The notes under the pieces were generated by a model, which saw only the letters and a program-made list of their open reading frames with translations, was not told where the DNA came from and searched no databases. 64,000 nt of DNA from positions 1,088,001 to 1,152,000 of the forward strand of contig CBDFJF010000001.1 in assembly GCA_965248265.1 (NCBI GenBank). Direction: 5' to 3'. The stretch comes from Candidatus Latescibacterota bacterium. Its GTDB lineage: Bacteria > Latescibacterota > UBA2968 > UBA8231. Below are positions 1 to 64,000 of this stretch, piece by piece (within the stretch, counting starts at the first letter, position 1; every line of letters begins with the position of its first letter). The position numbers and the translations under genes were made by a program.

Positions 1-1474
1 GCAGTTCTTCTTCAAGGCCATGCACATCCGCCTGGAGTGGTTCGAGTACCCCGAGTACCACGACACCCTGGAGCGCGCCGCCGAACCGCTCACCGACGAC
101 ACCTGGCAAAGCTGGCACATCCTGCAGATCGTCAACATCGTCTCCAGCTTTTTCGCCACGGTCGGCGTCATGATCGCCCTCTCCGGTATCCACTGGAGTG
201 TTCCCATCATTCTCCTTGCAGGTGGGGTCGCCCTGCTTTACTCCCATGTTGCGCAAGAGCATCGCTTCATCGACGTCGAGCACAAACAAGCCTCGGCCCG
301 GCGGCGCAAGACCTATTGGGCCCAGCTCCTGACGGAGCGCCTGCCTGCTGTTGAGGTCAGGCTGTTCGGACTGGCCGATCACATTCTGACATCCTGGTGG
401 AATACGGCAGACCGGATGCTCCGGGAAAGGACGCGAGCCAGACTGCGCAACCTGAGAGTGGGAGCGCCCGGCATCATCGTCAGCATCGCCCTGTTCGGAG
501 GCGTTGTGGTATCGCTGGTGGTCGCCGCATCCAATGGTGCCGTCACCACCGGTGCCATCGTCGCTTACCTCTACATCGCCCAGAGTTACTCCCTGCAAAT
601 CAGCCAGCTTTCGTGGAGGGCGCGTGGGGTGCTCTCGTTCTTCGCCCACCTGCATTACGTCCGTCAGTTTCTCGCGCTGAAATCGCTGGAGCCGACCACT
701 GGTATAACGGCGCCAGCGCTACTCAATGGAATCGATTTCGAGCGGGTCAGTTTCGCCTACCCAGGAAGCGACCGGGCTGCCATTGATGCAATCGACCTGC
801 ACATCAGACCCGGTGAGAGTGTCGCCTTGGTCGGAGAGAACGGTGCCGGAAAAACAACCCTGGCGAAGCTGCTACTCGGACTCTATCAACCCACATCCGG
901 TGCCATCACCGTCGACGGAACCAACCTTTGCAGTCTCGATCCCGCCTCATGGCGCCAGTCCGTCGGCGCGGTGTTCCAGGACTTCGTACGGTATTCCGTC
1001 ACGGCCCGGGACAATATCGGCTTCGGATGGGTGGAACGGTTGGACGACCTCGAGACTGTGAGCCATGCGGCGACAATGAGCGGTGCTGCTGTATTCGTTG
1101 AGTCGCTTCCCGATGGGTACGACACCTTGCTCGGCAAGGAATTCGAAGGAGGTGTGGACCTGTCTCGTGGCCAATGGCAGGCACTCGCAATTGCCAGACT
1201 GTACCTGAGTGAGGCGCGGATTCTCGTGCTCGACGAACCCACGTCGGCACTGGACGCACTAGCCGAATTAGAGGTCTACCGGGAGTTCCTCAGCCTCTCC
1301 GAAAACAAGACGGTCGTACTCATCTCCCATCGCCTGGGATCGGCCCGCCTCGCTGACCGTATCGTATTCCTGGAGGAGGGCCGGGTAGTCGAAGAGGGCA
1401 CGCATGATGAGTTGATGGCGGCGACGGGACCCTACGCCCACCTGTTCGACATGCAGAGAGAGTGGTACCAGTGA
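1..1474 (+). CDS. ABC exporter, fused permease/ATPase (5' end probably outside the window)
   Basis: TM region followed by Walker A GENGAGKT, signature LSRGQ, Walker B ILVLDEPT, H-loop ISHRL. The frame is open back to the window edge. Confidence 0.9.
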   Translation, partial: QFFFKAMHIRLEWFEYPEYHDTLERAAEPLTDDTWQSWHILQIVNIVSSFFATVGVMIALSGIHWSVPIILLAGGVALLYSHVAQEHRFIDVEHKQASARRRKTYWAQLLTERLPAVEVRLFGLADHILTSWWNTADRMLRERTRARLRNLRVGAPGIIVSIALFGGVVVSLVVAASNGAVTTGAIVAYLYIAQSYSLQISQLSWRARGVLSFFAHLHYVRQFLALKSLEPTTGITAPALLNGIDFERVSFAYPGSDRAAIDAIDLHIRPGESVALVGENGAGKTTLAKLLLGLYQPTSGAITVDGTNLCSLDPASWRQSVGAVFQDFVRYSVTARDNIGFGWVERLDDLETVSHAATMSGAAVFVESLPDGYDTLLGKEFEGGVDLSRGQWQALAIARLYLSEARILVLDEPTSALDALAELEVYREFLSLSENKTVVLISHRLGSARLADRIVFLEEGRVVEEGTHDELMAATGPYAHLFDMQREWYQ

Positions 1475-3288
1475 GTGCAGACGCATCCACCCGGGATTCC
1501 GTAATCGGCCGTTGGCGGTACCTGCCGGGACTGCTCCGTCTATTGTGGCGATTGGGACCCGGAGAGGTTTCACTGATCGCGGTTGTTGCAGCCATCTCGG
1601 GTCTGGTACCTGTGGTTGCCCTCGCCGTGTTGCAGCGGCTGGTGGATTCCTTCGTGGACCTCATCGAGCGGGGGGCGGACACCAACAGGGCCCTGGTCTG
1701 GGTGGGTGTGTTTCTGGGAATCACCTTGTTGGAGCGGGTGGCTGAGGAACTCAACGACTGGTTGAGGGGGGACGTGGTGGCGCGCCTCATGACCAAGGTG
1801 GAAGGCGAACTCCTGGCGGTGGCTGGCAATCTGTCGCTGGCAAGATTCGAAAGTCCAGACTCCTATGACCGGCTGCACCGCGCGCAACGCGGACTCAATG
1901 AGCGCTTATACGGTAGCATGGACAGCCTCTTCGTACTGCCAACCGCCTTGGTTGCGGCGATCGGCGCTCTGGTCTACCTGGCCACGGCCCACCCGATCCT
2001 GCCTTTGGTACTCATCATCGGCATGGTTCCGGCGAACATCTATACGGGCAGAATATTCAAGAAGGTTTGGCTGCTCAGCAGCGCGCAAACCGGCGTTGAA
2101 CGGCGGGCCGAGTACCTTACCGATCTGATGACCCAAAGGGAGCCGGCTGCTGAGGTCCGGCTCTTTCGCCTCGGTGCTCACCTGATTGAATCCCGTAGAG
2201 CGTTGGTGAACAGACTCCGTCGCGAGCGCTTTGACCTGGCTGCAGAGCATCTGCGCAGAGTGACCTTTCACGCGTTGGCGGACCAGGTCGCCTTTGGAGC
2301 CGTCATCTCGGGAGTGCTGGCGATGATTCTGCGCGGGGCGCTGTCCGTCGGCCATTTTGCCTCACATTGGGCAGCCGCCCAGCGCTTCAAGCAGTACATG
2401 ATGTTGTCGATGAACAATGTCATGAGTGCGGATACCAATTTCATCTACATAGCCGACTTGATCGACTACCTCGAATCAGTGGAGTCTGAAGCAGCGCCCG
2501 AATCACTCGTCAGCGCTCGACGAAACAACGGCGGACACGAGATCGAGTTCCAGGGTGTGACCTTCGCCTACCCCGGCTCCGACGAGCTGGTTCTCGAGTC
2601 GCTTGACCTGACCATAAGATCAGGAGAGCGAATCGCGTTGGTGGGCAGAAACGGAGCGGGCAAGAGCACCCTCGCCAAGCTGCTGCTCGGGTTGTACCCG
2701 CCCACAACGGGGAGGATACTCGTCAACGGCACCGATCTAGCCGGGATCGATCCAGTGGAATGGCGGGAGGAGGCTTCCGCCGTCTTCCAGGACTACATGC
2801 GATTCGAGATCACGGCGCGGGACAACATCGTTTTCGGAGACCTGGCGAGGCGGGACGATCGGGGCGCGATGGAACTGGCTGCCGCGAAGAGCGGTGCAGC
2901 GGAGGTAATCTCCACCCTTCCGGGAGGCTTTGACACCATGCTCGGCAGGGCCTTCGACGAGACCGGTCAGGACATCTCCAGCGGTCAGTGGCAACGGCTC
3001 GCCAGCGCACGGGCCTATTTCCGCGACGCCTCCGTCCTCGTCCTCGACGAACCCACTGCCGCTCTGGACGCCAGGGCAGAGGTGGATGTCTACCGCCACT
3101 TCCGCGAACTCTCCCAGGGAAAGACTGTCCTGTTCATCTCCCACCGGCTTGGATCCGCACGGTTGGCCGACCGCATACTCTTCCTCGAAGAGGGTCGGAT
3201 TGTCGAGGATGGGACGCATCAAGAGCTGCTCGCTATTGGGGGCAGGTACTCCCACATCTACTCGGTGCAGGCGGAGTGGTACCGCTGA
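1471..3288 (+). CDS. ABC exporter, fused permease/ATPase (likely heterodimer partner)
   Basis: GRNGAGKS, ISSGQ, VLVLDEPT, ISHRL. GTG start at 1471 overlaps the upstream TGA (GTGA). Confidence 0.9.
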   Translation: MSADASTRDSVIGRWRYLPGLLRLLWRLGPGEVSLIAVVAAISGLVPVVALAVLQRLVDSFVDLIERGADTNRALVWVGVFLGITLLERVAEELNDWLRGDVVARLMTKVEGELLAVAGNLSLARFESPDSYDRLHRAQRGLNERLYGSMDSLFVLPTALVAAIGALVYLATAHPILPLVLIIGMVPANIYTGRIFKKVWLLSSAQTGVERRAEYLTDLMTQREPAAEVRLFRLGAHLIESRRALVNRLRRERFDLAAEHLRRVTFHALADQVAFGAVISGVLAMILRGALSVGHFASHWAAAQRFKQYMMLSMNNVMSADTNFIYIADLIDYLESVESEAAPESLVSARRNNGGHEIEFQGVTFAYPGSDELVLESLDLTIRSGERIALVGRNGAGKSTLAKLLLGLYPPTTGRILVNGTDLAGIDPVEWREEASAVFQDYMRFEITARDNIVFGDLARRDDRGAMELAAAKSGAAEVISTLPGGFDTMLGRAFDETGQDISSGQWQRLASARAYFRDASVLVLDEPTAALDARAEVDVYRHFRELSQGKTVLFISHRLGSARLADRILFLEEGRIVEDGTHQELLAIGGRYSHIYSVQAEWYR

Positions 3289-3291
3289 TGT

Positions 3292-4062
3292 TCATTCGCC
3301 CAGGTATTCAACACGGATGCTGTCCACTACTCCATCCGCCCTCAATTCGTCCAGCGCTTTGGTCAGTGGGTCCAGCACATTCGCGTCCGTAGAGAGATGA
3401 AACGCGTAGCCCATGTGGGACTCCTGTAAAATGAAGACACTCTCGTACTGTCCCGGATCAATGCCAGCACGCACGAAGCGATGCCTGGCAACGTCCTCAG
3501 CGTAAGCGATGGCCGTTACCTTACCTGTGCTCAACATCTTGATCATGTTCCCGGGGAAATGATTCCTGCGAATCGCTTCTTTCTTGACTCCCTCGGTACG
3601 AATCAATTGATCACCGATGTCATCACGCACAACGGCGACGGTCAACAGGTGAAGATCTTCCGCACTGTTGATGACGAACCCCCTGCTCGTATCTGCGATA
3701 ACGGCGACGCGTGTGGGAATTATCGGTCCGACAAACTTGAACTGCTTGAGTCGCTCAGTCGTATAAGTAGTTGAGAACAGTGCTGTTCCTGGCTTTTCCA
3801 GCACCTGCTTGTAGCCCAATGCCCATGGTAGGACCTTGATGTCCCCACGCTTCAGTCGGACACCGACCTTCTTGAACATGAGCATCAGGATGTCTACGGT
3901 GATCCCCTTCAACTCGCCATCCTTCTCGTCCACATAGTTGTAGGGAGGGTACTGCTCGGTCATCCATTGGGTAGCCTCGATCTTCCGCGCGATTTCCTCG
4001 GGCGAGAGCGCCATTGACTGGCTCGTCAGCACGAGTACCAGCAGTGCAATTGTCTTTGTCAC
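3292..4062 (-). CDS. Periplasmic solute-binding protein, family 3
   Basis: TEQYPPYNY, GITVDIL, LPW, ALDELRADG motifs. Signal-like N-terminus from GTG 4062 with purine-rich RBS; the ORF extension to 4302 looks spurious. Confidence 0.85.
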   Translation of the reverse strand: MTKTIALLVLVLTSQSMALSPEEIARKIEATQWMTEQYPPYNYVDEKDGELKGITVDILMLMFKKVGVRLKRGDIKVLPWALGYKQVLEKPGTALFSTTYTTERLKQFKFVGPIIPTRVAVIADTSRGFVINSAEDLHLLTVAVVRDDIGDQLIRTEGVKKEAIRRNHFPGNMIKMLSTGKVTAIAYAEDVARHRFVRAGIDPGQYESVFILQESHMGYAFHLSTDANVLDPLTKALDELRADGVVDSIRVEYLGE

Positions 4063-4305
4063 CGTGAGCCACCCTTCAGCGTGATGAGGAGGCACTGCAG
4101 CCGGATCCCCTGGCTGGGTCGCGTTCGCACTCCCCTTAAGTAGAACCATACTCTCTCGGTGGTCGCGGCACCAGAACCGTGATTGCCTCCGTGAGCTTGT
4201 CGAGTAACTGCCCACCCGACACCATTGTCCTGGAAGGTGCCCCCAGACTACCTTTAGGCCCGATGGGAGATACCATACATATTCGCTCCCGAAGGAGTAC
4301 AAGCA

Positions 4306-5388
4306 ATGTCTGACCGCGGCACCCCAACAGCGGACATATTGATCGTCGATGACACGTTAGCCAACTTGCGTCTGATGACAAGCATGTTGAGCGAGTCCGG
4401 CTACAAAGTTCGTGGGGTGCCAGATGGTGCGATGGCGCTCACTGCGGTTGCCAGCTCGCCTCCTGATCTGATTCTCCTCGACATCAATATGCCACAGATG
4501 AATGGATTCGAAGTCTGCCAGCGCCTGAAAGCCGATGAATCAACCGCCAATATCCCGGTCATTTTCATAAGTGCACTCGACGATACCAAGGATAAGGTAA
4601 ATGCGTTTACCGAGGGCGGCGTCGATTACATAACAAAACCCGTACAGGTGGAAGAGGTTCTGGCTCGCATTGAGACTCACCTGAATTTGAGAAGACTCCA
4701 GCATCAACTTCATCAGACGAATGAAGAACTAGAAAGCAGGGTCGAAGCACGCACAGCGGAACTGAAAACAACGTTAAAAGAGCGCGAGGTGCTGCTGCAG
4801 GAGGTTTACCACCGTGTCAAGAACAACATGCAGATCGTCTCCAGTCTTCTGGACCGCGAGTTAGATCAAATTGAAGACCCAGTCGCCCAGAATGTCCTGC
4901 AACAGACGCAGAGCCGCATTTACTCGATGGCGCTGGTGCATCAAGAGCTGTATCAATCCGGTGATCTGGCCGAGATCAATCTCGAGTCATACCTGTCGAG
5001 CCTCTCCTCCACCCTCTTCCAGTCCTATGGGGTTGATGAAGGCAGAATCGCCCTGGTCATTGACGTGGAGGATGTGACCTTCGACGTAGAGACGGCCATC
5101 CCACTTGGGTTAATCGTCAACGAGCTTGTTTCTAACGCGATCAAACATGCATTCCCCGATGACCGTCAGGGCCAGATTTCTATCGACTTCCATCGGACTG
5201 AACAGCATCAAGCCTTGTTGACGGTTAGCGACAACGGTTCCGGATTCGATGGAGCATTTGACGGGTTGCAATCGAAATCACTCGGACAACAATTGGTAAG
5301 CGATCTGACTCACCAGCTGGACGGAACCTTGGAAATTCGCAGCGACGAGGGTACCCAGTTCACGATCCGACTACCTTTAAGCGAGTAA
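4306..5388 (+). CDS. REC - HisKA_2-type histidine kinase
   Basis: Receiver (IVDD...LLD...KP), H-box [12 protein letters not shown]-box NELVSNAIKHAF, DNGSG. AAGGAG RBS. Confidence 0.92.
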   Translation: MSDRGTPTADILIVDDTLANLRLMTSMLSESGYKVRGVPDGAMALTAVASSPPDLILLDINMPQMNGFEVCQRLKADESTANIPVIFISALDDTKDKVNAFTEGGVDYITKPVQVEEVLARIETHLNLRRLQHQLHQTNEELESRVEARTAELKTTLKEREVLLQEVYHRVKNNMQIVSSLLDRELDQIEDPVAQNVLQQTQSRIYSMALVHQELYQSGDLAEINLESYLSSLSSTLFQSYGVDEGRIALVIDVEDVTFDVETAIPLGLIVNELVSNAIKHAFPDDRQGQISIDFHRTEQHQALLTVSDNGSGFDGAFDGLQSKSLGQQLVSDLTHQLDGTLEIRSDEGTQFTIRLPLSE

Positions 5389-5405
5389 GCGAAGGAGTAC
5401 CCCGC

Positions 5406-6356
5406 ATGGAAAAGACCCGGATACTGGTCGTTGAAGATGAGATTCTGGTGGCACGAGACCTTCAATCCAAGTTGCAGCGCACCGGCTACGACGTCCCCGA
5501 AATCGTCGACACCGGGGCCGGGGCCATCGACATGGCATCGGCACTGCAGCCCGGCCTGGTGTTGATGGATATCAGGATTAAAGGGAACATCGATGGGGTT
5601 GAAGCGGCCGAGCGCATCCGCGAAACACACAGAATTCCGGTGGTGTACCTGACTGCCTATGCCGATGACGCCACGGTCGCGAGAGCCAAGCTCACGACCC
5701 CATTCGGATATATTCTGAAGCCGTTCCAGCTCAAGGAGCTGAAAACGACCATCGAAATCGCGCTCTACCGCCATGAGATGGAAAGCGCCCTGCATGATGC
5801 CCACGCCAAGCTGGCGCGGCAGGTCGCCGAACTCGATGCGCGAGATCGACTCGTCCACTTCCAGATGTCCGGCCCAACCATGGCGCAGGCCTGGAGCCAG
5901 ATACTGGTGGTTTTCGACGAGGTTTTCCCCGCTCAGTTGTCCATGGTCTATTGGCCCGACGATAACAATGCCGTGCTTGAACCGGTTGCCGAATTCGAAA
6001 ATGACACTGAAACCGGCCCGGATGATGGAACGAAAGCAGCATTGTCTGTCGACGACGAAACACTGGTGGCCCAGGTTTTCCGGCAGGCTCAACCTCAAAG
6101 AGATGAAGCCGGAGACGAAGTGGCGGTGCCGATTGTATATCGTGACACGGTTATGGGAGTGATCTGGACTCGGAATGCGACCAAGGATGCCGTGATCGAT
6201 GATGACGTCGTTAACTCTCTGTGGCGCCTTGCCCAGCAAGCCGCGTTGCTACTCAGAATGGCCCGCGTTGGCGAGGATCTAAGCAGCGGCAACCTCGGCG
6301 TGAGTGAGCTCATCGCCCTCGCCTCTGGAGAGATCGATGGCCAAGAAGAGGAGTGA
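5406..6356 (+). CDS. Response regulator REC + coiled coil + GAF-like domain, no recognisable output domain
   Basis: VEDE, LVLMD, YLTA, KPF. C-terminal AVPIVY..VMGVIW..LWRLAQQAAL is GAF-like. AAGGAG RBS. Confidence 0.85.
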   Translation: MEKTRILVVEDEILVARDLQSKLQRTGYDVPEIVDTGAGAIDMASALQPGLVLMDIRIKGNIDGVEAAERIRETHRIPVVYLTAYADDATVARAKLTTPFGYILKPFQLKELKTTIEIALYRHEMESALHDAHAKLARQVAELDARDRLVHFQMSGPTMAQAWSQILVVFDEVFPAQLSMVYWPDDNNAVLEPVAEFENDTETGPDDGTKAALSVDDETLVAQVFRQAQPQRDEAGDEVAVPIVYRDTVMGVIWTRNATKDAVIDDDVVNSLWRLAQQAALLLRMARVGEDLSSGNLGVSELIALASGEIDGQEEE

Positions 6357-8583
6357 CTCCTCAAAGAAGCGGCATCTGGAGGAGACATCCAAGGCGCTGA
6401 TTGAGGAACTGAGCGACGAGGTCGGTAGCGTCGAGGAACCAGACGTTTCGTCGACGGATTCTCACCTCAGGGGATCCTTCGAGCGCACGGAGGCAGACCC
6501 CCAGGCTCGTTGGATCGCTGCCGGGTTGGGCTTGCCCGTCGAAGACCTTACGACCGACATTGCGGGCGAAGAAGCCGGCGATGACGCCGGACGCCTGTTC
6601 TATTTCCTGCCGCTGGGTGAAGCCAAGCTGGGCATCCGTTGGGACGCCCAGCGGGCCTATGTCATCTGGGAGAAGGATGTCAGGGATGAGTCAACACTCA
6701 CCTCTTTGTTGCGGGAATGTCCGATTGCATTCAACGAAACAGCCAACTTGGCGGGCGTCGGTCTGTCCACTGTGTCAGGCTCTACCCCGTGGATTTTGGT
6801 CTCCGAAGGTTCAGAACCGAAGGCCGCCAAATCCGAACCCATGGTGGTTACCAGTCTGAGTGATACAGATCCGGCTGACCTCGGGGTCTTGCGTGTAATG
6901 TCGACGCGACTGGCCCGGATTTTCGGTGAGGACAGTTTGGAACCGGACGCGCTCGATCATATTGAGGCGGTTGCGATCAGGCCGAATGAAACCGTCGCCC
7001 GCTCGGTGGTCACGCACGAAGGTAAAGCGGGATACGACATATTCGGCCGTGAAGTAGCGCCACCGCTGGACATGGGCGATGCACAGGTGCAGGTGGGGCC
7101 GAATCTCCTGGTGACAGCCGAAGGCGATTTCACGGCCATCGCCTACGGTTATCTCTGCTTATTGGGCGACCAGCTCTCCGTACTACCGCCTGTGTGGATC
7201 GACCCGGAGTGCATGCACGCGTACTGGCTCGTCCTCGACACCCGCGCCCACCCCCTGATCCCGGAGATGGTTCAACAGAACCTGGATGCTCTGGGAATCA
7301 ATTCCGGCGTACTCACGGACGCCATCGGCGAACTCGCCGAGGCGACATCCACGGGTCAACAGAAAAAAGCAGCGCACCTCGTTGCTCAAGGCCAGCCAAC
7401 CATTGAAGGTGAAGAGGCGCAATTCGAAACCCTCGTGGACGCGGAACGTCGCGTCGGCACCGAGAGAGAAGATGGATCCGTCGACTTCCATGAGATCAAC
7501 TACGCTCCGAACGCGGCACGCGGGCAGGCCGTGGCCTGTCGGACACCACTCGTCGAGGGCACCCACGGTTTCACCGTTAAAGGGACACATCTTCCCTGCC
7601 GCCGCATCGATGATTACCCCGTGCAGGCCGGCAAGAACGTCCGCGCTGAGACCAAAGATGAAGTCGAATACTTTTTTGCCGAAACCGACGGCTTGGTGCA
7701 ATTCAATGACGGTGTGCTGTCGATCGTCGAACTCCTCGTCATCGACGGCGACGTCGCGTTCTCGACCGGCAACCTGAGATTCATAGGCGAGGTTTTCATC
7801 GACGGGTCGGTCATTCAGGGATTCTCTGTGAAGGCAGGCGCGAACATTACAGTCACCGGAACGGTGGAGCCGGGAGCGACAGTGATGGCGAAAATGGACA
7901 TCACTATCGGCAAGGGCATCGTCGGTCGTAAGACGAAAATCCGTGCTGGTGGAAACCTGCGGGCACAGTTCGTCCAGGAAGCGGACGTTCGCGTCGTCGG
8001 CCACATCCAATTAGGCAACTACGCCTACCACGCCTCGCTCCGCGCCGGCGGCATGGTGTCGATCGCACAGGGCAAAGGGGGTAAGGGTGGCAGCATCATG
8101 GGCGGCGAGACCTGGGCCAGGACATTCATCGAAACCTACACGGCCGGGGCGCGAAACGGCACGGAGACGTCGCTGGTCGCAGGGTTGATCCCGGAGCAGG
8201 CAATGGAGCTGGACCGTCTGGATCGCAGCCTTGAGGCGACGGGCGCCCACATGGAACAGATTCTCGAACGGCTCGGACTTCCCTCCCTGGACGTAGGGCG
8301 TTTGCGTAGTCTGTTAAAGGCAGCCACGGGGCCCCAGAAAAACCTGTTGATCACGCGGACGAAGCAGCTCGGGGAGTTGGCCAAAGCACATCAAGAACTG
8401 ATGGCGAAGCGGGGGGAACTGCTGGCACAGCAGGGCCCGTCAGCGGAATTGGCGGAGATCCGTATCCGGGATAGAGCGCACACCGGCACTACCATACGGA
8501 TCGGGGATCAACAGAGAAAACTCATCTCGGAAGTAAGCGCACCGCGCTTTCACCTCAAGAACGACGAAATCGTAGAGCGATAA
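6337..8583 (+). CDS. FapA/DUF342 family protein with long N-terminal extension
   Basis: DGSVDFHE, GKNV, IDGDVAFSTGNLRFIGEVFIDGSV..GF.V.A.G.I.V.G beta-helix repeats, coiled coil, GTTIRIG tail. ATG 6337 follows GGAGAG. Confidence 0.85.
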   Translation: MAKKRSDSSKKRHLEETSKALIEELSDEVGSVEEPDVSSTDSHLRGSFERTEADPQARWIAAGLGLPVEDLTTDIAGEEAGDDAGRLFYFLPLGEAKLGIRWDAQRAYVIWEKDVRDESTLTSLLRECPIAFNETANLAGVGLSTVSGSTPWILVSEGSEPKAAKSEPMVVTSLSDTDPADLGVLRVMSTRLARIFGEDSLEPDALDHIEAVAIRPNETVARSVVTHEGKAGYDIFGREVAPPLDMGDAQVQVGPNLLVTAEGDFTAIAYGYLCLLGDQLSVLPPVWIDPECMHAYWLVLDTRAHPLIPEMVQQNLDALGINSGVLTDAIGELAEATSTGQQKKAAHLVAQGQPTIEGEEAQFETLVDAERRVGTEREDGSVDFHEINYAPNAARGQAVACRTPLVEGTHGFTVKGTHLPCRRIDDYPVQAGKNVRAETKDEVEYFFAETDGLVQFNDGVLSIVELLVIDGDVAFSTGNLRFIGEVFIDGSVIQGFSVKAGANITVTGTVEPGATVMAKMDITIGKGIVGRKTKIRAGGNLRAQFVQEADVRVVGHIQLGNYAYHASLRAGGMVSIAQGKGGKGGSIMGGETWARTFIETYTAGARNGTETSLVAGLIPEQAMELDRLDRSLEATGAHMEQILERLGLPSLDVGRLRSLLKAATGPQKNLLITRTKQLGELAKAHQELMAKRGELLAQQGPSAELAEIRIRDRAHTGTTIRIGDQQRKLISEVSAPRFHLKNDEIVER

Positions 8584-8585
8584 CC

Positions 8586-9380
8586 ATGAAACGACTTTTG
8601 GCGGTGATCGTGTTGCTCTCATCCTCGGGATCGCTTGGCCAGACATCGCCCGAATTGCTCGAGAAGATCGACGCGATCGACTGGATGACCGAGCAATACC
8701 CTCCTTTCAATTACGTCGATGAAGAAGACGGACAGTTGAAAGGTATTACTGTCGATATCCTGGTGGAGATGTTTAAGAAAGTCGGCGCCAAGACGACGCG
8801 TCAGGACCTCCGAGTCCTACCCTGGGCGCGCGGCTACAAGGCGCTCCTCGAGAAACCAGGCACCGCACTGTTCTCGACGACCTATACCTTCGAGCGACTT
8901 CAGCAGTTCAAGTTCGTGGGACCTGTAATACCAACGCGGGTATCAGTGATAGCCGACGCCACTAGCAAGATCGACGCCTTGGACGACCTGAACGAGTTGA
9001 AAATAGGTACTGTCAGAGACGACGTAGGTGATCAATTGATTCGCACCTTGGGCGTAGCCGATAGGGCGATCGAACAAAGCCATTCGGCGTACAATCTGGT
9101 ACAGATGCTTGCCAAAGGCAGGCTCGATGCCATCGTCTATGCGGAGGATATCGCGCGCTATCAGTTTGCCCGAGCGGGAATCGATTCAAGGCGGTATGAG
9201 ACAGTTCTTGTGCTGAAAAACTCACACATGGGATATGCCTTTCACAACTCCACTGACCCTCGAGTCCTCGAACCGCTGCGCAAATCGTTGGATGAACTCA
9301 GGGCAGATGGCACCGTCGACCGAATCTATTCCAGCTACATCAGAAGCTTGAATGCCGAGAGGCAAGGATCACATAAATGA
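8586..9380 (+). CDS. Periplasmic solute-binding protein, family 3 (close paralog of 3292-4062)
   Basis: Signal peptide. WMTEQYPPFNYVDE..GITVDIL..PGTALFSTTYT shared with the 3292 protein. Confidence 0.88.
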   Translation: MKRLLAVIVLLSSSGSLGQTSPELLEKIDAIDWMTEQYPPFNYVDEEDGQLKGITVDILVEMFKKVGAKTTRQDLRVLPWARGYKALLEKPGTALFSTTYTFERLQQFKFVGPVIPTRVSVIADATSKIDALDDLNELKIGTVRDDVGDQLIRTLGVADRAIEQSHSAYNLVQMLAKGRLDAIVYAEDIARYQFARAGIDSRRYETVLVLKNSHMGYAFHNSTDPRVLEPLRKSLDELRADGTVDRIYSSYIRSLNAERQGSHK

Positions 9381-9396
9381 TACTGATTACTCCGTG

Positions 9397-10338
9397 ATGT
9401 GGCGGGTGCTGGTCACCGCCGTTTCGCTGTGCATGGTCACGTCGGTGGCAGCAGATGAACTGGCAACCATCTATGGCAGTTTCCGCCCAGAGGTTATCGG
9501 TCGCTTCCCGGAAGCTGGGGACAACACGCGGTTGATGGACGACGGCTATTCTCGCGTCGGCGTCAAGGGACAGACCGAGTTATCGAACACACTCCAGGGC
9601 TTTTACAAGTACGAGCGTCGCGTGTCGGCCAACGACGGCGAAGACGATGGCGCTGTGCGTGGGGACAACAACGAGCTGCGCGAGGTCCATGTCGGTCTCA
9701 GCGGCCCTCTGGGCTCGTTGTCGATGGGACGCCACTACGGCCTCTACTACGACTATGTCGATGACGAGTTGGACCGTCACCGAAGCCACTACAGTGATGC
9801 CATCGTCTTCGGTGACCTGTTCGTATCGAACGCGCTCAGTTACCGCTCACCTGAGTTCGCGCTCGGCAACTTCGGGGTTCTCGTCGAATTCAACGATGCA
9901 GACAACCAGGGAAAATCGATAGACGAGCGGATTGAGCTGGCTGGCACACTGCGCCACGGGGCGGGCACCGTGCACGCTGGCTACGTCAGTTCCCCGATCC
10001 ACGAGGGCTTGTACGGTGTCGCCGCTTCGTACGACTATCGCCAGGCGCGTCTGGTCGGGGTATATCAGGCGATCGAACGAGCTGGAGGCGCGGAGGAAAC
10101 CCTCGCGAGCCTGGCTCTGGATGCGAAAATCGACTCCGACCGTTCTGTCCGCGTGGCTCTCACGTCAAAGCGAGACCAGGACGACTCAAACCTGGATCAG
10201 CTATTCGTCATCGTCGGCGGCGACCACCGCTTTTCAGATCATGTTCTCGTCTTCGTTGAGGTCTTCCGAAAATCTACCGAGCGCACACAACCACAAGACG
10301 AATCAACCTTGATCGGTGGAATTCGTTTCGATTTCTAA
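9397..10338 (+). CDS. Gram-negative porin
   Basis: Signal peptide, TIYGS, SRVGVKG, REVHVGLSG..GSLSMGR, C-terminal GIRFDF ending in Phe. Confidence 0.85.
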   Translation: MWRVLVTAVSLCMVTSVAADELATIYGSFRPEVIGRFPEAGDNTRLMDDGYSRVGVKGQTELSNTLQGFYKYERRVSANDGEDDGAVRGDNNELREVHVGLSGPLGSLSMGRHYGLYYDYVDDELDRHRSHYSDAIVFGDLFVSNALSYRSPEFALGNFGVLVEFNDADNQGKSIDERIELAGTLRHGAGTVHAGYVSSPIHEGLYGVAASYDYRQARLVGVYQAIERAGGAEETLASLALDAKIDSDRSVRVALTSKRDQDDSNLDQLFVIVGGDHRFSDHVLVFVEVFRKSTERTQPQDESTLIGGIRFDF

Positions 10339-10341
10339 GCC

Positions 10342-10419
10342 TAGGAGCCTGTCCGAGTATTCGCTTTGATAGGCAATGACGCCCCCGCAGCCCAATTGGG
10401 ATACTCGGACAGGCTCCTA
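10342..10419. repeat. 19-bp perfect inverted repeat (MITE/REP-like element or bidirectional terminator)
   Basis: TAGGAGCCTGTCCGAGTAT (10342-10360) and ATACTCGGACAGGCTCCTA (10401-10419), 40-nt spacer, between convergent genes. Confidence 0.85.
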
Positions 10420-10429
10420 CGGCATCTCC

Positions 10430-11257
10430 TCACTTCGCGGACGAGTCAGGTGAGGCATGGAGGCCGTACACGGCGCGCAGTTGAGCCATCTGCCCGGTAG
10501 TCTCCATGTGACGGATGCCTGAGTTGAAGATATCCCTCAACTCATGACCGAGTTTGCTCTTGGGGAACATCATATAGAAAGGCGTTAAGCGCCCACCCGG
10601 AAGCTCGTCATATGAGAGGTCGTACTCACTTAGCATGGGTTTGCCGATCGAGGAGAATCCGCGTATGATTTCGCAACGTTCTGGTACCAGGTCGCATCGA
10701 CCGCGTTCCAATTTCTGGCCCAACGCGTTGTTGTCTTTGGAGAAGGCGGCGATGTCACTGGGTGCTAATCCGAAGTCGTCATGGTAGTTGTACCCCACGA
10801 GACCGCATACGCTTTACTGCTTGAGATCGTCTTGCCCTTTGATATCGAGGCCATCGGGATGGTGCCGCTTGGCGTAAAAATAGCACGGCGTGGTGTAGTA
10901 ATAAGGATGAGACATCAGGTAGTTCTTTGCTCTTTTCGGGCTATATGACGCGTTGAGGAGTCCGTCGATGCGCTGTCCGTTTTCGACTTCCCGAAGACAT
11001 CGACTCCACGGCATCAGCTCTACCTGAAGTCGGATGTTGTGGGCAGCGAATACCTCGGTCGCGACATCGACGGCGAACCCGACGATTTCAGCTTTGTCCG
11101 TGCTGTCAGACCGATTGAAGTAGGTGTAAGGAGGCCATTCGAGACCGTCGTCGCAGAGACGCACGAGTCGACCTCGAAGCGAAGATGACTCCTCTCCAGT
11201 CAGGAGTTGCGCACTGATGAGGGTCGAAGCCACAAGGATCAGGCCGAGTTTGTTCAC
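10430..11257 (-). pseudogene. Family 3 solute-binding protein interrupted by one in-frame TAA
   Basis: ORFs 10814-11374 and 10430-10798 are in the same frame: ...DDLKQ*SVCGLVGYNY..., stop at 10814-10816. EWPPYTY and MPWSRCL motifs. Confidence 0.82.
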
Positions 11258-11338
11258 AACAGCTTCCCCAGTTTCAGTTCCGATGATGTGTGAAAACATA
11301 CACCGAACGCCCGCGTGCCCCAGCTTCGAGCACCGAGG

Positions 11339-13543
11339 ATGACGGAAGTGGACCACACTACTGCCAATCAGCAATCAGTGAACCCGACGGAATCGAACGT
11401 CAGTCGCAGTATAGCTTTTCGCTTCGGCCTGGCCCTTACGGCGGTCGTATCACTGAGCTTGATCCTGTTCGCTGGCGTTCTCCTCGGTATAGACGTGGTC
11501 CGCAGCGAACAGACGCTCCAGACCAAGCTGGCCAATGCATTGCGTCAGGGCCAGACCAGTTTGGCCGAACCTCTATGGAACGTGGACTCAGACACCGTCC
11601 AACGATTCATCGAAGCAATGATGCTGGACGCCTCGCTCGCATCGGTGACGGTTACGGATGAGGCCAAGGGCGTCGTCGGCCAGGGACGCACGGCGATTGA
11701 GCTCGGTCCGACGCAGCTGCTCACGGGTTCGGTTCCGATCAACTACAATGACACGTTGGTGGGTGAGATCGAGGTGGCCATCTCCAGAGAGGCTCTGGAG
11801 AGCGAGCTGGTGCAGAGGATTGCAGGCGTTCTCCTGCTGACCCTTTTCATTGTCGTGGCGATATCCGCCACAGCGATAGCCTTAACCCGCCGCTACATCG
11901 CCCGCCCATTGTTGAATCTGGAAAATTGCGCCCGCGCCATCGCCGGTGGCGACCTCGAGGTTGCCGTCGACACCAGCTCCGGAGACGAAATCGGCAGCCT
12001 CGCCAAGAGCCTCAATATCATGCGCGCGTCGATCAGGGACCTACTGTCGGCATTGCGCGACAGCAATAAGTCCCTCGAAGACAAGGTCATGGACCGAACC
12101 AACCAGTTGGAGCGGGCTGTCGAGCACGCCGAAGAGGCCCGGGCCCGGGCGGAAGCGGCTAACGTCGCCAAGAGCACGTTTTTGGCCAACATGTCGCACG
12201 AGCTCAGAACACCCCTCAACGTTATTCTTGGATTCGCACAGCTGATGCGTCGTGACCGCGAACTAATTCACAACCACGGCGACACACTGGAAATGATCGA
12301 GAACAGCGGCGCACACCTGCTCACCCTGATCAACGACGTCCTCGACGTCTCAAAAATTGAAGCCGGCCGGCTGACACTCGAAACCGAAGCCGTCGACCTC
12401 CATGATTTGTTGAATGACATCAGAGAGATGTTCGAACTCAGAGCCGCGGAAAAAGATCTGGATCTTGCCGTCGACATTGAGAACGTGGTTCCTCGTTTTG
12501 TCAGAATCGACAAGGGCCGGGTCCGGCAGGTGCTCATCAACCTGGTTGGCAACGCCATCAAGTTCACCACGTCGGGCCACGTCAAACTCCGAGTGGACGC
12601 GTCTCCCGAGGAGTCTTCGGTGCGGCTGGCGTTCGAAATCGGGGATAGCGGCCCAGGCATGTCTTCCGAAGAACTGAACACATTATTCGAACCGTTCATT
12701 CAGGGTGAAGCCGGACGCCAGGCTCAGCAGGGAGCGGGTTTGGGGCTGCACCTGAGCCGGAAGTTCGTAGATCTCATGGGAGGCGATCTCCAAGTCAACA
12801 GCCAGCTAGGGATCGGCTCCACCTTTCAGTTCGAGATCCTGGCGCAGCGTGAAGAGGCTGGCTCAGTCGTAGCGGTAGTCGAAACGCGAAAAGCTGTCAG
12901 CCTCGCCCCGGGCCAGTCCCGGCGACGCGTGCTGATTGTAGAAGACATGCCTGAGAGCCGGATCCTGCTGTCCACCTTCATGAAAGACCTGGGCTTTGAG
13001 ACACGCACGGCAAGCAATGGCCAGGAGGCTGTGGAGATCTGGGACGAATGGCAACCGCATCTGACATGGATGGATATTCGCATGCCTGTGATGAACGGTA
13101 TTGAGGCCACAGAGCGAATCAAGGCGCATCCACGAGGTGGACAGACGAAGGTCATTGCCTTAACGGCCAGCGTGTTCCAAGATGAACGAGAACGCATCCT
13201 GGGCCACGGTTGCGATGACTTCGTGCGCAAGCCCTTTCGCGAGGAAGAGCTTGTCGGCATGCTTGAGAAGCATCTCGATCTGCGGTTCATCTATGTCGAT
13301 AGCCCAAAAATCCCGGAGGAGGAGGTTGTGCTCTCGAATCAGACCCTAAGCCTGCAGGGGCTTAGCGGTGAGTGGATCGACGAGCTGCAGGCCGCAGCGC
13401 GTGGCGCCGACGCCGACAGAATCTACGAACTGCTGGAGCAAAGCCAGACACAACACTCCGATGTTGCTGGTGTCCTGGCCGAATTGGTTCACGGATTCCG
13501 GTTCGACGAGATCTTGAGGCTGACCGAGAAGGAACGCATCTGA
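11339..13543 (+). CDS. Membrane hybrid histidine kinase (2 TM, HAMP, HisKA, HATPase, REC)
   Basis: DEIGSLA HAMP, FLANMSHELRTPLN, NLVGNAIKFT, GAGLGL, WMDIRMP receiver. Confidence 0.93.
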   Translation: MTEVDHTTANQQSVNPTESNVSRSIAFRFGLALTAVVSLSLILFAGVLLGIDVVRSEQTLQTKLANALRQGQTSLAEPLWNVDSDTVQRFIEAMMLDASLASVTVTDEAKGVVGQGRTAIELGPTQLLTGSVPINYNDTLVGEIEVAISREALESELVQRIAGVLLLTLFIVVAISATAIALTRRYIARPLLNLENCARAIAGGDLEVAVDTSSGDEIGSLAKSLNIMRASIRDLLSALRDSNKSLEDKVMDRTNQLERAVEHAEEARARAEAANVAKSTFLANMSHELRTPLNVILGFAQLMRRDRELIHNHGDTLEMIENSGAHLLTLINDVLDVSKIEAGRLTLETEAVDLHDLLNDIREMFELRAAEKDLDLAVDIENVVPRFVRIDKGRVRQVLINLVGNAIKFTTSGHVKLRVDASPEESSVRLAFEIGDSGPGMSSEELNTLFEPFIQGEAGRQAQQGAGLGLHLSRKFVDLMGGDLQVNSQLGIGSTFQFEILAQREEAGSVVAVVETRKAVSLAPGQSRRRVLIVEDMPESRILLSTFMKDLGFETRTASNGQEAVEIWDEWQPHLTWMDIRMPVMNGIEATERIKAHPRGGQTKVIALTASVFQDERERILGHGCDDFVRKPFREEELVGMLEKHLDLRFIYVDSPKIPEEEVVLSNQTLSLQGLSGEWIDELQAAARGADADRIYELLEQSQTQHSDVAGVLAELVHGFRFDEILRLTEKERI

Positions 13544-13546
13544 ATC

Positions 13547-16500
13547 ATGATCAAAGATTTTACTGACATCTTGTGGGTGACGATCTGCGCAGGACTCGTG
13601 TTCCTGATGCAGGCCGGATTTCTGTGCCTCGAAACCGGGCTCACCAGGAGCAAGAACAACATCAATGTCGCGATCAAGAACCTCAGCGATCTCGGCATAT
13701 CGATCGTCCTGTTCTGGGGTTTCGGATTTGCCCTCATGTTTGGTACGACTCACGGCGGCTGGTTCGGATCGCAGCAATTCGTTCCCGATCTTGGGCAGGC
13801 CGGGATGTGGACGGTCGCCTTCTTGCTGTACCAGGCCATGTTTTGCGGCACAGCGATGACGATCCTATCGGGAGCGATCGCCGAGCGCATGCGTTTCAGC
13901 GGCTACATCCTCTCGGCCATCATAGTCTCTGGACTCATCTACCCGGTGTTCGGACACTGGGCCTGGAATGGTGCCGACGTGGGCCAACAACTGGGGTGGC
14001 TGAACAGCCGCGGATTTGTCGATTTTGCCGGAGCCACCGTCGTTCACAGTTTTGGCGGTTGGGTCTCCCTCGCCCTGTTGTTCGTGATCGGTCCTCGCTC
14101 AGGCCGCTTTGCGGCGGAGGGTTCCACGCGCCAGATCCCGGGCGCGAATCTTCCCCTCGCCACCCTCGGCGTCATCTTGCTCTGGCTCGGTTGGTTCGGA
14201 TTCAACGGCGGCAGCACGCTGGGCATGGATGAGCGCGTACCCCGAGTCATCACCAATACGATTTTCGCCGGCGCTTCTGGCCTGGTGACCGCACTGGCAG
14301 CGGGTTGGATTTTCAGAGGTCGCGCCGACGTTCATCTGGTCATCAACGGCTCACTGTCCGGGCTCGTAGCCGTAACAGCGGGTGCCCATGCCGTGACGAC
14401 CCTGAATGCCATACTCATCGGTGCCGGCGGCAGCGTTGCCATGATTTTGGTTGACTATCTGATGCTGCGGCATCGCGTGGACGATGCCGTTGGTGCCGTT
14501 CCCGTCCACCTCGGGGCCGGTATCTGGGGCACCCTGTCACTGGCCTTTTTCGCAGATCTCGGGGCCCTGGGAACGGGTCTGGATCGTTGGGAGCAGTTCC
14601 AGATTCAGGCTATCGGGGTCCTGGCCTGCGGGGTGTGGACCTTCGGGCTTGTCACGATTCTGTTTCGTCTGATCAACCGCTGGTTCAAGTTTCGCGTTTC
14701 AGCGCAAGACGAGCACGTCGGCCTCAACGTCTCCGAACACGGAGCCAGCACCGATCTGCTCGATCTTCTGGACACCATGGACCAGCAGGCGCAAACCGGT
14801 GACATGAGCATGAAGATGCCGGTGGAGCCGTTCACCGAGATCGGTCAGGTCGCCAAGCACTACAACGAAGTGATGGAAGCGCTCCAGAAGACGGTGGCGC
14901 GTACCGAGGGCATCGTGCGCACGGCGATGGACGGTATCATCACCTTTTCTAGAGACTCGCTCTCCATCCTGTCCATCAACCCTGCTGCTGAGGCGATGTT
15001 CGCCTGTTCCGGGCCCGCCGTTGTCGGCGACTCTATCGACAGGTTTCTCGACTCCGAGTCTGCGCAGTCAAACCTCCGATCCAACATCACGTCCATGGTA
15101 AAATCTGGAGTGGCCCGGCGTGTATCCGGTAGGCGTAACGGGGACTCTTTTCCGATGGAAGTCGCGGTCGCTGAAGTGGAAGCAGGTGATGAGGGCTTCT
15201 ACGTCGGTATGTTTCGGGACATGACGGCGCTACAGGAGAGTGAAGCACGCTATCGGAACCTTTTGGACAACATCCCGATTGGCATCTATCGCAACACTCC
15301 AGGGCCCGAAGGCAAGCTACTCATGGCCAATGCAGCTTCGGCAAAGATTTTCGGTTACGACTCCGTGGAGGAATACCAGCAGCAGGACACGAGCTCAAGC
15401 TACAGAAATCCGGAGGAACGCATCGCTTTTTCCGACCGTCTGATCGAGGAAGGCGAGGTTACGGGAGTGGAGCTGGCCTTGCACAAGCAGGACGGTACGC
15501 CGATATGGGTTGCCATCTCGGCGCGCACCATCTACGACGAAAAGGGAAACGTAGCCTACTTCGACGGCATGATCGAGGACATTACCGTGCGCAAAGAGGC
15601 AGAGGATGCCCTGCGTGCGGCCAAGGAGGCTGCTGAAAGCGCCAATCTCGCCAAGAGTACCTTCCTCGCGCGCATGAGTCACGAATTGCGCACGCCCTTG
15701 AATGCCATTCTCGGTTACACGCAGCTCATGAGTCTCGACCGGGGCACGCCACCGCAACACGTGGAGAGCCTGGAGATAGTCGGTCGAAGCGGCGAGCATC
15801 TGCTGGCGTTGATCAACGACGTGCTGGACATGTCTAAAATTGAAGCCGGGCAGGTCGAGCTCAACGAATCCACTTTCGATCTCCATCGATTGTTGGAGGA
15901 TCTGGAGGACCTTTTCCGCGTCAGTGTCTCTGAAAAGGGATTACAGCTGGTGTTTGAACGCCAGGCAGATCTGCCTACTCTGGTATCAACTGATGAGGGC
16001 AAGTTGCGTCAAGTCTTGATCAACTTACTTGGAAATGCCACGAAGTTCACGGTGGAGGGCAGAATCGTTTTGCGCGCTCGAGCGAGACACGACGTGGAAA
16101 ACCTGCGTCTCTACTTCGAGGTCGAGGATACGGGACCCGGTATCTCTGAGGACGATCTGGTGGAGCTGTTCGATCCCTTCGTGCAGATCGAGCACAAGGG
16201 TGGGGCTCAAGAGGGTACAGGGCTGGGCCTGCCGATCAGCCGGCAGTTCGTCCGTATCATGGGAGGCGAGATCACCGTCGACTCCGAGCTTGGTAGCGGC
16301 TCCACATTCAAATTTGACATCGCGACCGGTGTTGGCGAGTCCATAGTTCATCCAGCCTCGCCTCCAGCGCGGCGCGTGCTGGGCCTTGAGGATGGTCAGA
16401 TTCCACGGCGAATACTGGCTGTCGATGACCAGCCTGAGAATGTCCAGTTGCTCCAAGCCATCCTGGAGCGGATCGGATTTGAAGTCCGTGTCGCCACCAA

Positions 16501-17032
16501 CGGCAAGGAAGCGGTGGATGTGTGGGCGGATTGGGAGCCACACCTCATATGGATGGACATCCGCATGCCGGTGATGGATGGCCTTGAGGCCACTCGCAGG
16601 ATAAAGGCATCCCCCCAAGGTCAATCGACCGTCATCGCCGCGCTCACCGCCAGTGTCTTCGAGGAAGAGCGCGCTGAAATCCTGGCCACTGGCTGTGATG
16701 ACTTCGTGCGTAAGCCGTTCACCGAGACGGAGATTCTCGATGTCATCGAGCGCCATCTCGGTGTGAAATTCGTGTACGATGAAAGCGGAGTGCCACCACA
16801 GTTGGGATTGGGTGATCAGGTGTTTGGGGAACAGATAGCTAAGCTGCCCCCACTGTGGATGAATGAAATGCATGGCGCTGCGGCTCAAGCAGATACCGAG
16901 GTGGCGACGACGCTGCTGGGACGGATCGAAGGCGACCATCCAGAAATCTTTCGAACGCTGACAACACTCGTAGGGGAATTCCGTTTCGCCGAGATCATGG
17001 CGTTGACGGAATCCGGGGCTGATGGATCGTGA
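13547..17032 (+). CDS. amt: Ammonium transporter (Amt) fused to PAS-PAS-HisKA-HATPase-REC
   Basis: MQAGF.CLE.G..R.KN, GAIAER, DFAGATVVH, WFGFNGGS, DDAVGAVPVH, then two PAS domains, SHELRTPLN, GTGLGL and a receiver. Confidence 0.93.
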   Translation: MIKDFTDILWVTICAGLVFLMQAGFLCLETGLTRSKNNINVAIKNLSDLGISIVLFWGFGFALMFGTTHGGWFGSQQFVPDLGQAGMWTVAFLLYQAMFCGTAMTILSGAIAERMRFSGYILSAIIVSGLIYPVFGHWAWNGADVGQQLGWLNSRGFVDFAGATVVHSFGGWVSLALLFVIGPRSGRFAAEGSTRQIPGANLPLATLGVILLWLGWFGFNGGSTLGMDERVPRVITNTIFAGASGLVTALAAGWIFRGRADVHLVINGSLSGLVAVTAGAHAVTTLNAILIGAGGSVAMILVDYLMLRHRVDDAVGAVPVHLGAGIWGTLSLAFFADLGALGTGLDRWEQFQIQAIGVLACGVWTFGLVTILFRLINRWFKFRVSAQDEHVGLNVSEHGASTDLLDLLDTMDQQAQTGDMSMKMPVEPFTEIGQVAKHYNEVMEALQKTVARTEGIVRTAMDGIITFSRDSLSILSINPAAEAMFACSGPAVVGDSIDRFLDSESAQSNLRSNITSMVKSGVARRVSGRRNGDSFPMEVAVAEVEAGDEGFYVGMFRDMTALQESEARYRNLLDNIPIGIYRNTPGPEGKLLMANAASAKIFGYDSVEEYQQQDTSSSYRNPEERIAFSDRLIEEGEVTGVELALHKQDGTPIWVAISARTIYDEKGNVAYFDGMIEDITVRKEAEDALRAAKEAAESANLAKSTFLARMSHELRTPLNAILGYTQLMSLDRGTPPQHVESLEIVGRSGEHLLALINDVLDMSKIEAGQVELNESTFDLHRLLEDLEDLFRVSVSEKGLQLVFERQADLPTLVSTDEGKLRQVLINLLGNATKFTVEGRIVLRARARHDVENLRLYFEVEDTGPGISEDDLVELFDPFVQIEHKGGAQEGTGLGLPISRQFVRIMGGEITVDSELGSGSTFKFDIATGVGESIVHPASPPARRVLGLEDGQIPRRILAVDDQPENVQLLQAILERIGFEVRVATNGKEAVDVWADWEPHLIWMDIRMPVMDGLEATRRIKASPQGQSTVIAALTASVFEEERAEILATGCDDFVRKPFTETEILDVIERHLGVKFVYDESGVPPQLGLGDQVFGEQIAKLPPLWMNEMHGAAAQADTEVATTLLGRIEGDHPEIFRTLTTLVGEFRFAEIMALTESGADGS

Positions 17033-18651
17033 GCAATCCAAAGGGCGATGTTCTCATCGTCGACGACACCTTACCCAACCTGCGATTCCTGACCACCATG
17101 CTCAGTGATCAGGGATTCAAGGTGCGCGGAGTTCCCAGTGGGGCAATGGCCATCACGGCTGCCACTTCAGCTCCTCCAGACTTGATTCTTCTCGATGTCA
17201 ACATGCCTGAGATGAACGGGTATGAAGTCTGCGATAGATTGAAATCAGAACCACTGACGGCTGACATTCCAGTCATATTCCTGAGTGCCCTGTCCGACAC
17301 GCTGGACAAGGTAAGGGCGTTCGAAGCCGGCGGCGTAGACTATATCACTAAGCCCTTCCAGCTCGATGAAGTCCTCGCCCGGGTTGACAGTCATCTGTCC
17401 GTGCGACGTCTGCAGGAGCAGTTGGAGCGATCGAATGAGGACCTCGGCCGTCGCGTTGAGGAGCGCACAGCGGAACTAACACAGGCCATTGCCCTGTTGA
17501 AGGAGCAGGTGGCGGAGCGTGAGCGCGCCGAGGCCGAGCGTGCCAAGCTCGAATCTCAGCTCCATCAGGCAGGGAGAATGGAGGCGCTTGGCCGCCTGGC
17601 CGGGGGCGTCGCTCATGATTTCAACAATTGGCTCACGGTGATTTCAGGGTACGCGGAAGTGCTTCACGATGTTAGCCAGGACGACGAAGCCATCCAGGGC
17701 GCCGCGCGTATCCAGCGAGCCGCGGCGCGGGCTGCTGAGTTGACGAAGCAGTTGCTTGCCTTCAGTCGGCAGCAGGTGTTTGAGCCTACTGTGCTTGATC
17801 TGAACCAAGTGGTGTGCAGTGCCGAAGAAATGCTGCAAAGGCTTCTCGGCGACAACATCAAGGTGATCCTGGACCTCGCCCCAGAATTGGGAAAAGTCAG
17901 ATCCGACGCCGGCCAACTGGACCAGGTAATCCTGAACCTCGCCATCAATGCCCGCGACGCCATGCCCAAAGGGGGCGAAATCACCCTGCGAACCCGCAAC
18001 AAGGGTGACTCCTACATCACTCTCGAAGTGCGGGACGTAGGCGTCGGCATGGACGCAGAGACTCAGGCCATGATCTTCGAGCCCTTTTTTACCTCCAAGG
18101 AGCTCGGCAGGGGCACCGGCCTGGGTCTTTCCACCGTACACGGTATCGTGACTCAGAGCGGTGGGAAAATCCAGGTAGATAGTGCACCAGGTACAGGTGC
18201 GGCGTTCACCGTCTACCTACCCCGGGTGGACGATTCGGTGCAGGTAGCGAAATCGTCCTCAGGCGAGATCAGCAGCGTGTGCGGTTCTGAGACGATCATG
18301 GTTGTCGAGGACGAGGAAGACGTACGCGACATGATCTGCGAGCTGCTTCGATCTCAGGGATATTCTGTGCTGGCGGCAGAGAACGGAGCTGAGGCATTGC
18401 AGGTTTGGGAACGCCATGAAGACCCCGTCCACATGCTGCTCACGGATGTTGTGATGCCTTCAATGGGCGGGCCAGAGTTGGCTGACTGGCTGGCACCGCT
18501 GCGCGCACAGATGAAGGTGGTTTTTATTTCTGGCTACCCGGGAGACGATGCGCTGCAGAACCTCCTGGCAAAGTCGGATTTTGCTTTTCTACCCAAACCG
18601 TTCACGCGTACTGCATTGCTAACCAAGGTTCGGGAGAGTCTGAACAGCTAG
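17029..18651 (+). CDS. REC - histidine kinase - REC hybrid (CckA/NtrB-type H-box)
   Basis: LAGGVAHDFNN, NLAINARDAM, GTGLGL, receivers at both ends. GTGA overlap with the amt fusion. Confidence 0.92.
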   Translation: MSNPKGDVLIVDDTLPNLRFLTTMLSDQGFKVRGVPSGAMAITAATSAPPDLILLDVNMPEMNGYEVCDRLKSEPLTADIPVIFLSALSDTLDKVRAFEAGGVDYITKPFQLDEVLARVDSHLSVRRLQEQLERSNEDLGRRVEERTAELTQAIALLKEQVAERERAEAERAKLESQLHQAGRMEALGRLAGGVAHDFNNWLTVISGYAEVLHDVSQDDEAIQGAARIQRAAARAAELTKQLLAFSRQQVFEPTVLDLNQVVCSAEEMLQRLLGDNIKVILDLAPELGKVRSDAGQLDQVILNLAINARDAMPKGGEITLRTRNKGDSYITLEVRDVGVGMDAETQAMIFEPFFTSKELGRGTGLGLSTVHGIVTQSGGKIQVDSAPGTGAAFTVYLPRVDDSVQVAKSSSGEISSVCGSETIMVVEDEEDVRDMICELLRSQGYSVLAAENGAEALQVWERHEDPVHMLLTDVVMPSMGGPELADWLAPLRAQMKVVFISGYPGDDALQNLLAKSDFAFLPKPFTRTALLTKVRESLNS

Positions 18652-18722
18652 CCAACTGCTCGATCTACTGCTTTAATACCTCGATCTGTGCCTCGTAGTC
18701 CTTTGTCATCGCGGACCACTCC
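18481..18722. repeat. Direct repeat copy 1 (REC 3' end plus remnant of the FMN-binding gene 3' end)
   Basis: 18481-18651 is colinear with 28625-28795 (about 13 mismatches in 171 nt by manual count). 18653-18722 matches about 28834-28903. Confidence 0.9.
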
Positions 18723-18844
18723 AGATTGGCTTCGTCTGGGGGATAGGTGGAAGCAAGCGGAACACACTGGAACACAGAGGAATCTTCCAGTGCGTTTTCA
18801 GAGGGCTCTGTGGTAGAAGCGTGCATGGATCTTAGCCAGATGTT

Positions 18845-19590
18845 CTACGCAGCCCTGGTCACGACCTTTGGCTGGAACACAGGCCGCAGATCTTTTGGGA
18901 ACAGGTGGCTATATGTCTTCAGCGTGATCGACGGGTTTGCATGGCGCAGCTGTGCGGAGACCTGTACGATGGACGCGCCATCCGCGATCGGCAAGCTTGC
19001 CGTAGTATGGCGGATCTCGTGCGGAGTTCGTGGCTCGATCTCCGCCGACTCGAAGAGCCGCTTCAACTTGTGCGCTTCATTGCGATGCGATAAGGGCGAG
19101 CCATCAGGCTGACACCACATCAGGCCGGTCTTGGGGGACTTTTTCAGGCCGCGCCGGGTGACCTCCCCTTGGCAGTGGAGTTCCAAGGCTTCGACCGTAC
19201 CCGGGGACAATGCGACTCGTCCATCGCGAATTGCCCTTCGGCGAGGCAAGGTGCCATCGCGCACCAGCTGCTCCTGCACATCGTACTGACCGTCTGCCAA
19301 GTGCTCCCACGTCGCACCCAACAACTCTCCCTGCCGTAGCCGGTATCCAACCAGAAGCGATAATGGCCGTACAGGAACGGCTCGTGCGCTTGGAGGTACA
19401 GCAAGGGGAAGGATTCGACTTCCTCCGGGCTCAGTGGCTTCTTGCGGCCCTGTGGGCGGTCGGAGGTTTAGCGAACACCTTGTCGAACGGGTTGCGCACG
19501 ACAAAATCTCTGGCCAAGGCCCACCTAACGAGGTTCTTCAACCGCACCCAGACGTGTTGCACCTGTCCCGCAGCGTAAATCGCCTCACAA
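18845..19590 (-). pseudogene. Tyrosine recombinase/integrase remnant, frameshifted and N-truncated
   Basis: Pieces in three frames: ...VRWALARDFVVRNPFDKV / PLSPEEV..FWLDTG / LRQGELLG..HEIRHT..LRHANPSITLKTYSH (R, HxxR, H, Y catalytic motifs). Confidence 0.85.
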
Positions 19591-19990
19591 CCTGTCATTT
19601 TTCACCGAGATAACGGATGAACAAGTCTCTACGCACTCCGTGCGCGCTGCCAAGCTCTCGGTCGTTTTGGCGCCCAGCTCGGCGCCGCGCGCCGCCGACT
19701 GACCCGCGGATCCTATATATCCGACGGGCGACCCAGCAAGCTTGCAAGAGCACACATAATCTACCATAATGAGGGATTCAATGCTCATCGTCCGCACAGC
19801 CACTGCCGATGACGCAGATGCTATCTCCGCATCAACCATGAGCGGCACAGTCTTCAAGTGCATTACCTCATATTTACAAGCAAGGGTTTTGCGAGGGCTT
19901 CCCTGTCAAGCCGTCTTATATCAGTCAATCGCTCGCATCATTGGACCCAATTGCTTGAGTAAGATTAATGATTGAAGAAAGGAGAATGAA

Positions 19991-20770
19991 ATGTGCTGCA
20001 AGATTTTTTCTTGTATTTTCGTTTTCTTGTCAATCAGTTCTTCAAGTTATGCTGAGGGAAAAACCATTAAGATTGCAACCTTGGAGGACTATGCTCCTTT
20101 TTGTATGACTGTGGGAAAATTCCAATCAGATCAGATCATCCCAGTAGGTAAGGATGTTGTGGGATTTTAGGGCTATAGTTGGGATGTCTTAAGAGAAAGT
20201 TTTCATGAAATGGGATACACCATCCATTTGTCAATTACTCCCTGGGCAAGGGCTATGAAGTATGTCAGAAATGGAGAAGCAGACATCCTTTTTCCAGCTG
20301 GGAAAAACACTGAACGAGAAGGGATCTTTGATTATTCTGAAGAACCGGTTAATCAGGCGAATTTCTTGATTTATGTCCGAGTGGATGATCCAATCGAGTG
20401 GGGAGGGTTGGAATCCCTCAAAGGATTAGTAATTGGTGTAAAGCGAGGATTTAATTATGGAGATAGGTGGAAAGCAGCGACAGATATCAAAAAACGTGAT
20501 GTTGGTAAGATTTCAGCTGGGTTTACCATGCTGGCCCAAAAACGGCTAAACGGATTCCTCGGATACGAGCATAGTTGGGACTATGTCCTAAAGCAGGAAA
20601 ATTTGACGGCTAAATATAGAAAACTTCCCGCTTTTGATTCCTCAGCAGAGTATTTAGTAGCACTTAAAGGTAATCCAAAGGGCATAGATTTTCTAGAAGC
20701 TTTTGATACTGGAAAGGAACGACTTAATAAGAGTGGAAAATTAGAGAGCATAATGAGTAAATGGTTCTGA
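19991..20770 (+). pseudogene. AT-rich family 3 solute-binding protein with one in-frame TAG
   Basis: AGGAG RBS, ATG 19991, signal peptide, TLEDYAPF, then GF*GYSWDVL (TAG 20168-20170) in frame with ORF 20210-20770 (PWARA, RGFNYG). Confidence 0.85.
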
Positions 20771-21137
20771 AATCGAGCTTGTTTTACACACTATGTCATG
20801 CAGCCTGCCCGCAATGTCGACTGGACTGGGTGCCGGAAAAGAGGCCGTACTGCACACCGCGCAGAGCCTGCTGCACGACCACGTTGCGGCACGTGCCCAT
20901 GGCCCGGCTAATGCCTGGATAGACCGCCAACGGTTGTCGACAGGTGGCGAAACAGGTGCGACCATGCCAGTGGCAGACGATCCCAGGTTCGACTTCCAGT
21001 TCTTCACGCTACAGGAGATGGCCGACGCCGCTGGCGCCGCCGGAGGGATTCCCGGCAGCAGAGAAGACGCGTCATTCCTCGTGGAATATATTCCATGACA
21101 GATGACACGCATCAGCTCTATTGCTAACCCAGCCCCA

Positions 21138-21371
21138 CTATCCCTGCACAAGCCACCTTATGGGGCCTACGGCCTGCAGGATGAATCCCGCAGTGACAAG
21201 AACGACGCCGACCGATCCGTGGCGCGTGAACCTACGCCTGTACACGGGACTTCCTTCCTTATTGCCCAGGGTAATCGCTCCCACCCTCGAAACGTACAGA
21301 GCCAGGAGCCACACACCGAGGATGTCCAGCAGAAGCCCTACGGTCGTCGTTGTAGCTGTGAGTTGATCCAT
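21138..21371 (-). CDS. Small two-TM membrane protein
   Basis: 77 aa, two hydrophobic helices (GLLLDILGVWLL; GVVLVTAGFILQ). Confidence 0.55.
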   Translation of the reverse strand: MDQLTATTTTVGLLLDILGVWLLALYVSRVGAITLGNKEGSPVYRRRFTRHGSVGVVLVTAGFILQAVGPIRWLVQG

Positions 21372-21485
21372 GAACACGCCGTGTCCTAATCCGGCACGTC
21401 GCAACTGGCGCTTGGTGAGCCCCGGCGCATTCTCCGGCAAGGAATGTGACTGCGACCCCGAACTCACCCTGGACCAAATCCCGCT

Positions 21486-22679
21486 GTGGCGCCAGCAGGC
21501 GGACACGAACTAACCAAAACGTCGCCTATGGCCTGCCAACGCCGCAAGGACACACCACAATGCGATGGCGAGAAGCACTCACCCGACCGGCCCGAGGACG
21601 AACCCACTCTGGCCGGCGAGGAGTGGGTGGAATGGGATGGCGAGTTAATCTGGGCTGTGGAGTTCACCTCCGGCGGTGCGCCCATCGGCCTGACCGAGAG
21701 GCAGTTTCGCCAGATCAACGCGCAGTTCGACGCAGGAGCGGGCTGGGCACGGGCCAAGGCGCTGCTCGCATGGGCCTTCGCTGCGAGTTCGCCCCCTGAT
21801 GCGCATGTCGACGTTGGCCGGGTCAGGAAGGTCGGTGAAGGGCTTTTCCGGGAAGTGTATGCCGCCCACGTGGACGTGTCTCCCGATCCCGAGGCCGTGA
21901 GCGGCGTGTGGGCCGTCCTTCTTCCCGACCGTCAGGCGACGCCGGAGGATGGCCAGCGCTGGATTCGCGAAGTCTGGATACTCGGACAGCTCGCGCGGTT
22001 GCAGTTGCCGTTCCGGGTCCCTGCTGCGCTTGGCGCCTTCCCGGTGGGAGACCGCCCTGCCACGATCCGGCAGTTCATTGAGGGGATTCCCGTGGACCTG
22101 AGAGTGGGCCGCATGCGAAGTGTCCGCCCGGCTGAGTTGGTGGGGCAGATCGCCGCCGCCATCCACGCCATTGACGTCACCGATTGGCCGCACCGCCTTC
22201 CCGGCGGTCATACGCGGCGCGCACACGGCGAGGAGATGCTGCAGGCTTTCGACGACCTCGCAACAACCGAGATCGAGCCGGCCCGAGAGTGGGCCATGCA
22301 TAACCTACCCCCAGATCGACCGGCCGCGTTGGTTCACGGTGACCTCCTGGGGCAGAACATCCTCGTACATCCGGACCAATCCCCTACCGTGATCGACTGG
22401 GAGTTCTGCCGTATGGGGGATCCCGCGTACGACCTGGCGATCGTCACGCGCGGCATCCGCCGGCCGTTCCAGATGGCGCGCGGCCTCGACCGCTTGCTCG
22501 AGGCCTATGCCGCCGCCGGGGGCGATGCGATCACGCGCTCGCAGGTCCACTTCCACGAGCTCTGCCTCAGCGCGCAGTGGTATCGCCAGGCGCAGCGCGG
22601 AAGCGGCTCCGAGCCGCCCGAACAGGCGTTAGCCAGGCTGCGTCGCATTGTGGGTCGCGCGGAGGCATCGACGCATTGA
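21486..22679 (+). CDS. Aminoglycoside phosphotransferase/choline kinase-like (APH family) protein; start uncertain
   Basis: LVHGDLLGQNIL, VIDWE, GDPAYDLA motifs. Confidence 0.8.
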   Translation: MAPAGGHELTKTSPMACQRRKDTPQCDGEKHSPDRPEDEPTLAGEEWVEWDGELIWAVEFTSGGAPIGLTERQFRQINAQFDAGAGWARAKALLAWAFAASSPPDAHVDVGRVRKVGEGLFREVYAAHVDVSPDPEAVSGVWAVLLPDRQATPEDGQRWIREVWILGQLARLQLPFRVPAALGAFPVGDRPATIRQFIEGIPVDLRVGRMRSVRPAELVGQIAAAIHAIDVTDWPHRLPGGHTRRAHGEEMLQAFDDLATTEIEPAREWAMHNLPPDRPAALVHGDLLGQNILVHPDQSPTVIDWEFCRMGDPAYDLAIVTRGIRRPFQMARGLDRLLEAYAAAGGDAITRSQVHFHELCLSAQWYRQAQRGSGSEPPEQALARLRRIVGRAEASTH

Positions 22680-23090
22680 GCCAGATGCCAAGAAAACCAG
22701 CCCCTGAATTCACCCTCGCCATGCCCGGCAAGCCCGCGAAACACCCATCCAGCCTTTACAAAAACCCCAGGTGTCCACTCGACACCAAGCCCCGAGCGAT
22801 CTAGACTACTGAAAAATGGCCGCTTGTCGTGCCTATCCGTTCGTATCGAGATAACTATGGTACGCAGCACGAGGAAGATGGCTTTGCTATGGAGATCGCT
22901 GCAGCGAGTGGTAACGTTTACTTTACGGGGAGTGATAACCAACCACCTCGTCCTGCAAGCCAACGTGTCAAGTAACAGGATTTCACTCGCCCGGTTCCTT
23001 TTGCGAGGGGGCAGGGCCCTACAGATATGTGCGAAGGCAGGTATGATTGGTAGGAATATCAAGGGCACGCTGGAGCTGTTGATCGTATGC

Positions 23091-25235
23091 ATGACGTCGT
23101 CAATCATCCAAGCTTTCCTGCTTTGCCTCATGGTGTACCCTGGCCTCGCCACGGCGGATGAAGAGCCGGGTGCGGCGGGAACTACCTGGCTGTACGACCT
23201 GTCTCTGGGGGAGTTGGCGAATGTGGAGATCACCTCTGCCGCCAGATCCTCGGAGAAGATCGAGGAAATTCCCGCAAGTGTCGTCCTGATCACGCGCCAA
23301 GAGATCGAGTCGTACGGGTACACTACGTTGACGGAACTGCTTGCACATATCCCCGGCCTTTATCTGATCGACGACTACCAGGAAGGTGCGAAACTGGGCC
23401 TGCGGGGGTTCTGGTCAGGCGTGACTAACCGCAATATCATCGTCCTCGTAGATGGGGTGAAACAGGTTGAGGATCGGGATCAAACGAACCCGCTGAACAA
23501 GATCGCGATGCCGGTAGAGTCCATCGAGCGGATCGAGGTGGTACGCGGGCCCATGAGCGTAATCTACGGCCCGGGCGCGCTTTTCGGCGTGATCAACATC
23601 ATTACCCACAAACCGGGGGGTGAATCGTCAAATCGAGTGTCGGCGTCGTACGGCCAACTCAACACTGGACGAGCTTTCGTCAGTGTCGTGGACAAGGTGG
23701 GTGAGCTGAAGTTCGCACTCAACTCGACACTCTACGGCACCGATGGCATCGATGAGCCCTACAGCCGCATCCAGAGCACGCCGTCTCCGGGGACCGCCGG
23801 GCTCAGCACCGAGAACAGGCTTGAAGATAAGGAGCGATATCTCAATCTCTCGGGGTCGTTCAGAGGTTGGTTTTTCGACACCAGCTTCGTCCGCTCGGAG
23901 AAGGAGTTCTTCTTCCCCCTCCCGGCGGTGGTGGATGGCTCGCTGCGAACGACGGAGGCAGTAAACCTGGCGGGAGGCTATGCAATGGAAGTCTCGCCGA
24001 CCCTTTCACTGGATGGCAAGCTATTCTACTCGAGCAATGATGCCCACCTCCGCTACGACGTGCGCCGGCCAGACTGGGACGGCAACCAGCGCTGGAAGTC
24101 GTCGGCTCTGGAACTGGAGTTGAATGCGTTCTGGCAACACGATGAGACGCTCGATGTCACGGTGGGAGTGAACCGGCGGTCCGTCTTCGATCTGTCCGAT
24201 CGTTTTCACATTCCGTCCTCCGGGTTCCCCAGCACACAGCATGCGGAGCGGTTGCTGGTTGACGGAGATCACATCGTCACGCAGGCACTGTTTTCGCAGG
24301 CGAGCTACCATCTGTCAGACGCCCTGTTGCTGGTTGCTGGGTTGCGTGCCGAGCAGCAGTTACCGTACCGGCTCAGCAACTCAAGTGCGGCAGGGCTCCC
24401 CGAGTTTTCTTTTCGGGAAGGCAAGTTCAACGAAGACGGGATCACTCTTATCCCGAGAGCGGCGGCGATATACAATGTGAACGACCGGCATATCATCAAG
24501 GCGATGTACGGCGAGGCCATCAATCGGCCGTCCTTCCTGCAAAACATCACGAACACGCTCGACCCAAATCGGGACAGTCTGGAGCCCGAGAAAATTCAGA
24601 CGGTGGAACTGAATTACATAACGACTCCGGCGCAGAGGATACGCATCAATCTGAGCCTGTTTCACAACACCCTCACTGACCTGATCACACGGCAGGCCGA
24701 GTTCGTCGGCGGCGACTACACGACGTTCTCCGGCAACGGAGGCAGGCTGGTCACCCATGGCATTGAGATGACGGTGCAAAGCCGCCCTGCAGAGGCCCTG
24801 GGAGTCGAGGTCAGCGGTACCTATCAGTCTACCGACGACGAGGACGCTGTGGATCGCAGCGTCGCGTACTCTCCCAATATGCTGGGGTATATGAGGGCCC
24901 TGTACAGCGTCTCAGAAAAAACCAGCATCGCTCTGACGGGGAACTACGTAGATGGCATGCGGCCATACTATGACATCACATTGGTGGATCCAAACCTGGG
25001 CGTGGAGGGCGAGCAGAAGGGGCGAATCGGAAACAGTGTGGACGGCTACTTCACATTAGGGGCGAACCTTCGCACTTGGGATTTCTACTACCCAGGGGTT
25101 TACGTCAATATCAGAGGATCGAACCTACTCGGCAGCACGATCCGCTATCCGAGCTTCACGACGAACGCGTGGGCGGACAAAGGTACTCTGGGCACGGGCA
25201 GAGCAGTGCTGGCGACGATGGGCTGGGAGTATTGA
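23091..25235 (+). CDS. TonB-dependent outer membrane receptor
   Basis: LSLGELANVEITSA, PASVVLITRQEI, IERIEVVRGPMSVIYG plug, PEKIQTVE, aromatic C-terminus. Start estimated. Confidence 0.9.
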   Translation: MTSSIIQAFLLCLMVYPGLATADEEPGAAGTTWLYDLSLGELANVEITSAARSSEKIEEIPASVVLITRQEIESYGYTTLTELLAHIPGLYLIDDYQEGAKLGLRGFWSGVTNRNIIVLVDGVKQVEDRDQTNPLNKIAMPVESIERIEVVRGPMSVIYGPGALFGVINIITHKPGGESSNRVSASYGQLNTGRAFVSVVDKVGELKFALNSTLYGTDGIDEPYSRIQSTPSPGTAGLSTENRLEDKERYLNLSGSFRGWFFDTSFVRSEKEFFFPLPAVVDGSLRTTEAVNLAGGYAMEVSPTLSLDGKLFYSSNDAHLRYDVRRPDWDGNQRWKSSALELELNAFWQHDETLDVTVGVNRRSVFDLSDRFHIPSSGFPSTQHAERLLVDGDHIVTQALFSQASYHLSDALLLVAGLRAEQQLPYRLSNSSAAGLPEFSFREGKFNEDGITLIPRAAAIYNVNDRHIIKAMYGEAINRPSFLQNITNTLDPNRDSLEPEKIQTVELNYITTPAQRIRINLSLFHNTLTDLITRQAEFVGGDYTTFSGNGGRLVTHGIEMTVQSRPAEALGVEVSGTYQSTDDEDAVDRSVAYSPNMLGYMRALYSVSEKTSIALTGNYVDGMRPYYDITLVDPNLGVEGEQKGRIGNSVDGYFTLGANLRTWDFYYPGVYVNIRGSNLLGSTIRYPSFTTNAWADKGTLGTGRAVLATMGWEY

Positions 25236-25254
25236 GGAGGCCCAACCGATCAGT

Positions 25255-28248
25255 ATGAACAGGATTCTCATTCCGCTTTTGAACCGGGTGCCAAAGGCAT
25301 TGGGTCCTCACTGCGGAAGCACAGCAGGAACGACAGGACGACTAGAAATGCCAGGCCACAAAAGCTGCACAGAAGGTTTTGCAAAGATTGCACGACATTT
25401 GAGCCTAGGCTTGCTGATGTTTCCTGGACTTGCTACTGCCCAATCCATGTCACCGGTTCAGGTGAAGGCCGCGTACGTCTACAACTTTCTGAAGCACATT
25501 GAGTGGCAAGGCGAAAATACTGTGTCTCGCTTTGTTGTGGGCGTGTACGGAGAGGACGAGGTGCTCTACCGGGAGTTGTCGTCGACGCTTCCCAAAATGA
25601 GCGTGAAAAAGAAGGGGATCCAGATCGTACAGTTGTCGGATATCGATCAGGTGAAGTCGGTGCATCTGTTGATGGTTGCCGAATCCGAGAACACCGGCAT
25701 CAGGACAATCGCGAATAGTGTCCGCCGCACCAACACGCTGCTGGTTACGGACAATTGCGACGACAGGCAGGCGATCATGATAAACTTCAACTCACGCGGC
25801 GCAGATCGGATTGGGTTCGAGGTCAACAAGCCGAATATTGTGTACGAGGGGCTGAAGTTCTCCCCGGATATCCTGCTCGCAGGAGGTACCGAGCTGGATG
25901 TCGCTGAGCTGTACCGTGAGATGGAGGCTTCTTTGCAGGAGACCCGCGAAACGGTAACGGCACAACAGACAGAACTCGGACGGCAGCGAGATGAAATTGA
26001 GTCGAGGGAAGTAGAGATAGAGAGCCAAGAACGGCGCTTGGCCGAACAGAACTACCAGATCAAAGAAAAGGAAACACTGTTGAGCGGCCTCGAGAGCCGG
26101 CTTGCGGATGAGCGTTCCGTTCTTGTGGGAAACCAGAGCCGGATGGATGAGTACGAATCCGAACTACGTGTCAAACTGGATACTTTGGCAGCGAAAGAGG
26201 CGCAGGTGAACGCCCTGGCAACCGAGATCAGTGGCAGCTCCGCCGTACTTGAAGAGCAGAAGAGGCAGATCAGCAGCCAGAAGGAACAGATCAAACAGCA
26301 GCAAGAGAACCTGGAGACGCAGGGTTCGACCATACAAGAACAGGAAGCGCTGCTACTGGGTGGAGGCATTATTCTGCTTTTGGTGATCGCACTTGGGGGG
26401 GTGATCACCTGGAGCTATAGAGTGAACCGAAACACTTCGGTTGCGCTTGCAGAACGTGAGGCGAGGTTCCGATTCATCTTCGAACACTCAGGCAGTGCCC
26501 AGATTGTCTACGACGACAATGGCATCATTGACTGTAACGAAGCCGCCGTGAGATTCTGCGGCTGTGACAGCAAGGAACAGCTTCTTTCGCGCCAACCCTA
26601 CGAACTCTCGCCGAAGTACCAACCGGATGGGCGGTCTTCGGAGGAAGCCGGATTAGAGATGAGGGCAATTGCCCGCACCCAAGGAACGCACCGATTCGAA
26701 TGGACGGCCCGCAAGGCGGATGGCCGGGAATTCCCGACAGAGGTCAGCCTGGCCTTGGGGCATCTGGAGGGCAGACCGGTCATTCTGGCGGTGGTGAGTG
26801 ACCTTACCGAGCGCAAGCAGGCTGAAGAGGAGATCCGAGCGGCTAAAGAAGAAGCGGAGCGTTACGCGGAACAAGCCGAGTCAGCGAACCAGGCCAAGAG
26901 CGAGTTTCTGGCGAATATGAGTCACGAGATCCGGACTCCTTTGAACGCGATTCTGGGATACACTCAAATTATGGAAGGCGCGTCCGATCTGCCCGAACAC
27001 CATCGCAGATCTCTGGAGACCATCGGCGACAGCGGCGAACACCTGCTGGGTCTTATCAACGATATTCTCGACATCTCCAAGATCGAAGCCGGTCAAGAAA
27101 TGCTCAACTCCGTTGACTTCGATCTTCTAGGCATGGTCAACGGTCTGGGCAGCATGTTTGAGATGCGCTGTCAGCAGAAAAAACTGGACTGGAAGCTGGC
27201 AGTGGACGTCTCCACAGGCAATGTTTACGGGGATGAGGGCAAGCTGCGCCAGGTGCTGATCAACCTGTTGGGCAATGCGGTAAAATTCACGCAGGCAGGG
27301 GAGGTAGGACTGAAGCTCGAGGCTCTCGACGAGGATCGATATTCGTTCGAAATATGGGACACGGGGCCCGGTATTCCCGAGGAAAGAAAGAAGTCGGTCT
27401 TCGAGCCATTTCAGCAGGAAGACGAAGGCATGCGGCAGGAGGGGACTGGTTTGGGTTTGGCCATTTCTCTACGGCACGCGCAGATGATGGGCGGAAAAAT
27501 CGGGCTGGAGTCCACCGGCGGAGAGGGCGCTCGATTCACCCTTACGCTAACCTTGCCGCCCGGCAAGGAATCGGCCGAAGAGGAGGCTTCGACTGATTGG
27601 TCTCGGGTGGCCCACCTGGCCCCAGGCAGCTCTGTGCGGGCAGTGGTCGTGGATGACGTAGAAGCCAACCGGGATGTTCTCTCGCAGATGCTGACCCAAA
27701 TCGGCGTGGAAGTAGAGACTGCTGAGGATGGCGCACAAACGCTGGATCTAATTCGGCGGGAGATGCCCAACATCGTGTTTCTGGATATTCGCATGCCCGT
27801 GATGGACGGCCCCGAGACGCTGGAGCGCCTGCTCGACGAGTATGGCCCGGATGCGACGGTGATGGTTGCGGTGACGGCGTCGGTGTTTGATCATCAGCGT
27901 GAGCAATATCTCAATATGGGGTTTCGTGATTTCATCGACAAACCGTTACGCGTCGAGCAGATCTATGCATGTCTTGCCAGACACCTGGGAGTGGACTTTG
28001 TACGCAAGGATCCGGTGCAACCAACTTCGCGAGAGATGCTGACGCCGGAAGCTCTCTCTGAGTTGCCAGCCGACTGGCTGGCGGCACTGCTTCAGGCAGC
28101 GTCCGAGGCCGACGCCGAGGGGACGTTGGACCTTCTCAGGCAAGTGGAAGAGCATGAAGCCCTGGTGGGGGCGCTGACAGACTTAACCCGTGACTTCCAG
28201 TTCAACAGAATCATAGACTTGATTCAAGCCGTAGAGGCAACGCCCTGA
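25255..28248 (+). CDS. YfiR/DUF4154-like domain - coiled coil - TM - PAS - HisKA - HATPase - REC; true start probably downstream
   Basis: VKAAYVYNFLKHIEW, TLLVTD..MINF..FEVN (YfiR-like), long Q/E-rich heptads, SHEIRTPLN, GTGLGL, receiver. Confidence 0.88.
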   Translation: MNRILIPLLNRVPKALGPHCGSTAGTTGRLEMPGHKSCTEGFAKIARHLSLGLLMFPGLATAQSMSPVQVKAAYVYNFLKHIEWQGENTVSRFVVGVYGEDEVLYRELSSTLPKMSVKKKGIQIVQLSDIDQVKSVHLLMVAESENTGIRTIANSVRRTNTLLVTDNCDDRQAIMINFNSRGADRIGFEVNKPNIVYEGLKFSPDILLAGGTELDVAELYREMEASLQETRETVTAQQTELGRQRDEIESREVEIESQERRLAEQNYQIKEKETLLSGLESRLADERSVLVGNQSRMDEYESELRVKLDTLAAKEAQVNALATEISGSSAVLEEQKRQISSQKEQIKQQQENLETQGSTIQEQEALLLGGGIILLLVIALGGVITWSYRVNRNTSVALAEREARFRFIFEHSGSAQIVYDDNGIIDCNEAAVRFCGCDSKEQLLSRQPYELSPKYQPDGRSSEEAGLEMRAIARTQGTHRFEWTARKADGREFPTEVSLALGHLEGRPVILAVVSDLTERKQAEEEIRAAKEEAERYAEQAESANQAKSEFLANMSHEIRTPLNAILGYTQIMEGASDLPEHHRRSLETIGDSGEHLLGLINDILDISKIEAGQEMLNSVDFDLLGMVNGLGSMFEMRCQQKKLDWKLAVDVSTGNVYGDEGKLRQVLINLLGNAVKFTQAGEVGLKLEALDEDRYSFEIWDTGPGIPEERKKSVFEPFQQEDEGMRQEGTGLGLAISLRHAQMMGGKIGLESTGGEGARFTLTLTLPPGKESAEEEASTDWSRVAHLAPGSSVRAVVVDDVEANRDVLSQMLTQIGVEVETAEDGAQTLDLIRREMPNIVFLDIRMPVMDGPETLERLLDEYGPDATVMVAVTASVFDHQREQYLNMGFRDFIDKPLRVEQIYACLARHLGVDFVRKDPVQPTSREMLTPEALSELPADWLAALLQAASEADAEGTLDLLRQVEEHEALVGALTDLTRDFQFNRIIDLIQAVEATP

Positions 28249-28359
28249 ATTGGCGTGAATCGGCTGTCTCCCTTGGATCGACAGGGCGCTGGCAGAAGTG
28301 ACTGTCCGACGCGACGCTGGGAGTGAAGTCTGCGTGTCGGTTGCCAGCAGGCGATCCGT

Positions 28360-28620
28360 TTACCCATTCCGATCGTCGCTGTTTGTCCCAGAAGATTGAA
28401 AATTGCACGGCCTCCTCCTCCACGACCGCCGTCGTTGTTGCGCGGAATTGGTAAAGGCCGTCCCCAGTCGCCACCAGAACCAGGCCGGGCTAAGTCGGGT
28501 GTACAGCCAGGTCATTGAACCATGGCACTCCGCCAGGGCGTCTCCGATCGAACGCCAGTCGTTTCCGGCGTTGTCGCTTTGAAAGATCGATCTTGCCGAA
28601 TCAGGCCCCTTCCCAACCAA
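28360..28620 (-). pseudogene. Fragment of a BNR/Asp-box beta-propeller protein
   Basis: IFQSDNAGNDW (Asp-box-like) and, in another frame, VATGDGLYQF. No credible start; abuts the repeat at 28625. Confidence 0.45.
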
Positions 28621-28624
28621 CAGC

Positions 28625-28903
28625 GCTGACTGGCTGGCACCGCTGCGCGCACAGATGAAGGTGGTTTTTATTACTGGCTACCCGGGAGACGATGCGCTAC
28701 AGAATCTCTTGGCAAACTCGGATTTCGCTTTTCTAGCCAAGCCGTTCACGCGTACTGCACTGCTCACCAAGGTCCGGAAGAGTCTGGACAGCTAGCTGGA
28801 AATACCCACTTCTGCCTGTACCCCACTGCTACGCAACTGCTCGATCTCCCTCTTCAGCGCCTCAATCTGCGTCTCGTAGTCCTTGGTGACCGAGGGCCAC
28901 TCC
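28625..28903. repeat. Direct repeat copy 2 (orphan receiver 3' fragment plus intact gene end)
   Basis: Encodes ADWLAPLRAQMKVVFITGYPG...KPFTRTALLTKVRKSLDS* with no upstream gene body. Confidence 0.9.
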
Positions 28904-29433
28904 TCCTCCGTGAACCGTGGCGTGATGTGTTGCGGGCAGTTCCAATCGAAGGCCGCAACCTTGAACACGAACGCCCGTTCGATCTTGCCTTTGTAGCCAG
29001 GGTTTTCCAGCTGCAGTTTGAGATCTGGCCGCTCGTCGATGTCGAAGACATCTGCACGAGCCGCAATCTTCAACCTCTTCTTGTTCGCGTAGTCCATGAA
29101 GAAGAGAGCCACGCGGTTGTCGTGTCGGAGATTGCCCGTACTGATGTACTGCAGGTTGCCGCGAAAGTCAGCGTAGGCCAGCGTGGTGTCATCGAGCACC
29201 TTGAGGAACCCCTGCGGACCACCTCGAAATTGTAGGTATGGCCAGCCCGTATCGCTCACCGTGGCCATGTAGAAACCATCGCGTTGGGCGATAAAGTCTG
29301 ACTCCCTCTCAGTGAGATGGGCATCCGGCCAGTCCATGGCCTCCATCTTCTTGTTCTGCCGTCTAGTCCCGTAGTGTTCTTGAGTCTGTTTGACGCCGTC
29401 CGTGTACATGATTTGCGGATACTTGCGGGTCAT
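28792..29433 (-). CDS. Pyridoxamine 5'-phosphate oxidase-like FMN-binding protein
   Basis: FYMATVS.TGWPY.Q.RGG..GFLKVLD, ADFRGN.QYIS.GN, FDWNCPQHIT. Confidence 0.88.
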   Translation of the reverse strand: MTRKYPQIMYTDGVKQTQEHYGTRRQNKKMEAMDWPDAHLTERESDFIAQRDGFYMATVSDTGWPYLQFRGGPQGFLKVLDDTTLAYADFRGNLQYISTGNLRHDNRVALFFMDYANKKRLKIAARADVFDIDERPDLKLQLENPGYKGKIERAFVFKVAAFDWNCPQHITPRFTEEEWPSVTKDYETQIEALKREIEQLRSSGVQAEVGISS

Positions 29434-29813
29434 CGTCTTGTCTCTCCGGTTGATTCAGCACTTAACTCGTGTGCCGGCGCCTCCCCCAGATGTGCCTCGA
29501 TCCTTTCGGCTAATTCGCTCCTCGAAATCATCCCCTCAACTTTGTCTACGGCGCGCCCGCTGCTGAAGAGGAGTAGCGTCGGGATCGACGCTACTCCCAT
29601 TCTCTGAGCGAGTTGCCGCTGCCTGTCGAAGTCGACGGTAACGAACGTCGCCTTCCCTGAAAACTTCCCAGCCAGAGCATGAATTATGAGGTTGACAATC
29701 CTGGCTGATCCACTCCAGTCTGCGCTGAAACAAACCACGACAGGTTGAGGATTTTCGAGCACCATCAGACGAAACTTCGCGTCTGTCAGGGCGGTAACGA
29801 GCTGGTTGTTCAC
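29430..29813 (-). CDS. Thioredoxin-fold protein lacking CxxC
   Basis: PVVVCFSADWSGSA in place of WCGPC; GVASIPTLLLF..G cis-Pro motif retained. Confidence 0.8.
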   Translation of the reverse strand: MNNQLVTALTDAKFRLMVLENPQPVVVCFSADWSGSARIVNLIIHALAGKFSGKATFVTVDFDRQRQLAQRMGVASIPTLLLFSSGRAVDKVEGMISRSELAERIEAHLGEAPAHELSAESTGETRR

Positions 29814-30592
29814 TTGAACGAGACCTTCTGGTCAGCGGATGTGGCCTGCTGAATCGTCTCCACGGCTTCCTCGGTGGTCCATACGGTATTCGCCATGAAG
29901 CGAAAGTTGATTAATGCTGCCTGGTACCCGTCCCCTTCAGGCACGATGGCTGCCGCCGTGGCATCACTGACCACGGCGACCTCGAAGCCACGCTCCAGGA
30001 ACTCACGCATGTGGGCCTCCGTGCACAGGTTCGCAGACATGCCTCCAAGGATGACCTTGTCGATGCCTCGTTTTCTCAATTGCAGCATCAGGTCGTTGTT
30101 TTCGGGCCCGTACACCTTGTGTGGGTTTGCTACTACGGTATTTCCATCATTGATGTACGGCTTGTAGACTTCGAGCCAGTCCGCACCCGATCCCTCGAAT
30201 CCATCGATGTTCAAGGGACCCTTGCGGTCGAACATGCCGATGTTGTGCATGAGGACTTCGAGAGCTCCCTCAAACTTCCAGCCGTGGTCGGTTGGATAGT
30301 AGTAGTGCGGCGAAACGAATACCGGGATGCCGTTCGCCTTGGCCGTTTTCAGCAGCGCTTCGATGTTGGCCACGGTGTTGTTCTCGGTCACACTTGCGCC
30401 AACCACGCCCCAGGTCACGCCATCCGGGCTGAGGAAATCGTTCTGTGGATCCGTGATGACCAGGGCTGTACGCTCGGGGTCGATTTTCATCCCGGGATCG
30501 GGAAGGGCGAAGACGACAGAAGCCAAGCTGGAAATGATGAGCGCGATAATGGACAGAAACTGTGCCGTCAGAGACATCGTTAGGGATTTCAT
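29810..30592 (-). CDS. Isochorismatase-family cysteine hydrolase with N-terminal signal-like segment
   Basis: TALVITDPQNDF (Asp), HKVY (Lys), ANLCTE (Cys). Confidence 0.88.
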   Translation of the reverse strand: MKSLTMSLTAQFLSIIALIISSLASVVFALPDPGMKIDPERTALVITDPQNDFLSPDGVTWGVVGASVTENNTVANIEALLKTAKANGIPVFVSPHYYYPTDHGWKFEGALEVLMHNIGMFDRKGPLNIDGFEGSGADWLEVYKPYINDGNTVVANPHKVYGPENNDLMLQLRKRGIDKVILGGMSANLCTEAHMREFLERGFEVAVVSDATAAAIVPEGDGYQAALINFRFMANTVWTTEEAVETIQQATSADQKVSFK

Positions 30593-30672
30593 CCTGTTCT
30601 CTCCATCTTAGGGTTGCGGTTTGATCGCTTTGTTTGGGTACATGGTTGTGAGGCCTTCACACCTCACCCGTT

Positions 30673-30688
30673 TGCAAGGGCCATGCCA
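30673..30688 (-). promoter_or_regulatory. sigma54 -24/-12 promoter of the cysteine hydrolase operon
   Basis: Minus strand TGGCATGGCCCTTGCA, GG-N10-GC. AT-rich tract at 30721-30743 could bind IHF. Confidence 0.8.
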
Positions 30689-30899
30689 GGAAAGAACACT
30701 ATCCGGATAGATCCTGTAACATATTGTTAAAAATATTGTTATGACATTTCATCGAGTTAGACGATAGTCGAAATTCGGAGAAAGATCCTTGATATCGCGT
30801 GGCGCCCACGACATATCACGGAAATTGTCTCGACTTCTCCCGGGGTTCTGCGAAGGCCAGCAAAGTCACGCAACGACTGCAATACAAGATGACTTCAAC

Positions 30900-32918
30900 A
30901 TGATTGAAGAGCGCGCAGGCAACCCTCTTGAGCGCATCGCCCTGGAGATGACATCCAGCCTCGATCTGTCGGAGGTTCTGTCGTCCATCACCGAGGGATT
31001 GGTCGAGGATTTCGATGCCGCTTTCGCACGAATTTGGCTGATCCGTCCGGGTGATTTGTGTGAGGTATGCCACAAGGTCGATCTGTGCACAAACCGGCAG
31101 TCTTGTCTACATCTGACGGCCAGTGCGGGGATGTACACGAGCACTGCCGGCGATCACCGCCGAATTCCCATTGGAGCACTCAAGATCGGAGGCATCGCCC
31201 AGGACGGGTGCTCCCTGTCGACCAACGACTTGATGAATGATGACCGGGTACCTAACAAATCCTGGTTGAGAGAGAATGACCTGCGCTCCTTCGCCGGTCA
31301 CCCCTTGGTGTTTCGTGATGAAACCCTTGGGGTACTGGGTCTTTTCAGTCGAAGGCTGATGGAACAGGATGAGTTTGCCAGGATCGGCCTCTTTGCCAAT
31401 CAGGCGGCCGTCGCCATCAAGAACGCTCAGCTGTTCGAGGCCCTGCGCGAGGACATTACCAGTCGCAAGAAAGCAGAAGACGCGCTCGACTCGATGCGCG
31501 AAATGAACGAGCTGATCCTGCGGTCTGCGGGCGAAGGGATCTACGGACTGGATCGGGAAGGAAACACGACATTTGTGAATCCGGCTGCGGCCCAGATGCT
31601 GGGGTGGCAACCTGAGGACCTGTTGGGCAAACCCCAGCACGCCCTCATTCACCACACCCGTCCGGACGGACGAGCCTACGACCGCCAAGATTGTCCGATT
31701 TACGCCGCTTTCAAGGACGGACTCGTACACACAGTGAACGACGAGGTCTTCTGGCGCAAAGACGGCAGCAGCCTTCCCGTCGAGTACACCAGCACGCCCA
31801 TTCGGGATGATGACGGCCAACTCACGGGAGCGGTCGTAACCTTCCGAGACATCACCAAGCGCGTCGAGGCCGAGAACGGTCTGCGAGACGCTCTCGGCCA
31901 GGTCGAGCAGCTCAAGGACCGTCTTCAGGTAGAGAATACGTATCTGCAGGAAGAGATTCGGTTCGAGCACAACTTCAACGACATCATCAGTAGCAGTGAG
32001 TCCTTCAAGAACGTCCTCCGGAGCGTGGAGCAGGTGGCAGCGACGGAGGCGACCGTGTTGATTCTTGGCGAAACCGGCACCGGCAAGGAGCTCATCGCCC
32101 GTGCCGTGCATACAATCAGCGCGCGTGGGGAGAGACCGCTGGTCAAGGTAAACTGCGCCGCGTTGCCGGCGAACCTGATCGAGAGTGAACTGTTCGGCCA
32201 CGAGAAAGGTGCCTTCACGGGTGCCGTGGCCCGCAAGCAGGGTCGCTTCGAGTTGGCCGATGGCGGAACGATCTTTCTGGACGAAATCGGCGATTTGCCC
32301 CTGGACCTTCAGGCCAAGCTGCTGCGCGTGTTGCAGGAGAACGAGTTCGAACGCCTCGGAGGTACACAGACCATTGCCGTCGACGTCCGGGTGATCGCGG
32401 CTACTAACCGCGACCTGGAGGCGGCCAGTCGTGCCGGGGACTTTCGCGAGGATCTGTTCTACAGACTGAACGTGTTCCCGATCTCGCTACCGCCACTGCG
32501 CGAGCGCCCCGAGGACATCCCGCTACTGGTATGCCATTTCGTGCACAAGGTCGGAGCGAAGATCGGTAGAAAGATCACGGCGATCCCCCAGAGCACCCTG
32601 GCCTCGCTGCAGACCTACGACTATCCCGGAAACATCCGGGAGCTCGAGAACATCGTGGAGCGTGCCGTGATACTGGCCAACGACGGAACGCTGCGATTGG
32701 ATCAAAACCTGGAATTGCTCCTGAAAAACCCGGCGAACCCGAGTGATGGTGATGCGACACTAGAGGCTGTAGAACGCACGCACATCCTCGCCATCCTCGA
32801 GAACACGAATTGGCGAATCGAAGGTCCCAAGGGTGCTGCCTTGCGACTGGGACTGAACGCCAACACCCTGCGCTCTCGCTTGAAACGCCTGGGAGTCGAA
32901 AGACCTTCGCAAGATTGA
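30900..32918 (+). CDS. sigma54-dependent enhancer-binding protein, GAF-PAS-AAA+-HTH (FhlA-like)
   Basis: [38 protein letters not shown], Fis-type HTH. Start taken at ATG 30900. Confidence 0.93.
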
Positions 32919-32940
32919 TCCTGCCTCCTGGTTTATCCAT

Positions 32941-32968
32941 GATATATCAGGGACACCCACGATATATC
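32941..32968. promoter_or_regulatory. Putative upstream activator sequence GATATATC-N12-GATATATC
   Basis: Two palindromic octamers at 20-bp period, about 95-120 nt upstream of the sigma54 promoter at 33062. Confidence 0.65.
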
Positions 32969-33061
32969 ATGAGTTTTCCGAGCCTCCCACACTCTCGCAG
33001 TTTCCTAAATCTTCACGTATCCAGTTGTAAACAATACTGATACGTATTGCTTACAGCGCCC

Positions 33062-33077
33062 TGGCACCCCACTTGCA
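33062..33077 (+). promoter_or_regulatory. sigma54 -24/-12 promoter of the NmrA operon
   Basis: TGGCACCCCACTTGCA, GG-N10-GC. Confidence 0.82.
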
Positions 33078-33167
33078 TACCACGCCTTGAACGGACGGCA
33101 CCATCGTCCCCTGAAATCCGCGGCGCAGGAGCAAGCGCGAGTCTCAACCCACTTAAGGAGAGTTGTG

Positions 33168-34337
33168 ATGACCAAACCAAGAATGCTCGTTACGGGAGCA
33201 GCAGGCCACACTGGTTCGCCTGCCGTGCATCAGCTACTGAAAAAAGGATACCCCGTGCGTGCCTTCGTTCGCCGCAGGGATGCCCGAGCCGCCGCGCTGG
33301 AGAAATCTGGCGCTGAGATTTTCGTCGGAGATGTCCTCGACTACCGGAATCTTCGTGAATCGATGATCGGCGTCCAACGCGCTTATCACTGCCCTCCCTT
33401 TGCACCAAACCTTCTGCACAACACCATGCTGTTTGCCGTTGCCGCACAAGAAGCCAAACTGGAAGTGGTGGCGTTGATGAGTCAATGGAATCCGCACCCG
33501 GCGCATCCATCGGTCATTTCGCGCGAGCACTGGATCTCGAACCAGGTCTACCGCTGGATGCCATCCGTGGACGTCATTCACATCAACCCCGGCATTTTCG
33601 CTTTCATCTACCTGCTCGGCCTGCCTGCGATCGTTCACTTTGGCCAGATGATGGCGCCCTTTGGCGACGGACTGAATGCGCCACCGTCGAATGAGGACAT
33701 TGCCCGTGTCGCCACCATGACGCTTGCCGACCCGGCCGCTCATGTGGGCAAGAGCTACCGACCCACCGGCCCCGAACTGATCTCACCCCACGATGTTGCT
33801 GGAACCCTGGGGAAAATCCTTGGCCGCAAGGTTACCTACAAGGACGTGCCTTTCAGGATGTTCAACAAAGCAGCCACCGCACAGGGATTTCCGCGCTCCG
33901 ACATTGTCCACTTGCGCTACTACACTGAAGAGATCAGAAACGGCGCGTTTGCGGTCGGAGCACCGACCGAGCACGTGCTCGAGGTCACCGGATCCACGCC
34001 CGAAGGTTTCGAATCGACTGCTCGTCGATACATCCAGGATCCCTCCCTCATTCACCCGGCACTCAACATCGGGTCGAAGCTGCAGGCGATCGTATTCCTT
34101 TTCAAGATGATGGCTACCAGACCCACAGATCTCGACGCCTGGGAGCAGGACCGCGGCTATCCGCTGTTGAGTGATCCAGTGCTTTCGCAGGACAGCGCCG
34201 AGTGGCGCTCGACGGCCGAACGGCAGCAACTCAACCTTCTCCCGGATGCCGCCGTCGACACCACGGATGTGGGAACCGGCAGAGTGATCGGGCTGCAGAA
34301 AGTCTCGAAAGTAAACCATCCGGCGATGGCATGGTGA
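33168..34337 (+). CDS. NmrA-family NAD(P)-binding protein
   Basis: LVTGAAGHTG, VRAFVRR, EDIARVA, TGPELIS. TAAGGAG RBS. Confidence 0.87.
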   Translation: MTKPRMLVTGAAGHTGSPAVHQLLKKGYPVRAFVRRRDARAAALEKSGAEIFVGDVLDYRNLRESMIGVQRAYHCPPFAPNLLHNTMLFAVAAQEAKLEVVALMSQWNPHPAHPSVISREHWISNQVYRWMPSVDVIHINPGIFAFIYLLGLPAIVHFGQMMAPFGDGLNAPPSNEDIARVATMTLADPAAHVGKSYRPTGPELISPHDVAGTLGKILGRKVTYKDVPFRMFNKAATAQGFPRSDIVHLRYYTEEIRNGAFAVGAPTEHVLEVTGSTPEGFESTARRYIQDPSLIHPALNIGSKLQAIVFLFKMMATRPTDLDAWEQDRGYPLLSDPVLSQDSAEWRSTAERQQLNLLPDAAVDTTDVGTGRVIGLQKVSKVNHPAMAW

Positions 34338-34368
34338 TGTCGCCGCCAACCTTGAGGAGGACCTGCTG

Positions 34369-34866
34369 ATGGATACGCTGGCGATTTTCGGACTGCAGTT
34401 TCTGTTGAGCCTCATCGTCTTCGGTGTGCTGGCCAAGTGGAAGTTGGCACCCTGGCTCGAAACCTTGCCTCAGCTCCAGGGATTGTTCTGGCTCACCGTG
34501 CCACACGCATTCCGTCACATCGGCTTGGTGTTCCTGGTTCCGGGAGTGGTCGACCAACGGCTGCCGGATGGATTCGCCAATGCCGCGGCCTATGGCGATC
34601 TGGCAACCGCTCTGCTCGCACTGCTGGCACTGGTTGCGCTGCACAAAGGGTCGACTGCCGCAGCCCCCATGGTCTGGATATTCAACATTGTCGGGACCGT
34701 TGACCTTCTCAACGCGCTGCGTCACGACGAGGTTGTTCCGTTGTTCGGGGCTGCCTGGTACATCCCGACATTCATTGTCCCACTGCTTCTGGTCTCGCAC
34801 GCCGTGATCTTCGTCCGGCTTGTCCGATCCCAGAGCGTGGGACACACCGCGGTCGCAGGAGAGTAG
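34369..34866 (+). CDS. Membrane protein (about 5 TM)
   Basis: Hydrophobic; HAFRHIG, AYGDL, FNIVGTVDL motifs. GAGGAGG RBS. Confidence 0.8.
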   Translation: MDTLAIFGLQFLLSLIVFGVLAKWKLAPWLETLPQLQGLFWLTVPHAFRHIGLVFLVPGVVDQRLPDGFANAAAYGDLATALLALLALVALHKGSTAAAPMVWIFNIVGTVDLLNALRHDEVVPLFGAAWYIPTFIVPLLLVSHAVIFVRLVRSQSVGHTAVAGE

Positions 34867-34870
34867 AGTG

Positions 34871-35737
34871 ATGGACCAGACAATCTTGATCGAGAAACGA
34901 GTTGCACCTGAGCCCTCGACTCCCTCCTCACACGGAGACGCCGGCGAGTACCGCTATGACTCTTTCCGTATTGGAGTTGTAATCGATGACTTCAAGTTTT
35001 CACAGAACTCCTTGAAACCGGGACAGGTCCTGCCCAATCGCACCCTGGTCCGCACTGACGGCGAAAGGATCTCGTTAAGGGATTTGTCAGCCGGCCGGCC
35101 GATCGTGCTGGTCACTGGTTCCGTCACCTGCCCCCTCAGCATCAGCACCTTATCGCTGTTCGGGGAGTTGAACCGGTTGCATGGAGATCGCATGGCTTTC
35201 GCCTTCATCTACACTCGCGAGGCCCATCCGGGTGAGAACATCCAGCAACCGGCCACCATGGCGGTGAAAATCGCACACGCTCGCCTGTTGATGGAGATAC
35301 ATGGCGTCGACTGGCCGGTGCTCGTGGACGATCTCGACGGCTCGGTTCACCGAATGCTCGATACCAAACAGAACTCCATTCACATTCTCGATTCTGACGG
35401 CACCATCTTGTTTCGAGCCCTGTTCGCTGGTGACCCTGCCGCGGAAGAAGCGGTCCAGGCTATCGCTCTGTCACATGGACCCCGCAAGCCTCAGGCACTC
35501 GGACGACTCGCCGGTCCTATGAAGTCAATTGGCTACATCGAAGAAACCTTGCGCCACGCAGGCTCACGGGCCGTCGCCGACGTCGTCAAGGCTGTGCTAC
35601 CGATGGCGGCGATGGCATTGATCGCCCGGGCTTTCCCGTTCTTGCCGAAAGCCAGCCGTGGGTGGGCAGCGGCAGGCACTCTGATGGTTGGTGCGACGGC
35701 CATCGTTGTGGGAATTTCGAGCGGGGCCATTCCCTGA
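34871..35737 (+). CDS. Iodothyronine deiodinase-like / peroxiredoxin-fold protein with C-terminal TM
   Basis: RPIVLVTGSVTCP, FIYTREAHPGE, VLVDDLDG. Confidence 0.75.
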   Translation: MDQTILIEKRVAPEPSTPSSHGDAGEYRYDSFRIGVVIDDFKFSQNSLKPGQVLPNRTLVRTDGERISLRDLSAGRPIVLVTGSVTCPLSISTLSLFGELNRLHGDRMAFAFIYTREAHPGENIQQPATMAVKIAHARLLMEIHGVDWPVLVDDLDGSVHRMLDTKQNSIHILDSDGTILFRALFAGDPAAEEAVQAIALSHGPRKPQALGRLAGPMKSIGYIEETLRHAGSRAVADVVKAVLPMAAMALIARAFPFLPKASRGWAAAGTLMVGATAIVVGISSGAIP

Positions 35738-35791
35738 GACCGGACGACTGATTTGAACTATTCGACAGTTGGTTCCAAACTTTAGGACACC

Positions 35792-36334
35792 ATGGCCTCC
35801 AAAGAAATTCTCCAACTCGGAAATCCCAAACTGCTCGAACCCTGCGAACCCGTTGCAGAAAACGAGCTGGACTTCGCCCGCTCCGTAGCCTCGGACCTGC
35901 GAGACACCAAGAACGCCTTCCGCGCCAAATACGGCTGGGGCCGCGCCATCGCCGCCCCGCAAATCGGCATCCTCAAGCAGATCGTTTTCATGGAAGTGGA
36001 ACCGGGGAACCCCGTCATCTTCATCAACCCCCAGATGTCACACGAGAGCAAAGAGATGATGGCGGTCTGGGACCACTGTATGAGCTTCCCGGATCTGCTG
36101 GTTCAGGTGAAACGGCACCGATCCTGCCAGGTCTCCTACGTCGATGCCGAGTGGCAAGCCCAGACCATTCCGGCACAAGACGAATTGTCTGAACTGCTGC
36201 AACACGAACTCGATCACCTGCACGGAATCATCGCGACGATGCGCGCCATCGACGGGTCACGCTTCGCTCTGCAGAGTCAAAAGGACTTACTGGGCGAGGG
36301 TATGTTCGCCCGGCAGGATTTCAGCGATGAGTAG
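35792..36334 (+). CDS. def: Peptide deformylase-family protein (atypical motifs)
   Basis: LGNPKL, AIAAPQIG, INP, DHCMS, QHELDHL.GI. Confidence 0.8.
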   Translation: MASKEILQLGNPKLLEPCEPVAENELDFARSVASDLRDTKNAFRAKYGWGRAIAAPQIGILKQIVFMEVEPGNPVIFINPQMSHESKEMMAVWDHCMSFPDLLVQVKRHRSCQVSYVDAEWQAQTIPAQDELSELLQHELDHLHGIIATMRAIDGSRFALQSQKDLLGEGMFARQDFSDE

Positions 36335-37109
36335 CGGTGGGAGCGAAGAAAAGAGACAGTTCGACCGCGACGGCTACACGATCTACCACAACGTGCTCGA
36401 CAAAGATTTGGTTGGAGAAGCCAGCGCACATGTGGAGTGGCTTGTCGGGCGACACCCCGATTTGCGCCCGGAGAATCTCGACACCCACTTGGTAGGCGAC
36501 GATCCGTTTTGGGTGCGGCTGATAAGCGACGAACGCCTGTTGAATATTGCCGAGCAGTACGTGGGACCCAACATCGCCCTCTTTGCCTCTCACTACATCG
36601 CCAAGCCCCCGGAAGACGGCCAGCCTGTGCTCTGGCACCAGGACGGATCCTACTGGCCGCTCGAGCCGATGGAGGTCGTGACCCTGTGGCTGGCCGTCGA
36701 CGACTCGACACCGGAGAACGGTTGCATGCGGGTGGTACCGGGAACCCAGACTTCACAATTGCACGAAATGCACAAGTTCACCGACACCCCCAATGTCCTC
36801 GAATCACAGATGGATCCGGATCTGGTGAAGGAGGACCGGGCCGTCGACATCATCCTGGAGGTTGGCGGGGTATCGGTGCATCATCCCAACATCATCCACG
36901 GGTCCAACCCCAACACCTCGGGCGACCGGCGCTGCGGATTGACGATACGTTATATTCCAACTACGACGCGGATCACACACGAAGGCCAGTGGCCGAGCGC
37001 CTTCCTGTTGCGCGGCGATGCCGTTGATGATATCAATAGCTACCTGCCTTGGCCGCGCTACAGACAGGGCGAACACTTACCGTTTCGAGGGTGCGACGAA
37101 TGGGTATGA
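36327..37109 (+). CDS. Phytanoyl-CoA dioxygenase (PhyH) family Fe/2OG enzyme
   Basis: WHQD, WLAVDDST.ENGCM, HGS..N...RR. Confidence 0.9.
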   Translation: MSSGGSEEKRQFDRDGYTIYHNVLDKDLVGEASAHVEWLVGRHPDLRPENLDTHLVGDDPFWVRLISDERLLNIAEQYVGPNIALFASHYIAKPPEDGQPVLWHQDGSYWPLEPMEVVTLWLAVDDSTPENGCMRVVPGTQTSQLHEMHKFTDTPNVLESQMDPDLVKEDRAVDIILEVGGVSVHHPNIIHGSNPNTSGDRRCGLTIRYIPTTTRITHEGQWPSAFLLRGDAVDDINSYLPWPRYRQGEHLPFRGCDEWV

Positions 37110-38005
37110 CGACGACGGATGGTACGACGATCGAAAACTGTCCCGAAACACTCACCCCAGCTCATACAGAGTTGTTCGAGAAGCAGGGATATCTGGCTTT
37201 CGAGAACGGCCTGACGCCAACCGAAATCGAAGCCACCCGCGAGGCCCTGTCGGAGATAACCCGGTCGCTGATGCAGGCCGCCCACCAGGGTGAGGCTGAG
37301 ATTCATACCAGGGCAGGAGCCACCAGGAACTACCGCGGTGTCCAAGTCACCAAACCCGGAACTGATTTCAACATCCACTTCGAGGCGGGCGTTGACCCGA
37401 TGGAGGTGCCCGTCGAGGAAGCGGAGCTCAAGTACCGCAAGCTCGGCGACTACGTCCGTGAGCACGAAGTCTTCCAAGCCCTGGTTACACACAAACGCGT
37501 CAAAGGATTCCTGGAGCAGCTCATCGGCCAGGAAGTCATCCTCAAGAATTCGATGGCGTTGGCCAAGCCGCCGTTTATCGGATCCGAGAAACCCTGGCAC
37601 CAGGACAACGCCTACTTCAACTTCCTGCCACTCGAATTGCTAGCCACAGCCTGGATAGCCGTCGACGACGCCACGCTCGAAAACGGATGCATGCATGTGC
37701 TGCCCGGCCAACACCGCCGCGGCCCGTTGAGGCACCATCACACCACCGATTGTGAAATCGTCTCCGACCGCATCGATCCCACCATTGCCGTTCCAGTGCC
37801 CCTGTCTGCGGGCGGGATCATGTTGTTCTCAGCCATGCTCCCACACCAGACACCGCCTAACCATACTGCGTCACGGCGGCGTGCCCTGCAATTCCAGTAC
37901 CGCGGAATCGGTACCCATGAAGTATCCAAGGAGGAGTACGGCAAGGTCTTCGCTGAAGCGGACGGCAGCCCCGCCTCCTGCGCTCGCGCCTCCGAGAACG
38001 GATAG
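37106..38005 (+). CDS. Phytanoyl-CoA dioxygenase (PhyH) family Fe/2OG enzyme
   Basis: KPWHQD, WIAVDDATLENGCM, HQTPPN..RRA. ATGA overlap with the upstream gene. Confidence 0.9.
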   Translation: MTTTDGTTIENCPETLTPAHTELFEKQGYLAFENGLTPTEIEATREALSEITRSLMQAAHQGEAEIHTRAGATRNYRGVQVTKPGTDFNIHFEAGVDPMEVPVEEAELKYRKLGDYVREHEVFQALVTHKRVKGFLEQLIGQEVILKNSMALAKPPFIGSEKPWHQDNAYFNFLPLELLATAWIAVDDATLENGCMHVLPGQHRRGPLRHHHTTDCEIVSDRIDPTIAVPVPLSAGGIMLFSAMLPHQTPPNHTASRRRALQFQYRGIGTHEVSKEEYGKVFAEADGSPASCARASENG

Positions 38006-38200
38006 ACAGGGTTGCGCGTCTCATTTGTGCCTTCCACTTAGCTTGGTTGTGTGAGCACAGGGTGACATCTTTGGTGCCAAATAGAATCAGATTTGTTATG
38101 GCGGTGGATCTGAAGAGGATGGAATGCTATTGGAACGCGTTTTGCCCAGGTTTGGAGTCCAAAAGTCTTCAAAACTTGAAGTCCAGAAGGACGCAAACTC

Positions 38201-38464
38201 GTGGCAGAGCACCCGAACAAGCACATCCGAGCTGCAATAGTGTACGCGCAGAATCTCGATTGGACACTCAGAAAGTCAGGGCCACGAGCCCACACCTGGG
38301 GGCGACTGTTTTGTCCACGACACGACCGGAGTGGGTGCGCGCTAGCCGTGTATTCGACGCCAAAGAATCCCGAAGACCACGCCAAGGCTTTGCGGCGGGC
38401 AATCGATCGCTGTCCACACGAGGTCTACGGAGGTGCAGGAAAGGTGAGCGATGACCAAATATGA
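38201..38464 (+). CDS. HicA-like putative toxin
   Basis: 87 aa, basic; HPNKHI..A...W....AHTWG.L.CP..C...VYSTP.NP pattern; overlaps an acidic partner. Confidence 0.6.
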   Translation: MAEHPNKHIRAAIVYAQNLDWTLRKSGPRAHTWGRLFCPRHDRSGCALAVYSTPKNPEDHAKALRRAIDRCPHEVYGGAGKVSDDQI

Positions 38465-38711
38465 GTTCACTCTGGTTTTGGAAGGATCCCTCGAGCTGAC
38501 CGAGGGAATCGCTGATGCGCTCTTCGAGGCAGGATGTAGCGACGGAACACCCCGAATCTGTGACGGCATCTTTTCTGTCGATTTTCACCGTCAGGCAGAG
38601 TCGTTAGAGGAAGCCATTCGCTCGGCAATCACGAATGTCAAATCGGCCGGCTACGAGGTGGCCAGAGTCGAGATGGGCGCAGAAGGCGTGCCGGAACGCA
38701 CCGACGGATAA
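38451..38711 (+). CDS. HicB-like putative antitoxin without DNA-binding domain
   Basis: 86 aa, acidic; YEFTL, DALFEAGCSD, F.R.AESLEEAI.SA. Confidence 0.6.
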   Translation: MTKYEFTLVLEGSLELTEGIADALFEAGCSDGTPRICDGIFSVDFHRQAESLEEAIRSAITNVKSAGYEVARVEMGAEGVPERTDG

Positions 38712-38776
38712 TCGTCAGTCGCGCTATCACCAGATGGGTCAGCGGCTTCCCGTCCCGCCTCCTACACCGACGTGCC

Positions 38777-39313
38777 TCAGGCGTGGCACTCCTCCACCGG
38801 GATGTAAGTAACAGGCGGAGTGTGCTTCTTGAACAGCTTCCGTGTCTCAGGCTCCAGCTTACGAAACACCTGTGGAGTGAGGGCAATGCCCTTTGCCTTG
38901 AGCATGGCCGCGATGTTGACGGTCTCGCCGAAAACATCCAGGCGCTTATCGTTGCGGGTGCCGATCGGTCCAGCCATCGCCGGTCCGAAGTGGGCCTTGA
39001 AATAGTGACCGCAGGACATTCTGTTATCGCGCAACCAGGCATCGCCGTCTTCCTGTAACTCTTTGATCGTACGCACGCCGGTATCGACTCGATCGGCGGA
39101 AAAAACGAACAGAGTAGAATCCCCGATGAACTTGATGATCTTGCCACCGGCGCCTTCTATGGTGTCGCCGAACAGCTCGTAATAGTTTGAGAGAAGATCG
39201 AACAACTCCTGCGGACTGCGGTTGCGAACAGCGCGATGAAAACCGGAGATGTCGGAAAAGACGACCAGGAGGTCGACTTCGTGCGGAGTTTCGAGGGTAT
39301 CAAGATCGTGCAT
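38777..39313 (-). CDS. Stand-alone class III adenylate/guanylate cyclase domain
   Basis: FSDISGF, KFIGD, DVFGETVNIAA. AGGAG RBS. Confidence 0.85.
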   Translation of the reverse strand: MHDLDTLETPHEVDLLVVFSDISGFHRAVRNRSPQELFDLLSNYYELFGDTIEGAGGKIIKFIGDSTLFVFSADRVDTGVRTIKELQEDGDAWLRDNRMSCGHYFKAHFGPAMAGPIGTRNDKRLDVFGETVNIAAMLKAKGIALTPQVFRKLEPETRKLFKKHTPPVTYIPVEECHA

Positions 39314-39531
39314 GTCACGTCTCCTTGTGCGTAGTTGCGTTTATCAGCGACCCGTATGTTCGCCAGTAGTGTTCAAGGAAACGCCAGTCCATTGCCTGGC
39401 AGTTTGATTCGCGTTTTACCACCCTCCTCTCTGTTGCAAGTCAGTGCTTACTGACACCTTAATCATGTAGCGTCGATCAGGCAAAGTCTCGGCGCGTTGC
39501 CGGCGCGCTCCACAATTCCGACCTTTTCGCC

Positions 39532-40002
39532 ATGTCGCTGATTGATCAATCCTGGTACCTGAAACCCCCCGGCATCACCGACCGTGTTGCCAGCGGTGGC
39601 GTCGTCGTCCGCACGGAGGGCGACCGCATTCTCGTTGCCCTGGTCAGAGAAGGTCAATGGCCTGACTATGTGTTGCCGAAAGGTGGAGTGGAGGAAGGTG
39701 AGGATCTTATCACGGCCGCTCGACGCGAAGTTCACGAGGAGGCCGGCCTGGAGCACCTACACCTGATCCAGAAGCTGGAGACTCTGGAGCGGTTGACCTT
39801 CACCAAGAATCTCTGGCAGATCATTCACTTTTTCCTCTTCCATACAGATCAAATCGAGGGCACGCCAACCGATACGCAGCATCACTATGGCGTCTGGTGG
39901 TTTCCCATCGACGACCTGCCGGCGTTCTTCTGGCCCGAACAGCGCGAACTGGTGATCCGGAATCGAGATCTGATCATCACCGAGATGGCACGCATCAGAT
40001 AG
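39532..40002 (+). CDS. NUDIX hydrolase
   Basis: LPKGGVEEGE....AARREVHEEAGL Nudix box. Confidence 0.92.
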   Translation: MSLIDQSWYLKPPGITDRVASGGVVVRTEGDRILVALVREGQWPDYVLPKGGVEEGEDLITAARREVHEEAGLEHLHLIQKLETLERLTFTKNLWQIIHFFLFHTDQIEGTPTDTQHHYGVWWFPIDDLPAFFWPEQRELVIRNRDLIITEMARIR

Positions 40003-40032
40003 AGCTGTTGCTCTCAACTCCAAGGAGACAGT

Positions 40033-41961
40033 ATGACCCAGTACACGCAGATCGATGCCACCGTACCCGTCGATGAACCACCCTCATGGGCGATTCTGCA
40101 ACGGCATCTCTTCGACTTGATGGAGGGCTCGTTGCAGCCCTTCCTCGACAAATACACCCACCCCGACGGTCGACTGATCTGGCGCGAGGGACAACACAAC
40201 AGTCGCGACGGTGCCGATGACTTCTACGAGAGCTTCTACAACTGGCCGACGCTCTATGCGCTGGGCGGAGGACAGCGCTGTCTCGAACTGGGCGACCGTC
40301 AATGGGATGCCACCACCCGCCTGATGGAAGAAATAGGCCACGTCTACAAGGAATACGAGATCGGCTACGATCAGTTTCACCAGTCGGAGAGCTACATCTA
40401 TTTCTACGCGCTGTGTATGGCCGACCCGAAGAACGCGAAGCAGATCGATCGCGCCCGGCGCTTCGCGGGCCTGTACCTGAATGAAGATCCGGAGGCTCAA
40501 AACTACGACTTCGACAAACGCATCATCCTCGCGTCCCATAATGGTAGCAAGGGACCGCGACCACACGAGGAAGGGTCTTCGTACGGATATTCACCGGGCA
40601 TGGCCGTGTACGGCTTACCCTATGAAGATGTCGAAGGGGTGTCCCGCATCGAGGATCTCAAGGATTCCAAGCTCGCGCGCCGCATGGGGGCGGCCATGGA
40701 AGAACGCATGAGCTGGGGCGATGTGCCCGCCAATCTCGGCGTCGTCTCAACCATCACGAATGCCTGGCTTGTGACGGGTGACGACAAGTACCGGAAGTGG
40801 GTCCTCGACTACGTCGGCGCCTGGGTCGAGCGCGCCCAGCAGAATGAAGGCCTCCCCCCCGATACCATCGGCCTCAACGGCGCAGTCGGCGAACACATCG
40901 ACGGCAAGTGGTACGGGGGCATGTATGGCTGGACCTGGCCGCACGGCTTCTACAACATCGGCATGGCCTGCACCGTGGCCGCCAGTTGCGCCTACCTGAT
41001 GAGCGGCGAGGATGGCTATCTCGACCTGCCCCGAGTCCTCATCGACCGTATGATGGACCTGGGGGAACAGCGCAAGCCCAACAAGAAGAAGATGAGTCTG
41101 TATCACCACTGGATTGGCGACTTCACTGCCATGGGCAAGAGGCGACGCAGTTTCATGGTCCCCCATCGCTACGCTGACTCCGGGTGGTTCGACTACCAGC
41201 CGATGATGGTGAACCTGCCGATGGCCCTGTTGAACATCACTGGCGCCGAAGAAGACCGCGCACGCATAGAGGGCATTCGCGAACTCGAGTCTTTCGAATG
41301 GGCCCACCATACCGCGTCGCGAGGAAAGGAGGACAACGGGCACGAGAAGCCCTGGCATGCCTATGTCTCGGGGTCGAACTCTGACTACCCGGAGCAGGCA
41401 CTGCGTGGCACCCTGTCGCAGGTCCATCACCGTATTCAACAGATCCGCGAGGACGAGACTGACCCGCGCGACAATCACATCCACTGGTGGCAACAACTGA
41501 ACCCGGTGACCACCGAGACCCTGGTACAGCTTACGCTTGGCGCACCTCAGATCATATACAATGGCGGATTGCTATTGGCACCGATTCGTCATTTCGACGG
41601 CGGCAACAGGAGACCAGGACTTCCGCCTGATGTCAGCGCCCTGGTGCATAGCGTGAAGAACAATCGCGTCGATCTGGAGCTGGTCAATCTCAACGCCTGG
41701 GACGACCGCATTGCCGTGGTGCAGGCCGGCAGCCTTGGCGAGCATCGGTTCACGTCAGTGAAGTACAAGCGCCTCTCGAGCCAGTACCCGGGACCCGTCG
41801 GCGCCTACCGGGCCGACCCGGTCAAGACCAAGACCCAACGCACAGATGTCTCCGGCCGATCGGTTGAGATCAACCTGCCGGCGGGTTCTCGAATCAGGCT
41901 GAAGCTGGGGTTGGAGCGTGGGGTGGGAACACCATCTTATCGGTTTCCCTGGGAGGATTGA
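40033..41961 (+). CDS. Hypothetical protein, aromatic-rich, possibly alpha/alpha-barrel enzyme
   Basis: 642-aa ORF with AAGGAG RBS; DGADDFYE, YDQFHQSE, WYGG.YGW.WPHG motifs. Function not recognised. Confidence 0.75.
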   Translation: MTQYTQIDATVPVDEPPSWAILQRHLFDLMEGSLQPFLDKYTHPDGRLIWREGQHNSRDGADDFYESFYNWPTLYALGGGQRCLELGDRQWDATTRLMEEIGHVYKEYEIGYDQFHQSESYIYFYALCMADPKNAKQIDRARRFAGLYLNEDPEAQNYDFDKRIILASHNGSKGPRPHEEGSSYGYSPGMAVYGLPYEDVEGVSRIEDLKDSKLARRMGAAMEERMSWGDVPANLGVVSTITNAWLVTGDDKYRKWVLDYVGAWVERAQQNEGLPPDTIGLNGAVGEHIDGKWYGGMYGWTWPHGFYNIGMACTVAASCAYLMSGEDGYLDLPRVLIDRMMDLGEQRKPNKKKMSLYHHWIGDFTAMGKRRRSFMVPHRYADSGWFDYQPMMVNLPMALLNITGAEEDRARIEGIRELESFEWAHHTASRGKEDNGHEKPWHAYVSGSNSDYPEQALRGTLSQVHHRIQQIREDETDPRDNHIHWWQQLNPVTTETLVQLTLGAPQIIYNGGLLLAPIRHFDGGNRRPGLPPDVSALVHSVKNNRVDLELVNLNAWDDRIAVVQAGSLGEHRFTSVKYKRLSSQYPGPVGAYRADPVKTKTQRTDVSGRSVEINLPAGSRIRLKLGLERGVGTPSYRFPWED

Positions 41962-41974
41962 CAAGCGACGGCGT

Positions 41975-42940
41975 TCAGAACCCCGCCTTCTTGTCGCACA
42001 CATACGGAAAAGTCTCACCGTCGAGGAAACGCCTCAGGAACAGCTTGTAGAGTTCGCGGCGTCCCTCATAGGCCTCGGGCGTACGGAACGAGCAGTGGGG
42101 CGAGATGACGACGTTCGGCATGTTCCAGATATCATCAGGTGGAGTCTCACTGGTGACGTCCAACCCGGCTCCGGCGATGCGACCTGAGCGCAAATCCTGG
42201 TACAACGTCGGCTCGTCGATGATTCCCCCACGGGAGACGACGATGACGAACGACCCGTCCTTGAGCAACCTCATCCGCCGCCGGTCCACCATGCCCTCGG
42301 TTTCCACCGTCGAGGGTGCGGTGACGACGAGCCAGTCGGTCAACTCCAGCATGTCATCGAGACGGTCCGGCGTCCATACCGCCCTCACGCCCGGGATCGG
42401 GTACCACGAAGGCGGCGGTCGTTTGTCGACGGCGTACACCTCCATGCCGAACCCCTGCGCTCTCCGCGCCACGGCCTTGCCGATGTCCCCGAAACCCAGG
42501 ATGCCGATGGTGCTGCCGGCGACTTCGATGAGCTCACCACCGTACGAGCGGGTCCATTCGCGCTGCTTCTGATCCTCCCACAATTCGTGGATCCGGTGCG
42601 TGATCGTCAGGATCACGGCGAAGACATGATCGGCCATGGGTTCGGCGTTTGGCCCCTTGCTGTTCGTCAGCACCACATCGCTGTCGATGAGTTCGGGGAC
42701 CTTCTTCGGCACGCCGTTGATGCCGACTGCCGAGGTGTGGACCCAGCGCAGTTTGGTGGCTGCGCTGAACACGTCGGGAGAGGGTATTCCAAAGTAGCCG
42801 TCCGCATCCACGATCGCGATTAGGCGTTCTTCTTCTGTTTCTGCAGCCACGAACTCACCTTCGGGAAATTCCCTCTGGAGCTCTTCAGCCCATTCGGTGA
42901 TGCTCGGGCGATAGCAATCACTGGCGATAACGATTTTCAC
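41975..42940 (-). CDS. D-2-hydroxyacid dehydrogenase
   Basis: GILGFGDIG, VSRG, AGLDVT.E, ISPH. Confidence 0.9.
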   Translation of the reverse strand: MKIVIASDCYRPSITEWAEELQREFPEGEFVAAETEEERLIAIVDADGYFGIPSPDVFSAATKLRWVHTSAVGINGVPKKVPELIDSDVVLTNSKGPNAEPMADHVFAVILTITHRIHELWEDQKQREWTRSYGGELIEVAGSTIGILGFGDIGKAVARRAQGFGMEVYAVDKRPPPSWYPIPGVRAVWTPDRLDDMLELTDWLVVTAPSTVETEGMVDRRRMRLLKDGSFVIVVSRGGIIDEPTLYQDLRSGRIAGAGLDVTSETPPDDIWNMPNVVISPHCSFRTPEAYEGRRELYKLFLRRFLDGETFPYVCDKKAGF

Positions 42941-42953
42941 GACGGACTCCAGT

Positions 42954-44126
42954 TCAATCTTGCAAAATCCTCATTGCCGCGCTCTGACCCTCCACCAGAT
43001 CCGTCTTCACCCCCTGGGCAGCCAGTGCCACATTCATCGCGGATAGCAGCAACAGGATCTTCTCCGGCGAGGACGAGTATCCCATCAAACCCACGCGCCA
43101 GACCTTGTCCTTGAGCGCCCCCAACCCACCACCGATCTCCAGGTTGAAGTTACCCAACAGGGAACGCCGCAAAGCAACATCGTCCACGCCTTCGGGAATG
43201 CGAATCGTGTTCAACATCGGAAGGCGGTACTCAGAAGCCACGTGCATCTGCAGCCCCATCGCCTCGATTCCGGCCACCAGGGCGTGGTGGTTCTTCAAAT
43301 GCCGGGCGAAGCGATTCTGGATTCCCTCCTCATGGGTCAGGATGAGGGCCTCGAGCAGGCCGTAATTCAGCGCACTTGAACTGGTGTGGTGATAGCTGTG
43401 GGTATGGCCCCAGTACTCGTCCAGTAGTTGAATATCCAGGTACCAGCTGCGCACAGGCGTGGTGCGGGACCGCATCGCCTCAAGCGCCCGGTCGCTGAAG
43501 GTCACCGGCGACAACCCGGGTGGACAGCCAATGCATTTCTGACTGCAGCTGTAAGCCGCATCGATGCCCCACTCATCCACGTTTACGGCAACACCACCCA
43601 GTGAGGTCACCGTGTCCAGCAGTATCATCGCACCGTGGTCCTTCGCCAGGCGCGCGATATCATCCATCGGTTGCCGCACGCCGGTTGAGGTCTCCGCGTG
43701 AACGACCGTGATGACCTTGTAGTCATTCTGTTTGAACACCGCCTCAATCTTCTCGGTGTCACTCGGCTTTCCCCACTCCCCCTCGATGGCTGTCACCTCC
43801 GCTTCCTGGCGCTCGCACATCTGCCGGATGCGGTTTCCGAAATATCCATGGATGCAGCACAGAACCTTATCTCCGGGGCCGATCAGATTGGCCACGCAGG
43901 CCTCCATACCAGAGGTGCCGGTTCCGGGTGTGGCATTGGTAAGACGATTCTGCGTCCCGAACAGGGGTCGCAGCAATTCGGCCACTCGGTCGAGCACCTC
44001 GAGGTAGGCCGGGTCTAGGTGCCCGATCACCGGGGACGTCAGAGCCCGGTACACGGCGGGGTGGATTTCTGATGGCCCGGGTCCCATCAGTGTTCTCAGC
44101 GGAGCTGTTGGTCGTTCGAGGTTCAT
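42954..44126 (-). CDS. Alanine-glyoxylate / serine-pyruvate aminotransferase (class V PLP)
   Basis: LMGPGP, VHAETSTG, DTVTSLGG, SQKC..PPG, WRVGLMG. Confidence 0.92.
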   Translation of the reverse strand: MNLERPTAPLRTLMGPGPSEIHPAVYRALTSPVIGHLDPAYLEVLDRVAELLRPLFGTQNRLTNATPGTGTSGMEACVANLIGPGDKVLCCIHGYFGNRIRQMCERQEAEVTAIEGEWGKPSDTEKIEAVFKQNDYKVITVVHAETSTGVRQPMDDIARLAKDHGAMILLDTVTSLGGVAVNVDEWGIDAAYSCSQKCIGCPPGLSPVTFSDRALEAMRSRTTPVRSWYLDIQLLDEYWGHTHSYHHTSSSALNYGLLEALILTHEEGIQNRFARHLKNHHALVAGIEAMGLQMHVASEYRLPMLNTIRIPEGVDDVALRRSLLGNFNLEIGGGLGALKDKVWRVGLMGYSSSPEKILLLLSAMNVALAAQGVKTDLVEGQSAAMRILQD

Positions 44127-44302
44127 TTTGTCTCTTCTTGCGAGAATTCGGACCGTTTCGCGGCACCTGTGGCGCGATCATGCAGAGCCATACACTATGC
44201 CTGCAGTGGCGCCAAGGCCAATTCCGGTCGCGGGCTTGTCCGCCATACTCTGGCACAACATATTAACCGGCACAAAACTGACCCCATGAGGAGGAGGGTA
44301 CC

Positions 44303-44962
44303 ATGGCACTTAGAATCAACGATGAAGCCCCGGACTTCACAGCCGACACGACGGAAGGCACCATTAATTTTCACGAGTGGATCGGAGACGGCTGGGCGCT
44401 CTTGTTTTCACATCCCAAGGATTTCACACCGGTGTGCACGACAGAGCTGGGCGCGGTGGCAGGCCTCAAGTCGGAGTTCGATAAGCGCAACTGCAAGATC
44501 ATCGGCATCAGTGTCGATGGTGTCGCCGACCACGAGAAATGGTCGAAGGACATCGAGGCATCTCAGGGCCACGCAGTCAATTACCCACTGGTGGGCGATC
44601 CGGAGCTCAAGGTCGTCAAAGCCTACGACATGCTACCGGCTGACGCAGGTGATACCAGCGAAGGCCGCACGCCGATGGACAATGCCACGGCGCGCTCAGT
44701 CTTCATCATCGGCCCCGACAAGAAGATCAAGGCAACCCTGACCTATCCGATGAGTACGGGCCGCAACTTCCATGAGATCCTGCGCCTGCTGGATTCCTGC
44801 AAGCTCACAGCCGAGAAGAAGGTGGCCACGCCGGCCAACTGGAAGCAGGGCGAGAAGGTCATCATCGCCCCGGCAGTATCGAACGAAGATGCGGAGAAGG
44901 TCTATCCGGACGGCTGGGAAACACCACTGCCGTACATCCGCATAGTGCCTCAACCAAACTAG
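44303..44962 (+). CDS. 1-Cys peroxiredoxin (Prx6 family)
   Basis: FSHPKDFTPVCTTELG, YPMSTGRNF, TPANW. Confidence 0.95.
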   Translation: MALRINDEAPDFTADTTEGTINFHEWIGDGWALLFSHPKDFTPVCTTELGAVAGLKSEFDKRNCKIIGISVDGVADHEKWSKDIEASQGHAVNYPLVGDPELKVVKAYDMLPADAGDTSEGRTPMDNATARSVFIIGPDKKIKATLTYPMSTGRNFHEILRLLDSCKLTAEKKVATPANWKQGEKVIIAPAVSNEDAEKVYPDGWETPLPYIRIVPQPN

Positions 44963-45052
44963 TTTGTAGTAAGGATCATTCTACCGTGGTTCGCCTCGCT
45001 GTGACGTTCGTTCGCAGCGAGGCGTTCACGCGGGATCGTACTCTCCCTACCC

Positions 45053-47230
45053 TCAGCGCAGCAGCACCAGCTTTCTGGCTTCGATCCGCGTTCCGATCTG
45101 CATTTTATACAGATAAACCCCGGACGCCAGTTCGTGGCCGTCGGCGCTCCGGGCGTCCCAGGCCAGACTGTACACCCCGCGTTCCTGGAACCCATCAACC
45201 AGCGTCGCCACCGTTTGCCCGAGCAGGTCATACACGACCAACTCGACCTGAGCGTGTTCGGCCAGAGCGAAGCGAATGACCGTTTCGCCGTTGAACGGGT
45301 TGGGGTAGTTCTGCATCAGAGAACTCTCGCCTGGCAGCACGTCCGACTGGGTCCCATTTACCGCCGTCCTCACGGGCTCGTCAGCCACAGCCAGACGCAT
45401 CTGATCAAGGTAGAAGATCCCCGCAAAGTTGCCGGAGAAATCCACCGATTGGATCGGCTCATAGGCTACCACAGGCACATCAACGAGCTGCCAGTCGGGG
45501 ACAGACAGATCCACATGCTGCAGCAGATCGATGCTCACAGCAGGGGGCATCGACACGGTGAACGCAGAATGGTCGTCGACGTCCACATCGCCTGGTCTCA
45601 GCGCAAAGCGCAGCGCGTACCCGAATGGGTCCACGGCTTCTGATGGTTGATATGACACTTCCCAGTCGACCCTGTTGCGCTTCACCTGGAACTGGCCGGC
45701 GTGATCTCCGCTGAAAACGACATCGCCGTGGAGCAGGTTCGCCACTTCGACGCCACCCCCAGTTTGCATTCGCCAGGTGTCGGCCAGACCCTCATCCAGG
45801 ATCGGAATGTCGGTCGTTGGTGAGACCATGGCCGGCAACGGCTCCGGGGGCTCGTAGCCACTCAGCGCGTAGTTGCGGATGAACCGTTCGAGCTCAGGAG
45901 TCGGTCTGACTCGAGCTTCGTTCAGGATGAGAGCATTGCGCAGGCGGCCGAGCTCGAGATAAGTCTTGTAACCTTCCGGAATCCGTACATCCAGATCGGC
46001 GACATCCCCCAACCGCGTCTGCAAATCCCAGGGCAAGCCCTTCAGCAACTCCCGCAGGTCTTTGGTTGGAAAGGCTTCTTCCGGCGACGACGCAAGCTGA
46101 GCCAGCAACGCCCGCTGCTCGGGCGTGACGATCTCGATGCGGCCGACCATCACCCTCGTGAGCTCTACCGGCTCTGAAAATTCCAGCGGCAACAGATGAT
46201 CCGTCCATTGCTGCGGCACGAGGAAGAACAAACGCAGACCAGGTGTCTGGAAGTAGGCCGCTTCCCAGGTGTCCAGCATGGCATCCGCTTCATCGGCGAA
46301 CAACCCGTCATCGATCAACCCCGCCCGCATGGAGGCTCGCAGAAGTGAAAGATTGTGTGTTGAAAATTCATGCTCGGCGAAACGACCCGGCACACTGGCC
46401 AAGAGCTCGTCGGGAGTACCGTTCGCGACCAGGGCCCCGACCTCACGGAAGGCGCTGGTGCCGTCGCTGCGAATATGGGCAAGCCAACTCGAAGGGACGC
46501 TCAATGAGACGGGAAAGCCCAAGCCGGTATCCAGTTGAGGACGAATCTCCAGCGTGCTGCCGTCGTCGCCGCGACTGACCCGCAGCATCGATTCCACGTG
46601 GCCTACACCGCGATAGAACAGATATCTCTCAGCCTCTTGCTCAGGCGTCTCAACGAACGCGGCCTGCACCCGTCGGGGCGCCAGCCAAACATGCTCATCC
46701 GTCCGCGGCCCCTCCGCATCCACGCCAACTCGTAATCCTCTCCAGGTCAGACTGCCAATCGTGTTCTCGTCCATACCCCCCAGCCACTCTCGAACCCCGT
46801 CCGGCGTCTCCTCACGCTTCGTCAACCCCCGCGCCTGGACATCAGCTTGCGGATAGTACTCCGTCAACCAGCCGCCTCTGAAGCTCGCCTGTACATCCAG
46901 CTCCATCGGTTCGGCGAGTCCAGCAGGAGGATAGAAATACATAACTGGAGTTTCCAGACGCATGGTGGCGTCCGGGTGAGCCAGTGGAAAACCCTTGCCA
47001 AAGAGCATATTCGGCAGCTCAGTGGGCCAAACCAGCAGGTCGCTTCGAATGGTGTGAACGAAGTCGGGAACAGGCTCATCGTCCGTGTTGATGCCACCGA
47101 TGGAGTGCGCACCCTCGTCCTGAAGGGACGTAAACGTGCCCCATTCATGGACGACGAGGTTATCACCGGCCCGTAAAGAACCCGTGTGGAGGAAGATGAG
47201 GGCAGTCGACAGCGCGACAAGAAATTTCAT
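45053..47230 (-). CDS. Secreted protein of unknown function with C-terminal FlgD-Ig/T9SS-like sorting domain
   Basis: Signal peptide, VHEWGTFTS, RLETPV.YFY, C-terminal QNYPNPFN...YDLLGQ.V..L...W....ASGVYLY. GAGGTGG RBS. Confidence 0.82.
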   Translation of the reverse strand: MKFLVALSTALIFLHTGSLRAGDNLVVHEWGTFTSLQDEGAHSIGGINTDDEPVPDFVHTIRSDLLVWPTELPNMLFGKGFPLAHPDATMRLETPVMYFYPPAGLAEPMELDVQASFRGGWLTEYYPQADVQARGLTKREETPDGVREWLGGMDENTIGSLTWRGLRVGVDAEGPRTDEHVWLAPRRVQAAFVETPEQEAERYLFYRGVGHVESMLRVSRGDDGSTLEIRPQLDTGLGFPVSLSVPSSWLAHIRSDGTSAFREVGALVANGTPDELLASVPGRFAEHEFSTHNLSLLRASMRAGLIDDGLFADEADAMLDTWEAAYFQTPGLRLFFLVPQQWTDHLLPLEFSEPVELTRVMVGRIEIVTPEQRALLAQLASSPEEAFPTKDLRELLKGLPWDLQTRLGDVADLDVRIPEGYKTYLELGRLRNALILNEARVRPTPELERFIRNYALSGYEPPEPLPAMVSPTTDIPILDEGLADTWRMQTGGGVEVANLLHGDVVFSGDHAGQFQVKRNRVDWEVSYQPSEAVDPFGYALRFALRPGDVDVDDHSAFTVSMPPAVSIDLLQHVDLSVPDWQLVDVPVVAYEPIQSVDFSGNFAGIFYLDQMRLAVADEPVRTAVNGTQSDVLPGESSLMQNYPNPFNGETVIRFALAEHAQVELVVYDLLGQTVATLVDGFQERGVYSLAWDARSADGHELASGVYLYKMQIGTRIEARKLVLLR

Positions 47231-47323
47231 ATGTCCACCTCGAGTGAAGTGGCGGAGGACGATATACAATTGTACTTATTGATCGGACGATTTCCTAATT
47301 GCCTTGCACCAGTAAAAGCTTCA

Positions 47324-47351
47324 TTGACACTGTATCCCCGCGTCCCATACT
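47324..47351 (+). promoter_or_regulatory. Candidate sigma70 promoter
   Basis: TTGACA-N16-CATACT upstream of the 47394 ORF. Confidence 0.45.
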
Positions 47352-47393
47352 GTTGGGCATTATGCCTCCTGAAAATGAGCATGGCTTCCTGCG

Positions 47394-49907
47394 TTGACTC
47401 TCCGACAGCGGCGCTTATTTGTGCATCCTGGTCGTACTCCTCGGCATCTTGTTGGAATTGCCGCGTGTATTCTGCTAATTACGCCCCAATCGTGTCCGTC
47501 GAAACAACAGGCCGTTCATCCCGAACGCACGATGAAGGCGATATCGGCCGAGGGCGAGTCTCCCATCATCGACGGCGTCCTCGACGAGAAGATATGGCTG
47601 GGCGCCCCCGTGGCCACCGATTTCATCCAGAAAGATCCAACCATCGGCGAGCCTGCAACCGAGAAGACCACGGTGCAGGTCGTCTATGATGACAAAGCCC
47701 TGTACATCGGTTTGCAATGTTTCGACAGCGAGGCCGACAAAGTAGTACCTCGCCTCTCACGCCGGGACTATTCGATCGAACGCAACCAGATCAGCGTCAT
47801 GATCGACCCCCATCACGACCACCAGACCGGGTTCTACTTCATTGCCGGACCGTCCGGGTGGATAGCGGACGGCATCTTGTTCAACGATGCGAGCCAGGAC
47901 CAGGCCTGGGATGGAGTCTGGGAAGCCAGGACCTCCGTGCACGATGAAGGTTGGACCGTCGAATTCCGAATACCCTTCCATGTACTGCGCTTCAAGGCAA
48001 CCGAGGGCGAACAGACGTGGGGCTTCAACGTTCACCGCTGGATCGACCGCAAGTACGAATGGGATTACTGGGTGTTGATCCCGTATGAGGTTCAGGCGGA
48101 TGTGACCGTCTCCTGGTTCGGCCACCTCGAAGGCATAGAAGGCGTAGAACCGCCTGCGCACCTTGAAGTGCTTCCGTTTTCAGTCGGCCGCTCATCTTTC
48201 GTCCCCAAGAGTGCTGTTGAGCCCGACGGCCGCGATCTGTTCTCAACCATGGGCTTCGATCTGCGCTATGGCCTCACCCCCAACATCTCTGTCAATGCGA
48301 CGGTGAATCCCGACTTCGGCCAGGTCGAATCCGACCCGGCGGTCCTCAATCTGTCCGTATTCGAGACCTTCTTCGAGGAGCGCCGGCCGTTCTTTCTCGA
48401 AGGCAGTTCGATATTCGAGACGCCGGGATCCGGAATCAGCAGCACCGATTTCTCCACGAAACTGTTTCACTCACGTCGTATCGGCCGGCTACCGTCGCGA
48501 TTCTCGCCACCATCGGGAAGCAGCGTCCTCGACTCCCCTGACCGCACGACCATTATCGGTGCCCTGAAGGTGTCGGGTAAGACCGCCGGCAACATCTCAT
48601 TTGGGCTGCTCAATGCCGTAGCCGACGAGGAGTTCGGCAGCGCCGGGACCTCGTTGGCCAATGCGACCCGATTCCGTCTGGAGCCGTACACCAACTACCT
48701 GGTCGGGCGCGCACAGTATGACGTGATGACGCATTCGACCGTTGGCGCTACCCTTACTGCCGTGAACGGACAGGGATTCCCGTCCGCCTACGTCGGCAGC
48801 GCCGACGCCGACCTCAAGTGGCGCCAGAGCATGTACCGTGTGTACACGCGGATGTCGGGTAGTCGCACCGGTCCTGACGGCGATCGTTCGAACGGCTACG
48901 AGACCGTCGCCTTCTTCACCAAGAATTTCGGTACCTACCGTGGCAGGATCTACGCCGATGCTCGCTCTCGCGGCTTCGATGTCAATGATCTGGGCTTCAT
49001 GAGCCGCAACAATCGCATCCAGACTGGGGCACGGGGAGGTTACCAGCGCGATCAACCCTGGCGGTGGGCACGCCGATCCCGGTTGCGTACGAACTTCTGG
49101 TCACACTGGAACTTTGACGATGTCAACTTGAAAAGAGGCATCAACGTCGAAAGCTCTCATCTGCTCCACAATTTCTGGTGGATCTGGGCCGGCGTTGGGC
49201 GAGAATTCGAGGCTACCAGCGACCTCGAAACACGAGGTGGTCCGCTCATAGCGCGCCCCGGCTCGACGAACTACTGGATCGGATTCGTGACCGATCAGCG
49301 CAACCGCGCCGATGTCGAGATCGGATTCAACGGTGACCGTGGCCACGAAGGTCGCAACGATCGCAAGAGAATCGGTATTACCCCGAGCTTCCGGCCCATT
49401 CCAAACCTGCAGCTATCCTTCGCCCCAGCCTACCAGAAGGAGAGGAAGTTCGCGCAGTGGATTGACAACGTCGACGACGATGGCGATGGCACGGCCGACC
49501 ATATCGTCTTTGGTGAGCTCGACAACGATCTGTTCGACATCACCACGCGCGTGACCATGACCTTCCGGACCAACCTCAGTGTGCAGCTCTTCATGCAGCC
49601 GTTCGTCACCGTCGGTGACTACGGTGCCATCAAAGAGCTTGCGAGACCCGAATCCTACGAATTCACCACCTACGACGACTTGGGATACAATCCCGACTTC
49701 AGCTTCCGCTCACTGCGCAGCAATCTCGTCCTGCGCTGGGAATACCGCCTCGGCAGCACCCTGTTCTTCGTGTGGTCGCAATCGCGATCGCGATCCCTCG
49801 ACATCGACGACCCTTCCTTCGACGCCTGGAACGGATTGGGCAACAGCTTTACGGATGAAGGCGACAATGTGTTTCTGGTCAAGCTGAACTACTGGGTCGG
49901 CGGCTGA
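47394..49907 (+). CDS. CBM9-like + DUF5916 outer membrane beta-barrel protein; start uncertain
   Basis: PIIDGVLDE..W, GWTVEFRIPF, TVNPDFGQVESD, FFEERRPFFLEG, C-terminal FLVKLNYW. Confidence 0.82.
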   Translation: MTLRQRRLFVHPGRTPRHLVGIAACILLITPQSCPSKQQAVHPERTMKAISAEGESPIIDGVLDEKIWLGAPVATDFIQKDPTIGEPATEKTTVQVVYDDKALYIGLQCFDSEADKVVPRLSRRDYSIERNQISVMIDPHHDHQTGFYFIAGPSGWIADGILFNDASQDQAWDGVWEARTSVHDEGWTVEFRIPFHVLRFKATEGEQTWGFNVHRWIDRKYEWDYWVLIPYEVQADVTVSWFGHLEGIEGVEPPAHLEVLPFSVGRSSFVPKSAVEPDGRDLFSTMGFDLRYGLTPNISVNATVNPDFGQVESDPAVLNLSVFETFFEERRPFFLEGSSIFETPGSGISSTDFSTKLFHSRRIGRLPSRFSPPSGSSVLDSPDRTTIIGALKVSGKTAGNISFGLLNAVADEEFGSAGTSLANATRFRLEPYTNYLVGRAQYDVMTHSTVGATLTAVNGQGFPSAYVGSADADLKWRQSMYRVYTRMSGSRTGPDGDRSNGYETVAFFTKNFGTYRGRIYADARSRGFDVNDLGFMSRNNRIQTGARGGYQRDQPWRWARRSRLRTNFWSHWNFDDVNLKRGINVESSHLLHNFWWIWAGVGREFEATSDLETRGGPLIARPGSTNYWIGFVTDQRNRADVEIGFNGDRGHEGRNDRKRIGITPSFRPIPNLQLSFAPAYQKERKFAQWIDNVDDDGDGTADHIVFGELDNDLFDITTRVTMTFRTNLSVQLFMQPFVTVGDYGAIKELARPESYEFTTYDDLGYNPDFSFRSLRSNLVLRWEYRLGSTLFFVWSQSRSRSLDIDDPSFDAWNGLGNSFTDEGDNVFLVKLNYWVGG

Positions 49908-49980
49908 ACCACAGCATCCCGATCGATGAACTACCACAGATGTTGCTGATCGCGGGGAGAAAACGGTAGCAGTCACAGAC

Positions 49981-50865
49981 CTAATCTTCGGCCCAGGATC
50001 GCGCCAACCGGTACGCTCGGTACTTCGTCAGAACGAAGGCCAGAGCCATCAGGCCTATAATCCCGATCCACAAGAGAGTATATTCGGCCAGTAGACTCAG
50101 CACACTGAACTCAGCCAGCGTGTGCTGGGTCCATGCCTGATCAAATCCCTCACTTGACATCCCCAGTGTCAACGACATCGCCTGCTCAAAGGACCCGGTC
50201 CGGTCTGTTTCTTCAAGCAGATCAGCCCAGATCAATCCCCCTCCCAACTGGCGCAGGTACAGGACGGCACTCAGACTCTCGCTGTAAGCCCGGCGGGCTT
50301 CTGCCTCGGGAAAGGCCAACAGTGACTCAACCTCGAGCAGGGAATGGGTCCGGCCGGACAGCACCGCCAGGGCCAGATCCAGACTCTGGCGCAGTTGCCA
50401 CTCGCGCGCCAACCACATCGAGACCCCCTCGTCAAACCATCTCGGCAGAGCCGCGTGACCGGCGCCGCGAAAGAGAGCGATGTGGGCGAGTTCGTGCACG
50501 ATCGTTTGTCGGTAGATGCTTGGATCCGGCTGCTCCAGGTGTATGTAGATCTCGCCACGGCCTGGAATAGCACAGCCGGCTCCCCATTCAGGCAGGCGCC
50601 CTCCCGTCAGTTCACGGAAGACACCGCGATCGGCTGCCAGATAGAGGTCGACGGAATCGAGCAGACCGATCCTCAATTCCGCCCCAATGTGTGTCAGGGC
50701 CTCGTCGACGAGAGGTCTCAGCTGCCGGACCGCTGGGGCGTTCCGGGGTTCGAAGTGAATGCGCACCGGGCCGGCGACGTGGACCCGCCACTCCTGGGCC
50801 AGCGCCGAAGAGCAGGACCAAAAGCTCAAACACACTGAGATCCACCAGAGCCTGGGCCGAAACAT
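49981..50865 (-). CDS. Peptidase MA-like zinc metallohydrolase, membrane anchored
   Basis: Signal peptide, HELAH, PRWFDEG, C-terminal TM. Confidence 0.82.
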   Translation of the reverse strand: MFRPRLWWISVCLSFWSCSSALAQEWRVHVAGPVRIHFEPRNAPAVRQLRPLVDEALTHIGAELRIGLLDSVDLYLAADRGVFRELTGGRLPEWGAGCAIPGRGEIYIHLEQPDPSIYRQTIVHELAHIALFRGAGHAALPRWFDEGVSMWLAREWQLRQSLDLALAVLSGRTHSLLEVESLLAFPEAEARRAYSESLSAVLYLRQLGGGLIWADLLEETDRTGSFEQAMSLTLGMSSEGFDQAWTQHTLAEFSVLSLLAEYTLLWIGIIGLMALAFVLTKYRAYRLARSWAED

Positions 50866-50879
50866 GGCAGGGTTGGATC

Positions 50880-51237
50880 CTACTCATCCGGCGGCAGGCG
50901 GACGACGTTAAACCAGAAATCCTCAATCGAACGCACAGCCTTGATGAACTGCTCCATATCGACCGGCTTGGTGATGTAGCAGTTGGCGTGCAACTCGTAG
51001 GCCCTCAGGATGTCCTCGTCCGCCTCTGAAGTCGTCATTACCACCACGGGTATTTTCTGCAGATCCGGATCAGACTTGATCTGCTCGAGAACTTGGCGGC
51101 CGTCCTCGACGGCCGCTGGCTCCAGCCACAGAATTCTTTGACGATGCGCGCGTCATCTTCGCTGTCCTCAACCAGGAGTATCAGCATGAGTCAGTCCTCA
51201 CTTTGAAGCGGCAGCGTGAAGAAAAAGGTGGTCCCTC
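50880..51237 (-). pseudogene. Remnant of histidine kinase tail plus internally deleted Rcp1-like response regulator
   Basis: GTTFFFTLPLQSED* (51191-51237); [12 protein letters not shown] from 51187; then in another frame [36 protein letters not shown]. The phospho-Asp strand is missing. Confidence 0.82.
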
Positions 51238-51379
51238 GATGAGCTGCCTCATCCGCTTGGCAGCCATCCATAGCGCTCTATGTAATGTCGCGATTTTTCA
51301 ACGAGGTCGCAGCCGAGGTGCTGATCCACAGATAATGTTGGAACGAGCAGGTCTTGCTGATGTTGCGGAGGTGACTAAC

Positions 51380-51830
51380 CTACAAGTGATCGACGATTTC
51401 GTATAGCGAATGGGCCGCCGCAATGGGCCGATCCTCCATCAGCTGGCCACTGTCGTATGTGCGCAGGAAAAGCTCGCCGCGGCTGCTATCGCTGGTTTTC
51501 TCGAACCAGGTCCCTTGCCACGGCTGATAGATGACGCCGTCATCGGCCACCTTCCACTCACCACTGGCGACCTGGCGGTCCTCCACGTAGAAGCGGCTTC
51601 TCACCGTCGGCTCGGTACCATGCGTACGACCCGTGCTTGATGCCTCTGACGTAGGTCGTGTGGATCTCGCCACCATGTTGATCCGCGGTGATGACGACGC
51701 CATCCGAATCGGAGTCATCATACCGAGTCACTTTGCTGTCGCCGCAGCCGATCGAGACCAGGCCCGTGCCCAGTTGCAAGATGACTACAGCGCGCTTTGC
51801 CGTCCTAGTTACCATGTTGCTCAGTGCCAT
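51380..51830 (-). pseudogene. Putative lipoprotein with MORN-variant-like repeats, frameshifted
   Basis: Lipobox-like VSIGC; YVRGIKHGSYAWYRADGEK continues in another frame as RFYVED..SGEW..GTW; shift near 51595. Confidence 0.55.
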
Positions 51831-52056
51831 GATCGAACTCCCTTTTTTCACCGGTGTCAGTTTTTGCTGTCTTCGACATCAGCATTGCAAGGGTGTGCCA
51901 ATCGCTGCCCCGAACCATGTTCCTTGTGTGTGGGTTACCGTACTGCCGGAAACGCATCAATTCCGGTTTTCCGGACGCTGGGACACGGGCTGTCCAGTTT
52001 TCCGGAGGGGCCAACTTCGCCTTTGCCGCGGGTGCGCCTTGACATGAATTCGGCGC

Positions 52057-53865
52057 TCACCAGGAGGCGAGTTCGTTTTCCTTTATGTGGAACCGCGGTG
52101 CCGACACCTCGTCAATCAGCTCCTTTGTGTGCTCGCCGACGCGGACTATGACTCCTGGAAATGCCCTGTCCCACACCTTGATCTCTACGCCTTGTCTGCC
52201 TTCCAGCTGCTGCGTCATGCTTCGACGCCTGGTCACCAGCTGCTGATGGGATTGCGCCAACTCGCCGAGCTGGCGGGCACGACGCGCCAGCAGCTTGCGG
52301 CTGGGGCCAGCCGCTGCCTTGATCAATGCCTTGATCTGATCGAGGTCGATAGTTTCTAATGCGAAACGATTCAGGATGCGCTCCATCTGGGCGTTGCCGG
52401 CGGCGATGCTGCGCTGGATGCCGTCCAGCTCACGCGCCTGCAGTGGGTTGAGCCCCGCCGTCAGCGCTGAAGCCATCCCGTGCATGGTGCCGGCTGTGTG
52501 GGTTTCAATGCCCTTGCGACCCCAGGTCTCGCCTCCCATGATGCTGCCACCGTGGTCGCTCCGGCCACGCGCTATCACGACCTTGCCACCGGCGCGCAGG
52601 TTGGCGTGGTAAGAATAGCTTCCCAGCAGGATGTCTTGACCCGCCGTCACAGACGCCTCCTGCACGTATTGGGCCCTTACCGTACCACCGGCCACGATCA
52701 GCGTCTTGCGACCGACGATGCCCTGACCGGTGACCACGTCCCCGCGGGTTGACAGACTGGCACCGGACTCGACGGTGCCACCGATGGTGACGTCCCCTCC
52801 TGCCTTCACCGAAAACCCCCGGGCGATGGACCCGCTGATGTGGATGGCGCCGGCGAACTTCAGGTTTCCTGTGTGGAAGTCGACGTCACCACGGATGGCG
52901 AGCTGCTCGACCACCCGCAGCTCATCTCCCTCGTGGCGGAGTATTCCCGCGACCTTGGCGTAGTACTCCTCCCGGTCTGCTCCCGGCCGGACTTCGACGT
53001 TTTTCCCGGCGCTCAGTGGGAGATCGCTCCCGTCCTCTGCCGGACGAGGATTCCCAAACACATCCAGCCCGGTTTTCCCTTCGGTAGCGGGTTTGCGCCA
53101 TGCGACCAGCTGGTCGGCCTTTGCATTTGGCGTGAAGTTGACCTCGTGAAAATCGATGGAGCCATCTTCTCGTGTCTGACCAACGCGACGGTCCGTATCC
53201 ACCAGGATCTCGAGCTGGGTGTCTTCTCCGTTTACGGGCTCCTGACCCTGCGCTATCAAATAGAGGCCCCTCTTGTGGGACCCCATACGAATGGCGAGTG
53301 CAAGCTCTTCGATTTTCTCCGCGTCAACTCCAACAACCTCGCCCAACTCGTTTAGATGTTGTTGAATCATCTCCACCGTCACCGAGTGAGCCGACCCGTC
53401 GAGGACCAACCAGTAGACATGCATGCTGTCTGCGTCCACCCACAAAGGTGACCGCACCGCCAGTTCCCCGTCGATCACACACAGATAACCGTAGTGCACG
53501 GCTCGGTACTCGCCCTCAGGTGTAAGGGTGAGACCGGTCGCGGACCCTTCGTCTTGATGTTCCGAGGATGCATGGCGCAGAGCACGGGCTACGATTTCGC
53601 CCTGGGCCGCCGCAATCGCCCGAACCTTGCCGATCGCCAGTCTGTCGATCTGGTCACTGTCCAGCAGATCGACGAGAGCGGTTGAGTCGTGAACCAGCTG
53701 GGTTGCTAAGCGCGACTTGCTCAGTGGGCCGAGGTCGACCAGTTCGATGTTGGATTGCAGGTCGAGCTTGGCCGATTCCCTCTCGGCCAGGTCGTCGACC
53801 TCATCGAGAAAGTCGTCCATCTGGCCGGGATCAATGTCGTTTGGTTTGTCGAGTTTGAGTGCCAT
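52057..53865 (-). CDS. FapA/DUF342 family protein (paralog of 6337-8583)
   Basis: YGYLC, REDGSIDFHEVN, GKNV, GDVDFHTGNLKF.G, GGSIMGGETW shared with copy 1. Confidence 0.87.
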   Translation of the reverse strand: MALKLDKPNDIDPGQMDDFLDEVDDLAERESAKLDLQSNIELVDLGPLSKSRLATQLVHDSTALVDLLDSDQIDRLAIGKVRAIAAAQGEIVARALRHASSEHQDEGSATGLTLTPEGEYRAVHYGYLCVIDGELAVRSPLWVDADSMHVYWLVLDGSAHSVTVEMIQQHLNELGEVVGVDAEKIEELALAIRMGSHKRGLYLIAQGQEPVNGEDTQLEILVDTDRRVGQTREDGSIDFHEVNFTPNAKADQLVAWRKPATEGKTGLDVFGNPRPAEDGSDLPLSAGKNVEVRPGADREEYYAKVAGILRHEGDELRVVEQLAIRGDVDFHTGNLKFAGAIHISGSIARGFSVKAGGDVTIGGTVESGASLSTRGDVVTGQGIVGRKTLIVAGGTVRAQYVQEASVTAGQDILLGSYSYHANLRAGGKVVIARGRSDHGGSIMGGETWGRKGIETHTAGTMHGMASALTAGLNPLQARELDGIQRSIAAGNAQMERILNRFALETIDLDQIKALIKAAAGPSRKLLARRARQLGELAQSHQQLVTRRRSMTQQLEGRQGVEIKVWDRAFPGVIVRVGEHTKELIDEVSAPRFHIKENELASW

Positions 53866-53871
53866 GAGTAA

Positions 53872-54819
53872 TCACGCGGGGCAAGAGGTTTCGGCTTCCA
53901 GCTCGAGTAACTCACTGATCGGTACGTTGTCCGTTTCCAGGGCTTCGGTAACCCTGGCCATGCGCAACAGCAGCGCCGCCTGCTGCGCCAGTCGCCAGAG
54001 TATGTGAGGCACATCCTCCGGATTCTCTTCGTCCTCTTCAAAATCGCCGACCCAGACCACGGCGATGGTGGAGTCACCATAGATGATGGGCGCGGCGACC
54101 GCCCCGGTTGAGGAATCAAGTCTAGGTTCCGACGAAGTGAAAGCGTGCACGGCGATGTGGTCGTCCGTCTGCAACGCCAGGGTCGGCTGCAGAGTCGATC
54201 GGGACCCTCTGGCGAGTGTGAGTTCCAGCTGTCTTGATTGGACATCGGGTTCGTATAGAAGGGCGGCGCGGGCGCCCGTCACGTCGGAAACCACCTGCAG
54301 AATCTCGGCCTTCGCGGCAGCGCGGTCATGGCAATTCATCTGGAACTGAACCAGCCGATCCCGACCTTGCAACTCCTTGAATTGGCGGCTGAGTCTGTCG
54401 TGCGCCTGTTGCAGCTGCCGATGAGCCTCGGCGATGCGATGCTCTGCTCCGTGCTTGTAGATCGCGATTTCGATGGAGGTCTCGAGCTCGCGATCCTGAA
54501 ACGGCTTGAGGATGTAGCCGAACGGTTCGGTAATTTTCGCCCGCTCGACGGTCGTGTCGTCCGCGTAGGCGGTCAAATAAATGACCGGAGTATGGAACTT
54601 GCGACGCACGATCTCGGCGACTTGAATCCCGTCCGTGTCGCCTCTGAGGCGGATATCCATCAGCACCAAGCCAGGCTTCAGGCTCTCCACCATGCCCAGC
54701 GCCTCTTCGCCGGTGCCGGCGATATCGAGCACGTCGTAGCCCATCTCCTGCAGTCTGTACTGCAGATCACGGGCGATCAGGATTTCGTCTTCGACGATCA
54801 GTATTCTGGCCTTGTCCAT
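53872..54819 (-). CDS. Response regulator REC + GAF-like (paralog of 5406-6356)
   Basis: RILIVEDEILIARDLQ, RDRLV.FQM and LWRLAQQAALLLRMARV shared with copy 1. GGAGG RBS. Confidence 0.88.
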   Translation of the reverse strand: MDKARILIVEDEILIARDLQYRLQEMGYDVLDIAGTGEEALGMVESLKPGLVLMDIRLRGDTDGIQVAEIVRRKFHTPVIYLTAYADDTTVERAKITEPFGYILKPFQDRELETSIEIAIYKHGAEHRIAEAHRQLQQAHDRLSRQFKELQGRDRLVQFQMNCHDRAAAKAEILQVVSDVTGARAALLYEPDVQSRQLELTLARGSRSTLQPTLALQTDDHIAVHAFTSSEPRLDSSTGAVAAPIIYGDSTIAVVWVGDFEEDEENPEDVPHILWRLAQQAALLLRMARVTEALETDNVPISELLELEAETSCPA

Positions 54820-54832
54820 TATATCCTCCAGT

Positions 54833-56524
54833 TCATTTGGTTTCGGAAAAAGTCAGTTGAAAACCGGTGCCTCTGTCGCAGTCTATCTCCAGATCGCCCT
54901 GCAACTGCCGGGTGAGATCCTGGACCAGACGCAGACCCAGCGAATCGGCCGTCCGCATATCGACTTCACGGCAGCCGATCCCATCGTCACTTACCCAAAG
55001 CACGTAGCGATCGCCATCCTCGCGAGCCAGTTCGACCTTGACCACGCCGCTGCGTCCATCTGGAAATGCATGTTTGAGGGCGTTGGACAACAACTCGTTG
55101 ACGATGAGACCACATGGTATTGCGGTCTCGATGTTGACGTGTACTTCCTCCATCTGGAGGTCGAGCTCGATGTCACGCACTTCAGCCCCGTATGATTGGA
55201 ACAAGCCGCTTGCCAGTTTGCGGATGTAGGGGGCGAGACCGACCCGGGCCAGATCGGCGGACTGGTACAGCTCCTGGTGAATGAGAGCCATCGACAGCAC
55301 CCGGTTCTGGCTCTCCTGCAGGATCGCCTTGATGCGATCATCGCCGCTGGCAGCAGCTTGATGGCTCAGCAGACTGGAGATGATCTGCATGTTGTTCTTG
55401 ACGCGGTGGTAGACTTCCTGAAGCAGGACTTCCTTCTCCCTCAAGGCACTCTTCGTGCGCTCCTCAGCTTGTTTGCGCTCGGTGACGTCGAAAGCGTAGA
55501 TCCGGATCCGCCCAGTCTCTTTGACGTAGTACATGACCTGTTGGCACCAGTGGCCGTCGACCTCGACTTCCCGGCTCATCGAGGTGGGTGCGTCCACGGC
55601 CCGGAACGCGGCTACGGGCAGATCGGCAAGAAAGGGATGCTCGGTTCTGCGTTGATCGATATCGGGATAAAGCATTTCCGCCCGTGGGTTGAGGTAGTGC
55701 ACTCGCCCATCCAGGTCGGTTTCGATCACGACATTGGGGTTGAGCATCGGAAACGAAGCTAGCCGGTTTAGCTCCTTCTCGACCCGGTGGCGCTCTTCGA
55801 TCTCGAAACGCAGGTGGGTGTTGGATCGGTGCAGACGTCGCTGGGCGATGAGTCCTGCTCGATGGAGACACGCCAGAGACAGCAACAGCACCACGGTGAT
55901 TACGCCAACGCCGACTGCCCATGGTAATGCGGTCCCCCTGACGGTCTCATTGACCACGTCACCGGGAACAAAGACACTGATCAATGCGTCGAGGCTGGCG
56001 CTGTAGGCGAACGCGCCGATGCGGTCCGCATCCTGTGGCGTGCTGTTCGTGCCCACCCAATCGGTCCGCGATGCCGCCAGTTCTTGCGTCGTCGCCGGTC
56101 CGACGTGTCCTTGAGCCCACGTCATGACTCCATCAGCTTCGGTGCCTACGGCATTGGGATCCCTTGTGTGCAGACTCAGCCGGCCCTCGGGGTCGATGAC
56201 GCACAAGAAGCTGCCACGGTCGATGTAGACCTCGCTGTAGTCATTCCATGTCTTGCCGAGGGCTGCCAGAATTTCGGTCTCTGACATCGACTCACCTAGG
56301 GCGTTACTGTGCATGGCGAGGGCGCGCGCCACCTTGTGGTTGCTCTCGTAGATGATCTCGAGAAGGGCGTCGCGACTGGTGACGTAGGAGTAGTAGCCGA
56401 CTCCAAGACCCACCACTATGCTCAGCAATCCCAGAATCAGGGCGATAAGGGACAGGCGGCCGATGTACGCTGTAATCTGATTATCGACAGCCGAGCGATC
56501 GGGAGACGGAGCGGACGCGTTCAT
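54833..56524 (-). CDS. Membrane sensor kinase: periplasmic (Cache-like) domain, PAS, HisKA_2, HATPase
   Basis: Two TMs, [40 protein letters not shown]. Confidence 0.9.
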
Positions 56525-56573
56525 TTGAGATGACTTCCGGCAACGGGTTCGATGATCGGTTCACTCGGGATAT

Positions 56574-56589
56574 CGCAACAACCATGCCG
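56574..56589 (-). promoter_or_regulatory. sigma54-type promoter of the kinase-REC-FapA operon
   Basis: Minus strand CGGCATGGTTGTTGCG, GG-N10-GC, about 50 nt upstream of ATG 56524. Confidence 0.62.
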
Positions 56590-56694
56590 ATGTCATCCAC
56601 GCCAGTAGAAAGCGACGTAAGTGCAGCCGGAGACTGGAGTTTGGCCCACATCAGTGCGCTGTCGCGGAGGTATTGTGGAGAACAGGCTGAACCG

Positions 56695-56722
56695 GATATA
56701 TCGGGATTCGACTCGATATATC
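56695..56722. promoter_or_regulatory. Putative upstream activator sequence GATATATC-N12-GATATATC (second copy)
   Basis: Same octamers and 12-nt spacer length as 32941-32968; about 105-135 nt upstream of the 56574 promoter. Confidence 0.65.
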
Positions 56723-56731
56723 GGGACCTGG

Positions 56732-56758
56732 AACCCGGGCTCAGGCTGAGCCCGGGTT
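56732..56758. terminator. GC-rich hairpin, likely terminator of the lyase gene
   Basis: AACCCGGGCTCAG-G-CTGAGCCCGGGTT, 5 nt past the stop at 56764. Confidence 0.7.
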
Positions 56759-56763
56759 TTGTG

Positions 56764-59348
56764 CTACTTGAGCAGCAGCAGACTCCTGGTCTGCTGAAAA
56801 GTCCCCGCGCGCATGCGGTACAGGTACACCCCGCTGCCCACGGCCGTGCCCGAGGCGTCGGTTCCGTCCCACAAAACCTGGTAAGCCGCAGGTGACTGGA
56901 CCGCATTGACGAGCGTGGTTACCTGCTGGCCCATCAGGTTGAAGATGGTCAGCTCAATCCGCGTCGCCTCAGGCACCTGATACACGATCGCCGTCTGCGC
57001 GTTAAATGGATTGGGGAAGTTGGCCATCAAGCGGAAGTCTGCCGGCAACGCCGCGACATCCTCCAGCACGGACGTTGCCATGGACAAGGTCAACCGGCCT
57101 TCGCCGGCCAGCTGCAGGGTGACAATGCCGTTACTGACAGAGGTTCCTTCGAGCGTGCCAGCGAATTCGGCCGACTCGACGGCACCCACCAGCGGCACGG
57201 AGAGCTCGTACCCCGAGTCGGGTCCACGCACGTAGCCGTCGAGCCCGGTCGGGCTGATTTCGACACTGATATCGACAGCTTCAGTGGCCTGGAAATTCAG
57301 CTCATCCGCAGTTGTCAAAAAAGTTCCGTCCTGGACGCAGAAGCCGGTGACTTCCACTCCGTCGATGCGCGCCAGACCGAACACGCCGTCGCTGTGTGTG
57401 TTCCCAGCCGGGCCTTCAAAACGACCTCCGTGGAAGACGCGTCGCGGACCCACGCGATATCCTGGCCGGCACCGATCGAAACCTGGAGCGCCTGTCCACC
57501 ATCGTTCGCCACTTCCGCAAGAGTTGGCTCACCCTGATCCAACGATCGCGGATAGAGGATGGTCAGGAACTCCGCATTGTCCCCATTCTGCTCAACCTGC
57601 AGCACGGTATGAGTCGGCTCCTCCAGAAAATCGAAGGAATGCACAGCCTCATCTTCGCTGAAGGTCTCACCGGCACTGGCAGTCGTGTAGGCCAGCAACT
57701 CGGCGTTCGTCTGGGTCCATCGTGCCAGATTCCCCTCACGGGCGTAGGTGCCGCCCCCGTCGCCACCTCCATGTCCATGCAGCCGGAACTGGTAGGTATG
57801 CGTCTGGTCGTCTCTGAGTTCGTCGGCAATGACGAAATACTCACTGTCGGTGAACAGAACACGTCGACGCACGTCGACGTCTGCGTAGGACGCATTGACT
57901 TCGGCGTAATCTCCGAAAGCGCTGGTGAAAAACTCCTCCAGGAAGGCGTCGTTGCCCCCATCGATTGATTCGCCTTCGACGATCGCGTTGGGAGGTCCCT
58001 CACCGTCGACGAGGATGACGTTGTGATTGAGACCCCGGTTCACCCGGTTGTGATTGGTGAAGTTGATGTAGCCGGCGTCCAGGGCGAGCATCTCGCCGCC
58101 GGCGTATATGATGAAGCTGGTCTCATCAGCGTGCTCGTGGCCCAGGCCCTGAGACCGTGCGCGTCCGTGTTCGCCGCGCAACAGCATGTAGGTGGCCTGC
58201 TGCGACCAGTCGCTGCGGAAGACGGCGTCGCCTGCTTCGGGCATGAACAGGGTCGGGCCGTGATCCGGCTCCTGCGCCGCCACGGCGTCGTCATAAACAG
58301 CAATCGCATCCATCTCGGAGAACTCACGCACGTACAAACCGCGAGAATTGTTCTCCCAGTCCCAGCGATTTACGCCCCCGCTTTCGTAAGCTGCCGATAA
58401 GTAATGACCATAAAAATCATCAATGTGCCCGTCCTCGATGTTCGGACGTCGCCCATTGGGCAAGCGCAGGTTCAACGACCACTGGTGCATCTTCTGTACG
58501 CGTGAGTCGATCAGCAGATCGGTGCCCGTGAGATTCTTGAGGGCAAACATGTACGGCAGGTACACATCGGCCGCGTAGCGGCTATAGAACGGACCTTCGG
58601 CATAACCGCCGTCGTCATCTATTTGATGCCACAGGGACCGGGTGACCAGATCGAAGGCCCGGTCGGACCAGTCCTGGGGCGTGTTGGCCAGCCCGGTATG
58701 TCCACTCAATGCCATGGCGGCCAAGCCCAACCCGCCATAGGCGCGCACGTGCCAGTTGTCGAGGTGAACTATACTCAGATCCCTGGGATCCGGTGTCTGG
58801 TGCAGGCGGATGACGATATCGTCGAAAAAAGGAACCGGGATCGTGAGAATGACGATACCCTCGTACAGCCGCTGTGCCTCCTCGGCAAGGATGGCGCGAA
58901 TCTCTTCCAGCGACTCGGCATCGCCGGCGACGAAATCGTGGATCATGTCGTAGGCCACGGCGTAGATGGCGACGACTTCGCCTTCGTTGTGCGGCTCGCC
59001 CAGATCGCCACCCCTTGGCGGAAACTGCATCTCCTTGAGCACCTCGACTGCGCGATCCGCGTAGGCGACATCGTCCGTCATCAGGTAGGCAAAGGCCAGG
59101 CTCTTGGCGAAGCGAGCCTTGCTGCGCTCCTCCGTGAAGCTCTCGGGCGTGGACTCGGCGCGGGCCTGAACCGTCTGCCACCAGGTGGCGTAGGGCTCGC
59201 GCTGAATGCGCTCCTTGAGTACGGAAATATCGTCACTCGTGAACAGCAAACCGGGGTGCTGCTCGGTTGGCAGTGTCTGTGCCGGCAAATCGTGAGGAGC
59301 CATGGTCGCAAGCGCCACGATCGCGATTACGGTAACTCTGACTCTCAT
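56764..59348 (-). CDS. Heparinase II/III-like polysaccharide lyase with C-terminal FlgD-Ig sorting domain; one frameshift near 57420
   Basis: HPGLLF, NW, DGGYAEGPFY..Y, GHEHAD..SF, LALDAG, HNVILVDG. ORF 56764-57453 supplies the NFPNPFN..SGVYLY tail; the two join if T4 is T5. Confidence 0.8.
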
Positions 59349-59528
59349 CCTCTTTCTTCTCATCCTGGCCTCCAGTACCATATACTAACTCTATCCACCC
59401 ACCGCACCTTGAAGCGTGCGACACAGCCAAACAGCACTGCTCTCGCCATGGTGTTACAGTAGAAAAATCCTTCCCCGGATGAAAGCTGAATTTGATAAGC
59501 CATACCAGATTGATCAGTATTGACACCC

Positions 59529-60497
59529 ATGAATGACACATCGAAGGAACGGCATCAGCAAATGCTGCGCTCGATGCTGACCATCCGTCGCTTCGAAGAG
59601 CGCGCCGCCGCCGACTACCATGCAGGGGCGATATACGGCGTCGTACACTCCTACATTGGTCAGGAAGCGATCGCCGTTGGTGTCTGCACGGCTTTGACCG
59701 GTGAGGACCAGATCATCAGCACCCACCGCGGCCATGGACATTGCCTTGCCAAGGGGGCTGACCTCAATCGTATGATGGCGGAGCTGTACGGCCGCCAAGA
59801 CGGGTACTGCAGGGGCAAGGGAGGCTCCATGCACATCGCCGATTTCAGCATCGGCATGCTGGGGGCCAATGGTATTGTCGCCGGCGGTATTGCCATCATC
59901 ACCGGGGCCGCGCTTGCCGCTCAGATGGATGGTGGAGACCGGGTGGCCGTGGCATTCTTCGGGGAGGGCGCCTCGAACGCGGGACCCTTTCACGAGTCGA
60001 TCAACATCGCCGCCAACTGGAAACTCCCCATTCTTTACGTCTGCGAGAACAATCTCTACGCTTCCAGCACTCCCGCCTCTGAAACGGTATCCACCGGACA
60101 GGTGGTGGCCCGAGCTGCCGGGTACGGGATTCCAGGCGTGACCGTGGACGGCAACGACGTCCTGGCCGTGTTCGCGGCGGCGACGACGGCGGTGGAGCGC
60201 GCCCGTGCCGGCGAAGGTCCTACCCTGATCGAGTGCAAGACCTACCGCCATCGGGCCCACACCGAGCGCTTGGGAGGCGAGGACCGGCGGCCTCCCGACG
60301 AAGTCGACGAATGGAAGCAGAGGGACCCGATCGAGCGCCTGGCCGGGGATTTGTTGCGGCAGGGAGAGCTCACGCAGAGCCAGCGCGACGAGGTGGAGGC
60401 GAGAGTCCTGCAGACCATCGAAGCGGCGGTTGAATTCGCCGAAGCCAGCCCGTTTCCACAACCCGAGGCCGCACTCGAAGACGTCTACGCTGATTGA
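59529..60497 (+). CDS. TPP-dependent dehydrogenase E1 alpha subunit (AcoA/PdhA-like)
   Basis: HSYIGQEA, STHRGHGH, GKGGSMH, GEGA..ENN, ECKTYR. Confidence 0.92.
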   Translation: MNDTSKERHQQMLRSMLTIRRFEERAAADYHAGAIYGVVHSYIGQEAIAVGVCTALTGEDQIISTHRGHGHCLAKGADLNRMMAELYGRQDGYCRGKGGSMHIADFSIGMLGANGIVAGGIAIITGAALAAQMDGGDRVAVAFFGEGASNAGPFHESINIAANWKLPILYVCENNLYASSTPASETVSTGQVVARAAGYGIPGVTVDGNDVLAVFAAATTAVERARAGEGPTLIECKTYRHRAHTERLGGEDRRPPDEVDEWKQRDPIERLAGDLLRQGELTQSQRDEVEARVLQTIEAAVEFAEASPFPQPEAALEDVYAD

Positions 60498-60505
60498 GAG
60501 CTCGA

Positions 60506-61462
60506 ATGCGACAAATCTCCTACATGCAGGCCGGCATGGAAGCCCTCGTGGAAGAGCTGCGGCGCGATTCCATGGCCTTTCACATGGCCACGGATGCGCC
60601 ACCTGCCCTCGTCGAGGAGTTCGGCTCACAGCGCGTGCGCGCCACACCGATCGCCGAGGGCACCTTCACCGGCATCGCGCTCGGAGCAGCCGCTTCCGGC
60701 TATCGCCCGATCGTCAACTGGAGCATGGTGACGTTCTCGTTCGTCGCCATGGACCAGATTGTCAATCAGGCATCCAAGATCCGCTACATGTTCGGCGGCC
60801 AGGGGAAATTTCCCATCACCTTCCGTACTTCAGTAGGAGGTGGCACCAACCTCGCGGCCCAGCACTCCCAGAGTCCCTATTCCATGTTCATGAACGTCGC
60901 CGGGCTCAAGATGGTCCTGCCGGCGACACCCTACGACATGAAGGGGTTGCTCAAATCCGCCATGCGGGATGACAATCCCGTCATATCCTTCGAATCCTCG
61001 CGGCTGATGCAGGTGACCAGCGGTGTGCCGGATGGCGACTACACCGTGGCGCTGGGGGAAGCCGACGTCAAGCGCGAAGGCAGCGACGTCACCATCGTGG
61101 CGCTGGCGTGGCTCGTCCACGAGGCCCTTGAGGCAGCCCAGGTGCTGGCCCGGGAAGGGATCTCGGCCGAAGTCGTCGACCCGCGCACGCTCGTACCCAT
61201 GGATGCTGCCACCATACGCCAATCCGTTCAGAAGACGGGCAGGCTGGTCATTGCCGATGAAGCCGGACCCACGGCTGGCGCCTCGGCAGAGATCGCCGCT
61301 CTGGTTACGGAAGATCCTGAGACTTTTGCTCGCATGACAGCACCGGTGAAGCGCGTCTGCGCGCTTCAGGTACCGATTCCCTACAGCCCCGTGCTCGAGG
61401 ACCATGTCTTTCCAGATCGCCAGCACATCGTCGCTGCCGTTCGCGACCTCGTCGATCCGTAA
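60506..61462 (+). CDS. TPP-dependent dehydrogenase E1 beta subunit (AcoB/PdhB-like)
   Basis: TPIAE, DQIVNQA.K..YMFGG, AAQHSQ, EVVDPRTL.P.D. Confidence 0.92.
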   Translation: MRQISYMQAGMEALVEELRRDSMAFHMATDAPPALVEEFGSQRVRATPIAEGTFTGIALGAAASGYRPIVNWSMVTFSFVAMDQIVNQASKIRYMFGGQGKFPITFRTSVGGGTNLAAQHSQSPYSMFMNVAGLKMVLPATPYDMKGLLKSAMRDDNPVISFESSRLMQVTSGVPDGDYTVALGEADVKREGSDVTIVALAWLVHEALEAAQVLAREGISAEVVDPRTLVPMDAATIRQSVQKTGRLVIADEAGPTAGASAEIAALVTEDPETFARMTAPVKRVCALQVPIPYSPVLEDHVFPDRQHIVAAVRDLVDP

Positions 61463-61498
61463 CTCAATCGATCCGTAACCACGAGAGATTTCATTCCA

Positions 61499-62320
61499 AT
61501 GTCCCATCCACTGTTCGACCTGAGCGGCCGCGTCGCCCTGGTATCGGGTGCGGCCAGCGGCATGGGCAAAGCCATGTCCCTGGCCTTCGCCGAGGCCGGC
61601 GCCGACCTGATGCTGGCCGATATCAACGAAGCCGGCATGGACCAGACAGCCGGTGAGATCGAGCAACTCGGCCGCCGGGCCGTGCCGGTGGTGTGCAATG
61701 TCTCTGACTCGACCCAGATCGGCGCGATGTTCGAACGCCTGGATAGCGAGTTCGGACGCATCGACGTGCTCGGCAATGTCGCCGGCGAGGGTGTCATGCG
61801 GCCCCCGTTGGAACTGAGCGAAGCCGAGCTCGCGCGCGCCTTTCAGAACCTGGTGGTCGGACGCCTGATCTGTTGTCAGCAGGCCGGGAAGCGCATGCTG
61901 GCCGCTGGCCGCGGCAGCATCATCAACATCGTCTCCATCGCCGGTCTCACCGGCCTCGGCCGCAACCATCTGGCCTACAGCATCGCCATGGGGGGCGTCG
62001 CCCAGATGACGCGCGAGTTGAGCACGGAGTGGAGCTCAAAGGGAGTGCGCGTCAACGCCGTGGTCTGCGCCCAGATCACCAATCAGAATTTGCAGGAGCG
62101 CATCGCCGCCGACCCGAAACTGGGTGAAACCTACCTGCGCGGCATCCCTATCGGTCGCATGGGTAAATCGGATGACATCAAGGGATTGGCGATATTCCTG
62201 GCATCCGACGCTTCATCCTGGATCACGGGTGCCATGATGCCGTTGGACGGTGGCAACCTGGCCAAGAACGCGGGCGGATCGCACCCTGGGATGCCGAACG
62301 CGCCCGACGAGCAGACCTAA
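61499..62320 (+). CDS. Short-chain dehydrogenase/reductase
   Basis: SGAASGMG, GRIDVL.N.AG, GSIINIVS, VRVNA, ITG....DGG. Confidence 0.9.
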   Translation: MSHPLFDLSGRVALVSGAASGMGKAMSLAFAEAGADLMLADINEAGMDQTAGEIEQLGRRAVPVVCNVSDSTQIGAMFERLDSEFGRIDVLGNVAGEGVMRPPLELSEAELARAFQNLVVGRLICCQQAGKRMLAAGRGSIINIVSIAGLTGLGRNHLAYSIAMGGVAQMTRELSTEWSSKGVRVNAVVCAQITNQNLQERIAADPKLGETYLRGIPIGRMGKSDDIKGLAIFLASDASSWITGAMMPLDGGNLAKNAGGSHPGMPNAPDEQT

Positions 62321-63249
62321 TCCAGCTCGGAGATTATTCGTTTCAGGTTGGCACAGTTCGTCTGCATGGCCTCTACGTGAGAGCCACTGGGCGGCACGAA
62401 GTGCGTGGCCACGGATACGACGACATCACATTCGTTGTCCCGAAGATTCCGTAGAAGAGTCGGGTAGTCGACGTCCCCCTCCCCGATCGGCATGTAGTCG
62501 AACTTCAGCTTCGGACCATCGACGGTGTGCAGGTCCTTAGCGTGCACGGCATGCAGGTGGGGACGGATATTGGTGAAACCAGCAGTGGCGACGTCGGTCT
62601 CACCGCAGTTGAAGTTGTCCGCCGGGCACCAGATCGCCTTCAGTCGCGGCGATCCGACGGCGTCGAAGATACGGCAAAGATTGCTGGTCGTGTTCGTATA
62701 GTTCCACTGCATCATCAAGAAAGCGATGTCCACACTGTAAATCTCAGCCTGCTCGGCCAGCATGGAGAATGCCTCCACCAGCTTCTCCATATCGACGTCG
62801 GCGATGATGCCGCCACGCGTCGCCCAGCGCATCGGCCAGGTCGGCTTGCCAGCCGTGTATTCGGCTGGCCAGGCGAAGCTGGAGCTGGAGACCGCCCCTA
62901 CCCCGAGCCGTGATGCCACTCCCATCGACTTAGTCAGCTGGTCGAAGTGCTCCTTGAACAGGGCGTGTTCCAGCATCTTGCCGCGCTCGAGTTCTGCGAG
63001 ATGCACTTGCTTGAACAGGGCGCCGCTGTCCAGAAAGAGCAGCCGCAGACCGTGTGAATCCACCAGCCTGGCAACCTCGTCAATCTGCGCGTCCGGCAAC
63101 TCCGAGATCCTGCGCCCGTCATCATAGGTGCCGCACCACACGTAGCTCACCTCCAGGTCGCGAGCCAGCTCCAGCGACTCTTTGAACGGCAACCGTGTTT
63201 CACTGACGTATATCCCCAGCTTGAATTCGTAGCTCGACGAAGCACTCAT
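62317..63249 (-). CDS. Sugar phosphate isomerase/epimerase (xylose isomerase-like TIM barrel)
   Basis: VHAKD, PIGEGDVDY. Start at ATG 63249 after AAGGA. Confidence 0.8.
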   Translation of the reverse strand: MSASSSYEFKLGIYVSETRLPFKESLELARDLEVSYVWCGTYDDGRRISELPDAQIDEVARLVDSHGLRLLFLDSGALFKQVHLAELERGKMLEHALFKEHFDQLTKSMGVASRLGVGAVSSSSFAWPAEYTAGKPTWPMRWATRGGIIADVDMEKLVEAFSMLAEQAEIYSVDIAFLMMQWNYTNTTSNLCRIFDAVGSPRLKAIWCPADNFNCGETDVATAGFTNIRPHLHAVHAKDLHTVDGPKLKFDYMPIGEGDVDYPTLLRNLRDNECDVVVSVATHFVPPSGSHVEAMQTNCANLKRIISELD

Positions 63250-63280
63250 GCGCTCATTGTCCTTTCGTGTTGGGCACGGT

Positions 63281-64000
63281 TCACTTTCTGGATTCCATCC
63301 TGCAAATGGCCAGACTGACGAGGGCTCCGATGGCCAGGTTGACCAGCAGGGCACTCGGGCTGATCCACATAAAACTGATCGGATCTTCACCGGTCTCCGG
63401 GTTCATGCCGAAGATGAGTCCGGAGAACGCGATCAGCACCGCAGTGGTGATGCCGCAGATCGTCCCCACCACGACTCCCACGGGGCGCGCGAAAGGCACG
63501 AACAGGGCGAAGAAAAACAGGCCGAAAATTGGCGTAACCAGCAAATTCGTCGTCTTCGCCGTCACCGCGGTGATGTTCCCGGGCACATGCTCCATGAACG
63601 AGCTCCCGAACACGACGATGGTACCGATGCCGAACGCCAGCCAGCGCGCCACGCGCACGTGCTCCTTTTCCGTCAACGGCTGCCGGCCGAAGCGGTCGAG
63701 AAAATCACTCGTCACCACGGCACAGATGGAGTTGACGCCCGAGTCGACACTGGACATGGCCGCCGCGAACATCGCCGCCACCACCAGACCCGATACCCCG
63801 GCAGGCAGGTGGAAGGAGATAAAATGGGGAAAAATCTTGTCCGCGTTGGTCGCAATGCCGATGCCCTGCGGCAGCACATCACCGTGAACCTTGAAGTAAC
63901 CAAGCAGGGCGAATCCAACGACCGACAGCGCCGTGCCGATCACGGCCCCGACCAACAGCTGGGTGCGCAGAGCACGACGGGCCGCCGCCGCGTCGGAGGT
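63281..64000 (-). CDS. Sodium:solute symporter (5' end outside the window)
   Basis: LP.G..GLVVAAMFAAAMSSVDSGVNS SSS signature; multiple TMs. Confidence 0.9.
   Translation of the reverse strand, partial: TSDAAAARRALRTQLLVGAVIGTALSVVGFALLGYFKVHGDVLPQGIGIATNADKIFPHFISFHLPAGVSGLVVAAMFAAAMSSVDSGVNSICAVVTSDFLDRFGRQPLTEKEHVRVARWLAFGIGTIVVFGSSFMEHVPGNITAVTAKTTNLLVTPIFGLFFFALFVPFARPVGVVVGTICGITTAVLIAFSGLIFGMNPETGEDPISFMWISPSALLVNLAIGALVSLAICRMESRK

Follow-up and report, generated by a model that had tools for sequence, protein, structure and literature searches.

A receiver–GAF regulator paired with FapA in Latescibacterota, a candidate phosphorylation-dependent input to the flagellar motor

FapA, motor control and related receiver modules

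Phosphorylation or second-messenger signals end on the flagellar motor in CheA/CheY output and in clutches and brakes such as EpsE, MotI, and YcgR, all of which act directly on FliM, FliG, or MotA. The receiver–GAF adaptor considered here would instead work through FapA (DUF342), and in many parallel copies. In Borrelia burgdorferi, FapA (BB0267) has recently been proposed to be a stator clutch that disconnects the stators from the rotor, with a C-terminal domain that attaches to the MotA pentamer and covers the FliG site; the authors of that work describe its control as unknown and report unassigned density beside FapA (bioRxiv 10.64898/2026.10.14.759253). The FapA proteins studied here share this protein's architecture, in which FapA_N domains lead into a beta-solenoid and then a two-helix coiled coil, and their host encodes MotA/MotB, FliL, FliG, and FliM. 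Whereas Borrelia has one fapA in its flagellar operon, with an FlcA-anchored product, the present genome has about 12 paralogs at scattered sites, and a receiver–GAF gene is dedicated to most of them; their contact with MotA is proposed by analogy.

Two further systems are related. In Vibrio vulnificus and V. cholerae, FapA, EIIA(Glc), and HubP are reported to form a switch (Park 2016, 2019), which resembles the present proposal in placing FapA under a partner that binds according to its phosphorylation state. The Vibrio PTS partner is encoded elsewhere and the output is polar assembly, whereas here a candidate two-component regulator lies next door, one per paralog. Helicobacter pylori FapA is described as cytoplasmic, near the stators, and limiting migration without c-di-GMP (bioRxiv 10.64898/2026.10.23.761471). 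The source genome, designated G000, is likewise poor in GGDEF matches (6, one strong) and PilZ matches (3, all weak). The H. pylori protein belongs to a divergent subfamily without a PF03961 match, is bound to the PilM cage, and is not reported there to have a two-component partner.

For the regulator, the best structural match of the model is the REC–GAF module of a dual-sensor histidine kinase (PDB 6OAP/6OAQ/6OB8; E 2e-14), with receiver, long helix, and GAF domain in common. In that protein the helix leads into a kinase and the GAF domain is reported to bind a bilin, whereas the regulator chain stops after the GAF domain and no conserved pocket residue is evident. The best NCBIfam matches of both kinase cores and both window receivers are PhyK/PhyR of the alphaproteobacterial general stress response, at scores far under the cut-offs (kinases 144 and 128 bits versus 750; receivers 91 and 99 versus 240); there is no sigma-like domain, and the likeness is confined to the kinase core and receiver class. 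No description of the regulator–FapA pair was found in the open literature searched; an earlier, sequence-only reading of this DNA knew of no description of the three-gene module.

The two loci in the window

The window, which is the whole stretch of 64,000 nucleotides analysed, holds the same gene order at 4306-8583 (+) and 52057-56524 (-), as the sequence-only reading had proposed, and all six reading frames are uninterrupted. The features of both loci, and a third HisKA_2 triad of the source genome, are as follows.

4306..5388, + strand: kinase 1, a soluble hybrid REC–HisKA_2–HATPase of 360 aa (Pfam, motifs, no membrane helix)
5406..6356, + strand: regulator 1, 316 aa; REC, long helix, GAF, short acidic tail helix
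6337..8583, + strand: FapA/DUF342 copy 1, 748 aa from ATG 6337, frame open from 6304 (Pfam)
52057..53865, - strand: FapA/DUF342 copy 2, 602 aa without membrane helix; beta-solenoid at about 320-470, helical hairpin at 474-555 (Pfam, model)
53872..54819, - strand: regulator 2, 315 aa; REC (5-118), helix (109-162), GAF (166-295), tail helix (301-311) (AlphaFold2, pLDDT 89)
54833..56524, - strand: kinase 2, 563 aa, with two predicted membrane helices flanking a Cache-like periplasmic region (Pfam, hydropathy)
56574..56589, - strand: -24/-12 match of sigma-54 type, 65 nt upstream of kinase 2 (consensus match only)
G000:C1:926-931 kb, source genome: third HisKA_2 triad

The copies are diverged yet intact, with identities of 53% over 201 aa (kinase core), 48% over 312 aa (regulator), and 46% over 557 aa (FapA), and the motif blocks quoted earlier for all three genes recur in the copy–copy alignments. 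Both kinases carry the HisKA_2 and HATPase_c domains first assigned to them (Pfam), with the H-box HRVKNN, N box, and G boxes; only this core is common to the two. Kinase 1 has a receiver Asp59 and an H-box His169 alongside its N and G boxes, and in kinase 2 the membrane part, whose Cache-like label serves as a lead, is followed by a cytoplasmic linker region and then HisKA_2–HATPase. The identification of the third gene as FapA/DUF342 was borne out: in both copies FapA_N (PF20250) and the FapA beta-solenoid (PF03961) score well above cut-off (128/172 and 122/171 bits). Copy 1 comprises an acidic N-terminal extension, FapA_N, the beta-solenoid, and a coiled-coil hairpin; in the model of copy 2, which is soluble by hydropathy, the C-terminal beta-solenoid leads into a two-helix coiled coil. 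A fold search with FapA returned no PDB match at E <= 0.001.

The label REC–GAF for the regulators stood in its first half by Pfam, with Response_reg in both; the GAF domain falls below the Pfam cut-off in copy 1 and has no match in copy 2, and is backed by the AlphaFold model, profile searches, and above-cut-off Pfam GAF matches in paralogs. The fold of regulator 1 is taken from the model of copy 2. Both window receivers have the acidic pocket, phospho-Asp, Thr, and Lys (Asp55, Thr83, and Lys105 in regulator 1), and across the family the phospho-Asp is kept in 34 of 38 receivers and the Lys in 37. As claimed earlier, the regulator lacks an output domain, whether DNA-binding or enzymatic. Conservation is highest on the helix preceding the GAF domain (0.66) and lowest in the GAF pocket region (mean 0.27; 37 sequences), where no conserved ligand-pocket residue stands out among the 37; individual paralogs may still have ligands of their own. 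We infer that the GAF domain here acts as an adaptor rather than as a conserved ligand sensor.

The genes are closely spaced, with kinase–regulator gaps of 17 and 13 nt, a regulator–FapA gap of 6 nt in copy 2, and, in copy 1, a 20-nt overlap of FapA with regulator 1 if translation starts at ATG 6337 (versus GTG 6304). Shine–Dalgarno-like motifs occur at most junctions of both loci. A short direct repeat lies about 110-140 nt further upstream of the sigma-54-type box. Such a match was seen in 1 of 13 FapA-related upstream regions, that of copy 2 (background 0.054 per 430-nt window); no promoter shared by all modules was seen among these 13, a sigma-28-like match preceded one of them, and in the copy 1 scan for sigma-70 promoters and terminators matches were at or below chance.

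Conservation of the regulator–FapA pair

The conserved unit is the pair of a receiver–coiled coil–GAF protein and FapA, not the triad. The source genome (7.3 Mb) has 11 FapA genes, one FapA_N-only gene, and eight regulators of the REC–GAF family, and seven of these eight lie directly upstream of one of the roughly 12 FapA genes, which excludes chance adjacency. In relatives, the next gene is FapA for 54 of 66 fetched regulator genes, and FapA lies within 2 kb for 57; nine have none within 2 kb, one of them at a contig end. By a separate count, 32 of 37 strong regulator matches lie less than 2 kb upstream of a FapA_N match. The synteny survey suggested by the sequence-only reading thus found a coupling that is repeated and tight across a whole class. 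Of 168 genomes surveyed in the phylum, 35 contain the regulator family; they belong to four families of a single class, and 34 of them also have FapA.

The kinase is the variable member. A fixed HisKA_2–REC/GAF–FapA triad was rejected, as most pairs have no HisKA_2 kinase upstream: such kinases head three of eight regulators in the source genome and one of 66 elsewhere, with a further case behind an IS, and every instance falls within one young subclade. HisKA kinases precede 20 of the 66, and HisKA hybrids are commoner than HisKA_2. The EDE-type receivers of all HisKA_2-linked copies form a single clade (support 1.0), so that receiver class follows kinase class. Several FapA genes have lost the regulator, and other paralogs have other small signalling partners (CheZ–FapA–receiver, CBS–FapA, Usp–EIIA–FapA, FapA–HDOD). 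No REC or GAF domain is fused to FapA among 67 homologs of 411-1309 aa. Rosetta-stone searches among longer proteins, and with representatives, also gave no fusion; these were weak, since multi-GAF kinases crowded the matches. A metagenome locus scan with a single protein as query confirmed nothing. In L094, an ABC/GGDEF/REC/GAF frame ends in a regulator-type GAF domain, and its next gene is not FapA.

Tree comparisons divide the regulator into two halves. Over 38 pairs, patristic distances of the GAF domain correlate with those of FapA (Spearman 0.69), whereas the receiver correlates hardly at all with FapA (0.17) and little with its own GAF domain (0.23). Twelve of 13 well-supported GAF splits recur in the FapA tree with none in conflict; two receiver splits conflict. 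In the AU test the FapA tree was rejected for the GAF domain (delta lnL 57) as well as for the receiver (305), with 5000 replicates, a number the program calls too few, and congruence is therefore claimed in the relative sense alone. Copies have exchanged kinases and receiver domains, and the GAF half stays with FapA. Because GAF distances track FapA and receiver distances hardly do, kinase and receiver look like swappable inputs on a fixed GAF–FapA output. In seven between-genome pairs, dN/dS is 0.07-0.30 for regulators and 0.06-0.55 for FapA.

The regulator probably contacts FapA directly. Complex prediction is weakly supportive: FapA copy 2 with regulator residues 122-315 scores 0.39, in a range deemed oftener wrong than right unless the pairing is likely beforehand, and all three controls score 0.00. 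Contact agreement in these runs was at least 97% and partner pLDDT at least 78, and the PDB search turned up no solved FapA-like structure from which the prediction could have been copied. In calibration, 116 of the 157 solved pairs attained the complex-score mark, as did 2 of the 215 mismatched ones; of these, at scores up to 0.60, only 18 solved pairs and both mismatches remain. Co-inheritance and this prediction make plausible the earlier suggestion that FapA may be the effector; a HisKA_2 kinase as a defining member was not supported.

The window lacks motility genes, but a hint that FapA may be detached from motility was not supported by the genome, whose flagellar cluster includes a single MotA/MotB stator pair. 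An apparent absence of motility genes from G000 was also rejected: MotA, missed by PF20560, was found with PF01618 beside MotB. The flagellum looks complete and has a single type of stator, and the set of chemotaxis genes is reduced. Among the 35 regulator-bearing genomes, FliG (FliG_N) is found in 34 and FlhA in 30; none of nine single-contig genomes without the regulator family has FlhA. A FapA gene is expected in or beside the flagellar superoperon (PMC11607428), an arrangement seen in outgroup families of the phylum (L122, L123) and not in G000, where the scanned parts of the flagellar clusters contain none.

A proposed switched adaptor on FapA and its alternatives

Based on the Borrelia stator clutch, the best reading of these loci is a phospho-switched receiver–GAF adaptor controlling the action of its cognate FapA at the motor, and we give the whole chain, through to motor output, about an even chance. 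An upstream kinase (HisKA_2 in both window copies, HisKA hybrids elsewhere) would phosphorylate the receiver, and the change would pass along the long dimer helix through the GAF domain. The GAF domain or tail would bind its own FapA paralog in one phospho-state, so that FapA is withheld from or delivered to the motor; at the MotA–FliG interface, as in Borrelia, it would disengage or re-engage stators. Each paralogous pair would then be one sensory input's own handle on swimming. The output step is borrowed, because FapA phenotypes differ among Vibrio (assembly), Helicobacter (migration limit), and Borrelia (clutch).

The same partnership could, on the Vibrio pattern, control flagellar assembly, number, or polar placement, which we consider unlikely. 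V. vulnificus fapA mutants are aflagellate and EIIA-Glc takes FapA off the pole, according to the summary in the H. pylori report (10.64898/2026.10.23.761471). The sigma-54-type box of copy 2 resembles boxes preceding a flagellin, flgF, flgN, and an flgB/C region, and in G000 the interval from FlhF to FliA contains no ORF of FlhG size, so that control of flagellar number may be rerouted. However, about 12 paralogs with separate inputs would suit fast, graded tuning over one-off assembly, and the sole structure puts the conserved C-terminal domain, kept in the copy 2 model, on MotA. A somewhat smaller chance is given to operonic hitch-hiking, in which regulator and FapA are co-expressed and co-duplicated without contact, and the regulator serves another target, as a phosphate sink, or as a GAF-gated modulator of neighbouring kinases. 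Co-duplication of an operon by itself suffices for congruent trees; the nine regulators without nearby FapA, the FapA genes without a regulator, the many hybrid kinases around copy 1, and the lack of any fusion among the proteins searched also fit. Yet kinase and even receiver have been replaced repeatedly while GAF–FapA adjacency held across four families, which counts against a kinase modulator, since it would be expected to stay with its kinase; the weakly positive complex score against blank controls points the same way.

It is improbable that the FapA (and FliG) paralogs of the expanded set now work away from the motor as cytoplasmic signalling scaffolds, with one housekeeping FapA still flagellar. 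This would accommodate the FapA and FliG genes scattered outside the flagellar cluster, a FliG_C domain fused to a nucleotide-cyclase domain, and the unpaired FapA subfamily of 900-1000 aa, which is its own clade across genomes. Two genomes hold pairs without stator genes: G107 (one contig, 100% complete), with five FapA, two regulators, and no FlhA, FliP, MotA, or MotB match, and G008. However, G107 retains nine flagellin matches and has one FapA in pieces, and G008 shows, relative to its congener G021, two clean deletions within the flagellar operon, one of about 13 kb and one of about 3 kb, which reflect recent loss or an assembly gap. Relatives devoid of flagellar genes, moreover, have no regulator–FapA pairs either.

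If the adaptor reading is correct, signals wired straight to the motor through FapA partners probably constitute an undescribed route. A broader and more doubtful extension is a motor-control network within one Latescibacterota class, with up to 12 FapA clutch paralogs, each with its own adaptor (receiver–GAF, CBS, Usp–EIIA, HDOD), swappable sensor kinases, and even a Kai clock, acting on one stator type and on a rotor for which several FliG paralogs, with genes lying outside the flagellar operon, could serve as building blocks, largely independently of chemotaxis. Were this network real, no signalling input to the FapA clutch would have been identified before the receiver–GAF protein.

More generally, FapA occurs widely among flagellated bacteria, and a concrete candidate for its controller emerges from these loci. 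They also contain many naturally occurring pairs, cognate and non-cognate, on which specificity could be tested, and all three proteins of copy 1 are predicted to be soluble and hence open to in vitro assay, though the organism is uncultured. The loci suggest that neither CheA/CheY nor c-di-GMP is needed for two-component kinases to act on the motor.

Two diverged copies of a three-gene row

The three-gene row occurs twice in the window, with all six genes present and their frames unbroken, as the sequence-only reading had proposed, and the profile check placed the third gene of both copies in the FapA/DUF342 family.

Genes of the two modules, with domains matched by Pfam
4306-5388 (+), kinase 1: REC-HisKA_2-HATPase
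5406-6356 (+), regulator 1: REC and weak GAF
6304-8583 (+; frame, likely start 6337), FapA copy 1: FapA_N and FapA
54833-56524 (-), kinase 2: HisKA_2-HATPase
53872-54819 (-), regulator 2: REC
52057-53865 (-), FapA copy 2: FapA_N and FapA

That the copies are clearly diverged was borne out by identities of 53% (kinases), 48% (regulators), and 46% (FapA) and by synonymous sites near saturation, which rule out an assembly repeat as their source and indicate an old duplication of the module. The kinases are alike in their core alone: kinase 1 is soluble and, as a hybrid, carries a receiver of its own, and in kinase 2 two membrane helices accompany a region that can tentatively be called Cache-like. 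Regulator 2 was modeled with AlphaFold2 (pLDDT 89) as a receiver, an unbroken helix (109-162), a GAF domain, and a short helix at the tail. Among known structures, the model most closely resembles the REC-GAF portion of a dual-sensor kinase (PDB 6OAQ).

A kinase cluster lies 2.7-10 kb downstream of module 1. It contains an ammonium transporter fused to PAS-PAS-HisKA-HATPase-REC (13547-17032, +), which may feed the receiver of kinase 1 and is flanked by two further hybrid kinases (11315-13543 and 17029-18651), and a short phage-integrase-like frame (18845-19504, -) lies beyond it. Around module 1 are four family-3 solute-binding-protein genes, at 3292-4302 (-), 8586-9380 (+), 10430-11374 (-; apparently broken into two frames), and 20210-20770 (+), and a porin gene at 9352-10338.

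Conservation of the regulator-FapA pair

The conserved unit is the pair of regulator and FapA, not the triad. The source genome (7.3 Mb, 92% complete) holds 11 PF03961 matches and one additional frame with FapA_N only. A profile built on the C-terminal half of the regulator detects eight strong copies in it, seven of them with FapA directly behind. The eighth lies inside a Kai operon, 6.5 kb before a FapA, with an IS-split TonB receptor, a YfiR-like gene, and a kinase in between. Across 40 relatives, a same-strand FapA_N match lies less than 2 kb after 32 of 37 strong regulator matches (E < 1e-15) and only 4 of 29 weak ones, in a count that includes nine FapA_N matches from outside the FapA_N listing and weaker repeat matches in part. 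A sample of 66 regulators was assembled from all 37 strong matches, a handful of weak ones, and 25 of the roughly 42 additional matches of a phylum search, excluding a duplicate locus (L069) and genes below 85 bits. The next gene is FapA in 54 and a FapA lies within 2 kb in 57; since a large share of the genomes are related to one another, these numbers speak for conservation and are not to be read as independent trials.

The triad of the sequence-only reading keeps its regulator-FapA adjacency, and the HisKA_2 kinase is not a constant member. Upstream of the eight regulators in the source genome are three HisKA_2 kinases, three HisKA hybrids, and, in two cases, no kinase. The 66 sampled regulators are preceded by HisKA kinases (20), HDOD regulators (4), a HisKA_2 kinase (1), other receiver genes (6), a contig end (9), or other sequence (26, including one HisKA_2 kinase behind an IS). 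A survey of 168 genomes of the phylum, with up to 19 candidates scored in each, detected the regulator family in 35, which belong to four families of a single class. A locus under the title Proteobacteria (L070) nests within the same FapA clade as the Latescibacterota copies and may reflect transfer or a mislabelled bin.

In trees of 38 complete pairs, distances for the GAF half follow those of FapA (rho 0.69), and receiver distances give a rho of 0.17 versus FapA and 0.23 versus their own GAF. Twelve of 13 GAF splits with support of at least 0.95 are common to the FapA tree and none conflict, and two receiver splits conflict with it; the AU test rejected the FapA topology for both the GAF (57 log units) and the receiver (305 log units). 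These comparisons point to a swappable input (kinase and receiver) and a fixed output (GAF and FapA). HisKA_2-linked copies, both window copies included, group in a single clade, with support of 0.93 in the tree of FapA and 1.0 in that of the receiver, indicating that kinase and cognate receiver arrived together once and were duplicated later. A tree built from 82 FapA cores, weakly supported at its deep nodes, has its 56 paired copies distributed across the radiation of the class, and unpaired copies branch from among them, suggesting that pairing is old and was occasionally lost. The phospho-Asp is retained in 34 of 38 regulators, and dN/dS is below 1 for regulator and FapA alike (seven between-genome pairs). 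Conservation in the regulator's C-terminal half is highest on the pre-GAF helix and lowest at the pocket region, so that the GAF domain fits better as an adaptor than as a sensor of one ligand.

A fragmented FapA paralog without a regulator (L019:8809-10630; two short frames followed by one of 384 aa with the solenoid) is nested among paired copies and is probably decaying. A FapA subfamily carries an N-terminal DUF3391-like domain, recognized by Pfam at L012:9026-11422 and L112:6410-7093 and by alignment at L016:9752-12133.

Flagellar and chemotaxis context

Whether the genome encodes flagella had been raised by the sequence-only reading; it does, with a flagellar cluster, flagellins (10 Flagellin_N matches), and stator genes. 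The cluster comprises FliE, FliF, FliH, FliI, FliJ, FliK, FlgD, FlgE, MotA, MotB, FliL, FliM, FliO, FliP (the only one), FlhB, FlhA, FlhF, and a sigma factor. Chemotaxis is reduced to two MCPs and a single CheW match within a CheA hybrid, and neither stand-alone CheW nor CheR was matched in this 92% complete genome. A minimal chemosensory row (contig C1:2,059,000-2,063,700, L081) consists of an MCP, a small ORF, a CheA-CheW-REC hybrid, and a single receiver.

Among 41 genomes examined, FliG_C accompanies FapA_N in all 20 that carry the latter, and nine of these 20 have no CheW match. The 35 regulator-bearing genomes include 34 with FapA, 34 with FliG_N, and 30 with FlhA (one a weak fragment only); FlhA was found in none of nine single-contig relatives without the regulator family. 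Two genomes count against a strict flagellar link. One (G008) lacks FliP, MotA, and MotB because of deletions relative to its congener G021 (L134-L135 versus L136-L138): about 13 kb between the fliP region and the interior of fliI, with motAB, fliM, and flgE, and about 3 kb from part of fliF to flgC. The other (G107) is a single contig at 100% completeness in which FapA, regulators, FliG, and flagellins were found and FlhA, FliP, MotA, and MotB gave no match.

In the flagellar operon of the source genome, fliG is absent between fliF and fliH (contig C2:4,115,000-4,117,700, L074; with L082-L088). At least seven full-length FliG paralogs (347-418 aa, three nearly identical) are scattered as orphans, with N, M, and C domains in all five scanned. 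FliG_N matches number nine in this genome and 1-11 per genome class-wide, versus 1-2 in outgroup families. FliG_C occurs fused to an adenylate/guanylate-cyclase-like domain (L090:3913-5037), as a tandem repeat (L089:4481-5194), and within a 562-aa protein of no other family (L080:10659-12344).

Predicted binding and partners of FapA

Complex prediction for FapA copy 2 and regulator residues 122-315 (one job, 37-row alignments, three controls) gave a score of 0.39 versus 0.00 for the best control, with at least 97% of contacts common to the runs and partner pLDDT of at least 78. The result is a score rather than a mapped interface. In the benchmark, 116 of 157 solved pairs reached the mark, as did 2 of 215 mismatched pairs; at scores of 0.60 or under, those reaching it were only 18 solved pairs and both mismatches. 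The prediction weakly supports a contact between FapA copy 2 and the regulator's C-terminal half; memory of a like complex is an unlikely source, since a fold search found no FapA-like structure in the PDB copy. Together with the gene-coupling prior, it makes direct binding of regulator and FapA fairly probable.

Anatomy, conservation, and this weak prediction would be consistent with a kinase that phosphorylates the receiver, a resulting rearrangement of helix and GAF, and a cognate FapA that is bound or set free. FapA would then act at the stator-rotor interface, a step borrowed from Borrelia, where a preprint places its solenoid and coiled coil over the FliG-binding face of MotA, with unassigned density adjoining FapA, and calls its control unknown (10.64898/2026.10.14.759253). 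In Vibrio, FapA is reported to be partnered by EIIA-Glc in the dephosphorylated form only (PMC6877527), a precedent for a partner switch by phospho-state. In Helicobacter, FapA is described as limiting migration and binding PilM (10.64898/2026.10.23.761471).

According to two studies, the usual place of FapA is in flagellar superoperons (PMC11607428, PMC13277936); no FapA was found inside the flagellar cluster of the source genome. As alternative outcomes, control of flagellar assembly is regarded as unlikely, co-regulation of regulator and FapA without contact as quite unlikely, and non-flagellar repurposing as very unlikely. A route from the kinase through the regulator and its own FapA to the motor remains the preferred reading, about as likely as not.

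Settings of FapA in other families of the phylum
L114, L119, L121: CheZ-like, FapA, single receiver
L116-L118, L130: CBS pair, FapA

In a hand-picked sample of 20 outgroup loci, FapA genes of 460-500 aa (1-3 copies) lie in CheZ-FapA-receiver rows (3 loci) or, within a flagellar operon, ahead of a receiver gene (2 loci); in 3 loci a longer copy comes after a CBS gene. The link of FapA to small signaling proteins therefore predates the GAF adaptor. A Usp-Usp-EIIA (PTS_EIIA_2) gene immediately precedes FapA in two genomes (L079:11383-14176, L128:5418-9359), reminiscent of the Vibrio EIIA-FapA switch although the EIIA family differs; in the source genome, this FapA is a frame without a solenoid match. 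HDOD-domain frames number about 19 in the source genome (local profile), and HDOD genes adjoin FapA at L017, L028, L038, L040, L108, L109, and L113.

The component proteins belong to known families, and two-component control of the flagellar motor is known as such. No description of a response regulator with a GAF adaptor as its sole output, matched copy for copy with an enlarged set of FapA paralogs, was found in the literature searched, mostly titles and abstracts, and it is this copy-by-copy pairing that appears to be new.

What the first reader, a model, noticed from the sequence alone, without database searches (positions are those of the whole stretch)
56574..56722. Shared enhancer GATATATC-N12-GATATATC links the second FapA module to the sigma54 activator 24 kb away
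Seen: GATATATC-gggattcgactc-GATATATC (56695-56722) and GATATATC-agggacacccac-GATATATC (32941-32968) have identical octamers and a 20-bp period. Each lies about 100-130 nt upstream of a GG-N10-GC sigma54-type element (56574-56589 minus; 33062-33077 plus). A degenerate version (TTGATATC...GACATATC, 30789-30817) lies upstream of a third sigma54 promoter (30673-30688 minus). Known: bacterial enhancer-binding proteins bind tandem sites about 80-150 bp upstream of -24/-12 promoters. Inference: the activator at 30900-32918, or a close paralog, controls both flanking operons and the kinase-REC-FapA operon as one regulon.
Basis: partly seen in the sequence, partly recalled or inferred. Interest (0 to 1): 0.85.

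Follow-up and report, generated by a model that had tools for sequence, protein, structure and literature searches.

The report
Sigma-54 enhancer motif shared by paralogous activators
The repeated GATATATC pairs are real upstream enhancers of sigma-54 promoters, but the motif is the common operator of a whole clade of paralogous activators, so it does not by itself tie the FapA operon to the activator 24 kb away.

Summary
GATATATC occurs 4 times in the window (0.31 expected) and 42 times in the 7.32-Mb genome. The only two pairs at 20-bp spacing are the two reported sites. Each lies 95-107 bp upstream of a correctly oriented -24/-12 element, and rpoN is present.

The octamer is the core of a roughly 14-bp palindrome (CGA-N-AT-N-TCG). 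It sits directly after the stop codon of activators with the same C-terminal HTH, in Latescibacterota and in loci labelled as several other phyla.

This genome has six such paralogs (W, D, E, F, G, H) and at least eight enhancer-promoter modules. The two sites flanking the window activator W (30900-32918) are conserved in its orthologs and are almost certainly its own.

The kinase-REC-FapA site is a hybrid. It has W-like cores and 20-bp spacing, but the CCCGA/TCGGG flanks seen next to a second paralog clade, E/G, and upstream of the paralogous FapA operon. I put E/G at about 0.5 and W at about 0.3. The "one regulon" reading is only partly supported. This is a new member of a known kind.

The parts
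56692..56725 (-). UAS B: two GATATATC octamers (56695-56702 and 56715-56722) with flanks. On the + strand it reads CCGGATATATCGGGA-N5-CTCGATATATCGGGA. The start-to-start period is 20 bp.
   Evidence: The region is non-coding: the longest frame across it is 145 aa. It aligns with the UAS of the paralogous operon.
56574..56589 (-). Sigma-54 -24/-12 element CGGCATGGTTGTTGCG. Its GG lies 107 bp from the proximal octamer, and the element lies about 50 nt upstream of the kinase ATG at 56524.
   Evidence: P = 3.5e-4 for an oriented 30-bp window. It aligns with TGGCACAGAAGTTGTA of the paralogous operon. No sigma-70-like promoter was found in 56300-57000.
52057..56524 (-). Target operon: HisKA_2 histidine kinase (54833-56524), REC protein (53872-54819) and FapA_N+FapA protein (52057-53865).
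   Evidence: Pfam results; ORF list.
32938..32971 (+). UAS A: CATGATATATCAGG and CACGATATATCATG, 20-bp period. It starts 23 bp after the stop codon of the activator.
   Evidence: Conserved in G008 (20-bp period) and G021 (19-bp period).
33062..33077 (+). Sigma-54 promoter TGGCACCCCACTTGCA, 95 bp from UAS A. It drives NmrA-like (33168-34337), deiodinase-like (34820-35737) and two PhyH genes (36144-38005).
30789..30817 (-). UAS C: degenerate TTGATATC plus GACATATC (CACGACATATCACG). It lies 83-111 bp upstream of the activator ATG and 102 bp from the divergent promoter.
   Evidence: One clear site is conserved at the same place in G008 and G021.
30673..30688 (-). Sigma-54 promoter TGGCATGGCCCTTGCA. 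It drives isochorismatase-like (29810-30592), thioredoxin (29430-29813) and PNPOx-like (28792-29433) genes.
30900..32918 (+). Enhancer-binding protein W: GAF-PAS-AAA+(Sigma54_activat)-HTH_8, with GAFTGA, Walker A and Walker B motifs. Its HTH helix reads [22 protein letters not shown].

Best explanation
The tandem GATATATC pair at 56695-56722 is a genuine upstream activating sequence.

Inferred mechanism, by analogy with NtrC-type activators: two dimers of a sigma-54 enhancer-binding protein bind two roughly 14-bp palindromes. The palindromes lie two helical turns apart, on the same face of the DNA. The bound dimers nucleate the AAA+ hexamer. The DNA loops over about 107 bp, and the hexamer remodels sigma-54 holoenzyme held at CGGCAT-N5-TTGCG (56574-56589, minus strand). 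This starts transcription of the kinase-REC-FapA operon.

The octamer is not a private signature of the window activator. It is the core (CGA-N-AT-N-TCG) of the operator used by a whole clade of activators sharing the C-terminal HTH GAAxxLGxxxxTLxSRxKKLG. This genome has six such paralogs: W, D, E, F, G and H. Specificity appears to lie in the flanks and the spacing.

W (30900-32918) binds the two sites that flank its own gene. The FapA-operon site carries the CCCGA/TCGGG flanks typical of the E/G subclade. It is therefore more likely served by an E/G-type paralog, together with the paralogous kinase-REC-FapA operon at C1:926352-930986. The candidates are G (C1:2381096-2382496, PAS-AAA+-HTH, intact, with no site of its own nearby) and E (C1:932270-933991, which carries a nonsense codon and has lost its REC domain).

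My sub-probabilities: real UAS-promoter module 0.9; clade-wide operator 0.9; E/G-type activator for this site about 0.5; W about 0.3.
For: Shown by calls:
1. Uniqueness. There are 42 octamers in the genome. The only two pairs at 20 bp are sites A and B.
2. Constant geometry. The distance from the proximal octamer to the GG of -24 is 95 (A), 107 (B), 102 (C), 119 (D), 106 (E), 107 (F), 108 (I) and 101 (H) bp. The G008 E-type module has 107 bp, read from its coordinates.
3. Necessary parts. rpoN is present. No sigma-70-like promoter lies in the intergenic region.
4. Footprinting. W orthologs in G008 (76-78% identity) and G021 keep the pair after the stop codon, one site upstream of the start codon, and both promoters.
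5. Clade-wide operator. Paralog D has two copies of CGATATATCGAC after its stop codon and TGGCAC-N5-TTGCA 119 bp further on. Activators in G013, G024 and G049 show the same layout. Of 73 parsed loci from many phyla, 16 have the core within 150 bp of the gene ends. That is 19 hits in 23,060 bp against 11 in 473,924 bp elsewhere.
6. Exact pattern in relatives. The exact tandem pattern occurs in 7 of 61 family genomes. The reversed control pattern occurs in 1 of 61.
7. E-type assignment.
   - Sites right after the stop codons of E-clade activators are TACGATATTTCGGG and CGCGATATTTCGGG (G008), CCCGAAATATCGGG and CCCGATATTTCGTG (G045), and TCCGAAATATCGCG (G021).
   - A CCCGA/TCGGG half occurs in 5 of 6 E-clade sites and in 0 of 9 W-clade sites. 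It occurs in 2 of 2 B sites and 2 of 2 sites of the paralogous operon.
   - In the leave-one-out weight-matrix test, all 9 W sites score negative on E minus W, and all 6 E sites score positive. B scores +3.4 and +0.6. The paralogous operon scores +8.4 and +6.8. The only other full-length homolog of this kinase, in G008, scores +8.3 and 0.0 with 18-bp spacing.
8. The B and E upstream regions align block for block at both the UAS and -24/-12.
9. The HTH of G is nearly identical to those of the E-clade orthologs.
Against: - B's cores are perfect GATATATC and its spacing is 20 bp, as in W-type modules: 20 bp in A, 20 bp in G008-W, and 19 bp in G021-W and G021-HK. E-type modules have GAAATATC or GATATTTC cores and 18-19 bp spacing. 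The core term of the matrix favours W by 2.0 bits per site.
- B2 is nearly neutral (+0.6). B's scores on the W matrix (13.3 and 16.8) lie within the range of true W sites (12.0-21.0).
- In G021, a kinase-REC-FapA operon carries W-type sites (-6.5 and -2.1). In G008, such an operon lies about 4 kb downstream of the W ortholog.
- Paralog E, the one encoded beside the sister operon, is broken. A TGA replaces a conserved Trp, its REC domain is missing, and an insertion element sits just upstream. The TGA is also read in contigs of four runs from one sample.
- The matrices rest on 9 and 6 sites from 3 genomes each. Two of those genomes (G008 and G021) belong to one genus.
- No binding, transcription-start or expression data exist.
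Confidence: 0.5

Rival explanations
1. The window activator W (30900-32918) binds all three sites. It controls its two flanking operons and the kinase-REC-FapA operon as one regulon.
For: - Sites A and B have identical octamers and an identical 20-bp period.
- B's scores on the W matrix (13.3 and 16.8) lie within the range of genuine W sites.
- W is the only activator gene of any type within the window.
- In G021, the kinase-REC-FapA operon has W-type sites. Read toward the promoter, they are CGCGATATATCGTG and TGCGATATATCATG. The proximal ...ATATCATG ending is shared with A, G008-W and G021-W.
- In G008, a sigma-54-driven kinase-REC-FapA operon lies about 4 kb downstream of the W ortholog.
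Against: - Five other paralogs share the HTH type and the core motif.
- None of B's four half-site flanks has the CAY/CGY...RTG form seen at W sites. Three of the four have the E-type C/G form at the position just outside the CGA...TCG core, and the fourth has T.
- The sister operon, with the same flanks, sits next to an E-type activator gene and not next to W.
Confidence: 0.3
2. Dual or cross-talk input. Site B is a hybrid operator with a W-like core and spacing and E-like flanks. Both W and an E/G-type paralog bind it, so two signals meet at the FapA operon.
For: B scores well on both matrices: 13.3 and 16.8 on the W matrix, 16.7 and 17.4 on the E matrix. Module I at C2:386718 also mixes an A-like half (CACGGTATCTCAGGGA) with an E-like half (CCCGACATATCGGG), and it drives an operon containing a PhyH gene, as W's own operon does.
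Against: This rests only on small weight matrices. No instance of two activators sharing one UAS was tested here.
Confidence: 0.1
3. The site is a relic or is not an activator site. Either it was duplicated along with the operon and lost its activator when paralog E was inactivated, or the palindromes bind a different kind of regulator.
For: Paralog E is disrupted. The -24/-12 element matches only 8 of 11 consensus positions. No RNA data are available.
Against: - Both octamers are perfect and the UAS-to-promoter distance is preserved: 107 bp in B against 106 bp in the sister operon. That is unexpected for decaying DNA.
- The motif is tightly associated with activator genes and sigma-54 promoters across genomes.
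- An intact paralog, G, with the same HTH exists.
Confidence: 0.07

Closest known systems
NtrC/NifA-type upstream activating sequences of sigma-54 promoters (general class)
   Same: Dyad-symmetric sites lie in tandem about 100 bp upstream of a GG-N10-GC promoter. A cognate AAA+ activator carrying a C-terminal HTH_8 domain is encoded next to its target. The general properties of this class are stated from established knowledge.
   Different: The sequence differs: a CGA-N-AT-N-TCG core inside a roughly 14-bp palindrome. In many members the UAS begins only 5-35 bp after the activator's own stop codon. Three full-text searches found no paper describing this motif as an activator site.
FhlA (E. coli and Proteus formate hydrogenlyase activator) and its UAS
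   Same: W has a GAF-containing sensor, an AAA+ domain and an HTH_8 domain. That W's C-terminal helix resembles FhlA's is my recollection and was not tested.
   Different: A passage in PMC7658346 gives the FhlA site as the palindrome TG(A/T)C-(A/G)A(A/T)(A/G)AT-G(A/T)CA. A passage in PMC6615313 groups FhlA and NifA sites as TGT-N10-12-ACA. Neither matches CGA-N-AT-N-TCG. The target genes are also unrelated to hydrogenase.
Paralogous activator families with related operators, as reconstructed for Desulfovibrio and Clostridiales
   Same: There are many activators per genome (29 strong PF00158 matches here). Each usually sits beside its target operon, which allows regulon reconstruction by footprinting.
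   Different: Here six paralogs share one core motif and differ only in flanks and spacing. I saw PMC4641369 and PMC12316311 only as search listings and PMC6615313 only as passages. Their supplementary motif tables were not seen and could contain a similar motif.

Membership tests
Sigma-54-dependent promoter | GG and GC doublets exactly 10 nt apart, with a TGGCAC-N5-TTGCW-like context | tested here: met
   56574-56589 (-) is CGGCAT-N5-TTGCG, matching 8 of 11 positions. 33062 (+) matches 11 of 11 and 30673 (-) matches 10 of 11. GGCAY-N5-TTGC occurs 172 times in the genome.
Sigma-54-dependent promoter | rpoN present in the genome | tested here: met
   PF04552 matches at C1:559941-560414 with E = 3.2e-62.
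Sigma-54-dependent promoter | Transcription start about 12 nt downstream of the GC, and dependence on sigma-54 | not testable with these tools
   No RNA run holds the stretch.
Bacterial enhancer (UAS) of an AAA+ activator | Dyad-symmetric sites about 80-150 bp upstream of -24, usually in tandem on one face of the helix | tested here: met
   The octamers are palindromic with a 20-bp period, 107 bp from the GG. Eight modules in the genome lie at 95-119 bp.
Bacterial enhancer (UAS) of an AAA+ activator | Conservation beside orthologous activators or targets | tested here: met
   For sites A and C, conservation is seen in G008 and G021. Site B has no ortholog to compare. Its paralogous operon, the G008 homolog and the shorter-kinase G021 operon all have a UAS plus a sigma-54 promoter.
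Bacterial enhancer (UAS) of an AAA+ activator | Binding by a specific activator's HTH | not testable with these tools
   Only inference from flanks and weight matrices is available.
Sigma-54 enhancer-binding protein (for 30900-32918) | Sigma54_activat AAA+ domain with GAFTGA, Walker A and Walker B motifs, plus a C-terminal HTH_8 domain | tested here: met
   PF00158 E = 5.8e-74; PF02954 E = 1.2e-6. GAFTGA at residue 437, GETGTGK and IFLDEI are present.
FhlA regulon UAS | Palindrome of the TGWC-N6-GWCA type | tested here: not met
   The sites here are CGA-N-AT-N-TCG. The FhlA motif is taken from a passage in PMC7658346.
Single regulon of activator W that includes the FapA operon | Site B indistinguishable from W's own sites and distinguishable from those of the paralogs | tested here: inconclusive
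   The core and spacing are W-like and the flanks are E-like. The E-minus-W score is +3.4 and +0.6 bits.

The most novel reading that the evidence does not exclude
A clade of sigma-54 activators spanning several phyla uses one conserved operator core (CGA-N-AT-N-TCG), placed directly after the activator's own stop codon. Paralogs are insulated from one another only by the three flanking bases and by 18- to 21-bp spacing. In this Latescibacterota genome, the multi-copy kinase-REC-FapA modules of unknown function are wired into this network. The 56695 site is a deliberate hybrid, with a W-type core and spacing and E-type flanks, that integrates two activators.
Probability: 0.2. Interest if true: 0.55.

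Novelty: new member of a known kind. Interest (0 to 1): 0.4.

Why it matters
Latescibacterota are known to me only from metagenome-assembled genomes (recalled; every record title seen is labelled MAG). Almost nothing is known about their regulation. This work gives three things:
- an operator motif for one activator clade;
- a first map of at least eight sigma-54 modules in one genome;
- a concrete, testable case of how six paralogous activators sharing one core motif might keep their targets apart.

It also places the enigmatic multi-copy kinase-REC-FapA modules under sigma-54 control. The practical lesson for motif-based regulon calls is that an identical core does not identify the regulator when paralogs share it.

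Tried and rejected
- A relaxed genome-wide scan, with up to 3 mismatches over the two octamers, showed no enrichment at 19-21 bp spacing. I dropped the idea of a large regulon.
- I tested whether the residue after "TL" in the HTH (R, Y, E, D or G) sets the flank identity. TLYS goes with TCGA...TCGA in 2 of 2 cases (D and G049). TLES proteins in loci labelled Bacteroidota mostly have ACGA...TCGT flanks. No simple code emerges.
- The first FapA module in the window (4306-8583) has no octamer within 1 mismatch and no sigma-54-like element scoring 9 or more of 11 upstream of it.
- The loci around the kinase and FapA genes near the E-type activator in G008 and G021 (L047, L051, L019, L020) added nothing.
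- Activators in G026 and G028, 62-64% identical to W, have a different HTH (TLEAR, TLESK). I did not use them as W orthologs.
- A search for more full-length homologs of the kinase found them in 2 of 76 family genomes: G000 (two copies) and G008. No wider comparison was possible.
- RNA evidence: no RNA holder is listed for window:54800-57000. Nothing can be said about expression.
- Read laying was used only to check the nonsense codon and the insertion element in paralog E. The four runs come from one sample and are contigs, so they are not independent of the assembly.
- Literature: three full-text searches found no paper using these motif strings for an activator. I read passages of PMC7658346 and PMC6615313. 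All other papers were seen only as listings. I did not ask for supplementary files. The motif tables in the supplements of PMC6615313 and PMC4641369 could bear on the novelty claim.

Full report
**1. The observation**

The sequence is as described. GATATATC, itself a palindrome, occurs at 32941, 32961, 56695 and 56715 and nowhere else in the 64-kb window. Shuffles give a mean of 0.31 copies, and 0 of 100 reach four.

The window is C1:1088001-1152000 of a 7.32-Mb, two-contig genome. Its closest named relative is a MAG labelled Candidatus Latescibacterota. Genome-wide there are 42 octamers. Only four pairs lie within 200 bp of each other:
- the two reported pairs at 20 bp;
- one pair at 72 bp (C1:1278446 and 1278518);
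- one pair at 29 bp.

About 0.00024 pairs are expected at any one spacing.

Of the 42 octamers, 7 lie where no reading frame exceeds 150 aa. Six of those 7 belong to three clusters: sites A and B, and the 72-bp pair. Two of these clusters sit next to the only 11-of-11 sigma-54 consensus matches in that survey, and the third (site B) next to an 8-of-11 match.

The -24/-12 elements are:
- TGGCAC-N5-TTGCA at 33062 (+);
- TGGCAT-N5-TTGCA at 30673 (-);
- the weaker CGGCAT-N5-TTGCG at 56574 (-).

GGCAY-N5-TTGC occurs 172 times on both strands of the genome. A hit in the right 30-bp oriented window therefore has P = 3.5e-4. rpoN is present. No sigma-70-like promoter was found in 56300-57000.

**2. 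Genes**

- 30900-32918 (+) encodes a GAF-PAS-AAA+-HTH_8 enhancer-binding protein, called W here. It has GAFTGA, Walker A and Walker B motifs.
- To its left, and divergent from it, lie isochorismatase-like, thioredoxin and PNPOx-like genes.
- To its right lie NmrA-like, deiodinase-like and two PhyH genes.
- Site B precedes a HisKA_2 kinase (54833-56524), a REC protein (53872-54819) and a FapA_N+FapA protein (52057-53865), all on the minus strand.

**3. The sites flanking W are its own**

Orthologs of W occur in G008 (76-78% identity) and in G021, where the gene is split over two frames. Both keep the whole layout: the left operon, a sigma-54 promoter, one octamer, the activator gene, an octamer pair (20 or 19 bp) starting about 35-45 bp after the stop codon, a second sigma-54 promoter, and the NmrA- and deiodinase-like genes.

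**4. The octamer is a clade-wide operator core**

The genome has 29 strong PF00158 matches. Six proteins share the C-terminal helix GAAxxLGxxxxTLxSRxKKLG. They are W, D, E, F, G and H.
- Paralog D has CGATATATCGAC twice just after its stop codon and TGGCAC-N5-TTGCA 119 bp further on.
- H has CACGAAATATCGTG and CACGACATTTCGTG after its stop codon, followed by a promoter.
- A module at C1:956849 lies upstream of the operon that ends with F.
- Module I at C2:386718 drives a DUF3179-DegT-PhyH operon.

Across eight modules, the distance from the proximal octamer to the GG of -24 is 95-119 bp. Five of them fall at 101-108 bp.

The exact tandem pattern occurs in 7 of 61 family genomes. The reversed control pattern occurs in 1 of 61. 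In G004, eight of the nine copies share one spacer sequence and look like a dispersed repeat. The ninth, G004:C84, has its own spacer and an 11-of-11 sigma-54 promoter match about 100 bp away. The hits in the other genomes all lie upstream of sigma-54-like elements, and three of them lie right after an activator gene.

I also parsed 73 of 80 related loci fetched from genomes labelled Bacteroidota, Ignavibacteriaceae, Acidobacteriota, Planctomycetota, Gammaproteobacteria and others. In 16 of the 73, CGA-N-AT-N-TCG lies within 150 bp of the gene ends, often 5-35 bp after the stop codon and in tandem. That is 19 hits in 23,060 bp against 11 in 473,924 bp elsewhere, roughly 35-fold enrichment.

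**5. Who binds site B?**

B is the only module with no clade activator nearby. W, 24 kb away, is the nearest.

*Evidence for W*
- B has perfect cores and a 20-bp period, as in A and G008-W.
- In G021, a kinase-REC-FapA operon carries two perfect octamers with W-type flanks and a TGGCAC-N5-TTGCC promoter.
- In G008, a sigma-54-driven kinase-REC-FapA operon lies about 4 kb downstream of the W ortholog.

*Evidence for a paralog*
- The closest relative of the B operon is in the same genome, at C1:926352-930986. Its FapA is 61% identical and its kinase 43% identical.
- Its upstream region reads CCCGAGATTTCGGGA-N4-CCGGAAATATCGGGA, 106 bp from TGGCAC-N5-TTGTA. It aligns with B at both the UAS and the promoter.
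- Just downstream of that operon lies activator E.
- E-clade orthologs in G008, G021 and G045 are 68-71% identical to E. The G008 protein is REC-PAS-AAA+-HTH. Each has sites of the form CGAwATwTCGGG at 18-bp spacing right after its stop codon. In G008 and G021 these sites drive an ECF sigma factor-like gene.
- A CCCGA/TCGGG half occurs in 5 of 6 E-clade sites and in 0 of 9 W-clade sites. It occurs in both B sites and in both sites of the sister operon.
- I built symmetrised weight matrices from these 9 and 6 sites. Leave-one-out scoring separates the two sets completely. B scores +3.4 and +0.6 bits toward E. The sister operon scores +8.4 and +6.8. The G021 FapA operon scores -6.5 and -2.1.
- The G008 homolog of the kinase is the only other full-length one found in 76 family genomes. 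It scores +8.3 and 0.0, with 18-bp spacing.
- Splitting the score shows that B's flanks favour E by 5.4 and 2.7 bits, while its cores favour W by 2.0 bits each.

B is therefore a hybrid. I lean to an E/G-type activator (about 0.5) over W (about 0.3).

**6. State of the E/G activators in this genome**

E (C1:932270-933991) has a TGA where its orthologs have a conserved Trp (GRGWT). It lacks the N-terminal REC domain of its orthologs. An element with terminal inverted repeats that looks like an IS630-family transposon (my label, no family search run) sits directly upstream at about C1:931017-932178.

Contigs from four runs of one sample read the same TGA. They also show the element at roughly tenfold higher depth than its surroundings, so it is multi-copy. 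These runs are not independent of the assembly.

G (C1:2381096-2382496, PAS-AAA+-HTH) is intact. It is 71% identical to E over the C-terminal 330 residues (AAA+ and HTH). Its HTH helix is nearly identical to those of the E-clade orthologs, and no site lies near it. That makes G a plausible activator for the orphan modules B and E. This step is inference.

**7. Comparison with known systems, and verdict**

The architecture is the classical enhancer-dependent sigma-54 promoter. The motif differs from the FhlA site quoted in PMC7658346 and from the TGT-N10-12-ACA class in PMC6615313. Three full-text searches found no description of it. Supplements were not seen.

The finding is real and well observed. 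Its specific inference, one regulon under the window activator, is only partly supported. It is a new member of a known kind and of moderate interest.

Noticed in passing
G000:C1:931017-933991 (outside the window; L053 6017-8992): Activator paralog E looks inactivated. A TGA replaces a conserved Trp in its PAS domain. The REC domain found in the G008 and G021 orthologs is missing. An element with terminal inverted repeats, resembling an IS630-family transposon (my label, no family search run), sits directly upstream. Its contig depth is about tenfold that of the flanks, so it is multi-copy.
   Followed up: yes
G000 genome-wide; window 6304-8583 and 52057-53865: The genome has 11 FapA-domain matches. 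At least three are in kinase-REC-FapA modules: two in the window and one at C1:926352-930986. The first window module has no sigma-54 element or UAS upstream.
   Followed up: partly
G000:C2:2045286-2052644 (L057): Two adjacent proteins of about 1,020-1,054 aa fuse a Reg_prop/Y_Y_Y beta-propeller sensor to a sigma-54 AAA+ activator domain. Many 1,040-1,170-aa homologs occur in relatives. The second copy matched no HTH_8 at the E-value used, yet palindromes (TACGATATGTCGTA and related) still follow it.
   Followed up: partly
G004, several contigs (L058, L065, L069-L072): Eight near-identical copies of GATATATC-N11-GATATATC with AT-rich spacers are scattered over short contigs, apparently a dispersed repeat element rather than enhancers. 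A ninth hit, on G004:C84 (L068), has a different spacer and an 11-of-11 sigma-54 promoter match about 100 bp away, so it looks like a true module.
   Followed up: no
G021:C2:77039-78996 (L155 3031-5003): The ortholog of the window activator is split into two overlapping frames of 322 and 335 aa. This is either a frameshift or an assembly error. Its enhancers and promoters are intact.
   Followed up: no
window 56734-56760: An 11-bp GC-rich inverted repeat (CCCGGGCTCAG/CTGAGCCCGGG) followed by TTTTGTG lies between the stop codon of the T9SS-tail protein gene (56764) and UAS B. It is probably a terminator that insulates the FapA operon from the gene upstream. The scan tool did not list it.
   Followed up: partly
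G000:C2:386718-389734 (L156): Another enhancer module (CACGGTATCTCAGGGA plus CCCGACATATCGGG, 19-bp period) lies 108 bp from TGGCAT-N5-TTGAT, whose -12 element reads GA instead of GC. It sits upstream of a DUF3179-DegT-PhyH operon.
   Followed up: partly
G008:C1:6587396-6590475 (L157 4396-7475): In G008 and G021, the REC-PAS-AAA+-HTH E-type activator appears to drive an ECF sigma factor-like gene from a sigma-54 promoter (TGGCACGTTTGTTGTT). This would be a sigma-54 to ECF sigma cascade.
   Followed up: no
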